The position numbers were made by a program, and so were the translations under genes. From positions 12,809-76,808 of the forward strand of contig DHFT01000039.1 of NCBI GenBank assembly GCA_002402375.1: a stretch of 64,000 nt of DNA. Direction: 5' to 3'. The notes beneath the pieces are model-generated. The model saw only the letters and a program-made list of their open reading frames with translations, did not search any database and was not told where the DNA came from. Within the stretch, counting starts at the first letter, position 1. The number at the start of each line of letters is the position of its first letter. The stretch comes from Elusimicrobia bacterium UBA4817 (GTDB lineage: Bacteria; Elusimicrobiota; UBA8919). This document shows, one piece after another, positions 1 through 64,000 of this stretch.

Positions 1-58
1 TCCTCTTTATTATTATCGTAAAGTACTGATGCTTTTTTTACACGCTGAATAACCGCTT

Positions 59-490
59 TCATTTTATCAGTTCAAAAATTTCTTTTACAGAGTTCACTTT
101 TATTATACCCGGAATATCCCATGTCTTTATTCCGATAATTGTTTTATCAATTGCTTTGGCAAGTCCGATTTCCGAAAGAGTCCCGTATTTGCCGGAAATT
201 GCGATAATAATATCTGCGGTTCTTGCAATTATTGCATTTCTTGCGTGGCTCATCGCAGTTATTATCGGTATATCAATATATTTGTTGGCGTCGTCTTTAT
301 TTTTACCGGGAAGAATGCCGACCGTTGTGCCGCCTGATTTTTTAGCGCCTCGGCATGCCGCCTCCATTACTCCGCCCATGCCGCCGCAGAGTAAAATATG
401 TTTTCTTTTGGCAATTTCAGAGCCGATTTCTTCCGCAATTTTTTCAATCTGTTTGTCGCACTTATTTCCGCCGATAATTCCTATTATCAT
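59..490 (-). CDS. TIGR00725/LOG-like (SLOG) Rossmann-fold nucleotide-binding protein
   Basis: 143 aa ORF; motifs 'LLCGGMGGVMEAACRGA' and 'TTVGILPG' are typical of the TIGR00725 / lysine-decarboxylase-like (LOG) family. Confidence 0.55.
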   Translation of the reverse strand: MIIGIIGGNKCDKQIEKIAEEIGSEIAKRKHILLCGGMGGVMEAACRGAKKSGGTTVGILPGKNKDDANKYIDIPIITAMSHARNAIIARTADIIIAISGKYGTLSEIGLAKAIDKTIIGIKTWDIPGIIKVNSVKEIFELIK

Positions 491-576
491 TTTTTGAACG
501 CAGATTCCGCAAAAAATCGTTATTTGACTTTATCTGTGTCCTCTATCCGTGTTAATCTGTGGTTTCATTTGTAAAT

Positions 577-648
577 CGTCCCCGACAGGAATCGAACCTG
601 CATCAATGGCTTCGGAGGCCATCACTCTATCCGTTGAGCTACAGGGAC
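577..648 (-). tRNA. tRNA-Arg (anticodon CCG)
   Basis: 72-nt cloverleaf read on the minus strand: acceptor stem GTCCCTG/CGGGGAC (one G-U pair), D-arm AGCTCAACGGATAGAGT, anticodon stem ATGGC/GCCAT with loop CTCCGAA (anticodon CCG), T-arm GGTTCGATTCC, discriminator G, no encoded CCA. Confidence 0.8.
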
Positions 649-675
649 ATAATTACGTATTTTACTTATTTTTTT

Positions 676-2019
676 TTATTCGTCAACTTTTTTCGTATAA
701 AGAATTGAGATTTTGTCTCTATAAATAATCTTCCATTTTTTTTCATCAATTTTCCTTTCCGGTTTCAAAAGTAAAAAATCCGTGTTTGCGAAGATTTCAA
801 ATTTCTCAAAATAATTTTTAAGGAAGAATACGGGATAAACGGTATCATATCTGCCGTCTATTGCTACTTTACACTGCGGATAGAGATGCCAAATAAGATA
901 TTCGCCCCAGTTGAATTCGTTAAAGATATTGCCGCCGAGTTTTTTTTCTTTTAGGAAATTCACCGCATTAGCGGGAAACCTGTCGCTATCCGTGATTTCA
1001 AGCGACGGATTTTTTAGGGTAGCAAAAAGCAGCAGGAAAAACGGAGAAAACGCCGAAATAGTTAAAATTATAACGGTTGCTCTTTTTTTGATGCTTTCAA
1101 AAAACGGGAGCAAAAACGGTGCTACTATGATTGCGAATACAGGGATATGTCTTGAATATCTACTTGCGAATAAAATACTGAGTAGTATAACCAAAGACGA
1201 AAGATATTTTTTTTGGAAAAGATAAATTAGTGAACTGACCGCAGAGATAATTGCAATAAATACGAATAAGTAGCCGACGAGCGGGAAATCTGACAGTGTA
1301 AATTTGCCCCATTCAGTGATGTATTTTGCGGTAAGCGGGTTTGTAAGAGCGCGAAATATTGCTTTCCAAAGATTAACGTGATAGGGCGTTATCAGTGATG
1401 CGAGCGGGAGTGCTATAATAATAAAAAGATGTTTTCGGTTATATTTTTCCAAAAGAAGAATTAGGGCGATTGCTAATCCTACGACAAATCCGCCGTGTGA
1501 GTTTGACCACAAAACCATTGTCGGGAACAGTAAAATCAGAAACGGTAGTTTTCCGGTTTTTTTGTATAAATGTAGTAAAAACCCGAAAATGGAAAGATAA
1601 AGATAAGTAAAAATCTGCGGTCTAAAAGATGTGCCTATAAAAATAAGTGATAAGGCAAAAAGATAGACAGGTAGAATTATTTTGTAATTTTTAGAGTAAA
1701 TCAGCAGAGTTAAAAACAGAAAACATCCGGTAAAAAATCCGATTAAAATTTTAAGAAATATCAGTCCTTTATCGCCGGACTTTTTATATGTTGAGTAAAG
1801 AATAACTTCCGATAACCATTCATGATTTACCCATTTATTGCCGTAAGCGGTATATGAATAAAAATCTATTTTCGGAATATTTTTTGTTTCAACAATTTGT
1901 TTGCCGAAAAAAAGATGTCCCCAGAAGTCCACATCCTGCCATCTGTTGAAAAAGAAAAAAGGGCTTGCTAAAAGCCCCGCAAAAAAAATAATTACAATTT
2001 GTTTTTTTATGTTAGTCAC
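676..2019 (-). CDS. polytopic membrane protein, possibly a GT-C-fold (ArnT/PMT-like) glycosyltransferase
   Basis: 447 aa with about 11 hydrophobic segments and a hydrophilic C-terminal tail; no sharper family assignment possible by eye. Confidence 0.35.
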   Translation of the reverse strand: MTNIKKQIVIIFFAGLLASPFFFFNRWQDVDFWGHLFFGKQIVETKNIPKIDFYSYTAYGNKWVNHEWLSEVILYSTYKKSGDKGLIFLKILIGFFTGCFLFLTLLIYSKNYKIILPVYLFALSLIFIGTSFRPQIFTYLYLSIFGFLLHLYKKTGKLPFLILLFPTMVLWSNSHGGFVVGLAIALILLLEKYNRKHLFIIIALPLASLITPYHVNLWKAIFRALTNPLTAKYITEWGKFTLSDFPLVGYLFVFIAIISAVSSLIYLFQKKYLSSLVILLSILFASRYSRHIPVFAIIVAPFLLPFFESIKKRATVIILTISAFSPFFLLLFATLKNPSLEITDSDRFPANAVNFLKEKKLGGNIFNEFNWGEYLIWHLYPQCKVAIDGRYDTVYPVFFLKNYFEKFEIFANTDFLLLKPERKIDEKKWKIIYRDKISILYTKKVDE

Positions 2020-4622
2020 TTTTGCTTTATAATTTTCTCAACGGATGATATCGCTTCATCCAGTTTTGAAATATCTTTTCCGCCGGCTTGTGCGAGGTCA
2101 ATTTTTCCGCCTCCTCCGCCGCCTACGATTTTTGATATTTCTTTTACAATTATTCTGGCATCAAATTTATCGGCGAGGTCTTTTGTAATTGACACAATGA
2201 GCGTCGGTTTTTCGTCAATAACAGAACCTAATACCACAATGCCTGATTTGATTTTGTTTTTCAGATTGTCGGAAGTGCTTCTGAGTTCATCTATGGATGT
2301 TATTTCCGTTTTTACCGCCAGTAGTTTTATGCCGTTGATTTCTTTAAGGTTTTTCAGTAAATCGTTTTCCTGTATTTTCGGTGTTTTTGAAATGCCCTTT
2401 TCAAGTTTTTTTTTATCGTCTGCAAGTTTTTGGAGTTTTGTAACGACTTCCGCCCGGGATGATTTCAATATCTCGGCCATTTCATCAATCGTTTCCCGCT
2501 GATTTTTCATAAAGTTATACGCTTCCATTCCGGTTATTGCTTCTATCCGCCGAAGACCGCTTCCGATACTGCCTTCGGATAAAATTATAAATTGTCCGAT
2601 TTCTCCGGTTGATTTACAATGAGTTCCGCCGCACAGTTCTACACTTTCAGGATTTTTTTCGTTTCCGGTAATGACGCACCGAACTTTCTCGCCGTATTTT
2701 TCGCCGAATAAAGCGAGCGCCCCCATTTTTTTTGCCTCGGCCACCGTCGTAATTTTTGTCGTCACTTTCAGATTTTCAAGAATTTTTTCATTAACATATT
2801 TTTCTATTAAAATCAGTTCCTCTTTTTTTAATTGTGTCGGATGGGAAAAATCAAATCTGAATCTGTCGTCGCTGACTTGTGAGCCGCGCTGAACGATATG
2901 GGTGCCGATAATTTGTCTTAAACTCTTATGCAAAAGATGAGTAGCGGTATGATTTCGCATAATGTTTTTTCTTCTTTCAAGAGCAATTTCGGCTCCAACC
3001 GTTTCGCCCGTTTTGATAATGCCTTTTATGATTTTTGCTCTGTGGATGATAAGGTTTTCAACCGGTTTCTGCGTATCAATAATTTCTACCTGACTTTGGA
3101 CTTCGGACTTCGGACTTCGGACTATTAACCTGCCCCTATCCCCAACCTGTCCGCCCGCTTCCCCGTAAAAAGGCGTCTCTTTTAGGATTATTTCCACCTC
3201 ATCGCCTTCGTTTGCCTGTTCAATAATTTTTCCGTCTTTTACTATTGCGGCTATTTTGGTTTTTGTTTTTGTCTCATCGTAGCCGGTAAAAACGGTATCT
3301 GCGAATTTTTTGTGAAGTTCAAAATAATTGCTCATATCAATATCTCCCGAACCTTTCCACGAAGTTTTGGAACGATTTTTTTGTTTCTCCATTTCTTCTT
3401 CAAACCCCTTGTCGTCTATAGATATTTCAGATTCAGCCAGAAGTTCTTTTGTTAAATCAAACGGGAAGCCGTAAGTATCATATAGTAAAAATGCATCTTT
3501 CCCGGAAATTGTTTTTCTGGATTTTTTTAATTCTTCAAGCATTTCAATCCCGCGCTCCAGCGTCATTAAAAATTTTTCTTCCTCCATTTTTATTATTCTT
3601 GCTATGTACTCGCGATTCAAATCCAGTTCAGGATATGCCGGTTTCATCGTCTCAACCACTTCAACTGCGATTCTGTAAAGGAACGGTTTGTCCATCTGCA
3701 ATTTTTTGCCGTGAGTAATTGCTCTTCTCAGGATTCTTCTTAAAACATAACCTCTTCCTTCATTGGACGGTAAAATGCCGTCGGAAATAAGAAATGTGAT
3801 TGCTCTCGCGTGGTCAGCAATTATTTTGGTAGATATATCATTTTTAATATCAGACAGGTTTTTTATAAAATCAATAATTCTTTTAAGCTCGTCGGTTTCA
3901 AAATTTGTTTTTGCCCTCTGAACCACCGCCGCCAGCCGTTCAAGTCCCATCCCGGTATCAATATTTTTTTGCGGAAGATTTTTTAATGTGCCGTCTGCTT
4001 GTTTGTCAAATTGCGTGAATACGAGGTTCCATACCTCAATATACCTGTCGCAGTCGCACCCCGGGCCGCAGGTTTTTTTGCCACAGCCGTTTCCTGTTCC
4101 CGTATCGTATAAAATTTCGGAACAGGGTCCGCAGGGACCGGTTTCTCCCATCTGCCAGAAGTTTGACGCCTCGCCTAATTTTACGATTTTGTTTAAAGGC
4201 AGGATTTTTTCCCAGATTTTGTATGCCTCGTCGTCATCTTTGTAGACGGAAGCGTAAAGTTTGTCCTTATCAAGTTTAAGTTCAACGGTCAGAAATTCCC
4301 ACGCCCACAAAATCGCTTCTTTTTTGAAATAATCGCCGAATGAAAAATTACCGAGCATCTCAAAAAACGTAAGATGTCTTGCGGTATGTCCGACATTTTC
4401 AATATCGGATGTCCTGAAACATTTCTGGACGGACGTCGCCCGCTGGTAATCGCTTTTGATTTTCTGCCTGCCTAAAAAATAATTTTTGAACTGCACCATT
4501 CCCGCCGATGTAAAAAGCAGCGTCGGGTCGGAAGAGGGCACCAGCGAGTCGCTCTTAAAAACGGTATGTTCTTTTTCTTTAAAAAACCTCAAAAATTTTT
4601 GTCTGATTTCGTTTGTAGTCAT
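2016..4622 (-). CDS. alaS: alanine--tRNA ligase
   Basis: 868 aa; N-terminus 'EIRQKFLRFFKEKEHTVFKSDSLVPSSDPTLLFTSAGMVQFK', class II catalytic core, editing domain (HxxxH), C-terminal GGGGG segment. Confidence 0.95.
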   Translation of the reverse strand: MTTNEIRQKFLRFFKEKEHTVFKSDSLVPSSDPTLLFTSAGMVQFKNYFLGRQKIKSDYQRATSVQKCFRTSDIENVGHTARHLTFFEMLGNFSFGDYFKKEAILWAWEFLTVELKLDKDKLYASVYKDDDEAYKIWEKILPLNKIVKLGEASNFWQMGETGPCGPCSEILYDTGTGNGCGKKTCGPGCDCDRYIEVWNLVFTQFDKQADGTLKNLPQKNIDTGMGLERLAAVVQRAKTNFETDELKRIIDFIKNLSDIKNDISTKIIADHARAITFLISDGILPSNEGRGYVLRRILRRAITHGKKLQMDKPFLYRIAVEVVETMKPAYPELDLNREYIARIIKMEEEKFLMTLERGIEMLEELKKSRKTISGKDAFLLYDTYGFPFDLTKELLAESEISIDDKGFEEEMEKQKNRSKTSWKGSGDIDMSNYFELHKKFADTVFTGYDETKTKTKIAAIVKDGKIIEQANEGDEVEIILKETPFYGEAGGQVGDRGRLIVRSPKSEVQSQVEIIDTQKPVENLIIHRAKIIKGIIKTGETVGAEIALERRKNIMRNHTATHLLHKSLRQIIGTHIVQRGSQVSDDRFRFDFSHPTQLKKEELILIEKYVNEKILENLKVTTKITTVAEAKKMGALALFGEKYGEKVRCVITGNEKNPESVELCGGTHCKSTGEIGQFIILSEGSIGSGLRRIEAITGMEAYNFMKNQRETIDEMAEILKSSRAEVVTKLQKLADDKKKLEKGISKTPKIQENDLLKNLKEINGIKLLAVKTEITSIDELRSTSDNLKNKIKSGIVVLGSVIDEKPTLIVSITKDLADKFDARIIVKEISKIVGGGGGGKIDLAQAGGKDISKLDEAISSVEKIIKQK

Positions 4623-4664
4623 AAATTACTTGGTGTCTGTTAAAATTATTAAAGATTAGAGAAG

Positions 4665-5039
4665 TTAATGTTGACTATTCACTTCAAAAATATTACCCAT
4701 CTTAAACATTGGCATAAACATAGATATAATTGTTACAAAGAATGTCAATCCTATTATGATAAATAGCGAAACCAATAATAATTTTGTGATTCTGATGTTT
4801 TTCCCTATAACTATATAAATATAAATTGCACTTATTGGCAATAAAATTACAAGCCACATTTTAGATAAAAAAAATATGCTTTTGGTGATTTGCGATAAAT
4901 CAACTCCTAAACTATCAAATATTTCTCTAAACGAAGGAACGACACCAATTAAAATATAAGAACAAACTATTATTGCCGCGAGTAAACCCAATTTAAGGTC
5001 AGTCAATTTAGAAATATTATTTTTAACAAATTTTATCAT
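4665..5039 (-). CDS. small integral membrane protein (3 predicted TM helices), hypothetical
   Basis: 124 aa ORF made of hydrophobic segments; no recognisable family. Confidence 0.4.
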   Translation of the reverse strand: MIKFVKNNISKLTDLKLGLLAAIIVCSYILIGVVPSFREIFDSLGVDLSQITKSIFFLSKMWLVILLPISAIYIYIVIGKNIRITKLLLVSLFIIIGLTFFVTIISMFMPMFKMGNIFEVNSQH

Positions 5040-5078
5040 TTAATTTCCTTATTGCTAAAGCATCAAATCAATGTCTAA

Positions 5079-5120
5079 AATGACGCATACCCGTGAATAC
5101 CATTGAGATTTTATGTTCGG
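5079..5120. repeat. imperfect direct-repeat copy of the purH 3' end (partner at 6351..6391)
   Basis: About 41 bp, 4 mismatches: 'atgacgcatacccgtgaataccattgagattttatgttcgg' versus 'atggcgcatgcctgtgaataccattgagattttatgctcg'. The 6351..6391 copy encodes the purH C-terminus (…MVFTGMRHLRH*). Confidence 0.8.
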
Positions 5121-5148
5121 TATATTTTTCGGAATTGACCGCAGTTAA

Positions 5149-6279
5149 TTATCCGATAATATCAAAATAATTATCCTTAGTTATAACGGTAAATTTAGAA
5201 TTTTTATATGTTTCAACAAAATCTTTCGGCGGTTTTACGCCTTTTGCTTTCCATTTGCATTCAAAACCCCAAAGACATCCAGCCCTTTCTTCAACAAAAT
5301 CAACCTCTTTCTGGTCGTAAGTCCTCCAGAAATATTTATTGCAATGAATATTTTTATAATTTAATTTTTTAATTCTTTCCGAAATACAATAATTCTCCCA
5401 TAATTTTCCTATGTCATCCCGCATAGTAATACTATTATAATTTGAAATAATAGCGTTGCGAACACCGTTGTCCCAAAAATAATATCGCGGTGTTTTTGTA
5501 TATTCCTTCCTTAAATTCCTGCTGAAACCGTATAATGAAAATAACACATAAGATTTTTCAAGTAATTCAAGATACCTCATCACCGTTTTTTTATTTGCAT
5601 TTAAGTTATTAGCGAGTTCAGAATATGAAATATCGTTACCGATTTGGAATGCTATAAGTCGTAATAAATTAAAAATGAATAAAGAGTTTTTGAGATTGTC
5701 CAATTGCAAAATATCTCTCAATAAATAACCGTCTCTTATTGATTCAAGCAGTTCTTTCTTTTCTTTTAAGGATTTTGCCGTCAATACCTGCGGATACATT
5801 CCATATATCAATCTGTCCTCTAAATTTTCCTTGTTTTTCAGAAAATCCTGATAATTGTTTAATTCTAATTGTGATATGGGATAAAAATAATAGAACTTAC
5901 TTCTCTCCACCAGAGGTTCTCCTATTTTGTTTTTTAAGTCAAATGAGGAAGAACCGGAAACAAAAACTGAAATTCCCGGGATATTGTCAACAATAAGTTT
6001 TAGATTGAGTCCGATGTTGGGTATTTTCTGGGCTTCGTCTATAAAAAGATATTTATAACCGGCTGTAAACTTTTCAAGAATGCTTAACATCTGACTTGAT
6101 AATATTTCTAACACATCTAAATTTTCACCATTTACCATTAGAACAGGTTTGTTTTTTAATTTCTCTTTCACCGAATTCATTAGCACGGTCTTACCGGTTC
6201 TTCTGGCACCGAAGAGTCCGATGACTTTGCCTGCCTTTAGAGACGATAGTATCTGATTTTCAATAAATCTGGGTATCAT
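5149..6279 (-). CDS. AAA+ ATPase with DUF4143-type C-terminal domain (COG1373-like)
   Basis: 376 aa; Walker A 'GARRTGKT'; N-terminal AAA domain followed by the extension typical of DUF4143 ATPases. Confidence 0.7.
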   Translation of the reverse strand: MIPRFIENQILSSLKAGKVIGLFGARRTGKTVLMNSVKEKLKNKPVLMVNGENLDVLEILSSQMLSILEKFTAGYKYLFIDEAQKIPNIGLNLKLIVDNIPGISVFVSGSSSFDLKNKIGEPLVERSKFYYFYPISQLELNNYQDFLKNKENLEDRLIYGMYPQVLTAKSLKEKKELLESIRDGYLLRDILQLDNLKNSLFIFNLLRLIAFQIGNDISYSELANNLNANKKTVMRYLELLEKSYVLFSLYGFSRNLRKEYTKTPRYYFWDNGVRNAIISNYNSITMRDDIGKLWENYCISERIKKLNYKNIHCNKYFWRTYDQKEVDFVEERAGCLWGFECKWKAKGVKPPKDFVETYKNSKFTVITKDNYFDIIG

Positions 6280-6339
6280 GGTGTCTGTATTTTAATAAAT
6301 ATATCTGGTTTTGTCAAGAGTTTTTTGTTTCCAAAATTT

Positions 6340-7851
6340 TTAATGACGGAGATGGCGCATGCCTGTGAATACCATTGAGATTTTATGCTCGTTGCAGACG
6401 GTTATTGATTCGTTATCTTTTACCGAGCCGCCGGGCTGAATAATTGCTTTTACGCCGATTTTTGCTGCTTCGTTGACGACATCTTTGAACGGGAAAAATG
6501 CGTCGGAGGATAAAACAAGCGGTAGACGGTAGACGGTAGACGGTAGACGGATTAAGTTCATTTTCATTTTTGCGATTTTTAGTGAGTCAATCCTTGACAT
6601 TTGGCCGCCGCCGATTCCTACCGTTCGGGTGCCTCTGGCAAGGACGATTGCATTTGATTTTACATATTTTGCGACGGTAAAAGCAAATTTTAACGATTCC
6701 AATTCTTCTTTTGCCGGTTTTGTCTTTGTAACAATTTTTAACTTGTCAAAAATTTTGCTGTCCTTTTCCTGAACAAGAAAGCCGTCGGAAATACTGCGGA
6801 ACTCAAGCGATTGAGCAAGTGAGCGATTAAGCGAGTGAGTTAAAACTCTTAAATTTTGTTTTTGCGAAAATATTTTCAGCGCATCTTTTGAATAATTCGG
6901 CGCAATAACACACTCGGTAAAAATTTTTATTACGTCTCTTGCGGTTCTGCCATCCACGATTTTATTAAACGCTACAATTCCGCCGAATGCCGAAACGGGG
7001 TCGCAGGCAAGAGCATTTTTGTAAGCATCAAAAATAGTTTTAGCGGTTGCAACTCCACAAGGATTATTATGCTTTACAATCACACAAGCAGGTTTTTCAA
7101 ATTCGCAAACCAGATTAAAAGCAGAATCCATATCAAGATAATTGTTATAAGAAAGTTCTTTCCCTTGCAGTTGTTTTACACTTCCGACTTCCGACTTCCC
7201 ACTTCCGATATGGTAAACTGCCGCTTTCTGATGAGGATTTTCACCGTACCGCAAGTCGGAAAATTTTTTAAGTCCAACTGTTATTTTTTCTGGAAACTGC
7301 TCGTCGGTAAAATAATTTGAAATAATAGAATCATAATAAGCGGTATGGCTGAATGCCTTTGCCGCAAGTTTTTTTCTGAATGAAAAATCTATCTTTGAAC
7401 TTTTAATATTATCTATGATGTTAGAATAATCTTTCGTGTCGCAGACCGCCAGAACATTCTCAAAATTTTTTGCGGCCGCGCGGAGCATCGCCACTCCGCC
7501 GATATCTATATTTTCAACTGAAGGTTTTTCTTCAAACGGATAAAGATTTATAACGACGATATCAATCGCGTTAATTTTGTGTTTTTTCAACTCGTCAATA
7601 TGTTGTTTTGTCTTTTTTGCCAGTATTCCCGCGTGGATTTTCGGATGCAGTGTCTTTACCCGCCCGTCAAGGATTTCCGGAAAGCCAGTAATTTTTTCAA
7701 CCGAAACGACGGAAATTCCCACTTTTTTAAGAAACGTTACTGTCCCGCCGGTTGATATAATTTTGACATCCAATTTTTTAAGTTCTTTTGCAAATTCAAC
7801 AATTCCGGTTTTGTCCGATACGCTGATTAATGCTGTTTTAATAGTTTTCAT
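6340..7851 (-). CDS. purH: bifunctional AICAR formyltransferase / IMP cyclohydrolase
   Basis: 503 aa; MGS-like N-terminal domain (KTALISVSDKTG…GGT) and C-terminus 'SDAFFPF…IIQPGGS…MVFTGMRHLRH' matching PurH. Confidence 0.95.
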   Translation of the reverse strand: MKTIKTALISVSDKTGIVEFAKELKKLDVKIISTGGTVTFLKKVGISVVSVEKITGFPEILDGRVKTLHPKIHAGILAKKTKQHIDELKKHKINAIDIVVINLYPFEEKPSVENIDIGGVAMLRAAAKNFENVLAVCDTKDYSNIIDNIKSSKIDFSFRKKLAAKAFSHTAYYDSIISNYFTDEQFPEKITVGLKKFSDLRYGENPHQKAAVYHIGSGKSEVGSVKQLQGKELSYNNYLDMDSAFNLVCEFEKPACVIVKHNNPCGVATAKTIFDAYKNALACDPVSAFGGIVAFNKIVDGRTARDVIKIFTECVIAPNYSKDALKIFSQKQNLRVLTHSLNRSLAQSLEFRSISDGFLVQEKDSKIFDKLKIVTKTKPAKEELESLKFAFTVAKYVKSNAIVLARGTRTVGIGGGQMSRIDSLKIAKMKMNLIRLPSTVYRLPLVLSSDAFFPFKDVVNEAAKIGVKAIIQPGGSVKDNESITVCNEHKISMVFTGMRHLRH

Positions 7852-8329
7852 CGGTGTCCTGTCCCGCGCCTTTTATAAATTTTGCTATGACACTTTCAAT
7901 CGTGTCGTAAGAAAATCCCCTGCCGGCAAGAAACTGAAAAATTTTACTCTTTGCTTTTAACGGTTCAAGTTTTTTATATCTCGCAAGTTTATTTTTTATT
8001 GTGTCAAAGGCCAGTTCCGTCTCGTCAATTTCCAGAGAGCTTAAAATTCCGGATGCCGTTTCGCGCGGTATTCCTTTTCTGTTTAATTCCCGCATAATAA
8101 AATTTTTGCTTTTATTGTGACGCAGGCGGTATTCCATCCATTCTTTCGCAAATTTTTCGTCGTCAATCAATTTTAATTTTTTCAATTTTTCTATTACGGT
8201 ATCAACAACGGTGCTATCATAATTTTTTCCGATTTTATCCCGTATCTCTTTTTCGGAATGGTTTCTCCTGGCAAAAAGCCAGAACGCATATTTTTGTGCC
8301 TTGTGATAATTCGTGGATTTTTCTTTCAT
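7838..8329 (-). CDS. recX: RecX family recombination regulator
   Basis: 163 aa, three-helix repeat architecture, 'YAFWLFARRNHSEKEIRDKI' RecX-like N-terminus. Confidence 0.7.
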   Translation of the reverse strand: MKEKSTNYHKAQKYAFWLFARRNHSEKEIRDKIGKNYDSTVVDTVIEKLKKLKLIDDEKFAKEWMEYRLRHNKSKNFIMRELNRKGIPRETASGILSSLEIDETELAFDTIKNKLARYKKLEPLKAKSKIFQFLAGRGFSYDTIESVIAKFIKGAGQDTDENY

Positions 8330-9360
8330 ATTTCAATGATACTATATTTTTTTTCTCCGAGTCCGAGTTTTACTGCGTAATCAAGTTGCACCGAGTAATC
8401 AATATCCGGAAATATGTGCTTGAAAAAATCGCTGCCGAATTTTTTGTTAACCAGTTTAAAAGATGCCGTATCAATCGCTACTGGGTCGCAAGATGCCAAA
8501 ATTCCTATATCGGGAATTTGCGGACTCTCTTTTGTCTCGTAGCAATCGCAGAATTTTGTTATGTAGTTCAGAAAATTTATGTAAATCGCTTTTTTATTTT
8601 TTAAGCACCCTGCGGCATATTCCGCCATTTTTTCCTGTAAGTTTTTCACGGATTCATCCCATGGAATTTTTATCGCATATTGCTCACAGGACAAAATACA
8701 TTCGCCGCACCCGATACAGGCAGTTTTATTTATTATAATTTTTTTATTCACAAGTTTCAAGGCATTTGACGGACACCACTTAATACAATTGCCGCATCCG
8801 ATACACTTTTCAGGTTTAATTTCAGGTTTTACGGAATTATGCATTTCGTATTTTCCGGCCCGTGCCCCGCAACCCATTCCGATATTTTTGATTGCCCCGC
8901 CGAACCCGGAAATCTCATGTCCCTTGAAGTGGGTTAAAAAAATAAATTTATCCGTATAATAAATATCCCGCGCGATTTTTACGGATTTAAAATGTTTTAG
9001 ATTTACATCAACATCTATGTAAGAATTTCCCCGCAGCCCGTCGGCAATTATTATCGGGCATCCGCAAATACCGAAACCGTGTTCAATCGCAATATTAAGA
9101 TGGTCAACGGCATTTGCCCGGCTTCCCCTGTAGATTGTATTTGCGTCGGTTAAAAACGGTTTTCCGCCGCGCGATTTTACAATTTCAACAATCGGTTTTA
9201 CATATTCGGGTTTGATGTAACCCTTGTTTCCTTTTTCTCCGAAATGAATTTTAATTGCTACGAAATCATTTTTAGAAACGAGCGAATTTATTCCCGATTT
9301 TTCCGCTATTTTTTTTACCGTTTCTGCCGAAAACGTCTTTGTGAAATATACATTACTCAT
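8326..9360 (-). CDS. DUF362-domain protein with two 4Fe-4S ferredoxin motifs
   Basis: 344 aa; 'CIGCGNCIKWCP' and 'CIGCGECILSCEQ' CxxCxxCxxxCP clusters embedded in a DUF362-like fold. Confidence 0.6.
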   Translation of the reverse strand: MSNVYFTKTFSAETVKKIAEKSGINSLVSKNDFVAIKIHFGEKGNKGYIKPEYVKPIVEIVKSRGGKPFLTDANTIYRGSRANAVDHLNIAIEHGFGICGCPIIIADGLRGNSYIDVDVNLKHFKSVKIARDIYYTDKFIFLTHFKGHEISGFGGAIKNIGMGCGARAGKYEMHNSVKPEIKPEKCIGCGNCIKWCPSNALKLVNKKIIINKTACIGCGECILSCEQYAIKIPWDESVKNLQEKMAEYAAGCLKNKKAIYINFLNYITKFCDCYETKESPQIPDIGILASCDPVAIDTASFKLVNKKFGSDFFKHIFPDIDYSVQLDYAVKLGLGEKKYSIIEI

Positions 9361-9769
9361 AAAATCCCGTCTTTTTGCGGTTTTCCTTTTTTAGTGATTG
9401 CAGATGTTTGTTTTTTAGAATTTTTTCCTTTGCCCGTTTGGACCGTTTTCTTTTTTGCCGTCTTATCTTTTCTATTCTCTGTTGTTCCTTGCTTTTTATC
9501 CCAAGCAGCATCCGTTCAATTTTATCCGTCAGTATGCGTCTTGCAATAAAACGGTTCAATAACTGCGACCGTTCCCGCTGGCATTTTATTTCAATTCCGG
9601 TCGGAGTATGTTTCAGATAAACGCAAGTTGACACTTTGTTAAGATTTTGTCCGCCCTTGCCGCTTGACCGCAAAAATTTTTCTTCAATATCTTTTTCGTA
9701 TATGCCCAGTTTAAGCATTTTCTCTTCAAGCGATTTTTGTTTTTGCGAATTTATTCCGAGGTTAATCAT
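9353..9769 (-). CDS. arfB: alternative ribosome-rescue factor ArfB (GGQ-motif peptidyl-tRNA hydrolase)
   Basis: 'SSGKGGQNLNKVST' GGQ motif plus a highly basic C-terminal tail. Start moved to the internal ATG (MINLGINSQ…) forming an ATGA overlap with the upstream stop at 9766. Confidence 0.7.
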   Translation of the reverse strand: MINLGINSQKQKSLEEKMLKLGIYEKDIEEKFLRSSGKGGQNLNKVSTCVYLKHTPTGIEIKCQRERSQLLNRFIARRILTDKIERMLLGIKSKEQQRIEKIRRQKRKRSKRAKEKILKNKHLQSLKKENRKKTGFYE

Positions 9770-10138
9770 AATTTTAATTTTCCGATAATGTCGTCGGCAA
9801 TTCTCTGCGGTTTTAAGTTTGAATTGACGCATACAAGCGTGGTTTTTCCGGTGACGAGCATTCGTTTTGTCTCTTTTTCTTCAATTCTGTATGAGAGTTC
9901 CAGACGGGTGCCGGCAGCAGATTCAAGTTGTGTTTGAATAATAATTGTTTCGCCGTATCTTGCGGGTGATTTATAATCTAATTCGGCGTGTGCAACAACA
10001 AACAGAATTCCCTGTTCGGCGAGTTGTTTAACGCTTATGTCTTTTTCCAAAAACCACTCGGTTCTTGCCCTCTCAAAATATGTTAGGTAATTGGCATAAT
10101 AAACTAGGCCGCCGCAATCGGTGTCCTGATAATAAATT

Positions 10139-10149
<11 letters not shown>
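9766..10149 (-). CDS. YbgC/4HBT-family hotdog acyl-CoA thioesterase
   Basis: 127 aa; 'YYQDTDCGGLVYYANYLTYFERARTEWF' hotdog-fold thioesterase signature. Confidence 0.7.
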
Positions 10150-12632
<2,483 letters not shown>

Positions 12633-12639
12633 TGTGCAT

Positions 12640-13050
12640 TTATTTGATTTTTCGTTTTGCTTTTATTTTATCCAGAATACCGTTAACAAATTTTCCGGAT
12701 TCATCCGTGGAAAAATCTTTTGCAAGTTCTATTGCTTCGTTTATTACTGCCTTCGGGGGTGTAGAAAGAGCATAGAGCAGTTCGTAAGAAGCAAGTCGCA
12801 AAATTGCCCTATCAACGGCGGCCATTCTATCAATATCCCAATTTTCCGCCGTCTGTTTTAGCAGTTCGTTTATTTCATCAAGATTTGCAATCGTTCCGTC
12901 AATAAGTTCCTGCGCGAATGCAACAATGTCCTTATCATAATTTTTTGTCTGCCAGAACGCTTTTTCTGCTTCTGCTTTGGTCAATTTACAGACATCCACA
13001 GCGTAGAGTATTTGCATTGCGCATTCTCGCGATATTCTTCTTGAACCCAT
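12640..13050 (-). CDS. nusB: transcription antitermination factor NusB
   Basis: 136 aa; '[18 protein letters not shown]' NusB family; conserved ribH-nusB adjacency. Confidence 0.85.
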
Positions 13051-13097
13051 TTTTTTGCTCCATCAATTCATTCCCCGACGATATAAGAGACCCTTCA

Positions 13098-13130
13098 CTT
13101 CGTTCAGGGTGACACTGTTGAGAAAGTTCA
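13098..13130. repeat. perfect 12-bp-stem palindrome 'tgacactgttga-gaaag-tcaacagtgtca' (REP-like, GTGACAC family)
   Basis: Seen directly between the ribH stop and nusB start; followed by TTTTATT on the plus strand. Its arms share 'gacactg' with the hairpins at 47165..47250. Confidence 0.6.
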
Positions 13131-13136
13131 ACAGTG

Positions 13137-13604
13137 TCATTTTATTACAGTATTCAGATTTGCCATCTCTATTGCCGTCATTGCTGCCTCGGCGCCTTTG
13201 TTGCCGGATTTTGTCCCTGCCCGTTCAATTGCCTGCTCAAGATTATCCGTCGTAATAACTCCGAAAACCGCCGGCACGCCGGTTTTAAGTCCGGTTGATG
13301 CAATCCCTTTTGTTACCTCCGCTGCGATATAATCAAAATGCGGCGTGTCGCCTTTTATGACCGCGCCCAGACAAATCACAGCGTCATATTTTTTTGACGA
13401 TGCGAGTTTGTTTGCCGCAAACGGAATTTCAAAAGAGCCCGGCACCCAAACGATGTCCAGATTTTTTTCGTCGGCATCGTGCCGTTTAAGCGCATCCAAA
13501 CATCCGTCTAAAAGTTTGGAAGTGATGAATTCGTTGAACCTTGAAATCACAATTCCAAATTTCAATCCCTTTGCCACTAGTTTCCCTTCAAAAACCTTTC
13601 CCAT
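13137..13604 (-). CDS. ribH: 6,7-dimethyl-8-ribityllumazine synthase
   Basis: 155 aa; '[14 protein letters not shown]…[15 protein letters not shown]' lumazine synthase signature. Confidence 0.9.
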
Positions 13605-13708
13605 AACACCCCCATTTAACGGCTAACGGCGTGAGAAAGTGAAAAAGAGAGAAAGTAAGAAAGTTAAAACCTTTTTACCTTTTCACGCCTTTTGCCTTTT
13701 CTATTCTT

Positions 13709-14911
13709 TTATAGCAAATGTCCGCATTTTTCCTTTTTAGTTTTCAGGTATCTTTCTGCAAATTTTGATTTAGGTTTTATTTTTATAGGGAGCCGGTTTA
13801 CAACTTTTAGTCCGTAGCCCTCAAGTCCGATAATCTTTTTCGGGTTGTTGGTTAAAAGTTTTATGGTTGAAAGCCCTAAATCTACAAGTATCTGCGCACC
13901 TATTCCGTAATCCCGTAAATCAGGTTTGAAACCCAGTTGTATATTTGCTTCCACGGTGTCATAACCCCTGTCTTGTAATTCATATGCTTTTATTTTATTC
14001 AGTAATCCGATACCTCTTCCCTCCTGATGCATATATAATAAAACGCCGGTTCCTTGTTTTTGGATGATCTGCATTGATTTTTCCAACTGTTCGCCGCAAT
14101 CGCACCGCAGCGAATGAAAAGCGTCGCCGGTTAAACAGGATGAATGCACTCTGACAATAACATTTTTTTTATTTTTGATATCTCCTTTTACCATCGCCAG
14201 ATGATTTTCTTTTTTTAATTTATCCTGATATAAGTGAAGTATGAAATTGCCGTATCTCGTAGGAAAGTTTGGAATCGTTACTATTTTTTCAACAAGTTTT
14301 TCCGTCTGCCGTCTGTATTCAATAATCTGTGCTATTGTAATTATTTTTAATTTATGTTTTTTTGAGAATTTTAGAAGTTGCGTCATTCTTGCCATAGTCC
14401 CGTCTTCGTTCATTATTTCGCAAATTACGCTTGACGGATAAAGCCCTGAAATTTTTGCCATATCCACGCCGGATTCCGTATGTCCCGCTCTGACCAGCAC
14501 TCCGCCTTCTTTATAACGCAGCGGAAAAATATGCCCCGGTTTTATTAAGTCGTCCGGTTTCGTTTTAGGATTAATAATTGTTTTAACCGTCTGCGCCCTG
14601 TCGTGTGCCGAAATGCCGGTGGTTATTCCTTTTTTTGAGTCAACCGAGACGGTGAATGCGGCTTCCTTTACTTCAAGTCCGCTTGTTACCATCGGATGAA
14701 GTTCCAACTCGTCAAGTCGTTTTCCTTCCATAGCAATGCATATTAAACCCCGTCCTTCCTTCGCCATAAAATTTATTTTTTCAGGAGTGATTTTTTCGGA
14801 AGCATAAACTATATCGCCTTCATTTTCCCTTGCCGGGTCGTCAACGATTATAACTGCTTTGCCTTTTTTGAAATCTTTTATCGCTTCTTTAATATCAGAA
14901 AATTCAATCAT
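13709..14911 (-). CDS. ribBA: bifunctional 3,4-dihydroxy-2-butanone-4-phosphate synthase / GTP cyclohydrolase II
   Basis: 400 aa; DHBP synthase N-terminal half (DDPARENEGD) and GTP cyclohydrolase II C-terminal half (Cys cluster 'CLTGDAFHSLRCDCG'). Confidence 0.95.
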   Translation of the reverse strand: MIEFSDIKEAIKDFKKGKAVIIVDDPARENEGDIVYASEKITPEKINFMAKEGRGLICIAMEGKRLDELELHPMVTSGLEVKEAAFTVSVDSKKGITTGISAHDRAQTVKTIINPKTKPDDLIKPGHIFPLRYKEGGVLVRAGHTESGVDMAKISGLYPSSVICEIMNEDGTMARMTQLLKFSKKHKLKIITIAQIIEYRRQTEKLVEKIVTIPNFPTRYGNFILHLYQDKLKKENHLAMVKGDIKNKKNVIVRVHSSCLTGDAFHSLRCDCGEQLEKSMQIIQKQGTGVLLYMHQEGRGIGLLNKIKAYELQDRGYDTVEANIQLGFKPDLRDYGIGAQILVDLGLSTIKLLTNNPKKIIGLEGYGLKVVNRLPIKIKPKSKFAERYLKTKKEKCGHLL

Positions 14912-15527
14912 AAAATCCCGCCTTTTTTAGAGTTTCAAGTGTTATTTTATTTTTTTCTTTTTGTTGCAAAACATATTTTGCAAGAATGTCGGTTTCCAAA
15001 TTAACGGTATCTCCGTTTTTTTTTTCTTTAAGTGTCGTGTTATTTAATGTATGAGGAATTATTGCCGTTGAAAATGAATTTGTTTTTTTTTCCGCTACCG
15101 TTAAACTGATTCCGTCAATAGCCACCGAACCCTTTTCTGCGATATATTTTGACAGATTTTCAGGTATTGAAAATTGCCAAATTTCCGAATTCCCCGATTT
15201 TTTTATTTTTAATATTTTTCCGGTTCCGTCAATGTGTCCCGTAACGAAATGTCCGCCTAATTTACCGTCGGATTTTAATGCTCTTTCAAGATTAATAATG
15301 CTTCCAATTTTTAATTCTCCCAAATTTGTTTTTTTTAAGGTTTCTTCGGAAATGTCAGCCGTGAACTCGTGAACTCGTGAACTCGCTAAATCGCTAACTG
15401 TCAAACAAATACCGCTAACACAAATACTGTCGCCAATGTTTATATCATCAAGTTTTGTCTCGACGGTAATTTGTGTTTTATTTATTTTTTTTACAGTTCC
15501 TAAATCTTCAATTATTCCAGTGAACAT
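14904..15527 (-). CDS. ribE: riboflavin synthase alpha subunit
   Basis: 'MFTGIIEDLGTV' N-terminus and the internal duplicated lumazine-binding repeat. Start moved to the internal ATG. Confidence 0.9.
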   Translation of the reverse strand: MFTGIIEDLGTVKKINKTQITVETKLDDINIGDSICVSGICLTVSDLASSRVHEFTADISEETLKKTNLGELKIGSIINLERALKSDGKLGGHFVTGHIDGTGKILKIKKSGNSEIWQFSIPENLSKYIAEKGSVAIDGISLTVAEKKTNSFSTAIIPHTLNNTTLKEKKNGDTVNLETDILAKYVLQQKEKNKITLETLKKAGFYD

Positions 15528-15531
15528 AGTT

Positions 15532-16545
15532 TTACACAAAGAGCGGGTTTGAAAAAATCCAGGGTTTGAAGCCAAATTTTTTCAGATAACATTCGCATCT
15601 GTATACGCCGTTTCCTTCGGTTTTTACTACTAATGTATCAGAAAAACTTTCTGCGAACAAGTTTCCGTTTTTAATGATTTTTATTTTTGCCGCCCTTGGT
15701 ATTTTAACGGTTATTTTATCATTTTCCCTGTAAAATTGAAAGCCCCTTGCATTTGAAAAATAATCGTTTGAGATAAAAGATTTTCCGTTTTTTAATGCGT
15801 TGTGAATCTTTTCAATATCAGAATCATTTTTTGAAAACGGCTCATCTATCGTTATATGAGTTCGTATAGTTCTAAATGCAAAGTCAAACGGGAAAATCTT
15901 TAAGTTAATGCCCAAATACTTCCTGGTGCTTTCATGGTTGTCAATTTCCCCTATCCCGTATTTTTTATTCGCTTCGCTCACCCCCGATTGAAATCGGGGG
16001 CTACAAGTTATGTCATCCCATCTTCTGAGTGTTTCTTTTTTGGGACCTTTAAGAAAATGTGCCGGGAATAGATAACTCAAAAGTGCCGTCGGATAATTTT
16101 TCAATGTCTTCTGCCAGTCGGTCTGCAAATCCCATATACAAAAGCCGGTGTAATTTTTAACGTTCCAGTCATTCCATCGGTATGATTTTATATCAAACTT
16201 TTTGTTGCCCTCGTGGTCGGGATGTGCGATAAAACCGTACCCGCCCTGACGGTTCACTTCGTCAATATATTTTTGCGGATTATTTTCCTGTTTATCAACA
16301 ACAACTGCATTTTTTATGTCAAAAGCGAGATAATGATTATATCTGGGAGAAATTTCTTCCCCGACAATAACAAGGGTGTTTTTATGCCAGCCCTCGTATT
16401 TTTTTGCTTCAATTGAAAAATGGTCTGTTACGACGATGAAATCAAGTCCGCATCTGTTAGCCGATTCAATAATTTCCTCCGGTTTCCTGTGTCCGTCAAA
16501 CGAATAAAAGGAATGAATATGAATTGCCCCGCAGTAATCAAACAT
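15532..16545 (-). CDS. PHP-domain metal-dependent phosphoesterase, embedded in the rib operon
   Basis: 337 aa; 'AIHIHSFYSFDGH…FIVVTDH' PHP His motifs; overlaps ribD by 8 bp and sits 5 bp upstream of ribE. Confidence 0.7.
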   Translation of the reverse strand: MFDYCGAIHIHSFYSFDGHRKPEEIIESANRCGLDFIVVTDHFSIEAKKYEGWHKNTLVIVGEEISPRYNHYLAFDIKNAVVVDKQENNPQKYIDEVNRQGGYGFIAHPDHEGNKKFDIKSYRWNDWNVKNYTGFCIWDLQTDWQKTLKNYPTALLSYLFPAHFLKGPKKETLRRWDDITCSPRFQSGVSEANKKYGIGEIDNHESTRKYLGINLKIFPFDFAFRTIRTHITIDEPFSKNDSDIEKIHNALKNGKSFISNDYFSNARGFQFYRENDKITVKIPRAAKIKIIKNGNLFAESFSDTLVVKTEGNGVYRCECYLKKFGFKPWIFSNPLFV

Positions 16546-17608
16546 TTAAATATCCCTCAAACAAAAAATCTTCTTCTATTTTTTCTACAGATATATTTTT
16601 AACGTCCGCGGCATTTTTTACGTATTCCGTACTGTTAATAATTTTAGGACAGATAAAAAACATAATTTTATCAACTAATTTTTCTTTAAGAAATGATTTG
16701 GCAACCGTTTCTCCGCCTTCAACAATCAGCGACGAAATACTCATTTTGCCGAGTTTAACCAGCAATTTTTTAATATCCAGAAAATTGTTTTTTAATGGGA
16801 GTTCAATTATCCCTATACCCATTTTTTTAAGTTTTTCTTTTTTAACTCTGTTTGAATTTATTGATGTTGCAATTATCGTTTTTGACTTACCGTTTAGTAC
16901 ATTTGTACTAAATGGAATTTTTAATCCGGTATCAAGAATTACTCTGACAGGATTTTTTCCTTTTCCGTGTGATGTCAGTTTCGGGTTGTCTTTTAATACA
17001 GTATTTATTCCAACCAGTATAGCATCGGTTCGGCTTCGTAATTGATGAACGGTTTCTCTGGATTTTTCAGAACTGAGCCATTTTGAATCTCCGCTCTCCG
17101 TTTTTGTTTTACCGTCTAAAGAGTATGCCATTTTAAGAATTACAAAGGGCGTTTTTGTTTTGATGTATTTTATGTATGTCTCGTTTAATTTTTTTGCTTC
17201 TTTTTCCATCACACTCACTTTACACTTTACACCTTTCACTTTCAACTGTCTTATCCCTTTCCCGCCAACCGCCGGGTTCGGGTCTTTTGTTGCGATAACA
17301 ACTTTTTTTATGCCGCTATTTATTATCTGCGGTACACAAGGCGGAGTTTTTTTATTGTAATGACAGCATGGCTCCAAGTTAACATACATCGTCGCATCTT
17401 TCGGGTTTTTACATTTTTTTAATGCCTCAACTTCCGCATGTGGCCCGCCAAAATATTTATGATAACCTGTTGAAAGAATTTTTCCGTTTTTTACGATTAC
17501 ACAACCGACCATAGGATTCGGACTGACTTTACCTTGTCCTTTTTTAGCAAGTTTTATTACCAATTGCATAAATTTTCTGTCTTCGTCTGTGTAATCTGTT
17601 TTTTTCAT
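16538..17608 (-). CDS. ribD: bifunctional diaminohydroxyphosphoribosylaminopyrimidine deaminase / 5-amino-6-(5-phosphoribosylamino)uracil reductase
   Basis: 356 aa; CMP/dCMP-type deaminase 'HAEVEAL…PCCHY…PPC' N-terminus and RibD reductase C-terminal domain. Confidence 0.9.
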   Translation of the reverse strand: MKKTDYTDEDRKFMQLVIKLAKKGQGKVSPNPMVGCVIVKNGKILSTGYHKYFGGPHAEVEALKKCKNPKDATMYVNLEPCCHYNKKTPPCVPQIINSGIKKVVIATKDPNPAVGGKGIRQLKVKGVKCKVSVMEKEAKKLNETYIKYIKTKTPFVILKMAYSLDGKTKTESGDSKWLSSEKSRETVHQLRSRTDAILVGINTVLKDNPKLTSHGKGKNPVRVILDTGLKIPFSTNVLNGKSKTIIATSINSNRVKKEKLKKMGIGIIELPLKNNFLDIKKLLVKLGKMSISSLIVEGGETVAKSFLKEKLVDKIMFFICPKIINSTEYVKNAADVKNISVEKIEEDFLFEGYLNV

Positions 17609-17632
17609 CTGTGTAATTTGTGTTCTATAAAT

Positions 17633-17668
17633 AAAAAATCCCCAATTTGTCTTCGGGGTTTATTGGGC
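17633..17668 (-). terminator. intrinsic terminator (FMN riboswitch expression platform)
   Basis: Minus-strand 'CCCAATAAACCCCGAAGACAAATTGGGGATTTTTTATTT': G/C stem followed by a U-tract, immediately 3' of the FMN aptamer. Confidence 0.65.
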
Positions 17669-17701
17669 GAATAAATTCACCTTTACAAAAAACATATTAT
17701 A

Positions 17702-17843
17702 CTCTTCTATCATCCGGACTTTACCGTCGGTATCTGAATTTCACAGATTCGGTCCCGAACATTTTTAATAAAAAATGTGAGAGATTAGCGGACTTTTACC
17801 GCCGGTCGGGAATTCCTGTTTAGGTCACCCCACCCCGAAGAGT
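17702..17843 (-). promoter_or_regulatory. FMN riboswitch (RFN element) leading the rib operon
   Basis: The minus strand reads 'CTCTTCGGGGTGGGGTGACCTAAACAGGAATTCCCGACCGGCGGTAAAAGTCCGC…GGGACCGAATCTGTGAAATTCAGATACCGACGGTAAAGTCCGGATGATAGAAGAG', matching the RFN consensus blocks GGGG(C/T)GGGTGAAATTCCC, GACCGGCGGTA.AAGTCCGC and CCGACGGTAAAGTCCGGATG. Confidence 0.85.
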
Positions 17844-17849
17844 AATGTA

Positions 17850-17877
17850 ATTATACAAAAAATAAAATAAATGTCAA
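17850..17877 (-). promoter_or_regulatory. sigma70-type promoter (TTGACA-N16-TATAAT) for the FMN riboswitch / rib operon
   Basis: The minus strand reads TTGACA, 16 nt, TATAAT, ending about 7 nt before the aptamer 5' end. Confidence 0.5.
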
Positions 17878-18797
17878 TTAAATTTTTTGGAAAAAGAAAT
17901 ATAAGTGGTTCTGTCAAACACGCTGTTGACGGCACTTGCAAAATCAAATCCGAAATCCTTCCATAGTATTCCGATCCCGAAATTTGTTCCGTTAATTTTT
18001 CCCGCTTTGTTGAGATATCCGCCTCTTAAAAAAAGCCAGTTGAGGTAAGAGTACTCGCCGCTGAATCTCGGACGGAATATATCATCTTTTTCCCGTAAAA
18101 AATCAAAAGATACGTCAAAATTATTTTCGCGGTTATTTAACAGGGTATATGACAGTCCGCATCGGACGGAACTTGGCAGGTCGTCTTTTACAGGGTCGTT
18201 GGAATAAATGACCTTTGTTCCGAAATTTTCGCCGGAAAATCCGAGTTTAAGATTTCTTACAAAATCAACTTTATATAAAATTCCGAAATCAATTGCTTGG
18301 GCGTTCCCGATAGTTTTTCCAAAAATGGGATTTTTTTCATATCTGTAAATGTATTTTAGATTTATTCCGAAGGAGAGATTGTGAAAAAGATTTCTTCCAT
18401 AGGCGACAGAAAACGCCCAGTCGTTCCATATCAGTTCGCCCATATCGTAGTTAAATTCGTCGGTAACGGGTATCGGGGTAATTCTGTAACTTAATATGCC
18501 GATAGCCATGGCGCCATGTTTTTTTAGCGACAACAGTCCGCCGAGATACTGCATAACGGCATCGCCTTGAGGCGCCGGCGAATGGGAAAAAGTTATTTCG
18601 CTTTCCGAATCCGCAATGCCTGCCGGATTATGAAAAAATGATGATGCGTCTAATTTTGTTGCGGCGGATGTTTCAGCTAAAGAAATTATTCTTGCGCCTC
18701 CTGCCAGTTTCAGAAAATCGGCGCCGGTGTGAGTGGAAGCGTAGAGGCAATTAAAAATTAAAAATGGAAAATTAAAAATTAAAATGATTGTTTTCAT
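17874..18797 (-). CDS. FadL/PorV/PorQ-like outer-membrane beta-barrel protein (T9SS-associated?)
   Basis: 307 aa, signal peptide, N-terminal 'GADFLKLAGGARIISLAETSAATKLDASSFFHNPAGIA' FadL/PorV-like motif, alternating beta-strand pattern; tandem paralogue of the next gene. Confidence 0.5.
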   Translation of the reverse strand: MKTIILIFNFPFLIFNCLYASTHTGADFLKLAGGARIISLAETSAATKLDASSFFHNPAGIADSESEITFSHSPAPQGDAVMQYLGGLLSLKKHGAMAIGILSYRITPIPVTDEFNYDMGELIWNDWAFSVAYGRNLFHNLSFGINLKYIYRYEKNPIFGKTIGNAQAIDFGILYKVDFVRNLKLGFSGENFGTKVIYSNDPVKDDLPSSVRCGLSYTLLNNRENNFDVSFDFLREKDDIFRPRFSGEYSYLNWLFLRGGYLNKAGKINGTNFGIGILWKDFGFDFASAVNSVFDRTTYISFSKKFN

Positions 18798-19741
18798 TAA
18801 AATTTGCAGTTCAGCGTAAATCTGTTAACGTCGGTCAATTTTTCATGTGAGGTGAATGAGTAGTCAATGGAGATTATTTTTGCCGAAAATCCCGCACCGA
18901 AAGAATAGTTCTGCAATGTTGTATATCCCGCCCGCAGTTTGAAATTTTTGACGGCGTTAAGTTCAACTCCCAAATTACCGTTCAAGATATTTTCTCTCTG
19001 TCTAACCCCGTCAACGGACAAAAGCAGTTTATCAAAATTCCTGCTTATTCCCAGTCGCAATTCCGACGGTAAAACGTCCTTTTCGCCGCCGAATGAAATT
19101 TTACTGCCTACATTTCTTATACAAAAACCGAAATCAAAAGGCAGGTTGTAGCCGGAATATAATAATCCCAAATCCGCCGCAATTGCCGTTGCCGATTCCC
19201 CTGCCAGTTTCTCGTTCAGATATTTTACGGTTATTCCTGCATCCAAAGGATAGATTTTTCTTGCGTAGGAAATACCGGCGACCGCGTCGCTGTTTAAGAA
19301 TTCGTCCCGTCCTATTCCGCGTTCATCTCTTTCAACATCTTTTGATGACAGATATTTTAATGTTATGCCGATGTTTCCTTTAATTTTTTGGATGTATGTT
19401 GAGAACTTCATATCCTCAAGATTGACATCTTCAAAATATTCCGAATGCGAAAAAGAAAAATTATAGTCGGGCAGGTTTGAAATTGCTGCGGGATTAAAAT
19501 CCAACGCTCCAAGATTTTCCGATAAGGATGTGACCGCTTCCGCCATGGCGGATGTTTTTGCCTCGGGGCTGATTCGTAGCAACAGTCCGGCAGATGTTCC
19601 GGTGTCAGAGGCAGAGAACAAAGTTAAAGGTATAAGGTTAAAGGTTAAAATAAAGCAGATGAAAAATGAAAAATGAAAAGTTGAAATTTTGGCAGTATTT
19701 AGACCTTTAACTTTTAATTTTAACCTTCTTTTTATTTTCAT
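18797..19741 (-). CDS. FadL/PorV/PorQ-like outer-membrane beta-barrel protein (paralogue)
   Basis: 314 aa, signal peptide, 'GTSAGLLLRISPEAKTSAMAEAVTSLSENLGALDFNPAAIS' motif, C-terminal Phe; start overlaps the downstream gene. Confidence 0.5.
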   Translation of the reverse strand: MKIKRRLKLKVKGLNTAKISTFHFSFFICFILTFNLIPLTLFSASDTGTSAGLLLRISPEAKTSAMAEAVTSLSENLGALDFNPAAISNLPDYNFSFSHSEYFEDVNLEDMKFSTYIQKIKGNIGITLKYLSSKDVERDERGIGRDEFLNSDAVAGISYARKIYPLDAGITVKYLNEKLAGESATAIAADLGLLYSGYNLPFDFGFCIRNVGSKISFGGEKDVLPSELRLGISRNFDKLLLSVDGVRQRENILNGNLGVELNAVKNFKLRAGYTTLQNYSFGAGFSAKIISIDYSFTSHEKLTDVNRFTLNCKF

Positions 19742-21279
19742 TTTTTTATGACTGTAATCTTTCCTTTACAGGAATCAGTTTGGGTTTTTGCTGCATAAAA
19801 ATATATTCCCGATGCAACAGTAGAACCATTTTCATTTTTGCCGTCCCATATAACGGAAGTTCCGCTGCCGTCAATTTCTCTGACGAGGTTTCCTTCCAAA
19901 TTATAAATTTTTATGTTTATCACAGAGTTATCCGGGAAATTTTTTATTGTCAGATTTCCGGTTGAAGGGTTATAAGGGTTCGGTGCGTTGACGACATAAT
20001 TTAATGACTGCGGTCCGTAGGTCACTTTTGAATAATAATCAGCCAAAAACTCATCCCAGTTTGTCGCCTGACAGAAACTTAAATTTTCATAATTACCGTC
20101 GGGATTATTCCAAATTTCCCAATCATCTTTTGTTTTCGGAAAGTTTATAGAAAGTCCGTGTGAATTTTTATGGGTGCTTCCAACTCTGTTTGCGAGCACA
20201 CAATCATTAATGGAGTCCATTACATTGCTCGCAGAGTTTCTCAAAGACGCCGAGTCCAAATCGGGGTTTTGTTCAATAATATAGGCTAAATCATAAATGT
20301 CAATTCCGCCGTATTGAACATTGCTTGATTCACCGTAATAATCAACCGCATCTCTTGTAAGATATAAAGGAATAGTTTTTTTTGTTGAGATAAGTTGATA
20401 TGCAAAATTATCTATTGCCGCCGCCAACTCGCCGATTTTTGACAAATCCACTGCCGATGCGGTTCTTTTATCAAGCACTGAAGAAAAATAAGAAACTGCC
20501 TCGTCGGAATACGCCTTATCCCAGATGTCAACAATTTTTTGCGAGAATGTTTTCGGGTCATAATTCGGATTTGAAACAAGTTCCGTCAAAATTCCGTCAT
20601 AAGGCCAGCCGTATTCGTTTTCTTCGGAGGCAACCATATAGTTCGCAGAATCTTTTATCTGATATGCGATTTCAATTTGTGCCATAAGGCATGCGTCCAA
20701 TCCGATGATGTCAATATTTTTTCCGAGATATGTTTTTATCGTAGAAAGTGCGTTTCCGAGTTCCGCCGTTGTCAGATAATCATTGTCGTCGGTAGTATCG
20801 TCCCATGCTATTCCTTTTTTTAGTTTTGGTGATTTGGGCCACCATCCGCCTCCGTGATTCCACACGACAAGACAATAATTTTCCGCCGGATAATTCGCTA
20901 TTGTCCATGTTGAAAATACGACAAGCGTTGCGTGGTCGCCTGTGTTCAATTCATTTGTTGTTGCAGACGGAAGTAAATTTGCAATAGTTATTGTAGGCGT
21001 GTTTATTGTGAATGTGTCGGTATCGTTTTGTATTTTGTAAAGGTAAGTATTACCGTCGCCGTTTTTATCCGCAAGAACAATTATGTTTACATCAGTTGAA
21101 TTTGCGGCAACTTCCATTTTGTTTATGTCCCGTTTCAACTGGTCGCCTTTCAGTGATGTATCAAGAGAATTATCACCTGCGATGTAGACGATAAATGTCC
21201 ATTTTGCCGCGGATAAAAATGTGCTAAAAAATATGGACAGGCATAATACCTGTCCATATTTAAGAATTTTTTTTGTCAT
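19738..21279 (-). CDS. clostripain-like (C11) cysteine peptidase with T9SS C-terminal sorting domain
   Basis: Signal peptide; 'WTFIVYIAGDNSLD', His-Gly dyad 'VVWNHGGGW', catalytic Cys 'IGLDACLMAQIE'; C-terminal approx 80 aa 'KIYNLEGNLV…SGIYFYAAKT…KITVIKK' matching the Por-secretion CTD pattern. Confidence 0.75.
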   Translation of the reverse strand: MTKKILKYGQVLCLSIFFSTFLSAAKWTFIVYIAGDNSLDTSLKGDQLKRDINKMEVAANSTDVNIIVLADKNGDGNTYLYKIQNDTDTFTINTPTITIANLLPSATTNELNTGDHATLVVFSTWTIANYPAENYCLVVWNHGGGWWPKSPKLKKGIAWDDTTDDNDYLTTAELGNALSTIKTYLGKNIDIIGLDACLMAQIEIAYQIKDSANYMVASEENEYGWPYDGILTELVSNPNYDPKTFSQKIVDIWDKAYSDEAVSYFSSVLDKRTASAVDLSKIGELAAAIDNFAYQLISTKKTIPLYLTRDAVDYYGESSNVQYGGIDIYDLAYIIEQNPDLDSASLRNSASNVMDSINDCVLANRVGSTHKNSHGLSINFPKTKDDWEIWNNPDGNYENLSFCQATNWDEFLADYYSKVTYGPQSLNYVVNAPNPYNPSTGNLTIKNFPDNSVINIKIYNLEGNLVREIDGSGTSVIWDGKNENGSTVASGIYFYAAKTQTDSCKGKITVIKK

Positions 21280-21282
21280 TTT

Positions 21283-23316
21283 TTATTTTAATACAACCGC
21301 CCGTTTTGTTCCGATTTCTTTTCCGTTGACGGTGAGACGGTAATAATAAACGCCCCTGGAAAGTTTGTCGCCGGAATCATATTTTACAGAGTGTTCGCCT
21401 TGCGTCTGGTCTTCGTCAACAATGGTATCAACTTCCTGTCCCGCTACATTGTAAAGTTTGATGGATACCCTGCCGCCCTCCGGTATAAAATAATTAAATG
21501 TCGTCGCCGGGTTAAACGGGTTGGGATAATTCTGACCGAGCGTTGCCTGTTTTACGCCCCCGTCTTCAGATTCAACTTCATCATCAACATCACTTCTTGA
21601 TGTCGCATAAGAGGAGCCGACGGTTACCGTCGGTTGTTTGGAAATTGCCGTAAGTGTTCCGCCGTTTCCCGCTGTTCTTGTCGTAAATTTTGCCGTGCCT
21701 TCCGACGGTTGTGTGGTAAATTTGAGGTATGAAAGTTTTAACTTGTCGCCGCTTCCGTACGCGAGCCGGTCAGCGGGTATCCCTGTTATTGTAACTTTTT
21801 GCCCCGAAACAGAAGCCGTCAGTTTATATGATGTCGTCCGATATTTATAAATATACGCCTTGACATATCCCTTGCCTGTTGATGCTGTGTTTTGAGGCGA
21901 TGTCCATCCGGTCGGAATCGTTACCTCCGCCGTTCCGCTTCCGAGTGAGCCCGCTGCTGACGGCGTCAGAGTGTATGTTATTGATGTGTAATATGTGCTT
22001 GGTGCTACGCCTTTTTTGGAAAGTGATGTTGTTCCGCTTCCGTCAGCACCTGTTTGAGTTGAACCTCCGCCGCTTCCGAGGTTTCCCGCATAGTATCTGT
22101 TCAAGAAATCATCCCACTTGTTTGCCGATTCAGAACCGTACAAAATTGCAGATGTATAGGCACTATCATAATATGATTTTGTTTTCGGGAAATAAACGCA
22201 CATTCCGTAAGAACCGTATTTTGCCGTATCATTTCTCGGCGAGGTAAATCTTGTTTTTACAACTGCGTCGGTTACTGCGGTTTTTAACTCTGATGCCGCC
22301 GTCTGAATAGAAGAACTTGTAACCTTGCTTCGGACCTGTTCTGCAAATCTGTAGATATCAAGTCCGTAATAACCGTCTGATTCCGAATACGCCTTGCAGT
22401 TTTCTCTGGCGGATTTTATTGATGTTAATTGCGAGTTATCGTTCATCGCATCTGCAAACGCATTCAGTTTTAATACAAGGTTGCTGACTTTCGGTATATC
22501 AATTGCCGATTGTGTTATTGCTTCCGATGTCGGATATGATTCTGCATATTTGTTGACTATTGTTTCGCCAAGTTGTTTCGGTGTCGCCGTCGGATTTGTC
22601 GCAAGCCATGAAAGAATTGTGTCGTGAGGCCAGCCGTCGCCCGGTTCCGTCTCTTCCGAGCCGACCATTACACCGTCGGTAGTATTTATTACATTTCTTA
22701 ATTCGTAAGCAACTTCCAGATGTCCCATAAGGCAGGCATCCATACCGATTAAATCAAAAGTATGTGATGCATTCTGGATTGCTGTTCTTACTTCTTTCAT
22801 ATAAAGACAATCATCGTTGTTCCCGTCGTCCCAGCATATTGCTCTTTCCATCGGCGAAAAAGAAATTGAGCGGTCGCGCCATCCGCCGCCGTGATTCCAC
22901 AAAACGAGCGCATACCTGTCCGCCGGATAATTAAGCCACACCCATGTTATAAAATTTGTGAGGGTTGTCGGCGAGCCCATATTTGATTCGCCGAGGTCTT
23001 CAAGCGCGTTTGCTGTCGTCGGCGTCATACCTTTTGTCACTTTGAATCTTTTACATGTTTTCCAGTCGCCGTAAGTTGTATCATAACCGGATGCCCTGTC
23101 AAACTGGACAACGATGTTTATATCGGCGTTGCTTCCCACCTTTGCCATTTCCAGAAAATCATTTACACCGGCGTCTTCAAGATTGTTGTCGGCGTCCAGA
23201 TAAACGGCGTAAGTCCATTTTGCTTTTGCGAAACACGGATTAACGCAGATAACACCGCAGATTAACACAGATAAAAACAATCCTGCCAATCCTACTGTCC
23301 AAACCCTTTTCAACAT
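21283..23316 (-). CDS. clostripain-like (C11) cysteine peptidase with T9SS C-terminal sorting domain (paralogue)
   Basis: Signal peptide; 'WTYAVYLDADNNLE', 'LVLWNHGGGW', 'IGMDACLMGHLE'; Ser/Thr/Gly-rich middle region; C-terminal 'KLYNVAGQEV…RGVYYYRLTVNGKEIGTKRAVVLK' CTD. Confidence 0.75.
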   Translation of the reverse strand: MLKRVWTVGLAGLFLSVLICGVICVNPCFAKAKWTYAVYLDADNNLEDAGVNDFLEMAKVGSNADINIVVQFDRASGYDTTYGDWKTCKRFKVTKGMTPTTANALEDLGESNMGSPTTLTNFITWVWLNYPADRYALVLWNHGGGWRDRSISFSPMERAICWDDGNNDDCLYMKEVRTAIQNASHTFDLIGMDACLMGHLEVAYELRNVINTTDGVMVGSEETEPGDGWPHDTILSWLATNPTATPKQLGETIVNKYAESYPTSEAITQSAIDIPKVSNLVLKLNAFADAMNDNSQLTSIKSARENCKAYSESDGYYGLDIYRFAEQVRSKVTSSSIQTAASELKTAVTDAVVKTRFTSPRNDTAKYGSYGMCVYFPKTKSYYDSAYTSAILYGSESANKWDDFLNRYYAGNLGSGGGSTQTGADGSGTTSLSKKGVAPSTYYTSITYTLTPSAAGSLGSGTAEVTIPTGWTSPQNTASTGKGYVKAYIYKYRTTSYKLTASVSGQKVTITGIPADRLAYGSGDKLKLSYLKFTTQPSEGTAKFTTRTAGNGGTLTAISKQPTVTVGSSYATSRSDVDDEVESEDGGVKQATLGQNYPNPFNPATTFNYFIPEGGRVSIKLYNVAGQEVDTIVDEDQTQGEHSVKYDSGDKLSRGVYYYRLTVNGKEIGTKRAVVLK

Positions 23317-23357
23317 ACCCTTCCTCCCGCCACCGTATCTATTGAATTTCTATTATT

Positions 23358-23386
23358 GTAATAACACAAAAATCAAAATTTGTCAA
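23358..23386 (-). promoter_or_regulatory. candidate sigma70-like promoter (TTGACA-N17-TATTAC) upstream of the C11 peptidase genes
   Basis: The minus strand reads TTGACAAATTTTGATTTTTGTGTTATTAC, about 40 nt upstream of the 21283..23316 start, which has a GGGAGGAAGG ribosome-binding site. Confidence 0.35.
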
Positions 23387-23394
23387 GTAGTTTT

Positions 23395-24672
23395 CTAAAA
23401 ACCGAAGCCCATTCCGAAGACCGTCTGTGATGTGGTTAAACTTATTTTATCGGTTTCGTTCTTTATGTCTCTTGTAAAGGAATATAAATTTCCCGATGAG
23501 CGATATTCCAAAAACGCCGATGCCGTTTCACCCAGTTTAATCCTTAATCCGAGCGGTATTCTGAACAGGAATCCTACATTAAATTGGTCCAGCGGTTTTT
23601 TCCATGTAGAGCCGTGGTACTGGTAAATGTAAGGTGATGTTGTATTATTCAAGGTTAATCCGATGCCGAGTCCGAGATAAGGTTGAACCGTTCTGCTTGA
23701 AAAACGGAAAAGTAAATCAAACGCCATAAGGTAAGTATTGACTTTGAGATAATCGTCAACATAAAAATTGAATGCGCTTGTTGAGAGGTCATTTAGGGTT
23801 ACCGTTGTTTTTTGTGCGGTGATTTTTTGCGCATAATGGGATATTTCTCCTTCAAAACCCAGCAGTTTCCCCGACCCGTAGCCGCCCATTCTGACACCCC
23901 AGAGTAGTCCGTCGCTTTCCGTTTCAAGGTCTTCCCAATCTATCTTGGAATAGGTCGGGTCGGTGGAAGAATAGGTTCCGTTTCCGTTCATATCAAGAGA
24001 TAATTCATACTCGTAAATCCGGGTTGAACTATTTTCAAAACTGAGATTTATTTTTCCGGTCCCGCTTCCGCCGAGAAAAATATCTACGAATGTGTCCAAT
24101 TTTTTTACGGGAGTGTAAGACGGCTGATACGGTTGTTGCGCGCTCACTGCCGGTTGTTGCATTTGTTGATTCACCGTCGGTTGCACCGTCGGCATATCCG
24201 ACCATATTTTTTTTACTTCAACGGAAGACGTGGCGATAACTTCCGCCGTTTCCGTGTTTATCAACCGCGCATTTATTTCCACCATTCCGTTTTCTACATC
24301 AAGGAGAGTTCCGGTTATAATTGCACCGACACCTAAAATCTTTCCGATTTTTTTTGTGCTTTCAACATCAATTATACCGGTTGTGCCGAGATTTTGTTCC
24401 GTCAAAACCTTTTCAAGAAGTTGTCTTTCTATTACCTGGAATTTTTTTAATTTTACTATTCGGGTTGTTAAACGTTCGGAAACGATAGCCCCGCCTTCCG
24501 ACTTTCTGCCGTCAAGGTAAATAAAAGGCATTATTGCTATTTTGGTTTGCGGCAATAAAGACGCCGAATCCGAGAACTCTTTTGCCATTTTATTATATGC
24601 GTCCTCGCGTGCAAAAGTTTTTGATGAGAGTATTAACAATAAAACAAATAAGACGTAATACTTTTTTTTCAT
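23395..24672 (-). CDS. outer-membrane lipoprotein: LpoB/CsgG/TolB-N-like periplasmic domain, Gln/Pro-rich linker, C-terminal beta-barrel
   Basis: Start moved to ATG 'MKKKYYVLFVLLL' (GAGGGGGA ribosome-binding site). 'IAIMPFIYLDGRKSEGGAIVSERLTTRIVKL…FQVIERQLLEKVLTEQNL…KIGKILGVGAIITGTL…VEINARLINTETAEVIAT' pattern, then a QQPxxQP linker, then alternating beta-strands ending 'GMGFGF'. Confidence 0.5.
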   Translation of the reverse strand: MKKKYYVLFVLLLILSSKTFAREDAYNKMAKEFSDSASLLPQTKIAIMPFIYLDGRKSEGGAIVSERLTTRIVKLKKFQVIERQLLEKVLTEQNLGTTGIIDVESTKKIGKILGVGAIITGTLLDVENGMVEINARLINTETAEVIATSSVEVKKIWSDMPTVQPTVNQQMQQPAVSAQQPYQPSYTPVKKLDTFVDIFLGGSGTGKINLSFENSSTRIYEYELSLDMNGNGTYSSTDPTYSKIDWEDLETESDGLLWGVRMGGYGSGKLLGFEGEISHYAQKITAQKTTVTLNDLSTSAFNFYVDDYLKVNTYLMAFDLLFRFSSRTVQPYLGLGIGLTLNNTTSPYIYQYHGSTWKKPLDQFNVGFLFRIPLGLRIKLGETASAFLEYRSSGNLYSFTRDIKNETDKISLTTSQTVFGMGFGF

Positions 24673-24695
24673 AAATAAATAATCCCCCTCAGAAA

Positions 24696-24923
24696 TTATT
24701 TGATTTTGCATCCGGGACAGCAACCGGTGATATTATTTGTCATATCGCAGGAACCACTTTTACAGCCGCCGGCCGAACTGCTTACAGCGAAGTTGGAAAA
24801 AGTTTTCGTAATATCGGAACTCCCGCACTGTTCACATTTGGGTTTTTCCGTATCAGTTGTTATATTTACAAGCAGTTCAAAATTCGCCCCGCACTTTTTA
24901 CAGATAAAAGAATGTATAGGCAT
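24696..24923 (-). CDS. FmdB-family zinc-ribbon protein
   Basis: 75 aa; 'MPIHSFICKKCGANFE…CEQCGS' CxxC…CxxC plus a Cys-rich tail. Confidence 0.7.
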   Translation of the reverse strand: MPIHSFICKKCGANFELLVNITTDTEKPKCEQCGSSDITKTFSNFAVSSSAGGCKSGSCDMTNNITGCCPGCKIK

Positions 24924-24924
24924 A

Positions 24925-25866
24925 TTATTTAGTATACTCTATTTCTTTCAATTTGTCAATATATTTTTCCGCTGAAAATGCCGCAATTGCTCCGTCGGAA
25001 CAAGCAGTGATGACTTGTTTTAATAATTTTTTTCTGCAGTCACCCGCAGCAAAAATTCCCGCTCTATCCGTTTTCATTTCATCGTCGGTGATTATGTAAC
25101 CGTTTTCATCAAGTTTTAAGATATTTTTGATATACTCGGTATTAGGATCATAGCCGACGAACATAAAAACGCCATCTACAGTTATTTCAGTTTTTTCGGA
25201 TGTTAAAATATTTTCTACCAGTACGCTTTCAACTTTTTGAGCGCCTTTAATTTCCATAAGCCGTGAATTCCACATAAAGTTTATTTTTTTATTTGTGAAT
25301 GAAGTGAATGCTCTTTCCTGTAAAATTTTTGTCGCACGCAGTTTGTCCCTTCTGTGAATCACCAAGACCTTATCCGCAAATTTTGTCAGAAAAAGCGCTT
25401 CTTCAATTGCTGTATCTCCTCCGCCGACTACTGCAACCGTTTTATTTTTATAAAGCGCTGCATCGCAGGTGGCACAGTAAGAAACACCCCTGCCTATGAA
25501 TTCTTTTTCGCCGGGAATTCCTAATTGTTTTGGTTTTGCACCCGTCGATATTATCAAGGAAAGTGCGGCATAAGTTTTGCCGTCCGTTTTAACTTCCATA
25601 TTTTTTTCTGTATAATTGATTGAGGTAACCTCTTGTGAAATAATTTCCAGCCCGAATTTTTCGGCCTGACTTTTGAAATTCAAAACAAGTTGGACTCCGC
25701 CGATACCGTCGGGAAAACCCGGATAATTCTCAATAAGAGCGGTGGCGACTGCCTGCCCGAATATTGAATAGTTGTCAATCAAAAGTGATTTCAGTCGTGC
25801 CCGTGAGGCATAAATTCCGGCAGTTAATCCCGCGGGTCCCCCGCCTATAATTATTACATCATACAT
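24925..25866 (-). CDS. trxB: thioredoxin-disulfide reductase
   Basis: 313 aa; FAD motif 'YDVIIIGGGPAGLTAGIYA', redox-active 'CATCDAALY', NADPH GxGxxA motif. Confidence 0.9.
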   Translation of the reverse strand: MYDVIIIGGGPAGLTAGIYASRARLKSLLIDNYSIFGQAVATALIENYPGFPDGIGGVQLVLNFKSQAEKFGLEIISQEVTSINYTEKNMEVKTDGKTYAALSLIISTGAKPKQLGIPGEKEFIGRGVSYCATCDAALYKNKTVAVVGGGDTAIEEALFLTKFADKVLVIHRRDKLRATKILQERAFTSFTNKKINFMWNSRLMEIKGAQKVESVLVENILTSEKTEITVDGVFMFVGYDPNTEYIKNILKLDENGYIITDDEMKTDRAGIFAAGDCRKKLLKQVITACSDGAIAAFSAEKYIDKLKEIEYTK

Positions 25867-25879
25867 AATCTTGTTTTAC

Positions 25880-26035
25880 CTCTTTCTATCCAGAGCGAAG
25901 CAAGAAATTTGTAAGGAACCCTGAGGAGCGACTACGCTTCCAAGAGCGACGAAAAGAGCGAAATCCGACAGGGTGGTCGGTGAGCGACCAAAGGGAGTCC
26001 CTTTAGGGACTTTTCCGACAAATTTGCTTGCGAGC
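25880..26035. repeat. GAGCGAC-rich intergenic repeat (family shared with 49230..49345)
   Basis: '…ggagcgactacgcttccaagagcgacgaaaagagcgaaatc…gtgagcgaccaaagggagtccctttagggac…': GAGCGA(C) recurs at least 5 times and there is an 'agtccctttagggact' palindrome. Resembles 'cagagcgaccacaagggagcgtc…aagaaatttgt…ccgagcgaccg' at 49290..49345. Confidence 0.55.
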
Positions 26036-26039
26036 GATA

Positions 26040-26753
26040 TTATTTTCCATAAGATAACCTTGTTACAAGTGGTTCCGGTAAAAATTTCTCACGCATTTTT
26101 GTTTGAACCTTTTTAATATCATATTCAACACGATGAAAAGTAATTTTGTTGTCTTCCAGAATTAAAAAACATGCCCGGTTGTCGCCGTCGCGGGGTTGGC
26201 CCACCGAGCCGACATTTATTATTGATTTTGCGGTTATCTGTGTTGTTTCTTCCGGTCTTAATCCGGTTATCCCATTTTCTGCACTATAAATAAACGGTCT
26301 GTGGCTGTGCCCGATAAAGCATATTTGTGTCTCAAAGAAATTAAGATTTTCATACATATCGGACTGTTTTATAAGATATTCATTTATCGGTTCTCGCGGG
26401 CTGCCGTGAACAGCAATAAAATTTTCTTCAATAATTTTTTCAGGTAACTCTCTCAAAAAGTTTTTATTCTCTTCAGTCAATTGCGAAGATGTCCACAAAA
26501 TTGCCGCTTTTGCATTATCGTTAAACCAGTTAACATCAAAAAGTCCAACTACCGCCCTGTCGTGATTCCCCGCGGCGATTTTTATGTTTTTTATTGACTT
26601 AATTTTTTCTACACATTCGTTTGGCTCTGGACCGTAACCGACGATATCCTCGCAGCAAATAATTTCATCAACATTCTCAAGGGAAATTTTTTCAATGACA
26701 CAATCCAACGCTTCAATGTTTGAATGTGTATCGGAAAAAACAGAGAGTTTCAC
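26040..26753 (-). CDS. calcineurin-like metallophosphoesterase (YfcE-like)
   Basis: 237 aa; 'VFSDTHSN…GNHD…GHSH' phosphoesterase motifs. Confidence 0.75.
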   Translation of the reverse strand: MKLSVFSDTHSNIEALDCVIEKISLENVDEIICCEDIVGYGPEPNECVEKIKSIKNIKIAAGNHDRAVVGLFDVNWFNDNAKAAILWTSSQLTEENKNFLRELPEKIIEENFIAVHGSPREPINEYLIKQSDMYENLNFFETQICFIGHSHRPFIYSAENGITGLRPEETTQITAKSIINVGSVGQPRDGDNRACFLILEDNKITFHRVEYDIKKVQTKMREKFLPEPLVTRLSYGK

Positions 26754-26761
26754 GAAAGTTA

Positions 26762-27514
26762 TTATACATAAAATTTTCTACAAATCAACCGTATTTTTTC
26801 TTTAAAAATTTTTAATGCAAAAGAAAAAAGTTTTATAATTCTTAAAATTCTCCACGGCTGCTGGACTACCCGGAAAAACCACTCTATATTTAAGTTTATC
26901 ATCCATTTTGGCGCCCGTCTTAAATTACCGGATAAAACATCAAAACTGCCTCCGACGCCCATTGCGATTTTCACGCCAAATTTATGGATATTTTTGTTGA
27001 GCCATATTTCCTGAAAAGGAGTGTTTAATCCCGCGAAAAGTATTTCCGCACCGGACGATTTTATTTGTGAAATTACATCCTGTTCGTTTCCTGTTTCACG
27101 AAAATAGCCGTTATGAAACCCCGCTATTTTTAAGTCGGGAAATTTTTTTTTGATTTCTCCGGTCGCTTTTGTAATTACCTCTTCTTTTGCGCCGAGAAAA
27201 AATATCGGACAATTTTTTTGCTGTGCATATTTAAGCAAAGAAATCATAAAATCAATTCCGGGAATTTTTTCTTTCAAAGGTGTTCCTAAAAATTTCGCAG
27301 CCCAACTAACCCCCGCACTTTCGGGAATAACGAGCGCCGCTTCGTCAAAAACATTTTTCAATTTTTCGTTTTTGCACGCTTCCAAAATCATTAAAGGATT
27401 TGCAGTTATTATTTGGCGGGATTTACCGTTAGTTAGAAAATCATCAACGAGTATTATCGCATTTTTTAGCGAGATATTATCAACTCTGATTGACAATATT
27501 TTTATGGAATGCAT
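26762..27514 (-). CDS. WecB/TagA/CpsF-family glycosyltransferase
   Basis: 250 aa; overall similarity to N-acetylmannosaminyltransferases of the WecG/TagA family. Confidence 0.65.
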   Translation of the reverse strand: MHSIKILSIRVDNISLKNAIILVDDFLTNGKSRQIITANPLMILEACKNEKLKNVFDEAALVIPESAGVSWAAKFLGTPLKEKIPGIDFMISLLKYAQQKNCPIFFLGAKEEVITKATGEIKKKFPDLKIAGFHNGYFRETGNEQDVISQIKSSGAEILFAGLNTPFQEIWLNKNIHKFGVKIAMGVGGSFDVLSGNLRRAPKWMINLNIEWFFRVVQQPWRILRIIKLFSFALKIFKEKIRLICRKFYV

Positions 27515-30500
27515 TTATTGTCGTAATCTTTCTTCCGGTACTTTTTCTCCTTCAAGATGCACGGAGATAATTTTTGAAATGCCTAATTCTTCCATAGTGA
27601 CGCCATAGAGAACATTTGCCGCCTCCATTGTGCGTTTGTTGTGGGTGATGACGAAAAACTGGGAGATTTTGGCGAATTCTTTAAGCATCCGCGTAAACCT
27701 TAATACATTTGCTTCGTCAAGTTGACCGTCAATTTCGTCAAGTATGCAAAACGGTGCGGGTTTTACCAGATATATCGCAAAAAGAATTGCTATCGCGGTA
27801 AGTGTTCTCTCTCCGCCGGAAAGAAGTGAAATGTGTTGAAGTTTTTTTCCCGGAGGCTGCGCTATGATGTCAATACCTGTTTCAAGAAGATTTCCTTCGT
27901 CGGTTAAGAGCAGATCCGCCTCGCCTCCTTCAAATAACTGGTTGAATATATTCCTGAAATTTTCACGGACTACGGTAAATGTTTTCTGAAAGTTCTGGCG
28001 GGTGGTGATGTTGATTTTGTTTATCGCGTTGTGCAAATCCTCTCTCGCTTTTTCCAAATCCTCTTTCTGTTTGGTTAAGAAATTATACCGCTGTTCAAGT
28101 TGCTCGTATTCTTCCGGCGCCGCAAGGTTGACCGCCCCGAGGGTTTCTATTTTCTTTTTTAGTTTTTCAACCTCATCCTGCTCCATTGCCACGACCTTAT
28201 AATTATTTACGGCATCTTCAATAGAAATTCCCTTTTCCTCTTTTATACGGTTTTCAATCTGCCTGATTTCCGACGCTGTGCTTGAAACGGCTCTTTCAAG
28301 CGTTCTGGTTTCTTCCTGAATGGTATTTTGATGCGTCCTGTGAGTTCTTAAATTATTTTCAAGTTCAATAATTGAGTTTTTTATTTCATCCCGTTCTTTT
28401 TCAATATTTCTAAGGACATCATCGACAGTGTCTTTTGAAACGACGATTTTATTTATTTCAGCGGTTGAGTCGGATATTATTTTTTCCATCGCAGCGATTT
28501 TGTCTGCGGAGTCATTAAAGTATTTTTTTGATTTTTCAATTTTTGCCGATGTAAGTTGCAGGGTTGTATCAGCCGATTTAATTTTTTCCCTGATATTTTC
28601 CATCTGGGAACTTTTTACCGAAAAATCTATTTGTACATTTGTAAAGTCACCTTCCAACTTTTCAAGTTCCGCTTGAAGTTTTTTCATCTGAATATCTGCA
28701 TCCGTGAAACCGGTTTTTGCCGAATTTTCCTGTGTGGAACATTTAGAAATCTTATCGGTAATTGCTATGATTTCCGATTCTTTTTCGATTTTTTGGTTAT
28801 TAAGATTTTCATATTCAGCGGATAAAATTGTAAGATAATTAACGGAGGTTTTTAATGATTCTTCCGCCGATGTAAGTTCTGCCATAATTTGCATCAATTC
28901 ATTTTTTTCTGTCTCTACTGAAACGGTAGTATCATTTAATTCCGTACCGGTTGAAGCAATTTCTCCCTGCTCATTTTTTATTAACTCGGTTAATTCTCCG
29001 ATTTCACCGTTGATTATTGCGGTTTCGTTTTTAAGGCGGTTTATTTCAGCGGATGTCTCCAAGGAACCTCTTAACCGGTTTGTAGAATGAACAGTTCCGC
29101 CGCAAATTATACCCCGGCTATAAATATTTTCATTTTTTAGCGTCGCATCGTCTAACAGAAAATCCATAATTTTTCTGAATTGTGAGTCGCAGTTTGCAAG
29201 GTCAGATATTTTTTTGCCGGAAAATACTTGCGATTGCGGAATTTGCATTCTTTCAATTTCCGACATTATCAAAAAGTTCGCCCAGCCATAGTTTCCGTTT
29301 TTCAGCCAGTTAATTATTTCAATTGCAGTATTTTCGGTATCTACAACAATGTAGTCGCTTTTTTCGCCGAGTGCCGACTGAACAACGGAAAGATTTTCGT
29401 CGCTGACAGTTATTATATCGCCTACCGTTCTGTGAACCCGTCCTTTGAAAGTTTCTTTTATTCTGGAATTTAATTCGTAATTTGAGTTGCGGCTCATCGC
29501 TTCCATCCGTGCAGTAAATTGTGCCCCTAATTCTTTTTTTGATAAAAGTTCATTCTGGTTTTTTTCTATATCCGAGCGGAGTTGATTTATTTTAGCCGAA
29601 AGGTTTTCCGCTTTTTTCTTTTTTTCCTCCAAAGTTAAGTTTATAACGGTGATTTTTTCTTTAATCGCGCCCGCAATTTTTTCCTGCTCGGATTTTTTGG
29701 TTAATGTTTCTTGTTCCTGTGTTTTTTGCTTTTCAATGCGGTTATTTATTTCTTTTAAGAATAAATCAATAGAAGTTTTTTTGTTGTGAAGTTCCGACAG
29801 TTCAGTCGCACACTTAAAAATTACAGATCTCAAATTTTCAATATCTGAATTTGTTTTTGTAATTTCCGAGTTCAGTTTATTTTTCTGTTCAGTTTTTTTG
29901 GCAAGTATTTCCGATGCTGTTGAAACGACAATCTCCGCTTCCTCAAGTTCTTTTTTGGCGCCGGCTAATTCCGCGGCATAATCGTTCAGGTCTGTTTGTC
30001 CCTGCTCTATTTCCTGCTTTGCCTCATCCTTTCTTATAATACTTTCCTTTTTAGCCGTTTCCGCAGAAAGTATCCGTTCATTTAATATCGCTATAGATGA
30101 GTCAATTTTGTTTGCCTCGGTTCGTTTTGATATAAGTTCGTCTTCTTTTGATGCGAGCGTGATTTTTAATTCCGAGTATTTGGCATCCAGTTTATCTATC
30201 TCAACCGAGACATTTGAAAGTTTTTCGTTCATCTCGGTAAGTTCTTTTAATTTTACCGAATTGGTTTCTTTAACCTGTTGATATTTTTGGACAAGTGAGT
30301 TGACTTCGTAATTTTTCAGTTCGTCAAGATATTTCTGGTATTGTCTTGCTTTTCTTGCCTGTGTGTCAAGTTTGCTTTTTTGGCTTTCAAGTTCCGACAG
30401 AATATCGTTCAGACGCAGCATATCCTGTCCGACTTTTTCAAGTTTTCTCAGTGCCTCTTCCCGTTTTGATTTATATTTTGATACACCGGCAACTTCTTCA

Positions 30501-30982
30501 AAAATATATCTTCTTTCCGCGGGTTTAGATTGCAGAATAAAGTCAATTTTTCCCTGCTCCATTATTGAATACGATTCCGTTCCGATTCCCGTATCCAAAA
30601 ATAAATCTTTTATATCTCTCAGCCGAACAGGTGTTTTATTTAACTGATATTCAGATTCACCAGTTCTGAAAAGTCGTCTGGTAACGGATACTTCCGAGTA
30701 ATCAATAGGAAGCACATTTTTTGAATTGTCAAAAGTTAAAGTTATTTCTGAAACGGAAGTTTGTTTTCTTGAAGCAGTTCCGCTGAAAATAACATCCTCC
30801 ATTTTTGTTCCGCGCAGTGATTTCGCCGACTGTTCGCCGAGGACCCATTTGATGGCATCGGTGATGTTTGTTTTTCCGCATCCGTTGGGGCCTACGATTG
30901 CCGTAATGCCTTCGCCGAAATTGAGAACTGTCCTGTCCGCAAATGATTTAAATCCGTTGATTTCAATCGTTTTTAAGTGCAT
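27515..30982 (-). CDS. smc: chromosome segregation protein SMC
   Basis: 1155 aa; N-terminal Walker A 'GPNGCGKTN', long coiled coils, hinge, C-terminal 'LSGGERTLTAIAILFAIY…ILDEIDGQLD' signature. Confidence 0.95.
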   Translation of the reverse strand: MHLKTIEINGFKSFADRTVLNFGEGITAIVGPNGCGKTNITDAIKWVLGEQSAKSLRGTKMEDVIFSGTASRKQTSVSEITLTFDNSKNVLPIDYSEVSVTRRLFRTGESEYQLNKTPVRLRDIKDLFLDTGIGTESYSIMEQGKIDFILQSKPAERRYIFEEVAGVSKYKSKREEALRKLEKVGQDMLRLNDILSELESQKSKLDTQARKARQYQKYLDELKNYEVNSLVQKYQQVKETNSVKLKELTEMNEKLSNVSVEIDKLDAKYSELKITLASKEDELISKRTEANKIDSSIAILNERILSAETAKKESIIRKDEAKQEIEQGQTDLNDYAAELAGAKKELEEAEIVVSTASEILAKKTEQKNKLNSEITKTNSDIENLRSVIFKCATELSELHNKKTSIDLFLKEINNRIEKQKTQEQETLTKKSEQEKIAGAIKEKITVINLTLEEKKKKAENLSAKINQLRSDIEKNQNELLSKKELGAQFTARMEAMSRNSNYELNSRIKETFKGRVHRTVGDIITVSDENLSVVQSALGEKSDYIVVDTENTAIEIINWLKNGNYGWANFLIMSEIERMQIPQSQVFSGKKISDLANCDSQFRKIMDFLLDDATLKNENIYSRGIICGGTVHSTNRLRGSLETSAEINRLKNETAIINGEIGELTELIKNEQGEIASTGTELNDTTVSVETEKNELMQIMAELTSAEESLKTSVNYLTILSAEYENLNNQKIEKESEIIAITDKISKCSTQENSAKTGFTDADIQMKKLQAELEKLEGDFTNVQIDFSVKSSQMENIREKIKSADTTLQLTSAKIEKSKKYFNDSADKIAAMEKIISDSTAEINKIVVSKDTVDDVLRNIEKERDEIKNSIIELENNLRTHRTHQNTIQEETRTLERAVSSTASEIRQIENRIKEEKGISIEDAVNNYKVVAMEQDEVEKLKKKIETLGAVNLAAPEEYEQLEQRYNFLTKQKEDLEKAREDLHNAINKINITTRQNFQKTFTVVRENFRNIFNQLFEGGEADLLLTDEGNLLETGIDIIAQPPGKKLQHISLLSGGERTLTAIAILFAIYLVKPAPFCILDEIDGQLDEANVLRFTRMLKEFAKISQFFVITHNKRTMEAANVLYGVTMEELGISKIISVHLEGEKVPEERLRQ

Positions 30983-31045
30983 TTTGTACCTTCCTTGTTT
31001 TATTTTCTTTTACCGAATTGACATCTTCTTTTACCATCTTTTAGT

Positions 31046-31074
31046 AAGTATACAAAAAAAAAAATTATTGTCAA
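31046..31074 (-). promoter_or_regulatory. consensus sigma70 promoter (TTGACA-N17-TATACT) upstream of smc
   Basis: The minus strand reads CTTGACAATAATTTTTTTTTTTGTATACT, about 60 nt upstream of the smc ATG. Confidence 0.55.
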
Positions 31075-31118
31075 GTGAAAAATTGATTATTAAAACTTTT
31101 TCTTTTTGGGATTAAGGG

Positions 31119-32579
31119 TCAAGGTTTTGCAGGCGGGTATTTTTCCAGCAGAGTAATAATTTCTTTATTTTTATATGCCTTTGCCTTATCCAGAGCAGTT
31201 TGTCCGTCGCTGTCTTTAGCGGTGGTATCTGCTCCGTTTTCAATCAATAATTTTGCACCCGCCGAGAAATCCTTTTTCGCGGCATACATAAGTGCGGTTG
31301 AACCGGTTATATCTTTTGAGTTAACATTCGCGCCTTTTTCAAGAAGTAATTTCACCGTTTCGGTTGAGTTTTTCTCCGCCGCCAGCATTAACGCGGATTT
31401 TTTGGAAATATATTTTAAGTTGACGTCTGCTCCCGCGTTTATAATGAGTGAGGATATATTTGAAAAATCATTATTTATGGCAACCGATAATGCCGTTTCA
31501 CCGGATTTGTTTTTTATATCAAGTTTCGCATTTTTGTCTATCAGTAATTTTGCCACATCAAAAGAATTGTTTTTTAAGGCAATAAGAAGCGGGGTATCGC
31601 CGTCTTTGTTTTTTTTGTTGAGATTTGCTTTTTTGTCAATCAGTGATTTCGCCGTTTCGTAATAATTTTTCTTTGCTGCGAGCATAAGAGCAGTTTGGCT
31701 TTCATTATTTGTAATGTTTATTTCCGCCCCGTTTACTATAAGCATGCCTGCAATTTCCGGAGAATCATTTTTTAACGCAATCAAAAGTGCCGTATCGCCG
31801 TTTTTGTTTTTTTGATTCAGGTTTGCCCCGTTTTCCAAAAGAAATTTTATCGCATCAGAAGAGTTTTTCCCGGCCGCCCACATCAGCGGCGTTAATCCGT
31901 AATTATCTTTTGCATTTATTTCCGCATTTTTTTTGAGCAGCAGTTTTACCGTATCCGTTGCATTTTTTGCCGCCGCCATCATTAAAGGTGTTTCGCCGAA
32001 TGAGTTTCTGCCATTAACATCGGCTCCCTTTTCAATAAGCAATTGGGCAAAACCGGAGTAATTTTGTCCGGCGACCGTCGTTAAAAGCGTATTGCCGTAA
32101 CCATCTTTTACGGTTATATCTGCACCCTGTTTAATCAGTAATTCGGCGGCATCCATAGAATTGTTGTTTGCCGCTATCGTCAAAGGTGTCTTGTCAAACA
32201 GATCTTTTGCGTTGACGTTTACGCCTTTTTCAATCAGCAGTTCGGCGACATCTTTTGAATTGTGAAGTGCGGCAATTCCCAGAGTTGTCATACCCAAAGA
32301 GTTCACGGCGTTGACATCCGCGCCTTTTTCTATGAGCAATCTCGCTATATCAATAGCATTTGTCGTCGCTGCGAGCATAAGCGGCGTTTCGCCGAATGAA
32401 TTTTTTGCATTTACATCAGCGCCTTTTTCTATCGCTTTTTTTATTTTTACCGTGTTTCCGCCGGTAATATCTTCCTTTGAAATTACAGGTACTGCGGCGG
32501 TAAGATAGCCGGTTGAAAATAAAAAAATAATTATAAACGATAATATTTTTCTGTTTATTTGGAGTATAATTTTAACCAT
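31119..32579 (-). CDS. secreted ankyrin-repeat protein (about 13 ANK repeats)
   Basis: 486 aa; N-terminal signal/TM segment followed by tandem 33-aa repeats 'G.TPLM.AA..N….KLLI.KGADVNAK'. Confidence 0.85.
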   Translation of the reverse strand: MVKIILQINRKILSFIIIFLFSTGYLTAAVPVISKEDITGGNTVKIKKAIEKGADVNAKNSFGETPLMLAATTNAIDIARLLIEKGADVNAVNSLGMTTLGIAALHNSKDVAELLIEKGVNVNAKDLFDKTPLTIAANNNSMDAAELLIKQGADITVKDGYGNTLLTTVAGQNYSGFAQLLIEKGADVNGRNSFGETPLMMAAAKNATDTVKLLLKKNAEINAKDNYGLTPLMWAAGKNSSDAIKFLLENGANLNQKNKNGDTALLIALKNDSPEIAGMLIVNGAEINITNNESQTALMLAAKKNYYETAKSLIDKKANLNKKNKDGDTPLLIALKNNSFDVAKLLIDKNAKLDIKNKSGETALSVAINNDFSNISSLIINAGADVNLKYISKKSALMLAAEKNSTETVKLLLEKGANVNSKDITGSTALMYAAKKDFSAGAKLLIENGADTTAKDSDGQTALDKAKAYKNKEIITLLEKYPPAKP

Positions 32580-32625
32580 TGTTTAACTATAAATCAAAGA
32601 TTCTTATCTTTTATCAGACACTTTT

Positions 32626-34296
32626 TTACTTTCTTAAAAATTTTCTGTCAAGTTCGTCTTTTGTGATTTTGATGACCGTTGGTCTTCCGTGAGGGCAGGT
32701 ATACGGATTTTCACATTCAAACAATTCTTCCAAAAGTTTTATTGATTCCGCATCCGTTAGTTTATCGCCTGATTTTATGGCGGTTTTGCAGGCGGTTTTT
32801 ATTATATCGTCAAGCAGTGTTGCGGACGACTCGCTTATTTCACCGACTTTTTTCTTTCTTATTATTTCGTTGATTATATTAACCGCGGAGATGTCGCCGA
32901 GGACAGCCGGTACGGACTTTAATGCGAAAGAGTTCTTACCGAATTCCTCCAGTTCAAAACCGATTTGCGTCAAATACTCTTTTAATCCGAAAAGTATATT
33001 AAATTCCTTCGGAGAGAGTTCAATGTTAACAGGCAGCAAAAGATTTTGAATTTCCTGTTTTCGGGCATTGACATTTTTTCTGAATTTCTCGTAAAGAATT
33101 TTTTCCTGCGCGGCGTGCTGGTCAACAATAAAAAGATTTTCGTTCTCCTGTGCCAGTATGTACAATTCAAAAATTCTTCCGATGTGCCGCAATGCCGGTT
33201 TTTTTTCTGTAAATTGTGATTGTATTTCTTTTGTGATATATTCAGTCGGTTGCGTTGAAATGCGTTCATCGGATTTTTGATATGCCGTATAGGAAATTTC
33301 AGGTATCGTTTCTTTTGTAACAATGTGATTCCGTATCGTCTGGTAAATCACCGAATAAATTGCTCCCTCGTCATTAAATTTAATTTCCCTTTTTGTCGGA
33401 TGGACGTTCACATCAATTATATCCGGTTTGATTTCAAACGCTAAAAAAACCGCAGGATTTTCATTGCCATTCAAAAACTCGCGATAACCGTTTTTAACGG
33501 CACTTAAAATCATTCTGGAGTTTATAGGTCTTTTATTAACCGATATAAAAATTCTGTTTCTGCTCAAAAATTTTAATTCGGGTTTGCTTATAAAACCGTA
33601 AATTGAAATTTTTTCGTGTTGCAGGTGTAGTTCAACAAGTTCATTAAGAAATTCATTCCCGAAAATCTGCGCTATGCGAATTTTTAAGTTGGTTGCCTGC
33701 GAATAAGAAAAAAGTTCTTTACCGTCGGATGTTAAAGAAAATGCGACATTAAAATTAACTACAGCATAATCCGTTAAAATAGAAATTATTTTGTTTTTTT
33801 CAGTGTTGTCCGATTTAAGAAATTTCAGCCGAGCGGGAATATTCCGGAAAAGATTTTTTACCTCAACAGTTGTGCCGTCGGGACAACCCTTGTCCTGCAA
33901 ATTTAATAGTTTGCCGTCCTCAATTTCCAATGAAAAGCCTGTTTTTGTATTCGGTGGCTTTGTGGTGATTAACATTTGCGAAACGGATGCTATTGAAGGC
34001 AATGCTTCACCTCTGAAACCCAGAGTATGGATTTTGCTCAAATCCGTTATGTCGGAAATTTTGCTTGTTGAGTGCCTTTCAATAGACAACACTGCATCTT
34101 CTTTTGACATTCCGCATCCGTCATCTGAAACGGCTATGAGTTCTCTGCCGCTGTTCTTTATTTTAACCGTTATATTTTTTGCGCCGGCATCCAGAGAGTT
34201 CTCAACAAGTTCTTTTATGACGGACGCGGGTCTTTCAATTACTTCGCCCGCCGCAATTTTGTTTATCAAATCTAACGAGAGAACTTTTATTTTCAT
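32626..34296 (-). CDS. mutL: DNA mismatch repair protein MutL
   Basis: 556 aa; GHKL ATPase motifs 'ELVENSLDAGA', 'DDGCGM', 'LGFRGEAL'; C-terminal dimerisation domain. Confidence 0.9.
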   Translation of the reverse strand: MKIKVLSLDLINKIAAGEVIERPASVIKELVENSLDAGAKNITVKIKNSGRELIAVSDDGCGMSKEDAVLSIERHSTSKISDITDLSKIHTLGFRGEALPSIASVSQMLITTKPPNTKTGFSLEIEDGKLLNLQDKGCPDGTTVEVKNLFRNIPARLKFLKSDNTEKNKIISILTDYAVVNFNVAFSLTSDGKELFSYSQATNLKIRIAQIFGNEFLNELVELHLQHEKISIYGFISKPELKFLSRNRIFISVNKRPINSRMILSAVKNGYREFLNGNENPAVFLAFEIKPDIIDVNVHPTKREIKFNDEGAIYSVIYQTIRNHIVTKETIPEISYTAYQKSDERISTQPTEYITKEIQSQFTEKKPALRHIGRIFELYILAQENENLFIVDQHAAQEKILYEKFRKNVNARKQEIQNLLLPVNIELSPKEFNILFGLKEYLTQIGFELEEFGKNSFALKSVPAVLGDISAVNIINEIIRKKKVGEISESSATLLDDIIKTACKTAIKSGDKLTDAESIKLLEELFECENPYTCPHGRPTVIKITKDELDRKFLRK

Positions 34297-34736
34297 GAGT
34301 AATGTCCTTTTGCAATTCTCTGGCAGTGCTCAAAATAACTGCATCCTTTTTTGCAAACAGGTTTTTCGCCGAGAAGAATTCTTGTTTCGCAGGAGTCAAA
34401 ATCATCAGCCATCCTGTTAATTTTTTTCACAATATCGTCAGGCATGTTTATAAATTGAATTCCTATTACATATGAACCCTCTTTGTTTTCGCATCTTACG
34501 ACCCTGCTCTTAACATTGTCAATTTTTAGGTCTTTTAAGTCAAAAGAAATTAAAACATTTGAACCTTCGGCAAGTGCTGAAAAAGTCAGCAATGCCATTC
34601 CGCCCGCCGAAAGATTTGCCATAATCGCGGGACTTGCTCTTCCGGCTTTTGAACCCCTCGTGCGGATTAAAACCGGTTTTATCAGATGATACAGAACCGG
34701 AAATCTTTTGGATTTTCTTTTTTCAATGTTGTTCAC
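34293..34736 (-). CDS. PilZ-domain protein with a C-terminal Cys cluster
   Basis: 147 aa; 'RKSKRFPV' RxxxR-type c-di-GMP switch, 'DLSAGGMAL' (D/N)xSxxG motif; C-terminal CxxxC…C…C. Confidence 0.6.
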   Translation of the reverse strand: MNNIEKRKSKRFPVLYHLIKPVLIRTRGSKAGRASPAIMANLSAGGMALLTFSALAEGSNVLISFDLKDLKIDNVKSRVVRCENKEGSYVIGIQFINMPDDIVKKINRMADDFDSCETRILLGEKPVCKKGCSYFEHCQRIAKGHYS

Positions 34737-37323
34737 TTATTCTCCTTTTCCATTCGTAAATTTTTTGCAGTGCATCTAACGGTTTCATTTCGTCGGGTTC
34801 AGTTTTTTCAATTTCATCAAGTACAGGTGATTTTGTAAGAATTTTTTCATCCGGCGGAATAAAAAGTTCCGGCTGTCGGGGATTTTTTTTGTTGTAATTT
34901 TTTTCAAAAAAGGCAAGAAGTTCTTCCGACCTGTCAATCACTTTTTTCGGAAGTCCGGCGATTTTTGCAACATGTATTCCGTAGGACTTATCTGCGCAGC
35001 CCTCAACAATTTTGTGAAGAAAAAGAACATCATTTTTCCATTCTTTAACTGCCACGCTTAAATTAATTATTTCACCGTCGTAAATATCGGCAAGTTCCGT
35101 CAGTTCAAAATAATGCGTCGCAAAAAGTACTTTGGCGCCGAGAGGTCTTAAATATTCAATCGTCGCCCATGCGATGGAAAGTCCGTCAAAAGTAGAAGTT
35201 CCCCTACCGACCTCGTCAAGCAGAATAAAACTTTTTTTTGTCGCATTGCCTAAAATGTTTGAGACCTCTTTCATCTCAACCATAAATGTTGATTCGCCGG
35301 CCGTTAAACGGTCGGAAGCCCCTATTCTGGTAAATATGGAATCAACAATTCCTATTTCCGCTTCTTTTGCCGGGACAAAACTTCCCATTTGCGACATAAT
35401 AATAATAAGTGCCGCCTGTCTTAAATAAGTTGATTTGCCGGACATATTCGGACCCGTTATTATGGCTATTCTTTTTTCGTTATCAAGTAAAATATCATTA
35501 GGTACGAATTGTTCGCCTAAAATTTTTTCTATAACAGGATGCCGCCCGTCAGTAATTTTTATAGTTGATGTGGAATTTACGCTCGGTCTTATGTATCTGT
35601 TTTCGGATGCAAGTTCCGCCAATGACGAAAACATATCTATTCCTGCGATTGCTTTTGCATTGGTCTGTATTACCTCAATATCCTGCATAATTTCCTGACG
35701 GATTTTCAGGAATATCTCATATTCAAGTGCGGCTCTTTTTTCCTCCGCCCCGAAAATCATTGCCTCTTTTTGTTTAAGGGCTTCAGTAATAAATCTTTCC
35801 CCGTTTGCGATAGTTTGTTTTCTGATATAGTCCGGCGGCACCTTGTCAAGGTTGGCTTTCGTAATTTCAATAAAATATCCGAAGACAGAATTGTATCGTA
35901 CCTTCAAGGATTGTATCTGCGTTCTTTGTTTTTCGTCCGTCTCAAATTTAGCAATCCAGTCCTTCGCATTTTTAGAGATAAATTTTAACTCATCAAGGTC
36001 GCTGTTGTATCCGGTTTTTATAAGTCCGCCTTCTTTAATGGTTGCCGGCGGCTCATTCACTATTGATTTTTCAATAAGATTTACAACTTCATCAACTGTT
36101 TTTAAGTCGGAAAAATAATTTTTTATAATTTCCGAACTGCCTAAAAAATCGGAGGATTTAATCGTTTCCGAGATTTTGCTTTTTATTTGAGGTATCACCA
36201 TCAGACTTTTTTTAAGAGCAACCAAATCCCTGCCGTTTGCCGTCTGTGCGGAAATTCTTGAAAGCAACCTTTCTATATCCTGGCAGTTTTGTAATATCTC
36301 CCGAATTTCCATCCGCAAAAGCCCGTTTATGATAAAAAACTCAATCGCATCCTGTCTTTCGGAAATATTTTTTATATCCAAAAGCGGCTCCAAAATTGAT
36401 TTTCTTAAAAGCCGTGCACCCATTGATGTAACCGTTTTATCCATTATTTCAAAAAGCGAACCGGTTCTGCTGCCGGATGAAATACCCTCTACAAGTTCAA
36501 GATTTTTTATTGCCAATTCATCCAGAGTCATAAAATCATTGCCGGTAATTTTCCTGATTTTTTGCACATTAGCCAACACATCCTGCTGCGTTTTTTTCAG
36601 ATAAGAAATAATCGCAGAACATACAATTCTGGTATTTTCATCCAACAGGGATTCCCTTCGGTCATTTTCCATATCTGAGAATTGAAATTTCAACGAAGTA
36701 TCTTCGGCGATTTCCGGCGAAAAGTTTATATTGTCTATGAAAGTTAGCGTTGTTTTTTCTTTTTTTATTGTTTTTATAAGATTTGTATTTTCCTGCTCGG
36801 ATTTAGGAAGAATTATTTCCGATGGAGTGTATTTTGATAGTTGCATATTTAATTTTCTTAAGTTGCGGTCGTCGGAAATTGACAGGTTGTAAAAATCTCC
36901 GGTTGAAACATCAATAAAAGCAACTGCAAAACCTGAATTGTAAGGATAGATTGCGCATAGAAAATTATTTATTTTCGCTTCAAGCAGATTTTCTTCCAAA
37001 ACGGTGCCGGATGTGATAACCCTGACGACCTCTCTTTTTACAAGCCCTTTTGACTTTGACGGGTCTTCCATCTGTTCGCAGATTGCGACGCTAAAACCTT
37101 CCCTTATAAGGCGGGCAACGTAGTATTTATAAGAGTGATAGGGAATTCCGCACATCGGCACATTCTGACGGGATGTAAGCGTTAGCCGTAAAACTTTTGA
37201 TGCTGTTTTTGCATCGTCGTCAAACATTTCATAAAAATCGCCGAGCCGGAAAAATAAAATTGAGTTTTTATGTTTGTCTTTTATCAGATGGTACTGGTTC
37301 ATTAAAGGTGTGAGTTTTGACAT
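34723..37323 (-). CDS. mutS: DNA mismatch repair protein MutS
   Basis: Mismatch-binding domain 'GDFYE(M)F', Walker A 'GPNMSGKST', 'DEVGRGTS' motif. Start moved to internal ATG 'MSKLTPLMNQY'. Confidence 0.95.
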   Translation of the reverse strand: MSKLTPLMNQYHLIKDKHKNSILFFRLGDFYEMFDDDAKTASKVLRLTLTSRQNVPMCGIPYHSYKYYVARLIREGFSVAICEQMEDPSKSKGLVKREVVRVITSGTVLEENLLEAKINNFLCAIYPYNSGFAVAFIDVSTGDFYNLSISDDRNLRKLNMQLSKYTPSEIILPKSEQENTNLIKTIKKEKTTLTFIDNINFSPEIAEDTSLKFQFSDMENDRRESLLDENTRIVCSAIISYLKKTQQDVLANVQKIRKITGNDFMTLDELAIKNLELVEGISSGSRTGSLFEIMDKTVTSMGARLLRKSILEPLLDIKNISERQDAIEFFIINGLLRMEIREILQNCQDIERLLSRISAQTANGRDLVALKKSLMVIPQIKSKISETIKSSDFLGSSEIIKNYFSDLKTVDEVVNLIEKSIVNEPPATIKEGGLIKTGYNSDLDELKFISKNAKDWIAKFETDEKQRTQIQSLKVRYNSVFGYFIEITKANLDKVPPDYIRKQTIANGERFITEALKQKEAMIFGAEEKRAALEYEIFLKIRQEIMQDIEVIQTNAKAIAGIDMFSSLAELASENRYIRPSVNSTSTIKITDGRHPVIEKILGEQFVPNDILLDNEKRIAIITGPNMSGKSTYLRQAALIIIMSQMGSFVPAKEAEIGIVDSIFTRIGASDRLTAGESTFMVEMKEVSNILGNATKKSFILLDEVGRGTSTFDGLSIAWATIEYLRPLGAKVLFATHYFELTELADIYDGEIINLSVAVKEWKNDVLFLHKIVEGCADKSYGIHVAKIAGLPKKVIDRSEELLAFFEKNYNKKNPRQPELFIPPDEKILTKSPVLDEIEKTEPDEMKPLDALQKIYEWKRRISEQH

Positions 37324-37358
37324 AAAAAAAGGTTTTTCAAATTTTAACAGGAAATCCA

Positions 37359-38426
37359 CTATATGCTATTATAAAAAATTGCGTTTAATCTTGCAAGCCT
37401 TTCTTTTTTAATTTCTGCCGGGATGTCGTCTTTCATATAAAACGCTTTCGTATTTTCTCTCGGCGAATACTTAAAAGTGAATGCCGACTTGAAGCCGACT
37501 TTTTTTATGATGTCCAGTGTCTGCCGAAAATCTTTTTCTGTTTCAGTCGGAAATCCGACAATTATGTCGGTTGTAATTGCAACACCGGGTATTTTTTTTC
37601 TGAGTTTTTTGATAATTTTTAGGTACTTTCCCCGCGTATATTTTCTATTCATAAGTTTAAGAATTTTATTTGAACCGGACTGCAAAGGTAAATGAATCTG
37701 CCGAGTGACCTTTTTACATGAAGCGATTGCGTTGATGATTTTGTCGGACATATCTTTCGGATGACTGGTCATAAAACCGATTTTTTTTATTTGAGGAATT
37801 TTATTAAGTTCAATCAGTAAATCGGCAAAATCAAATTTTCCAAATTTATAGCTATTTACATTCTGCCCGAGCAGGGTTATTTCGTTCCTACCCCGCGAAA
37901 TAAGTTTTTTTACATCGGCGAGTATATCTTTTTTAGGTCTTGATATTTCGTCGCCTCTTACAAACGGCACTACACAGTAAGAGCAGAAATTGGAGCATCC
38001 TTTCGTTATAGTTACGAATTCCGTTCCTTTATTGTTAGAATTTTTGGTTTTTGGATTTTTCGGTGTTATGTTAACGGTATCCTTTACTATTTCAGAAAAA
38101 TTTTCTATTTCCGTTGCAGGAATGATTTTATCAATATAGGGGAACTTTTTTTTAAGTTTTTCTTTCAAGCGTGAAGCAACGCAACCTGCTACAAAAATTT
38201 TTAATTTTTTATTTTTAATCTTTAATTGCTTCAATTCTCCGATAAAACTGAACGCTCTCTCTTCCGCATGCTGTCTTACCGTGCAGGTATTGGCGATGAT
38301 TATGTTGGCTTTGCGAATGTCGTTACATCTTTCATAACCCGCATCGTGCAGTTTTTCCGACATAAAATCCGAATCCGCCACATTCATCTGACAACCCATT
38401 GTGCGAATAAAGAAGGTTTTAGGCAT
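37359..38426 (-). CDS. MiaB-family radical-SAM methylthiotransferase lacking a TRAM domain
   Basis: 355 aa; MTTase N-domain Cys (C12, C48, C82), radical-SAM 'CSNFCSYC'; the protein ends right after 'RLARLNAIF', where the TRAM domain of MiaB/RimO/MtaB would follow. Confidence 0.7.
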   Translation of the reverse strand: MPKTFFIRTMGCQMNVADSDFMSEKLHDAGYERCNDIRKANIIIANTCTVRQHAEERAFSFIGELKQLKIKNKKLKIFVAGCVASRLKEKLKKKFPYIDKIIPATEIENFSEIVKDTVNITPKNPKTKNSNNKGTEFVTITKGCSNFCSYCVVPFVRGDEISRPKKDILADVKKLISRGRNEITLLGQNVNSYKFGKFDFADLLIELNKIPQIKKIGFMTSHPKDMSDKIINAIASCKKVTRQIHLPLQSGSNKILKLMNRKYTRGKYLKIIKKLRKKIPGVAITTDIIVGFPTETEKDFRQTLDIIKKVGFKSAFTFKYSPRENTKAFYMKDDIPAEIKKERLARLNAIFYNSI

Positions 38427-38453
38427 ATATTTTTAGAGATATTTCTATTTTGT

Positions 38454-39107
38454 TTAATTATCTTTTCGATATTTTATGTTGCTTAAATTAATGTGATCCC
38501 AATAATCATTTGGAATAGGTTCTCCATTATAATAAAATTGAACCCCATCTATCCATTCACCGGTATAGTTCTTTTGGAGAAAAGTATCTACTAACATTGT
38601 TGTTGTAATACTTCCTCCTGCTGAACCTTGGAAATAATGACTTTTCCAAGTAATACTGGAAGGTACAATCATCTTTGGTTCACTTAGGTTAATTATTGCT
38701 ACATTTTTTCCGTTGATTTGTTCAATTTTTAATATATCTATTGGCAGATAGCTAAATTTTATCGTTGATAACTTTTGAGATAGTATTTTTAACTTTTCTG
38801 TTAAAGGCAATTCATTCGGTAGTTTTATATAAAATAATATTATTTTTTCCATAGTATCACTGTCCCTACTATATACTTCAAAAAAATAATCATTTTTATT
38901 ATAAGGATTCTGTTGTGATAATACATCTGCTTTGGTTTTACCAATTTCTTTTTTATAGTTTTCAACTTCTATTTTTAACTGTTTGATTTTAGATTCTTGC
39001 CATAGAAAAATTATTACTGCTATAAGCAGAATAAGGATTAAGTTAATAATTACGAATTTTATACTTAATTGTGTTTTTATAGACTTCTGGATATTAAGTA
39101 GTTTCAT
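38454..39107 (-). CDS. membrane-anchored hypothetical protein (N-terminal TM, coiled-coil, C-terminal globular domain)
   Basis: 217 aa in the AT-rich islet; no recognisable family. Confidence 0.4.
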   Translation of the reverse strand: MKLLNIQKSIKTQLSIKFVIINLILILLIAVIIFLWQESKIKQLKIEVENYKKEIGKTKADVLSQQNPYNKNDYFFEVYSRDSDTMEKIILFYIKLPNELPLTEKLKILSQKLSTIKFSYLPIDILKIEQINGKNVAIINLSEPKMIVPSSITWKSHYFQGSAGGSITTTMLVDTFLQKNYTGEWIDGVQFYYNGEPIPNDYWDHINLSNIKYRKDN

Positions 39108-39141
39108 GATTTTTCCTTTTATGTTATGATTATCTGTCAGT

Positions 39142-40095
39142 TTACTTTGTTTTAATAGATTTATTTATTTCATTCCATTCAGTAATAATATCTTTACTTT
39201 TTTTCCACCATTCAATAAATGGTGGTTTATTTGAAGTTTTCTTTATTTCGCTGTATTGACCTCTTAATATCGTATCCGTAGAAGGAACATTATAACAGAC
39301 ATTTTTGGAAATAATCCATCTGTCGTGAATAGAGGATATTACTTTTTTATCAGTAAGTACTCTCAATTCACAAGTAATGTTTTTGCTGTTCAGTTCCTTT
39401 TTGAAATTTTTATAAATATTTCTCAAATTTTCACTGATTTTGTCAACCGACATTAAAATGTAAATCTTTTCAACGTTCTTAAAATTCAAAGATTCAGATA
39501 ATAATTCAAACCCTGCTTTAGAAAAGTATTTATCTATCCAATAAATATGTTTACTGCATGATTTTATAATATTCCAAAAAATCTTTCTATTTGTAAATGG
39601 TTTTTCAGGTGAAATCAGTGCTGTTTCAGAAACAAGCATCGGTTTATGAATCACATCAAAAATTGTTTTAATTGTTGCATCATGCAGTTCAACCTTTTTT
39701 TCAAGTTGATTTAATCGGTTTATAATTTCCTTATTTGAAGATGCGATTTTTCTAATATTGACAAAAACTCTCATAATACCTATATTAACTTGAACGGATT
39801 TTTTACTATTGAGTACGCTTGAAAGCATGGCAACACCTTGTTCAGTAAAGGCATATACATTTTTAGAGAATTTTAAGGATATCACAAATTGTGATATCCT
39901 CATTATTTCTTCTCTCGTCAATATGAACATAAAGTCTTTCGGAAATCTATCAATATTCCTCTTTACAGCTTGATTTAATATTCTGGTTTCTACTCCGTAA
40001 AGCTCTGCTAAATCTCTGTCAAGCATAACTTTTTGACCTTTAATTAAGAATATTTTTTTCTCAATTATTTCTTGTGGTATCATTTGTTGTTTCAT
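39142..40095 (-). CDS. ORF6N (KilA-N-like) DNA-binding domain fused to a coiled coil and an unknown C-terminal domain
   Basis: N-terminus 'IKGQKVMLDRDLAELYGVETRILNQAVKRNIDRFPKDFMFILTREE…AFTEQGVAMLSSVLNS' matches ORF6N; about 170-aa C-terminal region unassigned; extended -10 'TGCTATAAT' upstream. Confidence 0.6.
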   Translation of the reverse strand: MKQQMIPQEIIEKKIFLIKGQKVMLDRDLAELYGVETRILNQAVKRNIDRFPKDFMFILTREEIMRISQFVISLKFSKNVYAFTEQGVAMLSSVLNSKKSVQVNIGIMRVFVNIRKIASSNKEIINRLNQLEKKVELHDATIKTIFDVIHKPMLVSETALISPEKPFTNRKIFWNIIKSCSKHIYWIDKYFSKAGFELLSESLNFKNVEKIYILMSVDKISENLRNIYKNFKKELNSKNITCELRVLTDKKVISSIHDRWIISKNVCYNVPSTDTILRGQYSEIKKTSNKPPFIEWWKKSKDIITEWNEINKSIKTK

Positions 40096-40340
40096 AATGC
40101 TCCTTTATCTTGCGATACATTATAGCAAAATTCCATAAATATTACTTTCCATTTTCCAGAGATTGGTACTTTCTTTGCACACTCATTGAAATTATATTCA
40201 AAAACGTTAATAAATTACTGAATTTATCAGTTTTATCATCGGTTAACGGTTTTACAATTCCAGACCATCTGACATCCGAAAGTTTTAATAAAAAATGTTT
40301 TATTCACGATAACAGTATATAAAAAGCAAGCACAAATGAA

Positions 40341-40363
40341 CCCCCGATAGAATCATTCGGGGG
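40341..40363 (-). terminator. probable terminator hairpin downstream of the GT2 gene
   Basis: 'cccccga-tagaatcat-tcggggg', 7-bp G/C stem followed on the minus strand by a U-rich stretch. Confidence 0.4.
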
Positions 40364-40421
40364 CAGGCTCCGATGGACACAGAAACAAAAAAAGTATATC
40401 TTGTTATTTCTTTATAGATTT

Positions 40422-40475
40422 AATCTGTGATGCTTCGCTAAATCTGTGTTCATCTGTGGTTACAAGGTTTTCTTG
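40422..40475. repeat. second copy of the CACAGAT element (see 12542..12632)
   Basis: 'aatctgtgatgcttcgctaaatctgtgttcatctgtggttacaaggttttcttg', immediately 3' of the GT2 stop. Confidence 0.6.
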
Positions 40476-40478
40476 AAA

Positions 40479-41936
40479 TTATTTTTGCCTGAAGGATAGT
40501 AAAATGGACGATACTGAAAAATACATAAAACCGAACTGGAAAAGCAGAATTAATGGTGTAAGAAAGTATAGCCGTGCTCTTATCGTGAGGTAAAGCAAAA
40601 CGGTGAAATAGAGAGCCATAAAAAGTTCCAGATAAAGAACCAGATTTTTTTTGGATTTATATTTTGTAGCATTCAGTTTTGCGGTTTTACCGGTCATACC
40701 GCATTTCGGAGTTCTTACAAATTCGGAGTCGTATCCGTAAATTCCTTCTAACACGCATTTGGAATTATTTATGGCAAGACCAATACCGGCTGACATCAGA
40801 AACGGGATGTATTTTACGGAGTCCCAAAAACCGTATCCGAGTTCTTTCTGTGATGTGTAATAAAAATATGCGATTGAAAAGGTTCCGAGTAAAAATACCG
40901 GAATGTCAATCATATAAAGATTTGTATTACCTGTGTTCAATCGGACAAGAATTGCCGGAAGAAGTACCAGCGAAACGGCCGTAAGAAACAAATAAGAGAA
41001 ATTACTTGACAGATGAAATACCGCTTCAAGTTTAACTTTTAAGGGCGTGTCGCTTTTTAGTATTTTGCCGAGCAGTTTTTTTGCTACCTGTATCGTTCCT
41101 TTCGCCCATCTTCCCTGCTGGGTTTTGAAAGCGTTGACATCAATGGGCAGTTCTGCGGGAGTTACGACATCAGGGACAAAAACAAATTTCCAACCCTTAA
41201 TCTGTGCCCTGTAAGACAAATCCATATCTTCGGTAAGAGTATCTCCCTGCCATCCGCCGGATGCCTCTATAGTTTTTTTTCGCCATATCCCTGCGGTGCC
41301 GTTAAAATTAAAAAATCTCCCCGAGCGGTTTCTTGCGGTGTGTTCAATTAAGAAATGCCCGTCTAAAATTATTGCCTGTATTTTTGTCAGAAGCGAATAT
41401 TTTCTGTTTGAATGTCCCCACCTCGCCTGAACCATTCCTATATTCTCTTCAGTAAAATAAGGCATAAGATTTTTCAAAAAATCCGGTTGCGGAACAAAAT
41501 CAGCGTCAAAGATGGCTATGAATTCTCCGGTTGCTTTTGCCATACCGTTTTGCAGCGCGCCCGCTTTGAAACCGGTTCTATTGTTCCTGTGAATATAAAA
41601 AATGTTGAGGTTTTCTTTTTTGAATTTTTCAACGGTTTCTTTTGCGATTTTTTGCGTTTCGTCGGTGGAATCGTCAAGCACCTGAATTTCCAGTTTGTCT
41701 TTCGGGTAATCTAACCGGACAATATTTTCTATTAAACGCGCGACGACGTTCATCTCATTAAAAACAGGAAGTTGCACGGTAACGACGGGATAGGGGTTGA
41801 CGAGCGGCTTTGTTTCAGGCGTTGCCTTCTTATATTTTTTGTAGAAATATATGAGAAAATATCTGTGGCTTCCGAAAATTATAAGCCCCGATAAAGATAC
41901 AAAATAGATAACAAGAAGAATATTATTCGCCGTCAT
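40479..41936 (-). CDS. processive family-2 glycosyltransferase (cellulose/hyaluronan/chitin-synthase-like, QxxRW motif)
   Basis: 485 aa; N-terminal TM helices, 'DDSTDET', 'DAD', 'QQGRWAKG' and C-terminal TM helices, typical of membrane-embedded processive GT2 synthases. Confidence 0.7.
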   Translation of the reverse strand: MTANNILLVIYFVSLSGLIIFGSHRYFLIYFYKKYKKATPETKPLVNPYPVVTVQLPVFNEMNVVARLIENIVRLDYPKDKLEIQVLDDSTDETQKIAKETVEKFKKENLNIFYIHRNNRTGFKAGALQNGMAKATGEFIAIFDADFVPQPDFLKNLMPYFTEENIGMVQARWGHSNRKYSLLTKIQAIILDGHFLIEHTARNRSGRFFNFNGTAGIWRKKTIEASGGWQGDTLTEDMDLSYRAQIKGWKFVFVPDVVTPAELPIDVNAFKTQQGRWAKGTIQVAKKLLGKILKSDTPLKVKLEAVFHLSSNFSYLFLTAVSLVLLPAILVRLNTGNTNLYMIDIPVFLLGTFSIAYFYYTSQKELGYGFWDSVKYIPFLMSAGIGLAINNSKCVLEGIYGYDSEFVRTPKCGMTGKTAKLNATKYKSKKNLVLYLELFMALYFTVLLYLTIRARLYFLTPLILLFQFGFMYFSVSSILLSFRQK

Positions 41937-41942
41937 TTTTCC

Positions 41943-42287
41943 TTATTTTTGTTTATCAAACTTTGGCTGACAATTCATGCAGTACCGTGCATATGGCATT
42001 GCTTTAAGTCGCTCCGGCGGTATTTTTGCCGAACAATTTTCACAAAGCCCGTATTTGCCTGCTTCAATTTTTTTTAGTGCCGCATCAATTGAATTAAGCA
42101 TTACTTTTTCATTACCGCTTAATCCGAATATAAGTTCCTTTTCCTCGCTGTCACCTGCCGCATCAACTTCGTCGCCGACATTAGGTTCCTGCAAATCCTT
42201 TTGTTGCTTGTCTGCCACTGTTTTTAATAAATCGTTTTTTTTTGCAATGAGATTTTTTTTCAGTTCGTTTAAATCCTTGGCATTCAT
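41943..42287 (-). CDS. DksA/TraR-family C4 zinc-finger protein
   Basis: 114 aa; 'CENCSAKIPPERLKAMPYARYCMNC' C4 finger after a coiled-coil. Confidence 0.75.
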   Translation of the reverse strand: MNAKDLNELKKNLIAKKNDLLKTVADKQQKDLQEPNVGDEVDAAGDSEEKELIFGLSGNEKVMLNSIDAALKKIEAGKYGLCENCSAKIPPERLKAMPYARYCMNCQPKFDKQK

Positions 42288-42308
42288 TTTGCCCTCCGGT
42301 TTGGTTTT

Positions 42309-43763
42309 TTACTTTACAACTTTTATCGTTTTTAATGTGTCAGTTTCCTGTCCGCTGATTCTTATATCCTTTGACGAAAGTTCAAAAAGGTAATCGCAAA
42401 TTTCTTTTGTTATCCTTTCTCCGGGAATAAGAATGGGAATTCCGGGAGGATATGGCGTTAGCGTCTGGGCGGATATGTGCCCCGCTGCCTTGTTTAACGA
42501 AACCCGTTTTGATTCCTTCTGAAAGAAAACATCCCGGGGAGTCATTACCATTTCGGTTGTCAATGACGGCAGGTTCAGATTCCAGTTTTTCTCAATGCCG
42601 TGGTATTTGATGTCTATGTCTTCCAGTGCGTTCACTAATTTTTGCACATCTGCTTTTGCAGAGCCGATTCCCATAATCGCAATAAGATTAAAGAGGTCGG
42701 CGCAGTCAACCTGTATATTATATTGTTCGTTAAGTATATCTTCTATTTCCAATCCGGATAATCCGGTTTTCGTAACATTAACGGTAAGTTTTGTGACATC
42801 AAGGTCGTAGCCCCGCGAACGGATGTCCTCTCGAGTAAAACAAAAAAAATTTTTGAGACGGTTTATTTTTTTTCTGCCGTATTCAGCCGCGTCTATTATT
42901 TCTCCCAAAAGTTTTTCACCGTGCAGCACCGCCTGTCTTCTCGCTAAATCAATTGAGGATAATGTAAGATAGTTGGGGCTGGTCGTTTGCAGCATTGAGA
43001 CGACTTTTTTGACACGGTTGAAGTCAATTCTGTCGGAATTGATATGAAGAACCGAGCCCTGCGAGAGTGCCGATAAAATTTTATGCACCGACTGGACAAT
43101 CATATCGGCGTCCGCTTCAACGGCGGAGATGGGAAAATCGCGGTGAAATCTCAAATGTGGGCCGTGCGCCTCATCAACCAAAAGAAGTTTGTTGTTTTTG
43201 TGACAGATATTTGCAATTTCTAAAAGATCGCTTGTCACTCCATTATAGGTCGGGCTTGTGATAAATACCGCTTTTGCTTCCGGAAATTTTTTGATTGCCT
43301 CCGCTATCTGGTCGGGCTCCGCATCAAGAATTATGTCAAGATTCTGGTCTATTTTAGGCTGCAACCATATCGGCCAAAGTCCCGCCAAAATTATTCCGCC
43401 CAAAACGGATTTGTGAATATTCCTTGAGAGAATTATGGAATCGCCGGGTTTGCATGCGGATAAAAACATCGCCTGATTACCGGATGATGAACCGTTAACG
43501 AGGAACAGTGACTGTTCAACCCCGTACGCTTTTGCCATCAGTTCCTGCGCCTGTTTTATGCATTTTGTCGGGTCGTGAAGCGAATCAACATCCGGGAAAA
43601 CGGTTACATCAAAATAATATACATTTTTTCCGGTAAATGATAAAAGTTTTTTATCAATGCTTCTTCCGTTTTTGTGGCCCGGTGTATGAAAAGAAACCAT
43701 CCGCTTTTTAGCGTGGTTATAGACCGCTTCAAATAATGGTGCTGAGTCCTGCTTTGTCTTCAT
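42309..43763 (-). CDS. Orn/Lys/Arg decarboxylase-family PLP-dependent enzyme
   Basis: 484 aa; PLP-lysine region 'QSVHKILSALSQGSVLH'; class I/II aminotransferase fold with the C-terminal decarboxylase domain. Confidence 0.7.
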   Translation of the reverse strand: MKTKQDSAPLFEAVYNHAKKRMVSFHTPGHKNGRSIDKKLLSFTGKNVYYFDVTVFPDVDSLHDPTKCIKQAQELMAKAYGVEQSLFLVNGSSSGNQAMFLSACKPGDSIILSRNIHKSVLGGIILAGLWPIWLQPKIDQNLDIILDAEPDQIAEAIKKFPEAKAVFITSPTYNGVTSDLLEIANICHKNNKLLLVDEAHGPHLRFHRDFPISAVEADADMIVQSVHKILSALSQGSVLHINSDRIDFNRVKKVVSMLQTTSPNYLTLSSIDLARRQAVLHGEKLLGEIIDAAEYGRKKINRLKNFFCFTREDIRSRGYDLDVTKLTVNVTKTGLSGLEIEDILNEQYNIQVDCADLFNLIAIMGIGSAKADVQKLVNALEDIDIKYHGIEKNWNLNLPSLTTEMVMTPRDVFFQKESKRVSLNKAAGHISAQTLTPYPPGIPILIPGERITKEICDYLFELSSKDIRISGQETDTLKTIKVVK

Positions 43764-43806
43764 ATATTTTACTTGCCAGATAGAATATAAAATTTTATAA
43801 AGTTTG

Positions 43807-44649
43807 TCAAGGTTTTTTTATTAGTTCATTCAAACTCCCCGTTCTGTAACCCTCCAAATCAAGCGTAATATATGTGTAGTTATATTTTTTCAGGGCAGCA
43901 ACTATTTTTTTGTGAATATTGTTTTTGAATATTTGGTTTAACTGGTTTCCATCAATTTCTATTCTCGCGGTATCTTCATAATCACGCAGACGAAGATTCT
44001 TCAAATTAAGTTTTTTCAGTTTGGTTTCTGCGTCAGATATTTTTTTCAGTTTTTCGGAAGTTATTTTATGTCCGTAAGGAAACCTTGAAGCGAGACAGGG
44101 TGAAGCATCTTTGTTCCATGTTGGAAGTTTTAATTTTTTTGATAGAGCCCGTATATCTTTTTTTGTAAGTTTTGCGTAAGATAGCGGATGTCTTACATTC
44201 CATTTTTTTGCTGCTTTCCTACCGGGACGAAAATCATTTCTGTCAGAATAATTTGTGCCATCACAAATAGTTTCAATTTTATTTTCAGTTGCACATTTAT
44301 CTAAATGAGCAAACAACTCGTTTTTACACCAGTAACATCTGTCCGGCGTATTGCGTACGAAGTTTTTGTTGCTCATTTCGTCGGTTTTCAGGAAGAAATG
44401 TTTGATGCCGGATTGTTTAATAATTTTTTTTGCAAAGGATAAATCATCTTTTGGATATGTCTGGGAAATTGCGGTGGAGGTTGTGACATTTTTTTTGCCG
44501 AGTGTGTCAATCGCAACTTTTAATAAAAATGTTGAATCAACACCGCCGGAGTAAGCGATTAAAATTTTTTTATATTTTTCTAATAATCTTTTTAATCTTT
44601 CCAATTTTTCAATCTTTGAATCTTTTACCTGTTTCCGCAAACCAGCCAC
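43807..44649 (-). CDS. LarE-like PP-loop ATP pyrophosphatase (TIGR00268 family)
   Basis: 280 aa; 'IAYSGGVDSTFLL' PP-loop, 'CYWCK' Cys pair. Confidence 0.65.
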   Translation of the reverse strand: MAGLRKQVKDSKIEKLERLKRLLEKYKKILIAYSGGVDSTFLLKVAIDTLGKKNVTTSTAISQTYPKDDLSFAKKIIKQSGIKHFFLKTDEMSNKNFVRNTPDRCYWCKNELFAHLDKCATENKIETICDGTNYSDRNDFRPGRKAAKKWNVRHPLSYAKLTKKDIRALSKKLKLPTWNKDASPCLASRFPYGHKITSEKLKKISDAETKLKKLNLKNLRLRDYEDTARIEIDGNQLNQIFKNNIHKKIVAALKKYNYTYITLDLEGYRTGSLNELIKKP

Positions 44650-45151
44650 CTCCGAGATGGTGAATCGTTTTTATTTTGTCCGTCTTAATATATTCGTCAA
44701 AAAGTTTATCGTCGGCATCTGCATAAACGATTTTTGAGACAAAAAGCACAACATCACCGTATTTATATTGATTGATTACTTTACATTCAAGATGGGCGAA
44801 ACATTCTTTGATTTTCGGCGGTTTCACTTTTTGAGAGTTTATTGCGGTAAATTTGGCTCGCTTAAATTTGTCAGTATCTTTCCCGGATACGGAGCCGCAA
44901 TACAAAACCTTTTTTATAAGTTTTTTGTCGGGTATATTTACAACAAATTCTTTTGTTTTTTTTATCAGTTTTTGCGAGTATGCTTGTTCCCCCATAGCAA
45001 TTACCAAAAGCGGCGGTTCGGAATTGACAACGGTAAGCCATGCAAGGGTCATTATATTTGGTTTTCCGATTTTATCAACAGTTGTAATTAAAACAACGGG
45101 TCCGTGATTTATCAGTCGGTAGGCAATTTCCGGTTTGATATTTTTTAACAT
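44609..45151 (-). CDS. flavin reductase-like FMN-binding split-barrel protein
   Basis: 'HGPVVLITT…MTLAWLTVV' flavin-reductase domain. Start moved to the internal ATG (MLKNIK…) so it no longer overlaps the btuB terminator. Confidence 0.6.
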   Translation of the reverse strand: MLKNIKPEIAYRLINHGPVVLITTVDKIGKPNIMTLAWLTVVNSEPPLLVIAMGEQAYSQKLIKKTKEFVVNIPDKKLIKKVLYCGSVSGKDTDKFKRAKFTAINSQKVKPPKIKECFAHLECKVINQYKYGDVVLFVSKIVYADADDKLFDEYIKTDKIKTIHHLGGGWFAETGKRFKD

Positions 45152-45180
45152 AGAATAAAAACAGTATAGTTTTTTTTGAG

Positions 45181-45222
45181 AAAAAATCAAGAAAAAAAGA
45201 AGACGGCACTTAAGTGCCGTCT
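45181..45222 (-). terminator. intrinsic terminator downstream of the TonB-dependent receptor
   Basis: Perfect hairpin 'agacggcac-ttaa-gtgccgtct' followed on the minus strand by a long U-tract. Confidence 0.75.
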
Positions 45223-45244
45223 ACTAAAATTATTCCCGAAGAAT

Positions 45245-47110
45245 TTAGTCCCACAGATACAGATTTATCCCGCCTGAAAATGTTCTTCCGGGAAGCGGAT
45301 AATCTTCTCTCGCGAAATATCTTTTGTTAAAAATATTTTCACAGGAAAAATAAACTTCTGCCTGAAGAATTTTCCGGCTTACTTTCAAGTTCGCAAGAGT
45401 ATATCCTGGAATTTTTGGTTTCTCTATTTTATGTGTGTATTCAACACCGAGTTTTGTTTGAAGTTTCAGTGGTGCTAAATAATTCAGAAAATAATTCAAG
45501 CGATGTTTTGGTGTGTATTGCAAAATTTTATATGTTCCCCCCTCCTGTTTCCCTTTACTTTCAAGGAAGGTATAATTCAAACTCTGTGTCAGTTTTTTCA
45601 CAATACTACTTTCTGCTTCAATCTCAACTCCTCTTGAAAAAACCTTGCCGACATTTGAAGGTGTCCATATACCAGTTTCATCAGGCGCCCATTGAATAAA
45701 ATCCTTTACATCGCTGTAAAATAGTGTTATCTTTGAAACCAGAATTTCTTTTAATTTATACTCAATACCAAAATCACTCCCAACAGATGTTTCAGGTTTT
45801 AAGTTTGGATTTCCCGGCATAAATGGGTCAGGCCAGTATAAATCATTAAATGTTGGTGCCCTGAAAGCCCGTCCAATGGTTGAAGAAAGTTTGAAATTAT
45901 TGTTGATTTTGTAGATATTGACAATCCTCGGATTCAACTGCCCACCAAAAACATTGTTGTAATCGTATCTTGTTCCAATTGTTGTTGTCATCGGTTCAAG
46001 ATTAAATGTTTTTTGAGCAAAAATTGCAGAAGCGTCTGTCCATTTGTCAATATCGGTTGTTTTGGTAATTTCATTCTTTTTCTTATATCTGTCGTTTTTT
46101 CCCTCAACTCCTGCAGTTATGTCATACAAAGTATCAATCTGTATATTTGCTCCAAGGGTTTTTGAGATACCAATATCATCATCAGGTGAAAAATCCCAAG
46201 TTTCAGGATGTGTATCCGGGTCTTTGTAATGAAGATTATTCTGCTGAAAATAAATTTTGGATTGCAATTTTGTTTCATTCGCAATCTCTTTTTTGTAATT
46301 TAACTCGTAAGATTGTTTGGTTGTTTTTTGATTAGCATTTGGCGTCTCTGCTGTTTTTTCTTTTTCATTGTCATAATCAGCAAGTTTTGTGAAATTTCGT
46401 CCAGGTGTTTCAAGTTCTGATGTTAAGAAACCGTTGCTTAAAGAGATTTCTCCGTATTTTTCTAAATCATAACCGATTTTTGCGGAAAAATCCGTTGAAT
46501 CATAATCAGAATTATCCCTGAAACCGTCCGTTATATTTTTCCCGCCCGATAAACATAAGTTTGCTTTTCCCGGCATAGCGGTAAAGTTCATTTTGTAATT
46601 TTGCGTGTTGAAACTTCCCTGCTCAATGCCGATTTCGGTTTTGGGTTTTACGGCGGTTGCTTTTTTTGTGATGATGTTGACAACACCGCCCAAGGCATTT
46701 GCGCCGTAAAGGGCGGACGCCGGACCGCGCAGTATCTCAATCCGTTCTATATTTTCAGACGGAATTTCGGTAAGATTTGCCGAACCCAGCGATGTGTCGT
46801 TAACCGTGCGGCCGTCAACCATAACAAGTACCTGCTGTGCGGAAGCCCCGCCGCTTCGGATTCTCAGTTCAGATTGCGAACCGAGTGTGCCGTATTTTGA
46901 GACCTCTACAATACCGGTTTTATTTTTCAGAATTTCACCGACATTTTTTGCGTCGGAATTTTTTATTTCCTCTTCCGATATCACGGTTATATTTGTCGCT
47001 GTTTTTTCAACAGAAACCTCTTTTCTTAATCCGATAAACACTGCTGTTTCCTGTGCATAAAGCACACCCATTCCCGCTAATAGTATTGCTCCCCAAAAAA
47101 CTTTTTTCAT
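45245..47110 (-). CDS. btuB: TonB-dependent outer-membrane receptor (BtuB-like, cobalamin/corrinoid)
   Basis: 621 aa; signal peptide, TonB box, plug and 22-strand barrel ending in Phe/Trp; sits directly 3' of a cobalamin riboswitch. Confidence 0.8.
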   Translation of the reverse strand: MKKVFWGAILLAGMGVLYAQETAVFIGLRKEVSVEKTATNITVISEEEIKNSDAKNVGEILKNKTGIVEVSKYGTLGSQSELRIRSGGASAQQVLVMVDGRTVNDTSLGSANLTEIPSENIERIEILRGPASALYGANALGGVVNIITKKATAVKPKTEIGIEQGSFNTQNYKMNFTAMPGKANLCLSGGKNITDGFRDNSDYDSTDFSAKIGYDLEKYGEISLSNGFLTSELETPGRNFTKLADYDNEKEKTAETPNANQKTTKQSYELNYKKEIANETKLQSKIYFQQNNLHYKDPDTHPETWDFSPDDDIGISKTLGANIQIDTLYDITAGVEGKNDRYKKKNEITKTTDIDKWTDASAIFAQKTFNLEPMTTTIGTRYDYNNVFGGQLNPRIVNIYKINNNFKLSSTIGRAFRAPTFNDLYWPDPFMPGNPNLKPETSVGSDFGIEYKLKEILVSKITLFYSDVKDFIQWAPDETGIWTPSNVGKVFSRGVEIEAESSIVKKLTQSLNYTFLESKGKQEGGTYKILQYTPKHRLNYFLNYLAPLKLQTKLGVEYTHKIEKPKIPGYTLANLKVSRKILQAEVYFSCENIFNKRYFAREDYPLPGRTFSGGINLYLWD

Positions 47111-47289
47111 TTTTCCTCCAAAATTTTTATTTACTATTTTTCCATTTCTACTTTTAACCTGACGCGTAGCGTCACACTGAACTTGATTCAGTGTCTCGTT
47201 GAGAGATGCCGAAACTAGTTCGGCATGACACTTCGTGTCACTTTTAAGTTTTTATTTTCATTTCTGCCTCCCTTTCTCTCGAAGAGAAT

Positions 47290-47440
47290 TTTATTGCAGA
47301 CAGACAGATTTCCTGACTCAGGTTCGTCCGAAATTTCGCCTTCCCATCCCTATTTATCCGGACAGTGGCATTTATGAAATTTCATCCCCTTCACAGTAGC
47401 GGGACTGTTCCGGAATTACACCGGATTCCCTATTCTGCCT
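47290..47440 (-). promoter_or_regulatory. cobalamin (B12) riboswitch #1
   Basis: The minus strand reads 'AATAGGGAATCCGGTGTAATTCCGGAACAGTCCCGCTACTGTGAAGGGGATGAAA…AATGCCACTGTCCGG…GGGAAGGCG', containing the B12 box GCCACTG and the conserved GGTG.AA.TCC / CCCGC.ACTGT elements. Confidence 0.85.
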
Positions 47441-48216
47441 ACATTTGACACCAAAATTATATACGGTTTTTTTGATATAGGATTTTTTTCTACGACTACA
47501 ACCGTTTTATAAACCTCTTCAATAATTTGATAGGTTAAAACATCCGAAGGTATTCCGATTTTATGCATATTGCCGTTATTGAGAAGCATTATTCTATCGC
47601 AGTACTCGCTTGCTAAATTCAAATCGTGCAAAACCATCATCACCGTAAGTCCAAGGTTTGTATTTAATTTTTTTGTAAGGTCCAAAATTCTTATCTGATG
47701 CGCTATATCTAAATGCGCCGTCGGTTCATCCAGCACAAGCAGTTTCGGTTGTTGAACAATAGCACGGGCGATAAAAACAAGTTGTCTTTCACCGCCGCTT
47801 AATTCCAATATAGGACGGTTTCGTAAATTAAATGTTTCGGTTAATAACATTGCTTGTTCAACAATTTCTTCGTCTTGTTTCGTTTCTAAAAATTGTAATT
47901 TGGAATGATATGGCGTTCTGCCTAATTGCACGATTTCTTCCGCAGTCATGTTAAAGTATGATTCTGAAAATTGCGTCACCACAGCCATTTTTTTAGCCAG
48001 TTCGTTAAGTCCTGTTTTTTTTAGAGATTTCCCTTCAAAAATAATCTGTCCTGTCTGCGGTTTAATTATCTTACTTATCGCCCGAAGCAGTGTTGTTTTA
48101 CCGGAACCGTTAGGGCCGATTATTCCGAGTATTTCTTTGTTTTTTAGTTCAAAGTTAATATCTTTTAAGACGAACTTATTATTGTATCCGCAAACAAGAT
48201 TTTTTACTTCAAGCAT
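47416..48216 (-). CDS. btuD: ABC transporter ATP-binding protein (BtuD/FecE-type)
   Basis: 266 aa; Walker A 'GPNGSGKTT', 'LSGGERQ', Walker B 'LLVLDEPT'. Confidence 0.85.
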   Translation of the reverse strand: MLEVKNLVCGYNNKFVLKDINFELKNKEILGIIGPNGSGKTTLLRAISKIIKPQTGQIIFEGKSLKKTGLNELAKKMAVVTQFSESYFNMTAEEIVQLGRTPYHSKLQFLETKQDEEIVEQAMLLTETFNLRNRPILELSGGERQLVFIARAIVQQPKLLVLDEPTAHLDIAHQIRILDLTKKLNTNLGLTVMMVLHDLNLASEYCDRIMLLNNGNMHKIGIPSDVLTYQIIEEVYKTVVVVEKNPISKKPYIILVSNVGRIGNPV

Positions 48217-48217
48217 A

Positions 48218-49213
48218 TTATTTCCGTTTGTTTAAGAAATAGATAAACATCATTCCGCCGATAATTCCCGTAATTACGCCGACCGGAAGTTCTATGGGTG
48301 CAATAACTGTTCTTGCAAGTGTATCACATAAAATTAAAAATGCCCCGCCTGTTAAAAATGAGGCAATTATAAGTATTCTGTGGTCAGAGGCAATAAACAT
48401 TCGGACGAAATGAGGAATGACCAAACCGACAAATCCGATAACGCCGGCGACGGATACGGCTATGCCGGTTAACAGCGATGATAAAATAAAAAGTGCTTTT
48501 TTTGTTTTTTCGGTGTCCACACCTAAGTGCGACGCTTCTTCTTCACCCAAAGCAAAAGCATTTAAGTCGTGACAAAAAAGATATGTTCCAAACAGACCGA
48601 ATACAGATAAGAAAACTGTTATTTTTATAAGAAGCATATTCGGTTCTTCCAAAGAACCCATTATCCAGAATATAATTCCGTGAAGGTCTTCTGTTTGGGA
48701 GACAGCCATTATAAACATAATCAAAGATGATGAAATAAAACTGAGCATTACGCCTGTTAAAAGAAGTCCTTGAATTTTTAATATACCCTTTTTAAGAGTT
48801 AAAAAATAAACGAGCAAAACAACCAGAATAGCACCCGCAAAACCTGAAACAGGCAGAGATAAAATAGATGTATGGTATATTCCCAAAACGATGTTCAAAC
48901 ATACGCCGAGAGCGGCTCCGCCCGAAATACCGAGTGTGTACGGTTCAACCAGTGGATTGCGGAAAAGTCCTTGCAGAATAACGCCCGCCAGAGATAATGA
49001 GCCGCCGACTGCAAAGCCCAAAATAATTCGCGGCAGACGAATATCAAAAATGATGCTGTATTCGGTAGAACCCCTGCCTTCAAAGATTGTCCAAAAAATT
49101 TTTTTTAATGGTATTCCAGAAGAGCCGACGCATAAAGAAAAAATGCTGACAGCAAAAAGAACTCCTGCCAAAATTAATATCTGTATAGACCAACGGAATA
49201 ATTTTTTATTCAT
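48218..49213 (-). CDS. btuC: FecCD-family ABC permease (BtuC-type)
   Basis: 331 aa; about 9 TM helices, FecCD signature regions. Confidence 0.85.
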   Translation of the reverse strand: MNKKLFRWSIQILILAGVLFAVSIFSLCVGSSGIPLKKIFWTIFEGRGSTEYSIIFDIRLPRIILGFAVGGSLSLAGVILQGLFRNPLVEPYTLGISGGAALGVCLNIVLGIYHTSILSLPVSGFAGAILVVLLVYFLTLKKGILKIQGLLLTGVMLSFISSSLIMFIMAVSQTEDLHGIIFWIMGSLEEPNMLLIKITVFLSVFGLFGTYLFCHDLNAFALGEEEASHLGVDTEKTKKALFILSSLLTGIAVSVAGVIGFVGLVIPHFVRMFIASDHRILIIASFLTGGAFLILCDTLARTVIAPIELPVGVITGIIGGMMFIYFLNKRK

Positions 49214-49229
49214 TTATTTTTTCACATTC

Positions 49230-49345
49230 TTAATAATGGAGCGAGGGAAAAATTTCTGAAGAGCCTCAATTTGCGACTTCTTTTTTCCAGGAGCAAATTG
49301 CAGAGCGACCACAAGGGAGCGTCTCAAAGAAATTTGTTCCCGAGC
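49230..49345. repeat. GAGCGAC-rich intergenic repeat (second copy)
   Basis: See 25880..26035; lies between the btuC start and btuF stop. Confidence 0.5.
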
Positions 49346-49350
49346 GACCG

Positions 49351-50178
49351 TTATTTTTTTGGATATAAAATCTCAACAATTTCATTTAATGTTTCTGCAA
49401 AACTTACGGGCGTGGGACTGCAGAGTTTGTAAGAATCAACAATGTAAATTCGGTTATTTTCTACTGCGTTTATTGTTTTATATTTTTTCCAGATTTTTTT
49501 TTCTTCCTCAACTGCGATTCCCATAGTTGCTATAATAATCACATCTGGATTTTGAGCAACGACCTCTTCTATGCTATAAAATCCGGTTTTGGTGTTCGCG
49601 ATATTTACCCCTCCGGCAAATTCAATAAAATCATTTATGAATGAATCTTTTGTAGCGGTAAAGAGCGGCTTTGCACCTATTTGAACAAAAACCTTTTGTC
49701 CCGCGTTAACAGAATTTTTGGTCATTGTTTTCTTTTTTATCAATTCTACGTTACCCCTTACTTTCTCAATAATTTTTTCTGCCTCTTTTCTATTACCGAT
49801 AATTTCACCTAATTCCAGAAACTGACGGCAAATTTCATTGAAATTTTTTGCATATGAAAACTGAATAACCTTTATTCCTAAATTGTTTAATTTTTTTATG
49901 GTCTTGGGATTTGTCATTGAACTTGCAATAACCAAATCCGGCTTAAGAGCGAAAATTTTTTCCAAGTCCTGCTCTATTATAGTTCCTATTTTTTCTTTGT
50001 TTTTTGCATCTTCCGGAATCTTGCAATAAATTGTATTTCCTATAATTTTATCTTGTGCATTTAAGAGATAAAGTTGTTCTGTGAGGGTTGGTCCTAACGA
50101 GATAATTCTATCGGGAAAATCGGCGCTGTATAAAAAATTAAATCCGAGCATTAAAATTAAAAATATCTTCATATACAT
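49351..50178 (-). CDS. btuF: ABC transporter periplasmic substrate-binding protein (BtuF-like)
   Basis: 275 aa; signal peptide; class III substrate-binding fold similar to BtuF/FhuD. Confidence 0.75.
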   Translation of the reverse strand: MYMKIFLILMLGFNFLYSADFPDRIISLGPTLTEQLYLLNAQDKIIGNTIYCKIPEDAKNKEKIGTIIEQDLEKIFALKPDLVIASSMTNPKTIKKLNNLGIKVIQFSYAKNFNEICRQFLELGEIIGNRKEAEKIIEKVRGNVELIKKKTMTKNSVNAGQKVFVQIGAKPLFTATKDSFINDFIEFAGGVNIANTKTGFYSIEEVVAQNPDVIIIATMGIAVEEEKKIWKKYKTINAVENNRIYIVDSYKLCSPTPVSFAETLNEIVEILYPKK

Positions 50179-50882
50179 AAAATTAAAAGCACGAGGGTTT
50201 CAATTATTTCGTTTAATGCGCCTAATATATCTCCTGTAATTCCGCCGATTTTCTTGTTTATAAGTTTCAAAAAAATAAAGGAAACAAAAAATACTGCGAG
50301 CAGAATGAAAAATCCTTTCAGTTCAAAAACAAGAAAAGATATTAAAACTGCGATGATTGTAGCGATAAAAAAATCTTTTTTTGAAACGGTATCAATGAAA
50401 ATTTTTCCGAGTCCTTCATTTTTTGCCGGTTTGGAAATTGTACATGCAAAAACCAGACACCACCGGCTTAAAGTCGGAAAGAGTAGTAACGACGGATATA
50501 AATTTTTTTGCGGAATGCTTTGGAGTGCAAAAAATTTCATTCCGAGGATACAAAAAATCCCGATAACACCCATTGCTCCGATGTGGGCATCATCCATAAT
50601 TCTTAAAATATCACTTTTATTTTTCCCCGCGTAAAACCCGTCAAGCATGTCGGCAAAACCGTCCAAATGAAGTCCGCCGGTAATTATAACAAGCGAGACG
50701 ATAACCAGCATATCAACCACATTTTTGGAGAATAAAAGATAACCTAAATAATTTACCGATATAAGAAACCCGCCGATAAATAATCCGATAAGCGGAAAAA
50801 AAATTGCGCAGTTTTCAAATTCTTTTTTCACAACAGGAAAAACTGTTAAAAACCCAATTGCTGAAAGAAATTTTTTTATCAT
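50169..50882 (-). CDS. cobS: adenosylcobinamide-GDP ribazoletransferase (cobalamin synthase)
   Basis: 237 aa polytopic membrane protein; 'FLTVFPV…DGFADM…DG' CobS motifs. Confidence 0.85.
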   Translation of the reverse strand: MIKKFLSAIGFLTVFPVVKKEFENCAIFFPLIGLFIGGFLISVNYLGYLLFSKNVVDMLVIVSLVIITGGLHLDGFADMLDGFYAGKNKSDILRIMDDAHIGAMGVIGIFCILGMKFFALQSIPQKNLYPSLLLFPTLSRWCLVFACTISKPAKNEGLGKIFIDTVSKKDFFIATIIAVLISFLVFELKGFFILLAVFFVSFIFLKLINKKIGGITGDILGALNEIIETLVLLILCI

Positions 50883-51946
50883 TCTAATTTTTTACTTACA
50901 CCGGCACTTTCAAAGGTTGCCATTTCTGCGAGTATTTTACAGCCCGCATCAATAATGTTCAATCCTAATGCCGCGCCGGTTCCTTCGCCGAGCCGGAGAT
51001 TCAAATCAAGCACAGGTTTTAATCCGAGATGTTTTAAGATAACATTGTGCCCTTGTTCCACGGAACAATGTGAGGCGATCAGATATTCCACGACCGTCGG
51101 CTGTAATGTATATGCCAGAAGTGCGGCTGCCCCAGAGATAAAACCGTCAATAACCACAGGAATTTTATGAGATGCTCCTGCAAGAATTACGCCGGCAAGC
51201 CCTCCGATTTCAAACCCTCCAATTTTGGAAAGAACATCAAGTCCGTCTTTTTTATCCGGATTATTCAGAACGATTGCTTTTTTTATTGCTGCAATTTTGT
51301 TTTTTAACATTTTGTCGTCAATACCGGTTCCCCTACCAGTAATTTTTTCAACATCAACCCCGCAAATTACCGAGGTGATTGCTGAAGACGGTGTTGTATT
51401 TGCGATACCCATATCTCCTGTGCCGATGATATCAATTCCATTTTTTAATTCTTCTTCAACAAGTTCTATACCTGCTTCAATTGATTTTACTGCTTCATTC
51501 TTTGTCATTGCCGAACCTTTTGTAAAATTTTTCGTCCCAAAATTTATTTTTTTGTCTCTAAATCCTGGATTTGTAACTTCTATTTTTTCAGCAACTCCAC
51601 AATCTGCGACAATAACTTTCGCACCGGTATGCCTTGCTAAAACGTTTATTCCCGCCCCTCCCCGTAAAAAATTATAAACCATCTGCGTCGTCACTTCTTT
51701 TGGATAGCAAGAAACTCCCTCTTCAACAATTCCATGGTCACCCGCGAGTGTAAATATCACTTTTTTCTTTAGTTCCGGTTTTTCTTTTCCTGTGATTGCT
51801 ACGACTTGACAAGCAAGTTCTTCAAGCCGTCCCAAAGAACCAAGGGGTTTTGTGAGATTATCCAACCGCTTCTGTGTTTGTTCTAAAAGTTTTTCATCAA
51901 GCGGCTTAATTCTATTAATAACAGTATCAATTTTTTTACTAATCAC
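50879..51946 (-). CDS. cobT: nicotinate-nucleotide--dimethylbenzimidazole phosphoribosyltransferase
   Basis: 355 aa; 'GDMGIANTT' and 'GEGTGAAL' CobT signatures. Confidence 0.9.
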   Translation of the reverse strand: MISKKIDTVINRIKPLDEKLLEQTQKRLDNLTKPLGSLGRLEELACQVVAITGKEKPELKKKVIFTLAGDHGIVEEGVSCYPKEVTTQMVYNFLRGGAGINVLARHTGAKVIVADCGVAEKIEVTNPGFRDKKINFGTKNFTKGSAMTKNEAVKSIEAGIELVEEELKNGIDIIGTGDMGIANTTPSSAITSVICGVDVEKITGRGTGIDDKMLKNKIAAIKKAIVLNNPDKKDGLDVLSKIGGFEIGGLAGVILAGASHKIPVVIDGFISGAAALLAYTLQPTVVEYLIASHCSVEQGHNVILKHLGLKPVLDLNLRLGEGTGAALGLNIIDAGCKILAEMATFESAGVSKKLE

Positions 51947-52473
51947 TTTTCCTCCAGTTCGTATTCTTTTATATCGGCAAAATAATGTTTCCAGAAACCG
52001 TTTTTAAGGATTTTTTCAATTTTCGTTATTTTTATTTTTTTTCTGAAAATCGGTCCGTCATAAACATAAGTATGAAACTCGCCGTTTTCTCCGCAGGGAC
52101 AAATATTTTTATTAATCAAAAATTTTAATGTTTCTCTGTCAAATTCTCTGCCGACAAAATTTTCATCAAATAAATCCGCTTTTGCACTTACAACAACTGC
52201 CTTAAAGCCAAGTTCAATAAATTGAATAGCAACATCTTCCGGTTTTAAGTTCCATAACGGTTCAAGCGGTGTTATCCCCACTTCATTGCATACCCTTTCA
52301 ATCCAGCTTCTGTGTTCATCAAGATAGATATCGCCGAAAACCATTCCGGAAATTCCGTATTTTTCTTTTAATCCGAAAACAGCATCCTTAAATTCTTCCT
52401 CGTATTTTTTCATATCGGGACTTACCTCTTTTTGAATGACGGGAATTCCTATTGCTTCTGCCTGTGTTTTCAT
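51943..52473 (-). CDS. Dph6/MJ0570-like PP-loop ATPase (C-terminal part as called; reading frame continues upstream to about 52610)
   Basis: The same frame read upstream of the called Met gives 'KIKIISSWSGGKDSCLALHKTLQQRHQVLYL…', i.e. the SGGKDS PP-loop, with no in-frame ATG/GTG/TTG between the cobU stop and the motif. Confidence 0.6.
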   Translation of the reverse strand: MKTQAEAIGIPVIQKEVSPDMKKYEEEFKDAVFGLKEKYGISGMVFGDIYLDEHRSWIERVCNEVGITPLEPLWNLKPEDVAIQFIELGFKAVVVSAKADLFDENFVGREFDRETLKFLINKNICPCGENGEFHTYVYDGPIFRKKIKITKIEKILKNGFWKHYFADIKEYELEEK

Positions 52474-52619
52474 AAGTTTGTCGTCTATCCCGTGAAAGCA
52501 TCCCCGTTTTGTCTCTTTGGATATAAAATTTAATAAATATAAAACCTGATGTCTTTGCTGTAATGTTTTATGTAAAGCAAGACAAGAATCCTTTCCCCCC
52601 GACCATGATGAAATTATTT

Positions 52620-53162
52620 TTATTTTACGCCTCCTTTAATTAAAATCGGAATACCGGCAGCCATAAGATATACTTTGTCAGCAAATTTTGAAACTGTCCT
52701 ATTTGCATTTCCAAGTACATCCCTGAAATCTCTTGCAAGTTTATTTTTTGGAACGATTCCACCGCCTACCTCGTTTGAAACAATTAGTATTTTTTTATTT
52801 TTATTTTTTATCTCTTCAAGAAATTTCTTAATTTCTGCAACTATTTTTTGTTCGCTTTTGCCGTTCACCAATCGCCCGGAGACAAAAATTGTGAGGCAAT
52901 CTATTATTGCCGTATTGAAGTTTTCCTTAAATATTTCCGAAAGTTCTTTTTTAATTTCTACTGTTCGGAAATTTTTAGGTCTTGATTTTTTATGTTTTTC
53001 AATTCTTATTTTCATTTCAGAATCAGAGGGCTTTGCCGTTGCTGCGAACAATATATTCTTTTCTTTTTTAGCCCTCCCATAAGTCGTCGGACAGGCAAGT
53101 TCAATTGCAAAAGAACTCTTCCCGCTCCGGGCCCCGCCTAAAATAAAAATAATTTCACCCAT
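52620..53162 (-). CDS. cobU: bifunctional adenosylcobinamide kinase / adenosylcobinamide-phosphate guanylyltransferase
   Basis: 180 aa; P-loop 'GGARSGKSSFA', CobU/CobP family length and motifs. Confidence 0.85.
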   Translation of the reverse strand: MGEIIFILGGARSGKSSFAIELACPTTYGRAKKEKNILFAATAKPSDSEMKIRIEKHKKSRPKNFRTVEIKKELSEIFKENFNTAIIDCLTIFVSGRLVNGKSEQKIVAEIKKFLEEIKNKNKKILIVSNEVGGGIVPKNKLARDFRDVLGNANRTVSKFADKVYLMAAGIPILIKGGVK

Positions 53163-53674
53163 CAGTATTCTATTCCTTTTCGTGATTTTATGCCCGTGTA
53201 ATACGGATGTTTGACAAGCCGCATATCGGTTATTAAATCGGCAAGTTTAAGTATTTTTTTGTGAGCGCTTCTTCCCGTGATAACGATCTCCATTTTTTTA
53301 GGTTTGTTTTTTAATAAGCGAACAATTTTTTCAACATCAATATATTTATCACGGATAGCGATGTTTAATTCATCAAGAATCAGCAAATCGCATTTTTTTT
53401 CTTTGATGATTTTTGCAATTTTTTCCAGTGCTTTTTCGCATTCGTTTTTGATATCTTCAATCTTTATGTTTTTATAGAAATGCGGGTGTTTAGATGCAAA
53501 CGAATATATTTTCAGATTTTTAAGATGTTTGAGAACTTTCTGTTCCCCGTAAAATTTTTTGTCCTTAAAAAATTGTATTATGGAAACATTTTTGTTATGA
53601 CCTAAAGCCCGTATTGCCAATCCGATTGCAGCGGTTGTTTTACCTTTGCCATTGCCGGTGTAAATTTGTATCAT
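53162..53674 (-). CDS. cobO: cob(I)yrinic acid a,c-diamide adenosyltransferase (CobA/CobO/BtuR type)
   Basis: 'MIQIYTGNGKGKTTAAIGLAIRALGH' P-loop; start moved to the internal ATG because the upstream part of the long ORF is the riboswitch. Confidence 0.85.
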   Translation of the reverse strand: MIQIYTGNGKGKTTAAIGLAIRALGHNKNVSIIQFFKDKKFYGEQKVLKHLKNLKIYSFASKHPHFYKNIKIEDIKNECEKALEKIAKIIKEKKCDLLILDELNIAIRDKYIDVEKIVRLLKNKPKKMEIVITGRSAHKKILKLADLITDMRLVKHPYYTGIKSRKGIEY

Positions 53675-53689
53675 TTTTTCTCCATAAAC

Positions 53690-53850
53690 AAAAAACCCAA
53701 CTCCAGAGAAGTTGAGCAAACTTTCTCCCCGCGGAGTTTTTGTAATTGATAGACCGGGCTTCGCTTCGCTCGGTCGGACTAAAATCCGACCTACAAAAAC
53801 ATCACCGTTGCGGGGCAGCTTCCGAATTACACGGAATTCCTTCAATTACA
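53690..53850 (-). promoter_or_regulatory. cobalamin riboswitch #2 with terminator-type expression platform
   Basis: The minus strand reads 'GAAGGAATTCCGTGTAATTCGGAAGCTGCCCCGCAACGGTGATG…AAGCCCGGTC…CGGGGAGAAAG', nearly identical in its conserved blocks to riboswitch #1. It is followed by 'CAACTTCTCTGGAGTTGGGTTTTTTGTTT' (hairpin plus U-tract) just before the cobO ATG. Confidence 0.75.
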
Positions 53851-53857
53851 ATTTTTA

Positions 53858-53885
53858 ATTATATTATTTTTAACAAAAATGTCAA
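53858..53885 (-). promoter_or_regulatory. sigma70 promoter (TTGACA-N16-TATAAT) for riboswitch #2 and the cob operon
   Basis: The minus strand reads TTGACATTTTTGTTAAAAATAATATAAT, ending about 7 nt before the aptamer. Confidence 0.5.
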
Positions 53886-54751
53886 GAAAAAAGATGACTA
53901 TGATTTTTTTCCAAATTGTTTTTATATTTTTTCAGTTCTATAACAGCAGAATAAGGCACTTTTGTCTTTCCCATTATAGGCGGCTCGCCGTTCATTGCAC
54001 CGTGGCAGTCGCTTCCCCCTGTCATAATCATTCCGAATTTGTCCGCCATTTTTTTGAATTTGTCGGTTTCATCCGCCGAATGTTTTGTGTGCCAAACCTC
54101 AATACCCTTTAATCCGAAATTAGCAAGAGATTTTACAACATTGCAATTGATACTGTTAAAATGCGGATGCGCCAAAACCGGAATCCCGCCGACTTGTAAA
54201 ATCATTTTTATAGCTTCGTCGGGTGATAAACTGAATTTCGGAACATATGCAGGTTTACCGTCGCCGAGATATTTCCAGAATGCTTCCTGCGTATGCGAAA
54301 CGGATTTATTTTCAACGAGCATTTTTGCGAAATGAAGCCGCCCTATTACTCCGATGCCCGCTATTTCAAACAGCCGTTGTTCGTCAATCGTAATTCCCAG
54401 ACCTTTCAATTTATCCAAAATATGATATGCCCGTCTTTCTCTTGCCTTTCTGAAAAGTTTTAATTTTTGCTGAAAAGATGAATCCTCCCAGTTTATGAAA
54501 TATCCGAGTATGTGCATTTCCTGCTGATGAGAATTTTTTAATTCCACCGAAAGTTCTATTCCCGGTATTACTTCAATCCCTCTTTTTGAACCCTCTTTGA
54601 TTGCACTGGGTATTCCTTCGGTTGTATCGTGGTCGGTTATGCTGATGGTTGCAAGTCCTACTTTCTGTGCATACCTTACGCTTTCTTCCGGCGAGAAAGT
54701 TCCGTCTGAGTATTTTGTGTGAGTATGCAAATCCGCAAAAAGAGTATCCAT
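53882..54751 (-). CDS. PHP-domain phosphoesterase (TrpH/YciV-like)
   Basis: 289 aa; 'ADLHTHTKYSDG…ITDHD' PHP motifs. Confidence 0.75.
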   Translation of the reverse strand: MDTLFADLHTHTKYSDGTFSPEESVRYAQKVGLATISITDHDTTEGIPSAIKEGSKRGIEVIPGIELSVELKNSHQQEMHILGYFINWEDSSFQQKLKLFRKARERRAYHILDKLKGLGITIDEQRLFEIAGIGVIGRLHFAKMLVENKSVSHTQEAFWKYLGDGKPAYVPKFSLSPDEAIKMILQVGGIPVLAHPHFNSINCNVVKSLANFGLKGIEVWHTKHSADETDKFKKMADKFGMIMTGGSDCHGAMNGEPPIMGKTKVPYSAVIELKKYKNNLEKNHSHLFS

Positions 54752-54753
54752 TT

Positions 54754-56061
54754 TTACAGAAGTTCTCCGGCAAGGGCGGCCAGTTGCGACCTTTCCGTTT
54801 TTTTGAAATTTATATGTCCGTAAGTTTCCTGTCCTTTGAACCTTTCAACAAGATATGTCAGTCCATTTGATTCGGCGTCAAGGTAAGGATTGTCTATTTG
54901 ATAAGGGTCGCCGGTCAGGACAACTTTCGTACCGTCTCCCGCTCTGGAAATTATTGTCTTTATTTCGTGCGGAGTAAGATTCTGTGCGTCGTCAATTATA
55001 ATAAACTGTCTCGGAATACTTCTGCCTCTTAAAAACGCCAATGCCTCTATTTCTATTTTTCCGCTGTCAAAAAAATACTGGACTTTGTCCCCAGTGCTTT
55101 CGTCGGGGTTGTTTTTATCCACGAGAAATTCAAGGTTGTCGTAAATTGAACCCATCCACTGCGAAATTTTTTCCTCTTTTGTTCCCGGCAGGTATCCGAT
55201 ATCTTTTCCGACCGGCGTGACAGATTTGCCGACCAAAAGCCGTTTATAGATTTTTTCATCAATAGTTTTTTGAAGTCCCGCCGCCAAAGATAAAAGCGTT
55301 TTTCCTGCGCCCGGAACCCCGACAAGCGTTAACAATTGAATGTTGTCGGAAAGTAAAAGTTCAAACGCAAATTTCTGCTCGGTGTTGAGCGGTTTGAGTC
55401 CCCACACGGCGGATTCTTTATAAATAAGAGAAACAAGCGATTTTGATTTAGTATCGTATTTGCAAAGTGCGGATTTTTGCGGGCTTGTCTCGTCTTTCAA
55501 TATCACGAATTCGTTCGCGGTAAGTTCTTCTTTTATTTTGACGGACTTGTTTTTGTAAAATTTATCTATAATATCGGAGGAGGAGGTAATTTCGCGGTAG
55601 CCCTGGTATAACTGTTCAATTTTAATTTTTTCTTTTTCGTAGTCCTCCGCAACAAGTCCGATGGCTTCCGCTTTAATGCGAAGGTTTATGTCTTTCGTTA
55701 TAAAAACTATGTTTTCGTTTTTTTTCTGACGGGCAAACGCCGCCGAAAGTATCAGGTTATCTTTTTTACCGTTTGAAAAATCGTAGGGAAGGTTCACTTT
55801 TTGTTCAAGGTCTATGATGAGTTTTCCGCCGTTATCAAGAGGAATGCCCTCGCTGAATTTTCCTTTTACGGCGAGATTGTTTAATTTTCTGGCGACGCTT
55901 CTTGCCGCCCTGCCTCTTTCGTCGTGGAATCTTTTAAGATTGTCAAGCTCTTCAATAACTGCCATCGGTATGATGACTGTGTTGTCTTCAAATGCGGTAA
56001 GCGACTCGGGGTCGTGAATTAAAACGTTTGTGTCAAGAATAAAAGTTTTTTTAGCCATCAA
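54754..56061 (-). CDS. PhoH-like ATPase with N-terminal PIN domain (YlaK/PhoH2 type)
   Basis: 435 aa; N-terminal PIN (ILDTNVLIHD), Walker A 'GVPGAGKT' and the PhoH C-terminal region. Confidence 0.75.
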   Translation of the reverse strand: MMAKKTFILDTNVLIHDPESLTAFEDNTVIIPMAVIEELDNLKRFHDERGRAARSVARKLNNLAVKGKFSEGIPLDNGGKLIIDLEQKVNLPYDFSNGKKDNLILSAAFARQKKNENIVFITKDINLRIKAEAIGLVAEDYEKEKIKIEQLYQGYREITSSSDIIDKFYKNKSVKIKEELTANEFVILKDETSPQKSALCKYDTKSKSLVSLIYKESAVWGLKPLNTEQKFAFELLLSDNIQLLTLVGVPGAGKTLLSLAAGLQKTIDEKIYKRLLVGKSVTPVGKDIGYLPGTKEEKISQWMGSIYDNLEFLVDKNNPDESTGDKVQYFFDSGKIEIEALAFLRGRSIPRQFIIIDDAQNLTPHEIKTIISRAGDGTKVVLTGDPYQIDNPYLDAESNGLTYLVERFKGQETYGHINFKKTERSQLAALAGELL

Positions 56062-56101
56062 GTTTTATTCTACAATTTGAAAAAAATTTGTCAAGAAAAA
56101 T

Positions 56102-57679
56102 TTACAGTTCCAGAATTTTTTTTAATTCGGGTCTTAAAATTTTCGCTCCGAATTTTTCAAACATAGCGGCATTTTCCGTGTGAACCGGTATGACAAATTT
56201 GGGATTAACCGCTTGTATGAATTTTTTTATATCATCCGCCGAAGCATGTCCGGAAGTATGCGCATATTTCATATTTAAGCCCGCAAGTTTTATCCAGTTC
56301 ACAAGTATATCATGTGAAAATTCCATTTCCTCGTTAAACGGCTCCGCTTTGCCGTAGATATAGGTTCCTATAATTTTTTTATCCACTGGTAGAAATTGCA
56401 AAAGAGTAAGCGGGCCATTTGACGTGTATAAAATATATTTTCCGGGATTTGACAGTATCTGCTGTCGTCCGAGTGGTCCCCAGATAAATTTTTCGGTAGG
56501 AATTTTTATTGCTTTGAAAAAATCTTCGCTGTTTTGTGATTTTTTTACCGTTGCGGCGAATTTGTCGTAGTCATCGGAAGATTTTTTTGACTCCGTAATC
56601 TGTTTGGCAAGAAGTATTTTCTGATGCCCGCCTCTTCCTTCAATAAAATTTTCAACAAACAGGTTGTCCTCGCTAAAAATTTTTTCTGAAAATTTCTTTG
56701 ATGTCTTTTTCAGTTTTTCCCTGGACAAATATATCTTGAAATCGTCTATGCTCGGCAAATTTTCAACAAGATTTTTCTGCTCGTTATGATTTAAGTATAA
56801 AACAAAATATGCTTTTTTATCGTCAAGGATAAGTTCCCGTCCGGTTTCTTTCGCAACCCGTGAAAGCGTTTTTACCCTGTCAATATCGGCGGGCGAGGCG
56901 TCGTAAATTACCAGACCATTTTCCTTTTTTGTAATTTCACAGCATGCTTCAAAAACCTGTTCTTCAGTGTCAAACGCTTTTTCTTCGTCTTTTCTTGAAA
57001 GCCGCGTGCCCTCTGTAATAAGAACATCTATATTCTCTTTTGCTATTTCATTTTGAAAATATTCCGTTTCTTTTTTGCGGTATCCGTGAAATCTGAAATC
57101 GCCGGTGTAAGCGATTTTTTTATTTTTCGTGTAAATCAGATATGCACCGGCACCCACGATGGAATGGTCAACATCAAACCTGCGGACAGTTAAATCCTTT
57201 CCGATTTGTCTAACTTCATCCACTTCCATAGTATTAAAAGATTCCTGACTTGACTCGGCCGACCAGTTTTTATTTATGTCGCTTCTCAGTTTAAGGAATT
57301 TTTTTGTCGCTGCGGAGGAATAAATCGGTATGTCCGGTCTTACAAGTCCGAGATAACCGGTATGGTCAAGATGCCCGTGCGATAAAATTATTGCGTCAAT
57401 TTTTCTTTCTTCCGGTGTGCCCTCAACAAAAAAATCGCCGTTCGGAAGGTATCTGACTTTTAATCCGGCATTTTTATAAAGTCCTTCTAATTCCGGGAGT
57501 ACATTTATTTTTCTTAAGTCGTCTATGTTCGTGGGTCTTAAAAGCGGGAATTCAAAAAACTTTCCCTCCTCTGAAAAAGACATTCCGAAATCCAGAAAAA
57601 CTTTCGCATTGCCCTCTTCAAGCAGAATTTTGTTTCCGCCTATTTCGTCCACCCCGCCGTAAAAAGTCAGTTTAGCCAT
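56102..57679 (-). CDS. metallo-beta-lactamase / beta-CASP ribonuclease (RNase J-like)
   Basis: 525 aa; 'YGGVDEIGGNKILLE…LDFGMSF' N-terminus like RNase J, 'LSHGHLDHTG' HxHxDH motif. Confidence 0.6.
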   Translation of the reverse strand: MAKLTFYGGVDEIGGNKILLEEGNAKVFLDFGMSFSEEGKFFEFPLLRPTNIDDLRKINVLPELEGLYKNAGLKVRYLPNGDFFVEGTPEERKIDAIILSHGHLDHTGYLGLVRPDIPIYSSAATKKFLKLRSDINKNWSAESSQESFNTMEVDEVRQIGKDLTVRRFDVDHSIVGAGAYLIYTKNKKIAYTGDFRFHGYRKKETEYFQNEIAKENIDVLITEGTRLSRKDEEKAFDTEEQVFEACCEITKKENGLVIYDASPADIDRVKTLSRVAKETGRELILDDKKAYFVLYLNHNEQKNLVENLPSIDDFKIYLSREKLKKTSKKFSEKIFSEDNLFVENFIEGRGGHQKILLAKQITESKKSSDDYDKFAATVKKSQNSEDFFKAIKIPTEKFIWGPLGRQQILSNPGKYILYTSNGPLTLLQFLPVDKKIIGTYIYGKAEPFNEEMEFSHDILVNWIKLAGLNMKYAHTSGHASADDIKKFIQAVNPKFVIPVHTENAAMFEKFGAKILRPELKKILEL

Positions 57680-57721
57680 AAAATTTTACATTAACATAAC
57701 CAGAACCGTCCCGGTAATTTC

Positions 57722-58996
57722 TTAAAAATAAAACTGCATCCACATATCCAGTTTATTCTTGTATTGTTTGCTGCCAAATTCAGAGTTGCTATTGCCTGTC
57801 AAAAAAACAGGCCAGAATATAAATTCAAAGTTCGTTATAGGTTTATAACTTAATGGAATACCCGTTGTAGAACTTCTATCATTAACGTTAAAAATAGTAT
57901 AGACAGCAGGCGTAAAATACACCCAGTTAAACGGTTCCGGCCATGACATTTTTAGATACAAGTAATCCCGCATTAGATTTGTGCCGCTGAAATTGTTTTT
58001 TGCCGTATTTATTGCGCCGGAAATAGTGTTGGTATTACCTGAAGAAGCAGCGTTAACCAGAAAATTATTATAGTTCTCAAACTCTTTCACGCTCAAGCCC
58101 GCATCGTTATGATAATACTCAAATATAGTCGTAATATTCAACTCACTAAGCCATCGCATGCCAAAAAGATATGATGTGCCGTCAATGTATTTTGTTTCAA
58201 GAGAATTATCCGCAATAAGATATTTCGGCTGGCCGCGGAACATACTGAACTCTCCGTGCATCTCCAGATTAGTAAAAAGGTTCCGGGAAAAATCTACTCC
58301 TATTTTTTCAGGATTCACCTTGCTGTAATATTGCAGAAAATCAATATCCGCATCTAAAAACAGAAAATAAAATTTACCGGCAAAATCAGTATTTTGTATT
58401 TCCGATACTTTATTGTTTATCGTGTTTGCGGAAGGTATGGCAATTAAATCGAGCGCCATGTTCTTTATCAATTCCGATTGAAAACTCTTTGAATATTCGT
58501 AATTAACCGAGAAAAGACCTGTTTGTGAAAGTTCCGGATTTTCCGGGTCCTTGACAGGATTAACGTAGCCAACCGGGTTGAAAGCATAACCCTTGCCCCA
58601 GTTATACATTTTTTTGCCCATAAGCAAAAATGAGTTAGCGGACAGGTTCACATCTCCGTACAGTTCATACAGATTAAAGTCAGTTTGATTTTCGTTGTAA
58701 TATTCTGAGTGCGTCTTCAAATGAACTCCAATGTCCTTTGTCTGATAGTCGCCGTTCAAATAAAACTCCATACGATACGAGGATAAAATATCAGATAATT
58801 GCTGGTTGTAATATTGTAGTTGATACATCGGAGAATCTTTTTTGGTGCCTAAAATTGAATACTTGACATCAAGGTTTCCGCCTAATTCCAGCATTTCCTT
58901 TTTTGATTCCGACGATGGAATCTCAAAAGAATAATCTTCAGCATAAACAGCCGAGTTAATTATTAAAATACCGGCTACTACTGGCAGAAATTTCAT
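57722..58996 (-). CDS. outer-membrane beta-barrel protein, hypothetical
   Basis: 424 aa; signal peptide 'MKFLPVVAGILIINSAVYA', Tyr/Asn-rich alternating strands, C-terminal 'WMQFYF'. Confidence 0.5.
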   Translation of the reverse strand: MKFLPVVAGILIINSAVYAEDYSFEIPSSESKKEMLELGGNLDVKYSILGTKKDSPMYQLQYYNQQLSDILSSYRMEFYLNGDYQTKDIGVHLKTHSEYYNENQTDFNLYELYGDVNLSANSFLLMGKKMYNWGKGYAFNPVGYVNPVKDPENPELSQTGLFSVNYEYSKSFQSELIKNMALDLIAIPSANTINNKVSEIQNTDFAGKFYFLFLDADIDFLQYYSKVNPEKIGVDFSRNLFTNLEMHGEFSMFRGQPKYLIADNSLETKYIDGTSYLFGMRWLSELNITTIFEYYHNDAGLSVKEFENYNNFLVNAASSGNTNTISGAINTAKNNFSGTNLMRDYLYLKMSWPEPFNWVYFTPAVYTIFNVNDRSSTTGIPLSYKPITNFEFIFWPVFLTGNSNSEFGSKQYKNKLDMWMQFYF

Positions 58997-59739
58997 TTTC
59001 TCAGCCCGTCAAGTTTTGACATATAATTCATCGTAAATACTTCATCTTTGAATTCTCTGGGTTTAACCTGAGAATAAATAATTATTGATTTATAACCTTT
59101 ATACAACGGGCTGTATGTTTCCATAACCGAAGGTCTTACAAGCCCATTGCCAAAGTCCTTGATTTCCTTAAATTCAAGCGTTTTAATAAGCATTCCGCTG
59201 GCAGAATAGCATTCAATTTTTGTTAAAATCTCGTCTTTTGCCGCCCACATTTTTAATTTATCGTAAGCAACGGTATTGTTTTTGGCTTTTAATTCAAGGA
59301 TATATTTTTTTTCGTCCTTATCCATCTTGACTACATCGTATTCCGCATTATAGTCAATCTGCATGATGTCGGCGTTATTGAATACTCCGCCGACGATTGA
59401 CTGCAAACTGGTAATACGAATCGGCTTTCCCACATTTGGTATGTAAAGCCACATGTTTTCGCCCAACCGTAAAGTAGTTCTGCCTTTTTCGCTTGCAGGC
59501 GAAAGATAAAGCATCGCAATTTTGTCTTTTCCCTTTTTGACTGTATAAAAAATGAATTCTTTTTTTCTCCCGTTCGGTTCAATATTTATAAGTTTCCTGT
59601 ATGCCTCATAACTTTCAGGCATGAGTTTCCCGTCGATTCTTTTTAACAGTTCATTGCCGTCATCCTGAGAAAACGCCCGCCCGGAAAATAAAACAAGCGA
59701 TGAAAAAATTAAAATCAAATTTGTTAATTTCATGAACAA
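58993..59739 (-). CDS. LolA-like outer-membrane lipoprotein-sorting / carrier-fold protein
   Basis: 248 aa; signal peptide; similarity to the 'outer membrane lipoprotein-sorting protein' family; precedes an FtsX permease and an ABC ATPase. Confidence 0.5.
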   Translation of the reverse strand: MFMKLTNLILIFSSLVLFSGRAFSQDDGNELLKRIDGKLMPESYEAYRKLINIEPNGRKKEFIFYTVKKGKDKIAMLYLSPASEKGRTTLRLGENMWLYIPNVGKPIRITSLQSIVGGVFNNADIMQIDYNAEYDVVKMDKDEKKYILELKAKNNTVAYDKLKMWAAKDEILTKIECYSASGMLIKTLEFKEIKDFGNGLVRPSVMETYSPLYKGYKSIIIYSQVKPREFKDEVFTMNYMSKLDGLRK

Positions 59740-59748
59740 TATCCTCCC

Positions 59749-60999
59749 TTAAACATGTCTTAACGCTTCAACCGGTTCCATTTTAGATGCTTTGAACGCC
59801 GGCTGTAAACTTGCAAGCGCAGAAATTATAACCACTATAACTAACGCAAAAAAAACTTCAGCGGTTGGTATCTGCGGGGCAAGTGAAATTTCCATCATGC
59901 CAAACTTAAATTTCAGCTTTACCAAGTTAATGAACAATATAATTATTATGCCGATGATGCTGCCTGCTATCGCACTGAAAAAACCGAGCGAAAGGCCCTC
60001 GGTCAGAAATAAAGCGAGGATTTTTGACGGCAGAGTTCCTATTGAGGCAATAGTTCCTATCTCTCCGATTCTTTCATATACGGACATCATCATTACATTT
60101 AGTATGCTGATTAAAACTATAGAAATCAGAACGAGACGCACCACCATAATCAGCAGGGTCACTATTTTTGATATGCTTGCAAACGGAGATAATTCTTCCC
60201 ATGTATGAATTTCAAACATCGGCTTAGCCGTTGTTTCCCCCTGTATATTCTTTAACTCATTTTTTAAACCGGCATATATACTGCTTAATTTATTAAAATT
60301 ATTCAATTTGATAGCGATTTCAGTAATCTCACCGTTTTCTATTCTTAAAAGCGATTTTGCATCGTCAATATGAATGTATCCGTCTTTTCCCTGGGGGCCC
60401 AGTATGTTTTCCGATATACCGGAGATTTTAAAGGTCATTCCGTTAACCGAACCGTCTTTATTTGTTGCAACCAAAACAATGTTGTCTCCGAGTTTTAAAT
60501 TCATCCCGGTTGAAATATTTAACGGGATGACAATTGAGCCGGGGGAAACAAAACTCTCGGGATTTGAATTACCTTCTTTTATCCTTTCTACAAGAGATGG
60601 ACAGGTTTTGCTTTCTTTTTCCGGATAAACGGCAGTAAATCTCATGCCTGTTGTCTGAACATAATTACTTGCCATTGCCCCGAACCTTATTCGCGGAGAA
60701 TATGCTTTTATTTCCGGATTATTATCCAATAAAGATTCTATTTTCTTCAGCCCTTTTTCAGGAATACTAATATCAAGAGGCAGGTTATCTATTGAGCCCA
60801 CATAGCCCTTTTTGTGTATCTGGATGTCGCCAAGATTGGAATTTGTAAGAATTCCGATTACTTCGCTCTTAAATGAATTGCCTACGCCGCCAAATACTAT
60901 TACCATGGCGACGCCCACGGCGATTAATGACGCGGTAAGCAAGGTTCTACGAGTGTATCTCAAAAGGTTGCGCCATGCGATTTTTATTATACTTTTCAT
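59749..60999 (-). CDS. FtsX-like ABC transporter permease (LolC/E or MacB type)
   Basis: 416 aa; N-terminal TM, large periplasmic domain, C-terminal 3 TM FtsX fold. Confidence 0.75.
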   Translation of the reverse strand: MKSIIKIAWRNLLRYTRRTLLTASLIAVGVAMVIVFGGVGNSFKSEVIGILTNSNLGDIQIHKKGYVGSIDNLPLDISIPEKGLKKIESLLDNNPEIKAYSPRIRFGAMASNYVQTTGMRFTAVYPEKESKTCPSLVERIKEGNSNPESFVSPGSIVIPLNISTGMNLKLGDNIVLVATNKDGSVNGMTFKISGISENILGPQGKDGYIHIDDAKSLLRIENGEITEIAIKLNNFNKLSSIYAGLKNELKNIQGETTAKPMFEIHTWEELSPFASISKIVTLLIMVVRLVLISIVLISILNVMMMSVYERIGEIGTIASIGTLPSKILALFLTEGLSLGFFSAIAGSIIGIIIILFINLVKLKFKFGMMEISLAPQIPTAEVFFALVIVVIISALASLQPAFKASKMEPVEALRHV

Positions 61000-61706
61000 T
61001 TGGACACCTCCCCGGGTTTTTTATTTTCCTGTTTTTGGGTAATCAATCCGTCTTCCAGTGTATAAAGAATCTCTGCTTCTCCCACGATTTTCTGGTCATG
61101 TGTAGCAAAAATAAAAGTGGTATCAAATTTTTTTTTCATTTCATGCATAAGCCCGATCACCTTATATGCAGTGGCATGGTCAAGGTTTGCCGTTGGTTCA
61201 TCCGCAAGGACGAGTTTTGGTTCGGTTACAAGCGCTCTTGCTACCGCTACGCGTTGTTTCTGCCCGCCGGAGAGTTGTGCGGGATATTTATTTTGCTGGT
61301 CTATCATCCCTACCTTTTCAAGCAAGTCATTAATTCGTTGTTTCCTCTTTTCAGTCGGAACATTCTGAACCATTATCAGCGGATATTCAACATTTTCATA
61401 AACTGTAAGTATTGGGATAAGGTTAAAATTCTGAAATATAAAACCGATGTTATCGCCTCTGAATTTTGCTGATGTTTTTCTATCCATTTGGCTAATTTCT
61501 GTATTGGCTACCAACACTTTCCCTTCCGTCGGTTTATCAAGACAGCCGATTAAATTCAGCAATGTTGTTTTTCCGCTGCCCGAAGGTCCTACAAAAGAAA
61601 CGAATTTGCCGGATTCAATAGAAATACTTATCCCTTTTAAGGCGGGGGTAAGTACTTCTCCGGTAACATAACTTTTTTTCACATTATCAAGAACTACAAG
61701 TTCCAT
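60996..61706 (-). CDS. ABC transporter ATP-binding protein (LolD/MacB-type)
   Basis: 236 aa; 'GPSGSGKTTLL', 'LSGGQKQRVAVARAL', 'LADEPT'. Confidence 0.85.
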   Translation of the reverse strand: MELVVLDNVKKSYVTGEVLTPALKGISISIESGKFVSFVGPSGSGKTTLLNLIGCLDKPTEGKVLVANTEISQMDRKTSAKFRGDNIGFIFQNFNLIPILTVYENVEYPLIMVQNVPTEKRKQRINDLLEKVGMIDQQNKYPAQLSGGQKQRVAVARALVTEPKLVLADEPTANLDHATAYKVIGLMHEMKKKFDTTFIFATHDQKIVGEAEILYTLEDGLITQKQENKKPGEVSK

Positions 61707-61874
61707 TTTCCACCTCCTTTACGGTTGCTTTATTTCAAAACCTTTAATATTGATTATACAATTATTTTTGTTTTTGTCAATTTTGTTTTCTTAGAGGTGA
61801 TATGAAATAGTCGGATGGTGCCGGTTTATTTTACATCGGAAGACCGTTGATGTTTTTTTCAACAAACAGACGCT

Positions 61875-62918
61875 TCATACAAAATATTTTTTTTTGAAAT
61901 ATGCCGCCAGATTTACAAGCGATATTAAAACCGGTACTTCTACAAGAGGGCCTATTACCGCAGCAAATGCCTGACCCGAATTTATTCCGAATACGGCTAC
62001 GGAGACCGCGATTGCCAGTTCAAAATTATTGCTTGCGGCGGTGAATGAAAGCGTTGCGGTCTTGCAGTAGCCGGCATTCAGTTTTTTTCCCATATAAAAC
62101 GAAACAAGAAACATTATTACAAAATAAATCAAAAGCGGGATTGCAATTCTAACGACATCAAGCGGAATTTTTACGATATATTCCCCTTTCAGCGAGAACA
62201 TTACAATAATTGTGAACAATAACGCTATTAAAGTTATCGGACTGATTTTCGGGATAAATTTTTCGTGATACCACTGTTTGTCTTTTATTTTTATCAGAGT
62301 AAATCGTGTAATAATTCCTGCTAAAAACGGAATGCCAAGATAGATAAAAACACTTTTTGCAATCTGTCCAATCGTTATATTTACAACCGTTCCCTTTAAC
62401 CCGAACCATCCGGGTAAAACGGTAATGAAAATCCACGTATAAACGGAAAAAAACAGAACCTGAAAAATTGAGTTGAAAGCAACAAGTCCCGCACAGTATT
62501 CCGTGTCGCCGCAAGCCAAGTCATTCCAGACAATCACCATTGCAATACATCTTGCAAGACCTATCATAATCAGCCCGACCATATATTCCGGATAATTTCT
62601 CAAAAAAATTATTGCCAGAAAAAACATTAAAATGGGGCCAATAACCCAGTTCTGTATAAGGGAAAGCGAAAGAACTTTTACGTCGCGAAATACGTCGCCT
62701 AATTCTTCGTATTTTACTTTTGCCAGCGGCGGATACATCATTAAAATCAAACCGATTGCAATTGGAATATTTGTTGTGCCAACCTGAAACTGATTCCAAA
62801 AATTTACGATTGGCGGATAAAAATATCCGGAAAACACCCCGACAGCCATTGCTAAAAAAATCCATAATGTAAGAAACCTGTCCAGAAACGACAGCTTTTT
62901 TATAACACCTTCCGTCAT
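61875..62918 (-). CDS. ACR3-family arsenite efflux transporter (bile acid:Na+ symporter fold)
   Basis: 347 aa; 10 TM helices; similar to the ACR3/ArsB BART superfamily. Confidence 0.7.
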
Positions 62919-62920
62919 AA

Positions 62921-63619
62921 CTACCCCCCGATTAACAAATAAATTCCTGCGAAGATAATAAGTACTCCGCAGATTTTTTTAAGTATAACAGCACTCTTTG
63001 ATTTTTCATTCCAGTTCAGATAGTGTTGAATAATTTCAGTAAATGTTCCGGCAAAAATTATTACGGAGCAATGTCCGACGGAATAAGCAAATATTAAAGA
63101 CACCGAAAAAAATAAATTTGTTGAAGCGGTTGTAAATACGATACCTATCATCGGCGCCATATAGGCAAAGGTGCAAGGACCCAATGCGACACCAAAAATT
63201 AAACCGAGAATAAAAGCCGCTATCAATCCTTTATTTTTGTAACCCGATGCAGTTGCACTTTTGAAATCTAATGGGATTACACCGAGTAGGTGTAACCCGA
63301 CGATAAAAAATATTACTGATACAAAATAGTTCCCGTATTTACCCACATCACCCATTATTCTTCCGAGCAGACCTGTAATTATTCCTATTATTCCGATTGT
63401 GATAAGTATTCCAAAGGCAAAAAGAAGCGAAATAAAAAATGCTCTTTTGGTTGATATTCTGCCCTGTTCGTCTATAAAACCGATTATAAGCGGAATACTT
63501 GCCAGATGACACGGGCTTAAAATGATGCTCAGTACTCCCCAGATAAATGCCGATATTATTGCTATTTCCGGAGTTGAATTTAGAGCGAAAGTAAGCCGGT
63601 TAAAAATTTCAAGAATCAT
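62921..63619 (-). CDS. CcdA/DsbD-type cytochrome c biogenesis / thiol-disulfide transmembrane protein
   Basis: 232 aa, 6-8 TM helices, two conserved Cys in TM segments ('SPCHL', 'GPCTF'). Confidence 0.65.
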
Positions 63620-64000
63620 TTTTTAACCCCCTGCATTTCAAGAATTTTTACCAGTTCCTCTTTAGGGAAAAATCCTTCGTGTCTAAAAAACTCTCTCCCG
63701 TTTTTATCTAAAAAAACTTGCGTTGGGATTAACCGTATTTTGTATTTTTCGGCGTAAGGTCTTCCTTCCTGCGTCCAAACATCATAAAACACGACTTTTA
63801 CCTGATCTTTGTATTCTTCTTCTATCTCTTTCATTATCGGCTGCATCATCTTGCATGGGATACATCCGACCGAACCGAGTTCAACAAAAGTAACTATCGG
63901 TTTTTCAATTTTTGAAGAAATAACTTTTTCCGATTTTTTAGGGGTTTCTTTTGGTTGTTCAATAGTTTTTGTGTCTGTCTTTTTTGTTTCTATAACAGTA
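63616..64000 (-). CDS. thioredoxin-family protein, 5'-partial (runs off the window edge)
   Basis: The called 77-aa ORF starts at Met-Met, but the same frame stays open upstream to the window end and encodes '…PIVTFVELGSVGCIPCKMMQPIMKEI…', placing the CxxC active site (GCIPC) before the called start. Confidence 0.7.
   Translation of the reverse strand, partial: TVIETKKTDTKTIEQPKETPKKSEKVISSKIEKPIVTFVELGSVGCIPCKMMQPIMKEIEEEYKDQVKVVFYDVWTQEGRPYAEKYKIRLIPTQVFLDKNGREFFRHEGFFPKEELVKILEMQGVKK

Follow-up and report, generated by a model that had tools for sequence, protein, structure and literature searches.

The main finding obtained in this work was a gene for a PHP-fold metallohydrolase lodged between ribD and ribE, in a riboflavin biosynthesis operon of an Elusimicrobia bacterium that is headed by an FMN riboswitch. 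The ribD-PHP-ribE arrangement exceeds chance, the same order having been found in nine other inspected loci, and the tight coupling of the gene within the riboswitch-controlled operon, which a preliminary description had noticed in this one locus, proved to be conserved over a deep Elusimicrobia clade. Dephosphorylation of 5-amino-6-(5-phospho-D-ribitylamino)uracil (ARPP, or ARAPDP) is the one step of riboflavin biosynthesis without a universally assigned enzyme, and we hypothesize that the PHP protein may carry it out. This is the best single hypothesis, held tentatively and at somewhat less than an even chance, for a candidate that rests on the gene order of one lineage.

In the window, that is, the whole stretch of 64,000 nucleotides that was analysed, the operon and its regulatory elements lie on the minus strand as follows.

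17850..17877, minus strand: sigma-70-type promoter-like site, TTGACA-16-TATAAT, just 5' of the riboswitch, assigned by consensus match only (12/12)
17698..17846, minus strand: FMN riboswitch aptamer (RFN element), RF00050, 96.1 bits against a gathering threshold of 66.2, full model 1-138
17640..17658, minus strand: terminator-like G+C-rich hairpin, CCCCGAAGACAAATTGGGG, followed by a T-run, from a reading of the sequence
16538..17608, minus strand: ribD, pyrimidine deaminase/reductase (Pfam dCMP_cyt_deam_1 and RibD_C)
15532..16545, minus strand: PHP-fold metallohydrolase ORF of 337 aa (ORF list, Pfam, NCBIfam, homologues, AlphaFold model)
15976..16005, minus strand: 30-nt in-frame insertion in the PHP gene, CSPRFQSGVS, present only in the window and in loci L001 and L002, in a low-confidence loop of the model
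14904..15527, minus strand: ribE, riboflavin synthase (two Pfam Lum_binding domains)
13709..14911, minus strand: ribBA, DHBP synthase / GTP cyclohydrolase II (Pfam)
13137..13604, minus strand: ribH, lumazine synthase (Pfam)
12640..13050, minus strand: nusB, on the same strand and 3' of ribH (Pfam)

Pfam, RF00050 and the reading of the junctions agree that a PHP-family gene stands between ribD and ribE under the RFN element, as had been described. The stop of ribD and the start of PHP share 8 nt (ATGTTTGA, as read from the junction sequence), with a Shine-Dalgarno-like GAGGGA 9 nt 5' of the PHP ATG; at the other end AACT separates the PHP stop codon TAA from the ribE ATG at 15527. Thus, the 8-bp junction given in the preliminary description was confirmed as an overlap, whereas the 5-bp gap given for PHP and ribE is a spacer of 4 nt, a trivial difference. 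The ATG at 15527 was taken as the ribE start in preference to the TTG at 15575 of the ORF list because homologues of RibE are 207-208 aa long. The PHP ORF lies 3' of the RFN element in the same transcription unit, and we infer its co-transcription from the overlaps. A promoter search inside ribD, 5' of the PHP gene, gave nothing better than a 9/12 match, and minus-strand terminator-like sites were not found from the riboswitch hairpin to ribH. The hairpin at 17640-17658 probably serves as the expression platform of the riboswitch, and would act by transcription attenuation. Recent horizontal insertion of the PHP gene was ruled out, its GC content (0.374) and GC3 (0.385) being those of the window average (0.377) and its arrangement being clade-wide. 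Downstream of the rib operon lies ligA, a gene for an NAD-dependent DNA ligase. The 30-nt insertion in the PHP gene contains a perfect palindrome, CCCCCGAT-TTCA-ATCGGGGG, at 15981-16000, of which a second copy was not found elsewhere in the window.

Comparisons of the predicted product with known families suggest a cytoplasmic PHP-superfamily hydrolase of a two-domain subfamily that is uncharacterised and lies close to TM0559 and 3e38. The ORF matches the Pfam PHP family (PF02811) with 31.1 bits against a cut-off of 26.4, a match limited to the N-terminal motifs (residues 8-66). Among NCBIfam models the best match was NF038032, 'CehA/McbA family metallohydrolase' (E = 2.8e-21, residues 4-262), with a score of 76.3 bits that places it marginally under the curated cut-off of 80 and hence just outside the family, and CehA/McbA metallohydrolase is also the name that NCBI gives to orthologues. 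The ORF fell far below the NCBIfam cut-offs for HisJ-family histidinol phosphatase (TIGR01856 / NF004086) and for PolX, and the models of 3',5'-nucleoside bisphosphate phosphatase / RNase AM (COG0613-type PHP) gave 17.7 against 400 and 17.8 against 375. A HAD domain was not found in the protein by the Pfam scan, nor was a signal peptide seen by eye. At E <= 1e-3 there were 710 homologues in a database clustered at 90% and 2,202 in a library clustered at 50%, the latter with 237 at E <= 1e-30, and nearly all of them are single-gene proteins of 330-360 aa.

The AlphaFold (AF2) model, made from an alignment of 20 sequences (pLDDT 92.2, pTM 0.90), predicts two domains, an N-terminal alpha/beta PHP barrel (about residues 1-235) and a C-terminal all-beta sandwich (about 255-337), and the PHP (distorted TIM-barrel) fold is predicted with confidence. 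The fold matches, with their scores, were the two-domain PHP-like phosphoesterase 3e38, which is uncharacterised (18.1), the uncharacterised PHP protein TM0559 (2anu, 17.7), PsfC (7rty, 16.4), EndoQ (5zb8, 15.5), BAD_1165 (3o0f, 14.1), RNase AM (9etk, 12.7) and the histidinol phosphate phosphatases 4gc3, 3dcp and 2yxo (about 8). TM0559 was also the best sequence-profile match (E = 8e-5). Residues H9, H11, D17, H42, E64, H108, D202 and H204 are invariant family-wide, and so are H71, H111 and H230. The first eight fit the PHP metal-ligand pattern HxH...D...H...E...H...DxH of HisK, the L-histidinol phosphate phosphatase of L. lactis, and are the presumed metal ligands; by analogy, the protein probably carries a trinuclear metal centre. 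Further invariant residues are W124, W127, W138, W144, R175, W176, Y315 and R316.

The distribution of the arrangement was followed in a scan of one genome per species, which yielded 245 PHP relatives, and the best 80 loci were examined for rib neighbours within 8 kb of the PHP gene by tblastn with the Rib proteins of the window. The order ribD-PHP-ribE-ribBA-ribH-nusB was found in only six of these 80 (L001-L005 and L008), all of them from Elusimicrobia and with a PHP identity of 60-88%. Three others came from metagenomic relatives, L081/L082 (P0014), L085 (P0017) and L097 (P0006), so that ribD-PHP-ribE-ribBA-ribH was seen directly in the window and in nine other loci from different assemblies. 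Eight further 90% clusters (P0003, P0005, P0008-P0011, P0018 and P0020) lie on contigs of exactly the same length as those of the best RibD matches; they are presumably the same contigs, and the clusters appear to belong to such operons as well. An FMN riboswitch stands 5' of ribD in seven of the eight other distinct PHP-containing operons that span that region (L001-L003, L005, L008, L081 and L085; of the near-duplicates L081 and L082, the riboswitch scan covered L081), and none was detectable in that position in L004. Between the window and L008, identity is 57% for RibD, 60% for PHP, 50% for RibE and 66% for RibBA, and these similar values indicate that the PHP gene evolves at the rate of the rib enzymes. 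The genes flanking the operon vary among the rib-linked loci.

Inside the clade, rib linkage is not universal: on at least two occasions the gene has moved out of the operon. L006 and L007, also from Elusimicrobia and with a PHP identity of 64-66%, were without rib genes in the 8 kb around PHP. The assembly of L007 (MGVS01) keeps an RFN-controlled ribD-ribE-ribBA-ribH-nusB operon without the PHP gene, which is unlinked there, and its RibD, 71% identical to that of the window, is nearer than the RibD of several PHP-containing operons. In L083/L084 and L094/L095 the PHP gene lies 3' of a gene for a NadB-like FAD enzyme, and in L083/L084 also 5' of a flavodoxin gene; in L096 a truncated PHP copy adjoins a transposase gene. 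An FMN riboswitch was not found near the PHP genes without rib linkage in L006, L007, L009, L026, L028, L046, L083, L084 and L091-L093. The rib operons of outgroup Elusimicrobia (L087-L090) do not contain the PHP gene. In a neighbour-joining tree, rib-linked PHP genes are found on basal as well as crown branches of the Elusimicrobia clade, and those without linkage fall in between; therefore, the linkage is most simply ancestral to the clade. The ribD-PHP-ribE order is thus probably an ancestral feature of the clade, and it was, most simply, lost at least twice within it.

Outside the clade the picture is different. In 72 of the 80 loci, from Syntrophales/Smithellaceae, Nitrospinota, another Elusimicrobiota and others (43-49% identity), no rib gene lay within 8 kb, and three other loci from Firmicutes and Planctomycetes were likewise without rib neighbours. 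In loci of the Syntrophales type, a gene for a DegP/HtrA protease lies 5' of PHP in 60 of 80, an HhH-GPD endonuclease-III-like gene with the orientation of PHP directly precedes it in 37 of 80, and DUF374 is encoded 3' of it in 16 of 80; an Fpg/MutM-like ORF, recognised by eye, is near PHP in 21 loci. Two Firmicutes share the order M20 peptidase, a protein of about 360 aa, PHP, and the Planctomycetes locus has none of the DegP, HhH-GPD, DUF374 or M20 peptidase arrangements. There is no gene context of PHP that is common to several phyla. A RibD-PHP fusion of the Rosetta-stone kind was not present among the 150 best representatives: the sole long protein with a PHP C-terminus is the distant representative P0288 (707 aa), in which that C-terminus is fused to an LPG_synthase_TM domain. 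Consequently, the 'strong guilt-by-association' claimed in the preliminary description was overstated, the association coming from one lineage. Association with rib genes and RFN elements, the key check that it had proposed, is strong within one Elusimicrobia clade and absent from the 72 loci and from the three of Firmicutes and Planctomycetes. A subfamily widespread outside rib contexts and with another assigned function had been named as what would speak against the idea; the subfamily is indeed widespread there, and yet no member of it has an assigned function.

Specialisation of the rib-linked proteins was sought at the level of single residues. Sixty-seven positions are conserved at 95% or more in both the Elusimicrobia clade and the remaining family, and fixed differences between the two were seen at three positions only (L140/F, Q141/M and Y196/V). 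Five positions are invariant in rib-linked proteins and always different in four relocated genes, and none of them is a predicted ligand. A rib-specific sequence signature was therefore ruled out, since the differing positions are few and no predicted ligand separates rib-linked from relocated proteins. The 67 conserved positions against three fixed differences make it probable, as far as sequence can tell, that the biochemical activity is the same throughout the PHP subfamily. If so, the enzyme would also work as an unlinked housekeeping gene, and the neighbourhoods in Syntrophales and Firmicutes would be hints to its function that are as valid, and as weak, as the rib operon.

In addition to the coupling, the riboswitch, the conservation of the order in the clade and the intact set of candidate ligands, the hypothesis that the PHP protein is the ARPP phosphatase draws on three considerations. 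The phosphatase step is the sole rib step without a gene of its own in the operon of the window, so the proposed role would fill the only pathway step not otherwise encoded there. Repression by FMN would make sense for this step, and would make none for a phosphatase acting on FMN or for a housekeeping enzyme without a tie to the pathway. Besides, PHP enzymes include small-molecule phosphomonoesterases, some of them biosynthetic, which favours the role. The mechanism that we propose begins with the insertion of the PHP gene between ribD and ribE in one Elusimicrobia clade. FMN binding to the riboswitch would terminate transcription, so that the phosphatase would be made from an FMN-attenuated transcript alongside the enzymes that make and use its substrate, and its synthesis would be translationally coupled to that of RibD. 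The candidate enzyme, a metal-dependent and possibly promiscuous small-molecule phosphomonoesterase by prediction, would most likely dephosphorylate 5-amino-6-(5-phospho-D-ribitylamino)uracil and so convert the product of RibD into the substrate of RibH. Rib linkage is confined to one Elusimicrobia clade, and because the association comes from a single lineage, the support that gene order gives to this role is moderate.

The alternative that has to be weighed most carefully is that the protein is a housekeeping hydrolase and a mere passenger, acting on a compound outside flavin metabolism (a nucleotide, a sugar phosphate, a lipid or another ester). Its gene would have come to lie in the rib operon in one Elusimicrobia ancestor, and would have been kept there since read-through expression was adequate. 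We consider this alternative unlikely, though by no means negligible. Most family members are not rib-linked, their contexts vary by lineage, and the gene has repeatedly moved elsewhere with its conserved residues intact; the LPG_synthase_TM fusion and the frequent DUF374 gene downstream hint at envelope or lipid chemistry, and NCBIfam puts the protein beside the CehA/McbA metallohydrolases, whose namesakes hydrolyse carbaryl, a carbamate ester, and are much larger than the window protein. However, selection should act against an unrelated gene that stands amid an essential operon and is repressed by FMN, and the arrangement, including the stop/start overlap, persists down to a RibD identity of 57%; nor is there an alternative context that is conserved across phyla. 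A different flavin-related role, as a damage-control or overflow hydrolase of reactive phosphorylated intermediates or as an FMN or DHBP phosphatase, would share with the ARPP phosphatase the evidence of operon and riboswitch. Rib operons elsewhere hold accessory genes such as ribT and that of the COG3236 N-glycosidase, and some of the relocated PHP genes adjoin flavoprotein genes (NadB-like FAD enzyme, flavodoxin), which may be a coincidence. Nothing supports such a role specifically, and an FMN phosphatase shut off by FMN would be illogical; we regard it as improbable.

The neighbours in Syntrophales point in another direction, towards a phosphodiesterase that repairs DNA or RNA or processes its ends, much as EndoQ, RNase AM and the PHP domain of PolX do. 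The HhH-GPD gene directly upstream in 37 of 80 loci, the Fpg/MutM-like ORF in 21, ligA downstream of the operon, the calculated pI of 8.8 of the window protein and the presence of EndoQ and RNase AM among the fold matches are all in line with it. Nevertheless, the HhH-GPD linkage is confined to Syntrophales and absent in 43 of 80 loci, and it is a single-lineage signal too; the orthologues L058 and L009 have a calculated pI of 6.4-7.4, the Pfam scan shows neither a zinc finger of the EndoQ type nor a helical domain for DNA binding, and RNase AM and PolX models score far below their cut-offs. A nucleic acid substrate is improbable as well. Least of all do we expect a non-hydrolytic PHP-fold enzyme, for instance an oxidative di-iron enzyme like PsfC: sequence identity to PsfC is only 11%, and the full set of PHP ligands is invariant, including D17, H42 and H204 of the third site.

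The ARPP phosphatase hypothesis remains the one that we prefer, and it has a wider form. The two-domain PHP subfamily could be a fourth, independently evolved ARAPDP phosphatase, for which we use the name 'RibZ', acting throughout the family in lineages that are mostly anaerobic (Elusimicrobia, Syntrophales, Nitrospinota, Planctomycetes and some Firmicutes); taken as a whole, this is possible, if rather doubtful. If 'RibZ' is true, it would be the first ARAPDP phosphatase step encoded in an FMN-riboswitch-controlled rib operon, and it would be an argument that the riboflavin pathway can have a dedicated phosphatase. An FMN-repressed phosphoesterase coupled to ribD would make a concrete candidate, of a fourth fold, and would offer, if the candidate is true, a first way into the function of a PHP subfamily that is so far uncharacterised and counts 237 clusters at 50% identity with E below 1e-30. 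Should the ARPP role be false, an unrelated gene is able to persist within an essential vitamin operon. A literature search gave no PHP enzyme tied to a rib operon and no described function for any member of the PHP subfamily of the window, and the papers found to mention TM0559 appear to be concerned with other topics; the hypothesis is legitimate and apparently unpublished.

Among PHP proteins, the useful comparison is with the L-histidinol phosphate phosphatases HisJ and HisK (4gc3, 3dcp, 2yxo), which belong to the same superfamily as the window protein, are distant from it by fold match, and have a trinuclear site with the pattern HxH...D...H...E...H...DxH. Like the proposed enzyme, they are small-molecule phosphomonoesterases of a biosynthetic pathway. 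The closest structures, the two-domain 3e38 and TM0559 (2anu), are uncharacterised and hence have no bearing on the substrate, and NF038032 (CehA/McbA), the best library match, is a 'domain' model for which the window protein falls just below the cut-off.

The ARAPDP phosphatases reported so far belong to three unrelated folds, HAD, histidine phosphatase and IMPase, and PHP is not included (PMC12051542, PMC13151069); hence, as the preliminary description had proposed, the PHP candidate is non-orthologous to the known enzymes. HAD phosphatases acting on ARAPDP have been described in E. coli (YigB/YbjI), B. subtilis (YcsE/YwtE/YitU), B. thetaiotaomicron and Arabidopsis (PMC12051542, PMC13151069). 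They catalyse the reaction proposed here for the PHP protein and are soluble metal-dependent phosphomonoesterases acting after RibD (PMC13151069), but they have a Rossmannoid fold unrelated to PHP and an Asp nucleophile. Unlike the PHP gene of the window, these promiscuous and redundant enzymes are not known to have their genes in rib operons or under RFN control. The unlinked PHP genes would resemble the HAD ARPP phosphatases of E. coli and B. subtilis, being housekeeping genes outside the rib operon. According to a 2025 paper and a 2026 review, evidence for a dedicated ARAPDP phosphatase is limited and the field is still seeking one (PMC12051542, PMC13151069). In Aquifex aeolicus, where the rib genes are scattered over the genome (PMC13151069), the histidine-family AaHFP (PDB 9MMH) and the IMPase AaIMP (9MMI) are ARAPDP phosphatases (PMC12051542). 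These two differ from the PHP protein in fold and mechanism, the HFP using a phospho-histidine intermediate, and they were identified by biochemistry, whereas the window PHP candidate was identified by its gene context. They nonetheless provide a precedent both for non-HAD folds in ARAPDP dephosphorylation and for a specific enzyme that is compatible with the pathway (PMC12051542).

Further elements noted in the window are the following:

15976-16005, minus strand, 30-nt in-frame insertion inside the PHP open reading frame, encoding CSPRFQSGVS
17874-23316, minus strand, genes for two outer-membrane proteins (weak, PorV-like) and for two peptidases of the clostripain family (C11), adjoining the rib promoter on its upstream side
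47286-47470, minus strand, cobalamin riboswitch (100.6 bits)
53731-53901, minus strand, marginal cobalamin riboswitch (32.5 bits)

The insertion in the PHP gene contains a perfect palindrome with an 8-bp stem, CCCCCGAT-TTCA-ATCGGGGG, of which no second copy was found in the window. It is restricted to the window and to two other Elusimicrobia rib operons (L001 and L002), being missing in all other homologues, and it lies within the sole low-confidence loop (pLDDT about 58) of the AlphaFold model of the PHP protein.

Upstream of the rib promoter, both C11 peptidase genes carry type IX secretion C-terminal sorting domains. At the other end, the order rib operon, nusB and NAD-dependent DNA ligase gene (ligA) is kept in Elusimicrobia with or without the PHP gene, as seen in the window (10525-13050, minus strand), at the PHP-containing operon L081 and at the outgroup operon L087, which lacks PHP; in the window, the stretch from nusB to ligA showed no terminator-like site. 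Among the PHP-containing rib operons inspected, only L004 (about 3100-3470) had no detectable FMN riboswitch: none was found upstream of its ribD, even at E ≤ 0.1, and the sequence there is unrelated to its counterpart at the other loci.

Some Elusimicrobia carry the PHP gene away from the rib operon. One such sublineage, in which the rib linkage was lost (L083 1297-4631; L094 732-3289), has a gene for a NadB-like FAD_binding_2 flavoprotein directly upstream of PHP, and at L083 a flavodoxin gene lies downstream of PHP. At L096 (120-2249), a Transposase_mut gene is followed after 60 nt by a truncated PHP gene of 279 aa; perhaps an IS element has been caught here in the course of moving or disrupting the gene.

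Outside this Elusimicrobia clade, two further gene arrays were observed:

L058 5830-9772, example of the DegP/HtrA, HhH-GPD, PHP and DUF374 array
L091 3008-7912 and L093 2896-7050, Firmicutes arrays of M20 peptidase, a protein of about 360 aa and PHP

The former recurs on one strand at Syntrophales-type loci (L010-L080), in the order DegP/HtrA protease, HhH-GPD (endonuclease III-like) protein, PHP orthologue and DUF374. The HhH-GPD gene ends only a few nucleotides ahead of the PHP start in 37 of the 80 loci, and an Fpg/MutM-like reading frame, recognised by eye, lies close by in 21 loci. The latter is common to Calderihabitans maritimus and Clostridiales PH28_bin88; its protein of about 360 aa had no Pfam match, and in Calderihabitans a second, canonical PHP gene (280 aa) lies immediately 3' of the array PHP gene.

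A different association is found in P0288, a homologue of 707 aa from the representative protein library, in which an N-terminal LPG_synthase_TM domain (lysyl-phosphatidylglycerol synthase-type, membrane) is joined to a full-length copy of the PHP subfamily with 36% identity. The fusion gives a hint that the role of one or more branches of the subfamily is tied to membranes or lipids.

Follow-up and report, generated by a model that had tools for sequence, protein, structure and literature searches.

A conserved Elusimicrobiota gene cassette encoding two clostripain-family peptidases with T9SS-type sorting domains and two PorV/PorQ-family barrels

Within the 64-kb stretch of DNA analysed here (the window), four adjacent genes, G2 to G5, form a cassette conserved in the Elusimicrobiota that encodes two clostripain-family (C11) peptidases, each ending in a T9SS-type C-terminal sorting domain (CTD), and two small outer-membrane barrels of the PorV/PorQ family. 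Judged from sequence, this cassette probably builds a cell-surface protease complex in which the CTDs are anchored by cognate barrels. The window comes from an uncultured bacterium that belongs to the phylum Elusimicrobiota and not to the FCB superphylum. The T9SS is viewed as an invention of the Bacteroidota and the FCB group, with a single PorV serving all type-A CTDs, whereas this locus and its relatives place type-A-like CTDs and PorV/PorQ-family barrels in the Elusimicrobiota as apparent cis-encoded cognate pairs, of which the two-protease/two-barrel cassette is one deeply conserved example.

Table 1. Features of the cassette and its surroundings (positions in the window)
Feature	Position	Strand	Description
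G1	23395-24672	(-)	425 aa from MKKKYY; ORF with identical gene call in an independent assembly
G2	21283-23316	(-)	677 aa; C11 peptidase and CTD
G3	19738-21279	(-)	513 aa; C11 peptidase and CTD
G4	18797-19741	(-)	314 aa; small PorV/PorQ-family outer-membrane barrel, nearest PorQ
G5	17874-18797	(-)	307 aa; small PorV/PorQ-family outer-membrane barrel, nearest PorV
CTD of G2	21286-21534	(-)	aa 595-677; generic type-A
CTD of G3	19741-19992	(-)	aa 430-513; resembles retained CTDs of PorZ and PorU
Promoter-like site	24931-24959	(-)	TTGACA-17-TATACT, upstream of G1; 11/12 to consensus, consensus scan only
Tandem repeats	19659-19679		ATGAAAA x3.0, perfect; G4 signal-peptide coding region (TRF)
Tandem repeats	19623-19649		GTTAAAG x3.9; G4 signal-peptide coding region (TRF)
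Tandem repeat	18749-18784		AATTAAA x5.1 (7 nt, 86% matches); G5 signal-peptide coding region (TRF)
Consensus promoter	17877-17850		Downstream of G5, ahead of ribD
FMN riboswitch	17698-17846		96 bits; downstream boundary, ahead of ribD
Terminator-like hairpin	17658-17640		Downstream boundary, ahead of ribD

The open reading frames and their tight packing are as described in an earlier, sequence-only reading of this DNA, with a 4-bp overlap between the G3 stop and the G4 start (ATGA), a 1-bp overlap between G4 and G5 (TAATG), and gaps of 3 bp between G2 and G3 and 78 bp between G1 and G2 (Table 1). The genes do share one direction, as that reading pointed out, but this is uninformative because all 56 of the ORFs of at least 100 aa in the window lie on the minus strand. 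A possible start of the transcription unit is predicted upstream of G1 by consensus match. The order G2-G3-G4-G5 was found with one-to-one orthologues and differing flanks at at least ten Elusimicrobiota loci (L004/L005, L006, L008, L009, L010, L011, L018, L019, L022 and L026), with lowest identities of 64% for G2, 39% for G3, 25% for G4 and 35% for G5. The five-gene unit originally proposed is thereby reduced to four conserved genes, because G1 adjoins the cassette only in close relatives; its homologues are solitary in other genomes, and at L011 and L006 the module is present without it.

Both peptidases scored far above the cut-off of 25.8 for PF03415 (Peptidase_C11), at 204.5 bits for G2 and 183.8 bits for G3, and both contain a catalytic dyad (His142/Cys195 in G2, His142/Cys197 in G3) set in WNHGGGW and DACLM motifs. 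These motifs were invariant across 13 G2 orthologues; every G2 orthologue kept the dyad, as did 9 of the 10 G3 orthologues. In G2, the catalytic domain (aa ~34-410) leads into a middle domain rich in beta structure (aa ~411-590), which an acidic linker connects to the CTD; orthologues of G2 are 57-89% identical, and every one with a named source is from the Elusimicrobiota. Both peptidases are predicted to be Sec-exported, their N-termini, as read from the sequence, showing a basic n-region and hydrophobic core followed by an A-x-A-type site (...CFA before KAKW in G2, ...LSA before AKW in G3). The best PDB sequence matches were clostripain (9cip, E 3e-21) and a clostripain-related protein (6n9j), and the likeness to the clostripain family (MEROPS C11) extends to the Peptidase_C11 domain, the His/Cys dyad and the D-A-C motif. 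Assignment to clostripain proper was rejected, as the TIGR02806 equivalog returned 122.6 and 86.1 bits against a cut-off of 550. In contrast to clostripain and to those clostripain-related proteins of the Bacteroidales whose structures are solved, G2 and G3 carry a T9SS-type CTD, with the extra beta-rich domain in G2, and unlike clostripain they stem from an ancient duplication (32% identity) and have stayed side by side. Their role is likely extracellular or surface proteolysis, Arg/Lys-directed by analogy with the family, for either peptide nutrition or surface-protein processing.

The TIGR04183 model of type-A CTDs (cut-off 23) was passed by both C-terminal domains, with scores of 34.3 for G2 (aa 597-668) and 23.9 for G3, and a local CTD HMM carried both domains through to the end of the protein, over aa 595-677 of the 677 residues in G2 and aa 430-513 of the 513 in G3. 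For PF18962 (cut-off 27), G3 passes at 27.4 bits and G2 is slightly below at 26.7; G2 orthologues scored 26.9-33 in the type-A CTD test (TIGR04183 / PF18962), and the G3 CTD also matched CHU_C at 29.4 bits. A type-B CTD was rejected (TIGR04131, 18.9 versus a cut-off of 35). CTDs of the G2 type match the generic type-A model only. In G3, aa 412-511 matched the PorZ C-terminus (NF052228, profile positions 656-756 of 757) at 57.1 bits, a match repeated in three of four tested orthologues (48.7, 47.2 and 32.9 bits), and G3 orthologues weakly matched the PorU C-terminus (NF033707, 18-22 bits). These similarities cover the CTD portion only, and G3 was accordingly rejected as a full-length PorZ (cut-off 260) or PorU sortase (cut-off 420). 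The G2 CTD is 70-95% identical among orthologues and is therefore more conserved than a disposable signal requires.

The two barrels, 27% identical to one another, scored 147.6 (G4) and 149.8 (G5) against the PorV/PorQ family model NF033709 (cut-off 90), and their orthologues scored 98-176, with the exception of the G4 orthologue at L006 (70.6). G4 was closer to PorQ (106.7) than to PorV (69.6), and G5 scored 92.5 against PorV; two of three tested G4 orthologues were likewise best against PorQ, the third (L006) matching only the family model and below its cut-off, and all three tested G5 orthologues were best against PorV. Neither is a PorQ or PorV orthologue proper, the scores falling far short of the equivalog cut-offs (G4 106.7 versus 220 for NF033711; G5 92.5 versus 250 for NF033710), and membership of the PorP/SprF family was rejected (TIGR03519, 14.3 versus 90.55). 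In a fold test the barrels belonged to the FadL superfamily, with approximately 14 strands, and PorV was both the closest solved structure and the sole PDB sequence match. At 307 aa, G5 is ~95 residues shorter than the Flavobacterium johnsoniae PorV (402 aa), so that the long loops which extend into SprA and contact CTDs may be missing from it. Two paralogous C11 peptidases with T9SS-type CTDs and two paralogous PorV/PorQ-like barrels, as suggested by the sequence-only reading, are thus borne out by profile scores and, for the barrels, also by fold.

Across 78 metagenomic C11 loci, PorV-like neighbours occurred only at the G2 orthogroup and at one related locus, L023, where the C11 protein is without a CTD; approximately 70 other C11 loci had no such barrels. 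Among Elusimicrobiota loci, nearly each PorV-family ORF lay directly 3' of an ORF ending in a CTD, and there were 7-8 CTD/barrel cassettes with non-peptidase cargo, comprising CarboxypepD_reg-repeat adhesin-like proteins, a C39-like protein, and giant proteins of 2912 aa and >2516 aa. A single genome, RIFOXYA2_FULL_39_19, contained four or more PorV-family genes, every one of them preceded by a CTD protein of its own, and L004 contained four barrels within 21 kb. As barrels follow non-enzymatic CTD proteins in other genomes, they appear to track the CTD and not peptidase activity. This pattern, together with the C11 loci lacking barrels, the family scores of ~150 bits and the standing of PorV as best structural and only PDB sequence match, makes it very unlikely that G4 and G5 are FadL-type importers of hydrophobic peptidase products, with the C-terminal domains serving as Ig-like or FlgD-like stalks. 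Across the broader family, Reg_prop repeats (of a kind known from beta-propeller proteins) stand N-terminal to a PorV-like barrel in several large proteins, and barrels are also fused to periplasmic TPR, OmpA or LpoB-like domains; such fusions would fit static anchors better than free shuttles. The synteny at ~10 independent loci lends strong support to the suggestion, made at the outset, of a module of cargo plus dedicated shuttle or anchor; the specificity of the C11 orthogroup and the recurrence of pairs with unrelated cargo also favour it.

The explanation preferred here is that two clostripain-family cysteine peptidases, predicted to be active, would be exported by Sec and would cross the outer membrane via a SprA-type translocon, if one is present, after which a dedicated 14-strand barrel of the PorV/PorQ family would capture each by its CTD and keep it on the external side of the outer membrane. 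The likely pairing would be of the PorZ-like CTD of G3 with the PorQ-like G4, and of the generic type-A CTD of G2 with the PorV-like G5, although this is a guess because the order is C11-C11-barrel-barrel instead of two simple cargo-barrel cassettes. Observations that run counter to this explanation are the equivalog shortfall of G4 and G5, the short G5, the CTD-less L023 protein with a barrel neighbour, and the reporting of T9SS only in the FCB group.

The logic of this arrangement matches, by analogy, that of known systems, here with type-A-like CTDs and cis-encoded, PorV-like barrels of reduced size. In Porphyromonas gingivalis, the CTDs of PorU and PorZ remain bound to PorV and PorQ, so that a protein with an uncleaved CTD stays fixed to the cell surface through a PorV/PorQ-family barrel, and protection of CTDs from cleavage has been proposed as a function of cognate PorV-like barrels (PMC10202324). 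Type-B substrates, as known from F. johnsoniae, show genetic linkage to PorP/SprF carriers of their own, in pairs that serve specific targeting or anchoring, whereas in the Bacteroidota all type-A CTDs are said to use one PorV (PMC12618676). The Elusimicrobiota loci resemble these type-B pairs in that a cargo gene adjoins its own barrel gene, with many pairs per genome, and differ in that the CTDs match the type-A model TIGR04183 and the barrels match PorV/PorQ. Type-A-like CTDs on secreted proteins are also found in Poribacteria, where structural T9SS genes are unreported in the phylum (PMC3909097); unlike in that case, PorV-family barrel genes are here encoded in cis with CTD genes, providing at least one T9SS-type partner.

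An alternative is that the genome encodes an ordinary T9SS, with full SprA/PorKLMN/PorU machinery elsewhere, G2 and G3 as routine cargo with cleaved CTDs, and G4 and G5 as plain PorQ and PorV or spare paralogues. The passing of the CTD and PorV/PorQ family cut-offs is consistent with this, as are the best scores of G4 against PorQ and G5 against PorV in the window and in most tested orthologues, and the NCBI pipeline names the orthologues 'T9SS type A sorting domain-containing protein' and 'PorV/PorQ family protein'. This reading is nevertheless considered unlikely, given the wide margin by which the equivalog cut-offs were missed and the multiple PorV-family genes of RIFOXYA2_FULL_39_19 and L004, which depart from the pattern of one PorV for all type-A CTDs (PMC12618676). 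Further, the 56 ORFs of the window showed no T9SS core gene (43 flanking ones were inspected by eye at the N-terminus and 10 of these were Pfam-scanned), T9SS genes are reported to be absent outside the FCB phyla (PMC11285876, PMC4793230), and no paper linking Elusimicrobia to T9SS was found in the literature.

The four-part make-up of the cassette also parallels PorU/PorV/PorZ/PorQ, raising the possibility that it is the Elusimicrobiota counterpart of the P. gingivalis attachment complex, serving the many other CTD proteins as their CTD signal peptidase or sortase instead of acting in nutrition. PorU belongs to the gingipain-type (C25) Cys/His peptidases, which share clan CD with C11; enzymes of this clan often transpeptidate, and a clan CD Cys/His peptidase is among the partners in both cases. 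Such a role would also be in keeping with the resemblance of the G3 CTD to the retained CTDs of PorZ and PorU, with the unusual conservation of G2 including its CTD (64% identity where G5 has 35%), and with the embedding of the cassette among other CTD-protein/barrel pairs in L004 and L026. However, both soluble partners here are C11 peptidases, with neither a C25-type PorU nor a counterpart of PorZ, which is a non-catalytic propeller protein, and the matches to PorZ and PorU are confined to the CTD. Secreted proteases in which C11 is combined with one of many other C-terminal domains are common, and a pattern scan yielded no close orthologue of G5 from RIFOXYA2_FULL_39_19, a genome that does have CTD/barrel cassettes, although this is a weak negative. 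The cassette differs further from the P. gingivalis complex in its barrels of ~300 aa below equivalog cut-offs, the gathering of four genes in one cassette and its Elusimicrobiota host, A-LPS or translocon genes not being among those identified. A counterpart of the attachment complex is consequently regarded as improbable, and anchoring of two surface proteases by cognate barrels remains the favoured reading.

If a translocon is present, these loci would widen the phyletic range of the T9SS and extend carrier specificity to type-A signals; if it is absent, the CTD-barrel pair would be a sorting unit in its own right, and ideas on the origin of the T9SS could be put to the test. A more speculative and rather doubtful proposal is that the Elusimicrobiota have a pared-down form of CTD/PorV-family surface display without SprA or PorKLMN, in which every CTD protein has its own small PorV-like barrel and the C11 pair with its PorQ-like and PorV-like barrels is perhaps a PorU/PorZ-like processing centre, representing either an ancestral T9SS core or an independent re-use of sorting parts. 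On the practical side, the loci offer natural matched CTD/barrel sets for recognition studies and surface display.

The upstream neighbour G1 is exported by Sec and combines a putative periplasmic LpoB/TolB-N-like domain (FlgO, 35.3 bits; CsgG, 47.6 bits, a partial match) with a small OmpA/NspA/OmpW-like barrel, the two being joined by a disordered, Q/P-rich linker (aa ~162-190). It had been taken for a lipoprotein-barrel fusion, and a probable LpoB-like domain and the barrel were both found. The lipoprotein label was rejected as wrong, since the N-terminus, MKKKYYVLFVLLLILSSKTFAREDAY, contains no cysteine and the lipobox cysteine is absent at the signal-peptide cleavage site (...LLLILSSKTFA before RED), as it is in the L008 orthologue.

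The short tandem repeats reported in the 5' coding regions of G4 and G5 are real and consist of 7-nt units, not a multiple of three, and orthologues have different 7- or 8-nt arrays at the equivalent 5' position. The suggestion that they are phase-variable fared less well: no copy-number variation was seen, the region being identical in three assemblies (the window, L001 and L002), and perfect 7- or 8-nt arrays also occur inside alaS-, purH-, ligA- and ribE-like ORFs, essential genes included. Repeats of period 7 or 8 are a habit of the window as a whole.

Five minus-strand ORFs, G1 to G5, span 17874 to 24672, and their overlaps of 4 bp at G3/G4 and 1 bp at G4/G5 were confirmed as described in the sequence-only reading, with gaps of 3 bp at G2/G3 and 78 bp at G1/G2. 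Co-orientation of these ORFs is uninformative because, when the window is searched for non-overlapping ORFs of 100 aa or longer, every one of them falls on the minus strand (56/56), a complete strand bias over 64 kb. A promoter-like site (11/12) lies upstream of G1, and the downstream end of the G2-G3-G4-G5 cassette is marked by an FMN riboswitch, which together with a promoter and a hairpin serves ribD. Two further riboswitches in the window are of the cobalamin type, one at 47286-47470 (-; 100.6 bits), ahead of a TonB-dependent receptor gene and a cluster for ABC-type uptake, and a second at 53731-53901 (-) that scored just over the gathering score (32.5 bits). Elsewhere, positions 31119-32579 (-) encode a 486-aa protein with a hydrophobic signal-like segment at its N-terminus and little else but ankyrin repeats (Ank_2, 364 bits). 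Such a repeat protein is eukaryote-like, whereas the MAG is of a free-living type.

Coordinates of the ORFs, regulatory elements and repeats (window positions unless a compared locus is named)
Feature	Position	Strand	Detail
G1	23395-24672	-	ORF
G2	21283-23316	-	ORF
G3	19738-21279	-	ORF
G4	18797-19741	-	ORF
G5	17874-18797	-	ORF
Promoter	17877-17850	-	12/12 consensus; ahead of ribD-ribE-ribBA-ribH genes
FMN riboswitch	17698-17846	-	96 bits; ahead of ribD-ribE-ribBA-ribH
Terminator-like hairpin	17658-17640	-	ahead of ribD-ribE-ribBA-ribH
7-/8-nt tandem repeats	3098-3123, 6520-6550, 7180-7208, 12032-12061, 15360-15385		perfect or near-perfect, 3-4.6 copies; inside alaS-, purH-, ligA-, ribE-like ORFs
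Hairpin-rich element, ~75 nt	L010 3626-3650, 4564-4588, 12930-12954; L019 5565-5589, 6503-6527		

G2 and G3 are members of the C11 (clostripain) peptidase family (PF03415; 204.5 and 183.8 bits) with 32% identity to one another, and the His/Cys dyad within the motifs WNHGGGW and DACLM is kept in both and in their orthologues. At the C-terminus both pass TIGR04183, the curated model of the type-A T9SS sorting domain (scores of 34.3 for G2 and 23.9 for G3 against a cut-off of 23), bearing out the C-terminal sorting domains (CTDs) that had been proposed for them. The C-terminal 100 residues of PorZ were matched by the G3 CTD of the window (57.1 bits), and the PorZ C-terminus by three of the four tested CTDs of G3 orthologues (48.7, 47.2 and 32.9 bits), all three of which gave a weak match to the C-terminus of PorU as well. 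CTDs of the G2 type matched the generic type-A model only. A less likely rival reading takes the cassette for a PorU/PorZ-like processing centre. PorU and PorZ of P. gingivalis have CTDs that are not cleaved off and stay bound to PorV and PorQ, and protection of CTDs from cleavage by cognate PorV-like barrels has been proposed (PMC10202324). The best-supported reading is that the cassette encodes a surface protease complex, in which two predicted active C11 peptidases would be exported by Sec and each would keep its CTD, by which a cognate barrel of the PorV/PorQ family would hold it. The analysis establishes the protein families, the fold, the catalytic residues, the conserved gene order, and how specific and recurrent the pairs of CTD and barrel genes are. 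G3 would presumably pair with the PorQ-like barrel G4 and G2 with the PorV-like barrel G5, CTD-barrel binding, the surface location and the outer-membrane route all being putative.

The barrel genes are linked to CTDs rather than to peptidases. Scanning metagenomes with the G2 profile recovered 78 C11 loci, among which PorV-like barrels were detected by local HMM only beside members of the G2 orthogroup and at one related locus, with no PorV-like barrel at the approximately 70 others. That related locus, on a 98-kb metagenomic contig (L023, 8917-11620), is an exception to the association of CTDs and barrels; its C11 peptidase, directly downstream of a PorV-like barrel, has 43% identity to G2 and the middle domain but no CTD. 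Nearly all PorV-family ORFs of the Elusimicrobiota loci come immediately after a co-directional ORF with a terminal CTD, and 7-8 CTD/barrel cassettes carry non-peptidase cargo, including adhesin-like proteins with CarboxypepD_reg repeats, a C39-like protein and proteins of 2912 aa and >2516 aa. At least four pairs of CTD protein and barrel occur in one MAG, RIFOXYA2_FULL_39_19 (MGVC01). Other assemblies with the G2-G5 cassette or with CTD/barrel cassettes are GCA_040757695.1, GCA_016218625.1, JBBAAR01, PEVQ01 and MWCF01 (ADurb.Bin231), and GCA_028718185.1 is free of the cassette. A role of the barrels in FadL-type uptake is disfavoured because they track CTDs rather than enzymes and have PorV as their best match.

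The order G2-G3-G4-G5 was conserved with one-to-one orthologues in L004/L005, L006, L008, L009, L010 and L011 (BLASTP of G1-G5 against the ORFs of fetched loci), and local HMM scans of metagenome loci revealed C11/CTD ORFs followed by PorV-like barrels, likewise arranged, in L018, L019, L022 and L026. The most distant of these loci, L006, retains identities of only 64% (G2), 39% (G3), 25% (G4) and 35% (G5) and has unrelated flanking genes; the cassette therefore spread after both duplications, with each of its four genes kept. The G2 orthologue of L006 (1095-3180) comes as two ORFs, at 1095-1472 and 1492-3180, owing to either a frameshift or an assembly error.

The initial interpretation of the operon as cargo with a dedicated shuttle or anchor was largely right for G2-G5 and wrong for G1, an LpoB-like domain with a small barrel, and its phase-variable repeats are unproven. 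G1 was found upstream of G2 in a close clade only (the window, L008 and L016+L009), and its membership of the module was rejected, since homologues with approximately 50% identity occur on their own in L003 and L017 and the module occurs without G1 in L011 and L006. Its proposed identity as a lipoprotein was rejected, as was a CsgG-like secretion channel. In L004, the place of G1 is taken by a protein (3297-4664) that joins a PorV/PorQ-family barrel (101 bits) to a C-terminal LpoB/CsgG-N-like domain. It has the opposite domain order to G1 and is flanked by a giant CTD protein on one side and the cassette on the other, in a locus with four PorV-family barrels and four CTD proteins within 21 kb.

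PorV was the best model for all three tested G5 orthologues and PorQ for the G4 orthologues of L004 and L011, the L006 orthologue of G4 matching the family model only. Searched with a profile of the barrel family, 1.84 billion representative proteins gave 12,724 matches at E <=1e-3 and 62 at E <=1e-30, mostly of approximately 300 aa. Ten longer matches revealed three types of fusion, namely Reg_prop repeats (known from beta-propeller proteins) followed by a PorV-like barrel, an N-terminal barrel followed by periplasmic TPR repeats, and an N-terminal barrel followed by an OmpA domain. Natural fusions of the first type, with a C-terminal barrel, are P0326, P0338, P0356, P0414 and P0403 (770-1050 aa). 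As PorZ consists of two beta-propellers and a CTD, these look like PorZ and PorQ in a single chain. The fusions are consistent with barrels to which a surface partner is fixed as to an anchor.

All named homologues of G1, G2 and G5 were from Elusimicrobiota MAGs, as were all eight loci retrieved (8/8, Elusimicrobia) when genome collections were scanned with the G5 orthogroup profile. Orthologues are labelled 'T9SS type A sorting domain-containing protein', 'clostripain-related cysteine peptidase' and 'PorV/PorQ family protein' by the NCBI pipeline. In the NCBI taxonomy, Elusimicrobiota is placed directly under Pseudomonadati, outside the FCB group. According to reviews, T9SS genes are found in Bacteroidota and in certain further phyla of the FCB group but are absent elsewhere (PMC11285876), and a systematic scan confined the system to Bacteroidetes (PMC4793230). 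Literature searches for Elusimicrobia with T9SS, PorV, SprA or sorting domain found nothing relevant. A further rival is a canonical T9SS with G2 and G3 as routine cargo; no T9SS core genes were seen within the 64-kb window, and in F. johnsoniae PorV serves all type-A CTDs, cognate PorP/SprF carriers being linked to type-B substrates (PMC12618676). The components of the cassette are of known kinds, and what is new is the occurrence, in a non-FCB phylum, of type-A-like CTDs with cis-encoded, predicted cognate mini-PorV barrels and of a conserved two-protease/two-barrel cassette. Its interest is moderate, and would be sharply higher if the translocon proves absent.

Arrays of 7 nt are present where G4 (19623-19679) and G5 (18749-18784) encode their signal peptides, as had been noted, and in orthologues this position is occupied by other arrays of 7 or 8 nt. 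The phase variation proposed for them was rejected as unsupported. Perfect arrays of at least three copies in the window have periods of 7 and 8 only (five arrays, with none expected from Markov simulations). Because the G4/G5 repeat regions are identical among three independent assemblies and the perfect arrays lie mostly within alaS-, purH-, ligA- and ribE-like ORFs, the evidence points to a genome-wide mutational habit tolerated by flexible regions. The repeats in these ORFs leave the reading frame intact and encode loop segments of approximately 10 aa, with related units (the GACTTCG / ACTTCCG / CGGAAGT family), and the ligA segment exceeds that of one orthologue by 5 aa. In L010 and L019, from a related MAG, a hairpin-rich element of approximately 75 nt (GTCATGCTGAACTTGRTTCAGCATC...), absent from the window, interrupts the TTTTTAAT repeat without shifting the frame, once in the signal-peptide region of the G4 orthologue and once in that of the G5 orthologue. 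A third copy is present elsewhere in the locus. The element looks like a miniature mobile element.

Follow-up and report, generated by a model that had tools for sequence, protein, structure and literature searches.

Two outer-membrane protein genes with repetitive signal-peptide codons

The stretch of DNA analyzed in the current study (the window, 64,000 nucleotides) carries two adjacent genes on the minus strand, here named gene A and gene B, together with two peptidase genes.

17874..18797, minus strand: gene A, PorV/PorQ-family outer-membrane protein, 307 aa (NF033709, 149.8 bits)
18797..19741, minus strand: gene B, PorV/PorQ-family outer-membrane protein, 314 aa (NF033709, 147.6 bits)
19738..23316, minus strand: two genes encoding clostripain-like C11 peptidases, each with a C-terminal sorting domain for type IX secretion

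The curated cut-off of NF033709 is 90 bits. The scores with the PorV equivalog model (92.5 bits for gene A and 69.6 bits for gene B) missed its cut-off of 250 bits, as did those with the PorQ equivalog model (59.3 and 106.7 bits, cut-off 220 bits), and both genes can be assigned to PorV/PorQ only at the family level. The NF033709 match begins at residue 24 of the gene A product and at residue 53 of the gene B product, in both cases past a putative Sec signal peptide. Rule-of-thumb features agree with such a peptide at both N-termini: the n-region is charged, the core has 18-26 uncharged residues, and the cleavage site has the form LYA|S or FSA|S.

Both C11 peptidases carry the Por_Secre_tail domain (TIGR04183), and their genes lie directly upstream of gene B with overlapping stop and start codons. 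The gene B start (ATG, 19741-19739) overlaps the stop codon of the upstream peptidase gene (ATGA), and the gene A start (ATG, 18797-18795) overlaps the gene B stop codon (TAATG). The peptidase genes, gene B and gene A form a single translationally coupled operon.

Most of the Sec signal-peptide codons of gene A and gene B consist of micro-tandem arrays of 7-nt units, read on the coding (minus) strand.

18749..18786, minus strand: gene A array, CATTTTA ATTTTTA ATTTTCC ATTTTTA ATTTTTA ATT on the coding strand, codons 4-17, translating to IILIFNFPFLIFNC
19659..19679, minus strand: gene B array 1, perfect (TTTTCAT)3, codons 21-28 (TFHFSFFI), beginning of the hydrophobic core
19623..19649, minus strand: gene B array 2, imperfect (ACCTTTA)~4, codons 31-40 (ILTFNLIPLT), remainder of the hydrophobic core
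19696..19727, minus strand: gene B A-rich quasi-array, AAGGTTAAAATTAAAAGTTAAAGGT, codons 5-16, from inverted-repeat comparison and TRF (19706..19724)

TRF reported a period of 7 for all three arrays, at 18749..18784 in gene A (5.1 copies, 86% matches, score 58) and, in gene B, at 19623..19649 (3.9 copies, score 40) and 19659..19679 (3.0 copies, all perfect, score 42). The longest perfect run was three units in gene B and two in gene A, and the gene A array can alternatively be described as a 21-nt duplication (two 20-nt copies, 21 nt apart). The A-rich quasi-array of gene B repeats array 2 in inverted orientation, and its codons specify the n-region RRLKLKVKGLNT, which is rich in Lys and Arg; the inverted repeats join 19621-19652 to 19696-19727 (32 nt at 72%), with a 16-nt core at 94% complementarity.

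The initial annotation, which placed heptamer repeats over the ribosome-binding site, start codon and signal-peptide codons of both genes, was partly confirmed. The two repeat strings that it quoted are present (18749..18786 and 19626..19680), and their 7-nt units could be mapped to codons near the 5' ends of two neighboring genes for outer-membrane proteins. The proposed overlap with the ribosome-binding sites and start codons did not hold, as the genes lie on the minus strand and the arrays begin at least 8 nt downstream of the start codons; the 'atg' strings noted earlier are plus-strand letters within the arrays.

Arrays of 7-nt and 8-nt units in the window and its relatives

At a TRF score of at least 40, nine period-7 and three period-8 arrays were counted in the window, compared with 0.05 and 0.1 expected per order-3 Markov simulation. 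Perfect arrays of at least three copies were found at period 7 (four) and period 8 (one), and none were present in the window at periods 5, 6 or 9-15. When the signal-peptide codons of each gene were shuffled in order with their composition kept, the observed lag-7 periodicity was reached in 32 of 20000 shuffles for gene A (p=0.0016) and in 0 of 20000 for gene B (p<5e-5). Relatives showed the same bias, with 22 period-7 and 8 period-8 arrays in 129 kb, and so did L021 and L022. The arrays are genuine, and the excess is restricted to periods 7 and 8. Their units are diverse, with at least 15 different sequences in the window and its relatives, and most of the arrays were intragenic. The recurring unit GGAAGTC was also considered as an over-represented genomic word; only one of its rotations reached a moderate frequency (32 copies, rank 226 of 7276), and this does not decide the matter.

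Several arrays of the window lie in housekeeping genes.

3092..3123, minus strand: alaS array, (CGAAGTC)4.6
6520..6550, minus strand: purH array, (TCTACCG)4.4 on the coding strand
7180..7208, minus strand: purH site 1 array, (CGGAAGT)4.1
12032..12061, minus strand: ligA array, (TTCCGAC)4.3
15360..15385, minus strand: ribE array, octamer (GAGTTCAC)3.2
17216..17242, minus strand: ribD array, (TAAAGTG)3.9
38196..38227, minus strand: miaB array, (AAAAATT)4.6 on the coding strand

Orthologous sites elsewhere carry arrays of equal length, in which the units differ by a few substitutions that are spread across the units. The ribE site has the same length throughout, with the unit AATTTCAC in L001, GATTTCAC in two of four units in L021 and GAGTTCAC in the window. 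The purH units remain in register (CGTCTAC in the window, C[G/A]CTTCC in L021 and CATCTTC in L022), and the ligA and alaS sites follow the same pattern, i.e. a fixed site with changed units and constant length. At PurH site 2, a stretch of 10 aa with a 7-aa period was found in most orthologues (69-82% identity). The ribD array is length-neutral when compared with relatives that have no array at this site.

It was also found that different sites in one genome have units in common, often in opposite orientation. The purH site 1 unit of the window is the same as that of ligA, the two purH sites of L022 share a unit, and the miaB unit is that of gene A in the opposite orientation. A ban on stop codons in three frames accounts only partly for this sharing. 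Intergenic pairs of inverted arrays were observed as well, at 13631-13700 in the window and also in L021 and L022.

The purH array at 6520..6550 is one unit shorter in contig DNFW01000087, which leads to a PurH frameshift. This deletion of exactly one unit (7 nt) is the sole indel in 28.5 kb between the window and assembly GCA_003486845.1. A one-unit difference between near-identical assemblies indicates that slippage does occur, and the presence of such arrays in essential housekeeping genes indicates that they are not a device of surface genes. The split alaS gene of L022 was considered as a further array frameshift and rejected, as the break is located at a poly-A run. Genes for MutS and MutL are present.

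Orthologous arrays, copy number and alternative explanations

The gene A and gene B locus was found in eight independent lineages. Scans of genome contigs and metagenome contigs gave three and four loci, respectively, every one from lineages that were already represented. In six lineages the gene A array is (ATTTTTA)5; L013 and L014 have (ACTATTC)5 or (TCTATTC)4.3 at this site. In five lineages with 88-92% protein identity, the length of the gene A array and its interrupted third unit are kept, and the array decays through point substitution. The gene B arrays are (TTTTCAT)3+(ACCTTTA)4, (CTTACTCA)4 to 4.4, (TGCTTCC)3.6, (ATTTTTTC)~4 or of the ATTTTTA type. Gene B orthologues whose mature domains are 82-85% identical to that of the window thus have signal peptides encoded by different arrays, and the inverted arm of gene B was lacking in the relatives. 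A copy of the gene A-type array was also seen in an intergenic region of L007.

Nearly all N-termini have an n-region of +1 to +8, an uncharged core of 15-26 residues and small residues at positions -3 and -1. Gene A of L013, with a core of 11 residues, departs from this pattern, as does gene B of L007 and L009, where AES and AEG stand at the cleavage site. Judged solely by these rule-of-thumb features, the predicted signal-peptide layout is retained whichever unit encodes it.

No differences in copy number at the gene A and gene B tracts were detected among the replicate assemblies of five lineages, which are consensus sequences. The tracts were identical in the window, L010 and L011, in five Hainich/Logan assemblies of one lineage, in L007 and L017, and in L009 and L019. 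All alleles were in frame, i.e. in 8 of 8 lineages for gene B and in 7 of 7 with a fully covered 5' end for gene A. Contigs that end within arrays (L013, L014 and the P0012 contig) were considered as signs of heterogeneity, but the limits of k-mer assembly at 30-nt perfect repeats fit better.

The initial annotation regarded the arrangement as that of phase-variable surface proteins, and this interpretation was partly supported. Units of 7 nt do lie in the 5' coding regions, and a one-unit change does alter the frame: after simulated changes of one or two units, the reading frames ended after 17-36 aa, and no start codon could restore the product, as the in-frame starts lie too late to keep the signal peptide. 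An alternative downstream start, which had been named as grounds for rejecting the idea, was not found. Uniform copy number, the other ground, was observed among the consensus assemblies, and together with the short runs it speaks against switching.

Two known systems are relevant here. The opa genes of Neisseria reportedly contain CTCTT pentamer repeats in the region coding for the leader peptide (Stern et al. in 1986). The tracts of opa are extended and uninterrupted, and they are highly polymorphic both inside a strain and from one strain to another. As in opa, a non-triplet unit lies within the signal-peptide codons of outer-membrane proteins and encodes the hydrophobic core, and a one-unit change shifts the frame. 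Unlike opa, the perfect runs here comprise two or three units, the consensus assemblies are invariant, all alleles are in frame, and the repeat class extends beyond surface genes. In E. coli K1, neuO has 3-53 repeats of the heptanucleotide AAGACTC, most commonly 20, within its 5' coding region; 65.6% of 64 genomes were OFF, and alleles with one unit more or less were measurable as a minority within a single culture (PMC13001214). The two systems share a 7-nt unit in the 5' coding region and a need for a frame-keeping number of units for full-length translation, whereas gene A and gene B show neither long tracts nor OFF alleles among the consensus assemblies.

It is rather unlikely, on these grounds, that the two sites are true contingency loci, at which slipped-strand changes of one heptamer would switch both PorV/PorQ-family proteins on and off at high frequency. 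The position and frame effect of the units agree with such loci, as do the one-unit polymorphism at the sister purH array, the extreme sequence turnover between lineages at both sites, and products that are outer-membrane proteins of a secretion operon; neuO tracts, moreover, phase-vary and are as short as three repeats in some genomes (PMC13001214). These points are outweighed by the low number of perfect units (merely three and two), the uniform copy number over replicate assemblies and the complete lack of out-of-frame alleles (0 of 8 for gene B and 0 of 7 for gene A). The gene A array has a frozen length and a conserved interrupted unit in five lineages, and like arrays occur in alaS, ligA and purH, where adaptive switching is impossible.

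A second alternative, that the arrays are footprints or targets of small mobile elements (stacked target-site duplications or a preferred MITE-like insertion site), appears improbable. In L009/L019 a hairpin-rich insert (72 nt in gene B, 120 nt in gene A) lies at the same point of both ATTTTTA arrays, a GC-rich insert of 24 nt interrupts the ligA array of L022, and the intergenic array copy of L007 would also fit. The hairpin-rich insert is confined to L009/L019, with no further copy in the window or the remaining lineages, and the arrays are older than the insert. Each cycle of insertion and excision would lengthen the array by one unit, with loss of the frame, and stacked duplications fail to explain the length-neutral concerted evolution at ribE, purH and ligA.

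A function at the nucleic-acid level, in which an mRNA hairpin near the start codon, built from the inverted arrays of gene B, or a promoter within them would control translation or transcription, is very improbable. The inverted repeats within gene B and the intergenic inverted pairs gave some reason to consider it, but the predicted fold has a z of only -1.16 (26 of 200 shuffles fold as well), promoter-like matches numbered 5 against a shuffle mean of 6.0, no Rfam family matched the arrays, and relatives have no inverted arm. The sole match to a known RNA family was an FMN riboswitch, outside the gene A and gene B arrays.

Chance low complexity, in a genome of 38% GC with hydrophobic signal peptides that use TTT, ATT, TTA and AAT codons, is close to refuted: although the gene A array is imperfect and composed of A and T and ATTTTTA ranks 15th among the heptamers of the window, codon-order shuffles rarely matched the lag-7 periodicity, the excess across the window is specific to period 7, and orthologous signal peptides are encoded by perfect arrays that contain G and C, (CTTACTCA)4.4, (TGCTTCC)3.6 and (TCTATTC)4.3.

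A probable lineage-wide array process

The arrays of gene A and gene B are probably tolerated hot spots of a lineage-wide process that acts on 7-nt and 8-nt arrays, and not a dedicated phase switch. They form part of a genome-wide class, shared across the Elusimicrobiota clade, of arrays with 3-5 units of 7 or 8 nt. This class sits at fixed, sequence-tolerant coding sites and undergoes concerted evolution at nearly constant length.

From the comparison of sequences, we infer that array turnover starts with the misalignment of neighboring units during replication or repair. MutS-type mismatch repair can probably not deal with loops as large as 7-8 nt, and units whose loops escape it may be duplicated, deleted or converted. 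Selection on reading frame and protein length would then allow only length-neutral outcomes to be fixed, i.e. conversion, or the duplication of one unit with the loss of another. Almost any T-rich unit read in three frames is predicted to give a sequence rich in F, L and I, and its A-rich inverse one rich in K. As such units yield sequence resembling a signal peptide, arrays would be tolerated at these codons, with fast turnover. A slip of one unit would leave a null allele, polar on gene A, and looks like a mutational hazard, not a regulated switch.

Some findings weigh against the hot-spot reading. Plain slippage leaves the absence of the frame-neutral periods 6 and 9 unexplained, as well as the length-neutral replacement of non-repeat sequence at ribD, and the perfect (TTTTCAT)3 array and very fast turnover at gene B would also fit selection for variability. 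It is possible, but doubtful, that a process distinctive of the clade writes and maintains the 3-5-unit arrays of 7-8 nt at fixed coding sites, essential genes included. Such a process would keep the arrays perfect by concerted evolution at constant length, might exchange units between sites and orientations, and would repeatedly re-invent signal peptides, with T-rich arrays as the core and inverted A-rich arrays as the n-region. If this is true, one-unit slips would stochastically inactivate genes genome-wide, including purH and the PorV-family pair.

Selection is usually expected to purge slippery repeats from essential genes. The persistence of frame-breaking arrays with 7-nt or 8-nt units, homogeneous and at the same positions of alaS, ligA, purH and ribE, across lineages whose PurH has only 69-82% identity to that of the window, contradicts this expectation. 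For gene A and gene B, a likely false call of phase variation is removed, and short non-triplet repeats in a 5' coding region are insufficient to call a contingency locus when the genome is littered with such repeats.

Heptamer simple sequence repeats are over-represented in bacteria according to Mrazek (2007), as cited in PMC4692102. GGGAATC repeats have been described in Xanthomonas, GGGGA(C/T)T repeats in Nostoc (PMC4692102) and TAACTGA repeats in Beggiatoaceae (PMC4679880), and a slippage bias caused by the polymerase footprint has been proposed for the period-7 excess. A survey of Elusimicrobia genomes (10.1101/765248) mentions neither repeats nor secretion. The arrays of the current study resemble these heptamer repeats in their strong period-7 excess, often with 2-6 units per set. 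In Xanthomonas, Nostoc and Beggiatoaceae one unit dominates per genome and is mostly intergenic, whereas here the units are many and lie mostly at fixed positions of conserved genes, where they change in concert while the array length stays constant, and period 8 is enriched as well. The arrays thus offer a natural system for the mechanism behind the long-noted and unexplained excess of heptamer repeats in bacteria.

Tandem repeats of Borg elements are said to create new protein regions, with in-ORF units divisible by three (Schoelmerich et al. in 2023). The arrays described here are similar in that fast-evolving, perfect tandem repeats within genes yield new peptide sequence. Their units are of 7 or 8 nt, unlike those of Borg elements, so that translation passes through every frame of the unit, and gain or loss of a single unit shifts the reading frame. 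The arrays of gene A and gene B suggest a concrete route by which signal peptides may be rebuilt out of simple repeats.

Signal-peptide arrays of two outer-membrane protein genes

Gene A and gene B, two adjacent genes for outer-membrane proteins, match the NCBIfam PorV/PorQ family at 149.8 bits (gene A) and 147.6 bits (gene B), above its cut-off of 90, and neither reached the PorV or PorQ equivalog cut-off. They are preceded by two C11 peptidase genes with type IX secretion C-terminal sorting domains. The junctions, read directly from the sequence, overlap as ATGA and TAATG, which indicates that the C11 peptidase genes, gene B and gene A form one translationally coupled operon. This Elusimicrobiota genome has a type IX secretion-like module (19738..24723), comprising a CsgG/FlgO-like protein, two sorting-domain C11 peptidases and two PorV/PorQ-family barrel proteins. 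An ordinary FMN riboswitch (RF00050, 96.1 bits, 17698..17846, minus strand) lies ahead of ribD; the perfect TTGACA-16-TATAAT promoter preceding it (17877..17850, minus strand) overlaps the end of gene A.

PorV-family genes and arrays called by Tandem Repeats Finder (period 7 at three tracts)
17874..18797, minus strand: gene A, 307 aa, PorV/PorQ family
18797..19741, minus strand: gene B, 314 aa, PorV/PorQ family
18749..18784, minus strand: gene A array, period 7, 5.1 copies, 86% matches, score 58
19623..19649, minus strand: gene B array, period 7, 3.9 copies, score 40
19659..19679, minus strand: gene B array, period 7, 3.0 perfect copies, score 42
19706..19724: weaker tract in gene B

On the coding strand, gene A reads CATTTTA ATTTTTA ATTTTCC ATTTTTA ATTTTTA at codons 4-17, encoding IILIFNFPFLIFNC. 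Gene B has (TTTTCAT)3 at codons 21-28 and (ACCTTTA)~4 at codons 31-40, and an A-rich inverted copy of the latter at codons 5-16 encodes a Lys/Arg-rich n-region. Permuting the signal-peptide codons matched the observed lag-7 periodicity in 32/20000 trials for gene A and 0/20000 for gene B. Both repeat strings quoted in the initial annotation were found (18749..18786 and 19626..19680). The same annotation had placed them over the ribosome-binding site and start codon, and there is no such overlap: given the minus-strand orientation and the codon positions, the arrays lie entirely inside signal-peptide codons.

Arrays of period 7 and 8 in housekeeping genes

Nine period-7 and three period-8 arrays with a score of at least 40 were present in the window, against 0.05 and 0.1 in order-3 Markov simulations. 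Perfect arrays of at least three copies occurred at periods 7 and 8 only, with none at periods 5, 6 or 9-15 in the window. This repetition is beyond chance, and the relatives' loci carry the same bias. The window belongs to an Elusimicrobiota MAG whose samples are of groundwater type.

Housekeeping-gene arrays in the window
3092..3123: alaS
6520..6550: purH, site 2
7180..7208: purH, site 1
12032..12061: ligA
15360..15385: ribE, octamer
17216..17242: ribD
38196..38227: miaB

Among lineages with PurH 69-82% identical to that of the window, the alaS, purH, ligA and ribE arrays are fixed in site (matching loci L021, 2484-2515, 5791-5822, 11284-11313 and 15644-15675; L022, 10739-10757 and 11385-11417) and nearly constant in total length, while the units are lineage-specific and homogenised within each lineage. 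This pattern amounts to concerted evolution within essential genes. At purH site 2, most orthologues at 69-82% identity keep 10 residues with a 7-residue period (RLPSTVYRLP, RFPLPASRFP, HLPPTTHHLP and HLPSSIFHLP among them), encoded by units in register: CGTCTAC in the window, C[G/A]CTTCC in L021 and CATCTTC in L022. At the ribE site, whose length is constant, L001 has AATTTCAC, L021 has GATTTCAC in two of its four units and the window has GAGTTCAC, a stepwise series that shows concerted evolution under way. The same pattern holds at ligA and alaS, and the ribD array stands in for non-repeat sequence without change of length.

A unit in opposite orientation is common to purH site 1 and ligA in the window, with alaS one base off, and in L022 the two purH sites likewise share a unit in opposite orientation. 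Part of this sharing may stem from the need to keep all three frames free of stop codons.

Slippage was directly visible in purH. Over 28.5 kb, the sole indel between the window and the near-identical assembly L012 (DNFW01000087.1, GCA_003486845.1) is the loss of one CGGTAGA unit (window 6520..6526), leaving PurH frameshifted and truncated (HAX61593). This exact one-unit loss establishes that slippage in these arrays is real. The MutS and MutL genes are intact.

Near 2700 in L022, (CTTACCA)n at the ligA site is interrupted by a 24-nt GC-rich insert, CCTGCCCGACGACCGCCAGGCGGG, with the frame open. Beside the miaB array (38306..38394), 14 of 19 SNPs relative to L016 (DNFW01000019.1) fall within 90 nt, probably a short recombination tract.

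Turnover and the proposed phase variation

In their mature domains the gene B orthologues show 82-85% identity to the window protein, and the arrays that encode their signal peptides look unrelated.

Signal-peptide coding sequence of gene B
Window: (TTTTCAT)3 + (ACCTTTA)4
L001, L003: (CTTACTCA)4
L014: (TGCTTCC)3.6
L013: (ATTTTTTC)~4
L007, L009: ATTTTTA-type
L008: non-repeat

The gene A array is (ATTTTTA)5 in most lineages; L013 has (ACTATTC)5 instead, and L014 has (TCTATTC)4.3, which is perfect. Nearly all versions have the predicted layout of a signal peptide, with a positive n-region, 15-26 uncharged residues as the core and small residues at -3/-1; the exceptions are the gene A core of L013 (11 residues) and the gene B cleavage sites of L007 (AES) and L009 (AEG). 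The PorV-family sites act like the other array sites, only faster.

The initial annotation proposed slipped-strand phase variation. Its premise that a one-unit change alters the frame was borne out: simulated gain or loss of one or two units shortened the products to 17-36 aa, and in neither gene was there another start that would keep the signal peptide, so that the potential OFF state, as predicted from these alleles, is real. In principle the arrangement works like that of opa. The same holds for neuO of E. coli K1, which has 3-53 heptamer units and an OFF count in 65.6% of genomes (PMC13001214). The arrays nevertheless fail the tests that define contingency loci, namely tract length, polymorphism and gene-class restriction, and phase variation has no more than partial support. 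The copy-number variation anticipated between assemblies was not seen in the consensus sequences compared: L010 (Logan SRR5324132) and L011 (ENA ERZ27315072), of the window lineage, were 100% identical to it over 9.9 kb and 3.8 kb including both PorV-family arrays, L003-L006 and L020, five assemblies from a second lineage, agreed with each other there, as did the pairs L001/L002, L007/L017 and L009/L019, and all consensus alleles were in frame (gene B in 8/8 lineages; gene A in 7/7 with a fully covered 5' end). In five lineages the gene A spacer is exactly 73 nt, the third unit is always interrupted and point substitutions are scattered over the other units, which together mark the tract as old and frozen.

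We therefore consider, with moderate confidence, that the PorV-family arrays are a tolerated hot spot of a process that generates 7/8-nt arrays throughout the lineage. Three to four of the ~12 window arrays fall in ~200 nt of signal-peptide sequence because nearly every T-rich unit, read in three frames, is acceptable in a signal peptide. The interest lies in this genome-wide phenomenon rather than in gene A and gene B alone.

Short-read contigs end inside perfect arrays (L013 8824-8851, L014 10942-10971 and the contig of P0012), most likely a k-mer assembly limit and not evidence of heterogeneity. In L009 and L019, from two independent samples, the signal-peptide ATTTTTA arrays of gene B and gene A carry hairpin-rich, stop-free, in-frame inserts (in L009, 72 nt in gene B and 120 nt in gene A; 3623-3694 and 4561-4680), at the same point after ATTTTTAAT; no copy occurs in the window, and no Rfam family matches. 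In L007 a gene A type array also occurs between genes (8123-8166); one of its frames reads FPIFNFTFLIFNC, and next to it are a poly-G run resembling a sequencing artefact and a pair of terminator-like hairpins.

Possible origin of the arrays

In E. coli, loops larger than ~4 nt are repaired poorly by MutS. Misaligned neighbouring units would form 7-8-nt loops, and the looped units could then be duplicated, deleted or converted. If selection on frame and length fixed length-neutral outcomes alone, units would become homogenised and the array would stay slippery. This scheme leaves aside the missing periods 6 and 9, the birth of arrays and the sharing of units across sites and orientations. For heptamer excess, a polymerase-footprint explanation was proposed by Mrazek (2007), as cited in PMC4692102. 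The period-7 bias is common to known bacterial heptamer repeats (PMC4692102, PMC4679880), from which the window arrays differ in being intragenic, with many units, fixed sites and concerted evolution; no description of such a class was found in the searchable literature.

Directly beyond alaS, L022 has a perfect 16-nt array with 6.9 copies (14459-14568); in the same locus a poly-A run (12400-12410) divides alaS into two ORFs, through a sequencing error or a true frameshift. Some intergenic regions contain inverted array pairs, hairpin arms built from tandem repeats, which may act as terminators.

Intergenic inverted array pairs
Window: 13631..13664 and 13669..13700
L021: 4180-4212/4227-4253 and 5223-5253/5265-5303
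L022: 2179-2211/2224-2252

What the first reader, a model, noticed from the sequence alone, without database searches (positions are those of the whole stretch)
38430..40480. AT-rich 2-kb islet: ORF6N(KilA-N)-coiled-coil-unknown domain fusion plus a membrane-anchored partner, bounded by a dispersed repeat and a terminator
Between miaB and the GT2 gene the composition drops sharply. Two genes with no housekeeping role sit here. The first (39142..40095) has a phage/antirepressor-type ORF6N DNA-binding domain, a coiled coil and an uncharacterised approx 170-aa C-terminal domain. The second (38454..39107) is a single-pass membrane protein with a globular C-domain. The islet is bounded on one side by the CACAGAT repeat and a hairpin. 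A two-gene 'sensor/DNA-binder plus membrane effector' layout with biased composition is typical of phage-defence or abortive-infection cassettes. The C-terminal domain of the ORF6N protein has no obvious family.
Basis: inference. Interest (0 to 1): 0.7.

Follow-up and report, generated by a model that had tools for sequence, protein, structure and literature searches.

The report
Inserted single-gene phage-defence nuclease candidate
A 1.8-kb piece of foreign DNA inserted at the start of the miaB gene carries a stand-alone DNA-binding protein with a phospholipase-D-type nuclease-like domain, from a known candidate anti-phage family, plus an unrelated cell-envelope protein, so it is not the two-gene defence system first proposed.

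Summary
Two minus-strand genes (39142-40095 and 38454-39107) lie in the lowest-GC stretch of the window (0.271 against 0.377). The stretch is bracketed by a 42-nt duplicate of the miaB 5' end, and the closest relative has GT2 directly next to miaB, so this is an insertion.

Gene 2 is a single-pass membrane protein with a GerMN-like extracytoplasmic domain. Its relatives are mostly clostridial hypothetical proteins or lipoproteins. None of the 10 contexts of gene-1 homologues contains it, and neither examined context of its own homologues contains an ORF6N gene. The two-gene "sensor plus membrane effector" reading is not supported.

Side observation: ORF6N genes are often flanked by sharp direct repeats of 27-129 nt.

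The parts
39142..40095 (-). Gene 1: ORF6N, helical linker and MIT_C-type PLD-like protein (317 aa); PADLOC PDC-S05 family
   Evidence: ORF. PF10543 E=1.5e-31. PDLC04869 E=3e-58 covering aa 3-262. At least 8000 full-length homologues at about 60% identity. AF2 model with pLDDT above 90 for aa 167-317.
39814..40059 (-). ORF6N (KilA-N-like) DNA-binding domain, aa 13-94
   Evidence: Pfam PF10543 covering 1-86 of the 86-position profile. PHROG anti-repressor families match only this part.
39646..39804 (-). Helical linker, aa 98-150; putative coiled-coil dimerisation region
   Evidence: AF2 helices 98-120, 122-135 and 140-150, with low pLDDT for 131-166. Heptad periodicity from about aa 109. Coiled-coil formation is inferred, not shown.
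39145..39597 (-). C-terminal PLD-superfamily (MIT_C-type) domain, aa 167-317; predicted nuclease effector
39319..39327 (-). Codons for His257-Asp258-Arg259 (CAC GAC AGA), the HDR variant of the HxK catalytic motif
   Evidence: Sequence read directly. H257 and R259 are 100% conserved and D258 92% in 51 divergent fusion proteins. The spacing H-x-R-x4-(E/K)-x6-P-S-T-D equals HxK-x4-D-x6-GSxN.
38454..39107 (-). Gene 2: single-pass membrane protein (217 aa) with a GerMN-like extracytoplasmic domain; cargo, not a conserved partner
40266..40307 (-). Relic of a methylthiotransferase 5' end (GTG-NKTFFIKTFGCQM); left boundary of the insert
   Evidence: Direct repeat D1. Translation. 30 of 42 matches to the miaB 5' end, 0 of 20000 shuffles reach this (maximum 27), in frame, 171 nt after the GT2 stop.
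38385..38426 (-). 5' end of the intact miaB gene (MPKTFFIRTMGCQM); right-hand copy of the duplication and right boundary of the insert
40116..40156 (-). Conserved 5' element of the ORF6N cassette with an extended -10 box (TGCTATAAT, 40119-40127); RBS AAAGGAG at 40100-40106
   Evidence: Homologous to the region upstream of the closest homologue's gene in L007/L008. Coordinates. Promoter function is inferred.
40340..40364 (-). GC-rich hairpin followed by a T-rich run: terminator of the GT2 gene (native, outside the insert)
   Evidence: Sequence, coordinates.
40423..40475 (.). Cluster of three ATCTGTG (CACAGAT) heptamers plus a 24-nt dispersed element; native repeat, outside the insert
   Evidence: 18 copies in the window against 3.2 +/- 1.8 expected. 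ATCTGTGGTTACAAGGTTTTCTTG also occurs at 12608.

Best explanation
The region 38427-40265 is a horizontally acquired 1.84-kb insert at the 5' end of miaB.

**Gene 1** is a stand-alone member of the PDC-S05 candidate anti-phage family. Its N-terminal ORF6N (KilA-N-like) domain binds DNA. The helical linker is proposed to dimerise the protein. The C-terminal MIT_C-type phospholipase-D-fold domain is the effector. Single-HKD PLD nucleases (Nuc, BfiI, Zucchini) build one active site from two subunits, and I propose the same here for the two His257-x-Arg259/Ser272/Asp188 half-sites, which would then cut DNA bound by the ORF6N domains. There is no methylase or immunity gene, so self/non-self discrimination must come from what the ORF6N domain recognises, in a type-IV-restriction-like way, or from autoinhibition released during infection.

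**Gene 2** is an unrelated membrane-anchored envelope protein with a GerMN-like domain. It was carried in as cargo, or inserted at the same spot.

The insertion left miaB only 27 nt downstream of gene 2, so miaB is now probably transcribed by read-through from the islet.

**Shown:** the insertion, the family membership, the fold, motif conservation, and the lack of a conserved partner.

**Inferred:** dimerisation, nuclease activity, the defence role of this particular protein, and the read-through into miaB.
For: **Insertion**
- GC minimum.
- A 42-nt duplicate of the miaB 5' end brackets exactly the low-GC unit.
- The closest relative, L014, has decarboxylase-DksA-GT2 (85-91% identical) followed directly by miaB with no islet.
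- Gene-1 homologues have GC 0.27-0.35 whatever the host GC, 0.30-0.48.

**Family**
- PADLOC PDC-S05, E=3e-58.
- One PDC-S05 representative reduced plating of T7 and T5 about 1000-fold and T4 about 10-fold in E. coli B (PMC12881386).
- Homologues sit in defence islands next to HEPN_AbiV and a methylase/ResIII pair (L007), HsdR/HEPN_AbiU2/PLDc_2 (L174), and HsdM/SIR2-DUF87 (L179).

**Effector domain**
- Weak MIT_C Pfam matches in 10 of 62 members.
- The Asp after beta-2 and the HDR motif match the MIT_C-type signature described in PMC12065111.
- MITD1-like PLD domains form the nuclease site of DruE, and pocket mutants lose defence (bioRxiv 10.64898/2026.05.13.724313).
- The same domain (E 1e-33 to 1e-59) is C-terminal in GmrSD_N, BpuJI_N+GmrSD_N, HsdR-like and RVT_1 proteins, which are nuclease or effector positions.
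- H257 and R259 are 100% conserved, D188 98% and S272 92% across 51 such proteins.

**Not phage-borne**
- The C-domain was not found in IMG/VR.
- Phage records match only the N-terminal module.

**No partner**
-.
Against: - No biochemical or genetic data exist for this subfamily.
- The validated PDC-S05 protein carries a Virulence_RhuM domain that this protein does not match, so the validation transfers only loosely.
- PADLOC's PDC-S05 profiles also cover short ORF6N-plus-linker proteins with no effector domain (PDLC04856 and PDLC04849). All 80 metagenome loci examined lacked the PLD-like C-domain. The PLD domain is therefore not what defines the family.
- Seven of 10 contexts are not defence islands; there the gene sits alone or in tandem among housekeeping genes (and the window).
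- Gene 2 has the same low GC, lies inside the same bracket and starts 34 nt after gene 1. A lineage-specific functional link cannot be excluded.
Confidence: 0.6

Rival explanations
1. Non-catalytic regulator. The protein is a DNA-binding transcription factor or antirepressor-like protein whose PLD-fold domain binds a ligand, phosphate or lipid. The layout resembles TrmB (DNA-binding domain, coiled coil, PLD-like sugar-binding domain) or MITD1 (membrane-binding PLD fold). It would act by repression or occlusion, not by cutting DNA.
For: - The Lys of HxK is replaced by Arg.
- PHROG anti-repressor families match the N-terminus.
- Short family members have no effector domain at all.
Against: - The domain replaces nuclease modules in GmrSD-, HsdR- and RT-type proteins.
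- H, R, D and S are nearly invariant across very different fusions, which fits an active site better than a variable ligand pocket.
- DruE's MITD1-like pocket is required for defence in a protein with nuclease activity.
- The family is enriched in defence islands.
Confidence: 0.15
2. Selfish mobile gene. ORF6N-family genes are homing-endonuclease-like or otherwise self-mobilising cassettes. They spread between genomes and into housekeeping operons, and any defence phenotype is secondary.
For: - Exact flanking direct repeats of at least 20 nt occur in 13 of 86 ORF6N genes against 6 of 1115 control genes.
- Sharp perfect repeats of 27-31 nt and 129 nt, and near-perfect ones of about 46-52 nt, have unrelated outer flanks.
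- Five of 10 full-length contexts are bracketed, including the window.
- The genes occur as solo insertions between purC/purS, inside a secretin/TPR cluster, and before pyrH-frr.
- There are tandem arrays and several copies per genome.
- Identity is about 60% across phyla.
- A DNA-binding domain plus a nuclease is the classic layout of homing endonucleases (established knowledge).
Against: - Short forms without the PLD domain are bracketed too (L120, L132).
- There are no conserved element ends or terminal inverted repeats.
- Repeat lengths vary widely.
- The L179 duplication starts at an 8-nt microhomology.
- The L007 repeat is part of the cassette's own conserved promoter region.
- An unrelated low-GC gene in the window (AAA_14/DUF4143) is bracketed in the same way.
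- Together these suggest a generic signature of recent illegitimate insertion, not a dedicated mechanism.
Confidence: 0.12
3. One reading: a two-gene defence or abortive-infection cassette in which the ORF6N protein senses or binds DNA and the membrane protein is the effector.
For: - The two genes are on the same strand, 34 nt apart, with the same low GC, inside one bracket, and both are absent from L014.
- The gene pair is identical in three other assemblies of the same organism.
Against: - The partnership is not conserved in any of 10 ORF6N-PLD contexts, nor in either of the two examined contexts of membrane-protein homologues.
- Family sizes differ about 100-fold.
- The membrane protein has a GerMN-like or lipoprotein-like periplasmic domain and a single anchor helix, not a pore-forming or enzymatic effector.
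- It has no significant PADLOC hit.
- Gene 1 already carries its own effector-type domain.
Confidence: 0.08
4. Prophage remnant: an antirepressor gene plus an Rz-like spanin left behind by a decayed prophage.
For: - PHROG anti-repressor hits for the N-terminus of gene 1 (E=5e-29).
- Weak Rz-like spanin hits for the TM and helical part of gene 2 (E=5e-4).
- A direct repeat brackets the unit.
Against: - No integrase, holin, endolysin, o-spanin or any other phage gene is nearby.
- There is no tRNA target; the only tRNA is at 576-649.
- The C-domain was not found in IMG/VR or in phage records.
- The spanin similarity covers only the TM and coiled-coil segment, and the globular domain is GerMN-like.
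- Homologues are cellular and often in defence islands.
Confidence: 0.03

Closest known systems
PADLOC phage-defence candidate PDC-S05 (single-gene candidate system)
   Same: - Strong profile match: PDLC04869 E=3e-58 over aa 3-262, plus three further PDC-S05 profiles.
- It is a single gene without a fixed partner.
- It recurs in defence islands.
- One PDC-S05 representative protects E. coli B against T7, T5 and T4 (PMC12881386).
   Different: - The tested representative is described as having a Virulence_RhuM domain, which this protein does not match.
- The best PADLOC profile alignment stops at aa 262, just after the HDR motif.
- No mechanism or domain assignment for the C-terminus is given in the literature I could search.
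[quoted passage not shown]
   Same: - PLD fold closest to MITD1 by rmsd and identity.
- Acidic residue after beta-2 (D188) and an HDR motif before beta-5 (H257-D258-R259), as described in PMC12065111.
- DruE's equivalent pocket includes His-x-Arg and Ser and is needed for defence.
   Different: - Here the domain is single and is fused to an ORF6N DNA-binding domain through a helical linker. In DruE it is tandem and attached to a helicase; in NsnC it is attached to ParB-like modules.
- There is no ATPase or helicase partner.
- Pfam PF16565 is matched only weakly, and only in some members.
Single-HKD PLD nucleases with attached DNA-recognition domains (BfiI, NgoAVII, SauUSI, Nuc)
   Same: - Same logic of one PLD half-site per chain plus a separate DNA-binding domain.
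- The motif spacing H-x-(K/R)-x4-(D/E)-x6-(G/P)-S-x-(N/D) is identical.
- Distant plasmid relatives read HDRFMIID...GAS, still closer to the canonical motif.
   Different: - Lys is replaced by Arg and Asn by Asp in the motif.
- The DNA-binding domain is ORF6N, not B3-like or DUF3427.
- There is no cognate methyltransferase.
- Catalysis and dimerisation are untested.
GmrSD-type type IV restriction enzymes
   Same: Close homologues of this C-domain (E 1e-39 to 1e-59) are C-terminal to GmrSD_N (DUF262) domains, the place where GmrSD carries its HNH-type DUF1524 nuclease (the GmrSD architecture is from established knowledge). Like GmrSD, this is a stand-alone enzyme with no methylase.
   Different: The window protein has no GmrSD_N or NTPase domain, and no evidence for modification dependence was obtained.
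GerM (GerMN domains) and clostridial lipoproteins, for gene 2
   Same: - Foldseek's best hit is the C. perfringens lipoprotein 5j7r.
- It is membrane-anchored and extracytoplasmic.
- Relatives are mostly Clostridia, and one is annotated 'putative lipoprotein'.
   Different: - No match to any Pfam family, including Germane.
- It has one domain, not two in tandem.
- It has a TM anchor plus a helical stalk, not a lipobox.
- The host is an Elusimicrobia MAG that does not sporulate (inference).

Membership tests
ORF6N / KilA-N-like DNA-binding domain (PF10543) | Profile match above Pfam's gathering score | tested here: met
   108.9 bits against a cutoff of 27.8, full-length match 1-86 of 86. All 62 aligned homologues match.
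PADLOC PDC-S05 | Match to a PDC-S05 profile HMM | tested here: met
   PDLC04869 E=3e-58, PDLC04856 1e-51, PDLC04849 2e-34, PDLC04879 1e-6.
PADLOC PDC-S05 | Single-gene system: no obligatory conserved neighbour | tested here: met
   Ten independent contexts share no common neighbour (and the window).
PADLOC PDC-S05 | Confers phage resistance | not testable with these tools
   Shown for one RhuM-type representative only (PMC12881386). This subfamily is untested.
PLD (HKD) superfamily | PLD fold | tested here: met
   [not shown]
PLD (HKD) superfamily | Canonical HxK(x)4D(x)6GSxN motif | tested here: not met
   The motif is present only as a variant with identical spacing: H257-D-R259-x4-(E/K)264-x6-P271-S272-T-D274. 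Lys is replaced by Arg and Asn by Asp.
PLD (HKD) superfamily | Two half-sites form one active site (dimer or tandem); covalent phospho-His catalysis | not testable with these tools
   Only a monomer model was made. Coordinates could not be analysed and no multimer prediction was available.
MIT_C-type PLD domain (PF16565) | Conserved acidic residue after beta-2 and an HDR motif before beta-5 (definition in PMC12065111) | tested here: met
   D188 follows strand 182-187. H257-D258-R259 begins strand 259-263. Conservation is 98%, 100%, 92% and 100%. The definition was read.
MIT_C-type PLD domain (PF16565) | Pfam profile match at the curated threshold | tested here: not met
   No hit for the window protein. 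Ten of 62 homologues give weak hits, best E=0.0017. No PDB sequence-level hit to MITD1.
GerMN domain (gene 2) | Fold similarity to GerM GerMN domains | tested here: inconclusive
   [not shown]
GerMN domain (gene 2) | Pfam Germane profile match | tested here: not met
   No Pfam family at E below 0.1. None of the listed relatives carries Germane; a few carry other Pfam entries over the helical part.
Two-gene defence system (sensor plus membrane effector) | Conserved co-occurrence of the two genes | tested here: not met
   Zero of 10 ORF6N-PLD contexts and zero of the two examined membrane-protein contexts.
Integron gene cassette | attC-type imperfect hairpin at the cassette boundary | tested here: not met
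   Flanking repeats do not fold better than shuffles (z from -0.76 to +1.38).
IS or transposon | Terminal inverted repeats, conserved ends, transposase | tested here: not met
   The longest terminal inverted match is 3-6 nt, no k-mers are shared among the ends, and no transposase domain is present.
Integrase-mobilised genomic island | Flanking direct repeats plus an integrase, often at a tRNA gene | tested here: not met
   A direct repeat is present, but there is no integrase ORF in or next to the unit and no tRNA nearby.
Phage Rz-like spanin (gene 2) | Type II membrane protein with a periplasmic coiled coil, next to o-spanin, holin and endolysin genes | tested here: not met
   Only a weak PHROG match over aa 16-70 (E=5e-4). 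There are no lysis genes nearby. The C-terminal two thirds form a globular alpha/beta domain.

The most novel reading that the evidence does not exclude
ORF6N-family genes, with or without the PLD domain, are a widespread class of self-propagating single-gene cassettes. They carry their own promoter and insert into bacterial chromosomes by an undescribed duplicative mechanism that leaves sharp target duplications of 27-129 nt. The window's islet would be an old example whose duplication restored the miaB start. The PLD (HxR) domain, which by analogy with BfiI could form a covalent DNA intermediate and perform transesterification, would take part in making or resolving the insertion.
Probability: 0.08. 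Interest if true: 0.8.

Novelty: new member of a known kind. Interest (0 to 1): 0.4.

Why it matters
- **A testable mechanism for PDC-S05.** PDC-S05 is among the most abundant candidate defence types in environmental genomes, and it now has one experimental validation. No mechanism or C-terminal domain assignment was found in the searchable literature. Assigning the C-terminal domain of this large subfamily to the MIT_C-type PLD class predicts a dimeric, probably metal-independent nuclease, with point mutants to test (D188, H257, R259, S272). This is the class now implicated as the nuclease of Druantia DruE and proposed for Menshen NsnC and BrxL.
- **A reusable effector module.** The domain also appears at the C-terminus of GmrSD-, HsdR- and RT-type proteins.
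- **A clean natural example.** The locus shows a defence gene landing inside the start of an essential-pathway gene (miaB) without destroying it.
- **A limit on the original claim.** It is not a new kind of system, and the membrane gene adds nothing to the defence reading.

Tried and rejected
- **Sequence searches for the C-domain.** Pfam, NCBIfam and PHROGs gave nothing for this protein. PDB sequence searches with full-length and C-domain profiles gave only noise such as vinculin and A20.
- **Rfam on 37000-42000.** One chance-level hit, E=0.29.
- **Base-level empty site.** L014 is too diverged in the GT2-miaB spacer to align beyond the genes, so the empty site is shown at gene level only.
- **Metagenome scan for more full-length loci.** It returned 80 loci that all lack the PLD-like C-domain, because the EQGVAMLS pattern dominated. 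They were useful for the repeat statistics but not for PLD contexts.
- **Viral scan with the C-domain.** No relatives.
- **Integron attC hypothesis for the flanking repeats.** Rejected by folding.
- **Transposon-like ends.** Rejected.
- **'All flanking repeats are target duplications'.** Rejected in part. L123, L125 and L165 are tandem paralogue duplications, and the L007 repeat is part of the cassette's conserved promoter region.
- **Deciding which 42-nt copy is ancestral.** Each copy matches L014 at 27 of 42 positions by my hand count from the sequences, so this was uninformative.
- **Supplementary data of the cold-seep paper.** I wanted the sequence of the tested PDC-S05 protein, but the files are not held.
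- **afdb50 fold library.** Unavailable.
- **Spanin reading of gene 2.** Rejected.

Full report
**1. The observation**

Both ORFs are present as described: 39142..40095(-), 317 aa, and 38454..39107(-), 217 aa. They lie between a 355-aa MiaB-like gene (37359..38426) and a GT2 glycosyltransferase (40479..41936), and all four are on the minus strand. GC falls from about 0.36-0.39 in the flanks to 0.23-0.30. The two genes rank 2nd and 3rd lowest of 57 genes in the window (0.263 and 0.277 against a mean of 0.373, sd 0.038). The unit 38427-40265 has GC 0.271, the lowest of any 1839-nt window in the 64 kb.

The heptamer CACAGAT/ATCTGTG is enriched in the window (18 copies against 3.2 +/- 1.8 expected). 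Three copies lie at 40423-40458, just 3' of the GT2 stop. There they are part of a longer dispersed element: ATCTGTGGTTACAAGGTTTTCTTG also occurs at 12608. The hairpin at 40340-40364 is followed on the minus strand by a T-rich run and is the GT2 terminator. These two features are native sequence and lie outside the insert.

**2. It is an insertion with a scar**

A direct repeat links 38385-38421 with 40266-40302. The first copy is the 5' end of miaB (MPKTFFIRTMGCQM). On the minus strand the second copy reads GTG-NKTFFIKTFGCQM and then runs into stop codons. Over 42 nt the two copies match at 30 positions. None of 20,000 shuffles of the spacer reached this; the maximum was 27. The relic is in frame and has a start codon. 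It lies 171 nt after the GT2 stop. In the closest relative found, the Elusimicrobiota MAG contig L014, miaB begins about 200 nt after GT2.

L014 has the same upstream genes: decarboxylase 91%, DksA-like 85% and GT2 86% identical. There GT2 is followed directly by miaB, with neither islet gene. None of the 80 miaB loci retrieved has either islet gene. The repeat brackets exactly the low-GC unit. No integrase, transposase or tRNA gene is in or beside it. The spacer in L014 is too diverged for a base-precise empty site.

After the insertion miaB starts 27 nt after the stop of gene 2 with no terminator between them. It is therefore probably transcribed by read-through from the islet; this is inference.

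**3. Gene 1**

Pfam finds only ORF6N, at aa 13-94 (E=1.5e-31). PADLOC gives a strong match to the single-gene candidate family PDC-S05: PDLC04869, E=3e-58, aa 3-262, plus three other PDC-S05 profiles. The full-length family is very large. The top 120 are 55-71% identical and about 300 aa long, and come from Elusimicrobia, Omnitrophota, Desantisbacteria, Firestonebacteria, Nitrospirota and others. Some genomes have several copies.

- NucT, Zucchini, PLD4, Tdp1, BfiI and TrmB-type domains at lower Z

Ten of the 62 homologues give weak Pfam hits to MIT_C (PF16565, best E=0.0017).

The invariant residues form H257-D-R259-x4-(E/K)264-x6-P271-S272-T-D274. This has exactly the spacing of HxK-x4-D-x6-GSxN, with Lys replaced by Arg and Asn by Asp. 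D188 follows the second strand. This is the signature described for MIT_C-type PLD domains: an acidic residue after beta-2 and an HDR motif before beta-5. It has been reported in Menshen NsnC, many BrxL proteins and MITD1 (PMC12065111). A recent preprint reports that the two MITD1-like PLD domains of Druantia DruE form a pocket containing His-x-Arg and Ser. Substitutions in that pocket abolish or reduce defence, and the protein degrades ssDNA (bioRxiv 10.64898/2026.05.13.724313).

**4. The domain is a reusable effector module**

A profile of the C-domain alone, searched against 1.84 billion representative proteins, found 580 clusters (E of 1e-3 or better). In nearly all of the 150 listed the domain is at the C-terminus, on proteins of 145-1197 aa. 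Ten fusions of different lengths were scanned:
- Four carry GmrSD_N, and one of those also carries BpuJI_N.
- One is an HsdR-like helicase (HSDR_N, ResIII, SWI2_SNF2, T1R_D3).
- One is a reverse transcriptase (RVT_1).
- Four have no confident Pfam domain; one of these has only a sub-threshold Big_3_5 match.

In GmrSD the C-terminal position is held by the nuclease (established knowledge). Across 51 such divergent proteins H257 and R259 are 100% conserved, D188 and N169 98%, and S272, Q280 and D258 92%. More distant full-length relatives on plasmids of cultured bacteria are annotated only as 'ORF6N domain-containing protein'. They include Butyrivibrio proteoclasticus B316 (WP_042258743.1) and Haliovirga abyssi (WP_307905677.1). 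They keep D188 and HDR and read 'HDRFMIID...GAS', which is closer still to the classical motif.

The C-domain was not found in IMG/VR viral contigs. Phage records match only the N-terminal ORF6N module.

**5. Genomic contexts of gene-1 homologues**

I examined ten independent contexts. Three are clear defence islands:
- L007: GIY-YIG, HEPN_AbiV, SLFN_AlbA_2, a methylase and ResIII.
- L174: HsdR, HEPN_AbiU2 and a PLDc_2 protein.
- L179-L184: PIF1/WYL, HsdM and a SIR2-DUF87 pair.

The other seven are solo or tandem insertions among housekeeping genes:
- between purC and purS, three tandem ORF6N genes (L010)
- inside a secretin/TPR cluster (L012)
- near dnaB/CsgG (L009)
- between a radical-SAM gene and a GT4 gene (L185)
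- before pyrH-frr (L186)
- after spoVG (L187)
- the window itself

The gene's GC is 0.27-0.35 whatever the host GC, 0.30-0.48. One PDC-S05 representative reduced plating of T7 and T5 about 1000-fold and T4 about 10-fold in E. coli B (PMC12881386). That protein is described as carrying a Virulence_RhuM domain, which the window protein does not match, so the result transfers only loosely.

**6. Gene 2**

A single-sequence search found 6 relatives. A profile search found 92, mostly from Clostridia. All are 'hypothetical' or 'putative lipoprotein', and none has Pfam coverage of the globular domain. One homologue follows LPG_synthase and GT4 genes, and another lies between arginase fragments and a PucR regulator. 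Neither is near an ORF6N gene. There is no significant PADLOC match. The weak Rz-spanin PHROG hit covers only the TM and helical segment.

I conclude that gene 2 is not a conserved partner of gene 1. It lies inside the same bracket and has the same composition, so it probably arrived with gene 1 or at the same site.

**7. Mechanism proposed**

- **Shown:** a DNA-binding domain, a helical linker and one PLD half-site per chain, with a conserved HxR/S/D pocket.
- **Inferred from Nuc, BfiI and Zucchini (established knowledge):** dimerisation brings two half-sites together into one active site, and DNA bound by the ORF6N domains is cut.
- **Inferred from the lack of a methylase or immunity gene:** discrimination rests on what the ORF6N domain recognises, or on autoinhibition.

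The main rival is a non-catalytic, TrmB-like or MITD1-like ligand-binding role for the PLD fold. I consider it less likely because of the effector-position fusions and the near-invariant polar residues.

**8. Side observation: flanking repeats**

Exact direct repeats of at least 20 nt flank 13 of 86 ORF6N genes, against 6 of 1115 control ORFs from the same loci. The sharp-edged cases, with unrelated sequence outside the repeat, are:
- L012, 30 nt, perfect.
- L007, 31 nt, perfect.
- L120, 27 nt, perfect.
- L132, about 52 nt with two mismatches.
- L185, about 46 nt at roughly 89% identity.
- L179-L182, 129 nt, perfect, in four independent assemblies.

Other cases are tandem paralogue duplications (L123, L125, L165).

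Several points argue against a dedicated mobility mechanism:
- The repeats are unrelated in sequence, do not fold like attC sites, and no conserved ends or inverted repeats exist.
- Short ORF6N forms without the PLD domain are bracketed too (L120, L132).
- The L179 duplication begins at an 8-nt microhomology, TTGAATAA, shared by the ends of the upstream gene and of the ORF6N gene.
- The L007 repeat lies in a segment that is homologous to the window's own ORF6N upstream region and contains an extended -10 box.
- An unrelated low-GC AAA_14/DUF4143 gene in the window is bracketed by a perfect 23-nt repeat.

The most economical reading is a general signature of recent duplicative illegitimate insertion, not self-transposition. 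This is not settled.

**9. Verdict**

- The 'foreign islet with a defence-type gene' reading is supported.
- The 'two-gene sensor plus membrane effector' reading is not supported.
- Gene 1 is a new member of a known candidate family, PDC-S05. The new information is the assignment of its C-terminal domain to the MIT_C-type PLD class, which gives a specific and testable mechanism.

Noticed in passing
L012:5937-5966/6931-6960; L007:926-956/2062-2092; L120:3855-3881/4563-4589; L132:3804-3855/4694-4745; L185:4816-4861/5966-6011; L179:3433-3561/4509-4637 (same in L180-L182): ORF6N-family genes are often bracketed by sharp direct repeats of 27-129 nt, perfect or nearly so, that are unrelated in sequence between loci (13 of 86 genes against 6 of 1115 controls for exact repeats of at least 20 nt). 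The 129-nt case starts at an 8-nt microhomology shared by the ends of two genes. The mechanism is unknown.
   Followed up: partly
window 5149-6279 (-), repeats at 5093-5115 and 6365-6387; neighbour 4665-5039 (-): A second low-GC spot. An AAA_14 + DUF4143 ATPase gene (GC 0.317) is flanked by a perfect 23-nt direct repeat, GTGAATACCATTGAGATTTTATG. Next to it is the lowest-GC gene of the window (124 aa, GC 0.256, no Pfam match). It is probably another recent insertion.
   Followed up: partly
window 37359-38426 (-); L014:7001-8083: The MiaB-like protein is only 355 aa. It has UPF0004 and Radical_SAM domains but no TRAM domain, and its stop overlaps the mutS start. It is only 69% identical to the L014 protein while the three upstream genes are 85-91% identical, and the genes downstream differ (mutS-PilZ-mutL here, miaA-hflX in L014). 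The synteny break therefore sits at miaB itself.
   Followed up: partly
window 34293-34736 (-): A small PilZ-domain protein (147 aa) is encoded between mutS and mutL and overlaps both gene ends, which is an unusual position for a c-di-GMP-binding module.
   Followed up: no
window 532-561, 12545-12631, 17607-17748, 40423-40475; L007:2077-2099: CACAGAT/ATCTGTG heptamers cluster in intergenic regions as direct and inverted copies, and a 24-nt element is shared between 12608 and 40452. In L007 the same heptamer forms a perfect palindrome, ATCTGTGGCA-TTC-TGCCACAGAT, right after the ORF6N cassette. It could be a REP-like element or a regulator binding site.
   Followed up: partly
P0130, P0133, P0150, P0164 (GmrSD_N); P0171 (HsdR-like); P0145 (RVT_1): The MIT_C-type HDR PLD domain occurs as the C-terminal module of GmrSD_N proteins (one also with BpuJI_N), of an HsdR-like helicase and of a reverse transcriptase. 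These architectures were not found described in the searched literature.
   Followed up: partly
L010:6001-8558; L123:1026-2870; L125:399-1568; L165:4001-5392: ORF6N genes form tandem arrays of two or three diverged paralogues, mixing full-length (PLD-bearing) and short forms, with duplicated intergenic regions.
   Followed up: no
L009:4605-5591; L010:8615-9652; L187:6363-7301: A CsgG-family lipoprotein gene lies next to the ORF6N-PLD gene in three of ten contexts. L010 and L187 come from the same sample, so independence is uncertain.
   Followed up: no
L094-L173 (80 metagenome loci): Most ORF6N genes retrieved by the N-terminal pattern encode about 170-190-aa proteins (ORF6N plus helical region only). 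PADLOC also files these under PDC-S05 (profiles of 177 and 183 positions). The candidate family therefore mixes proteins with and without an effector domain.
   Followed up: partly
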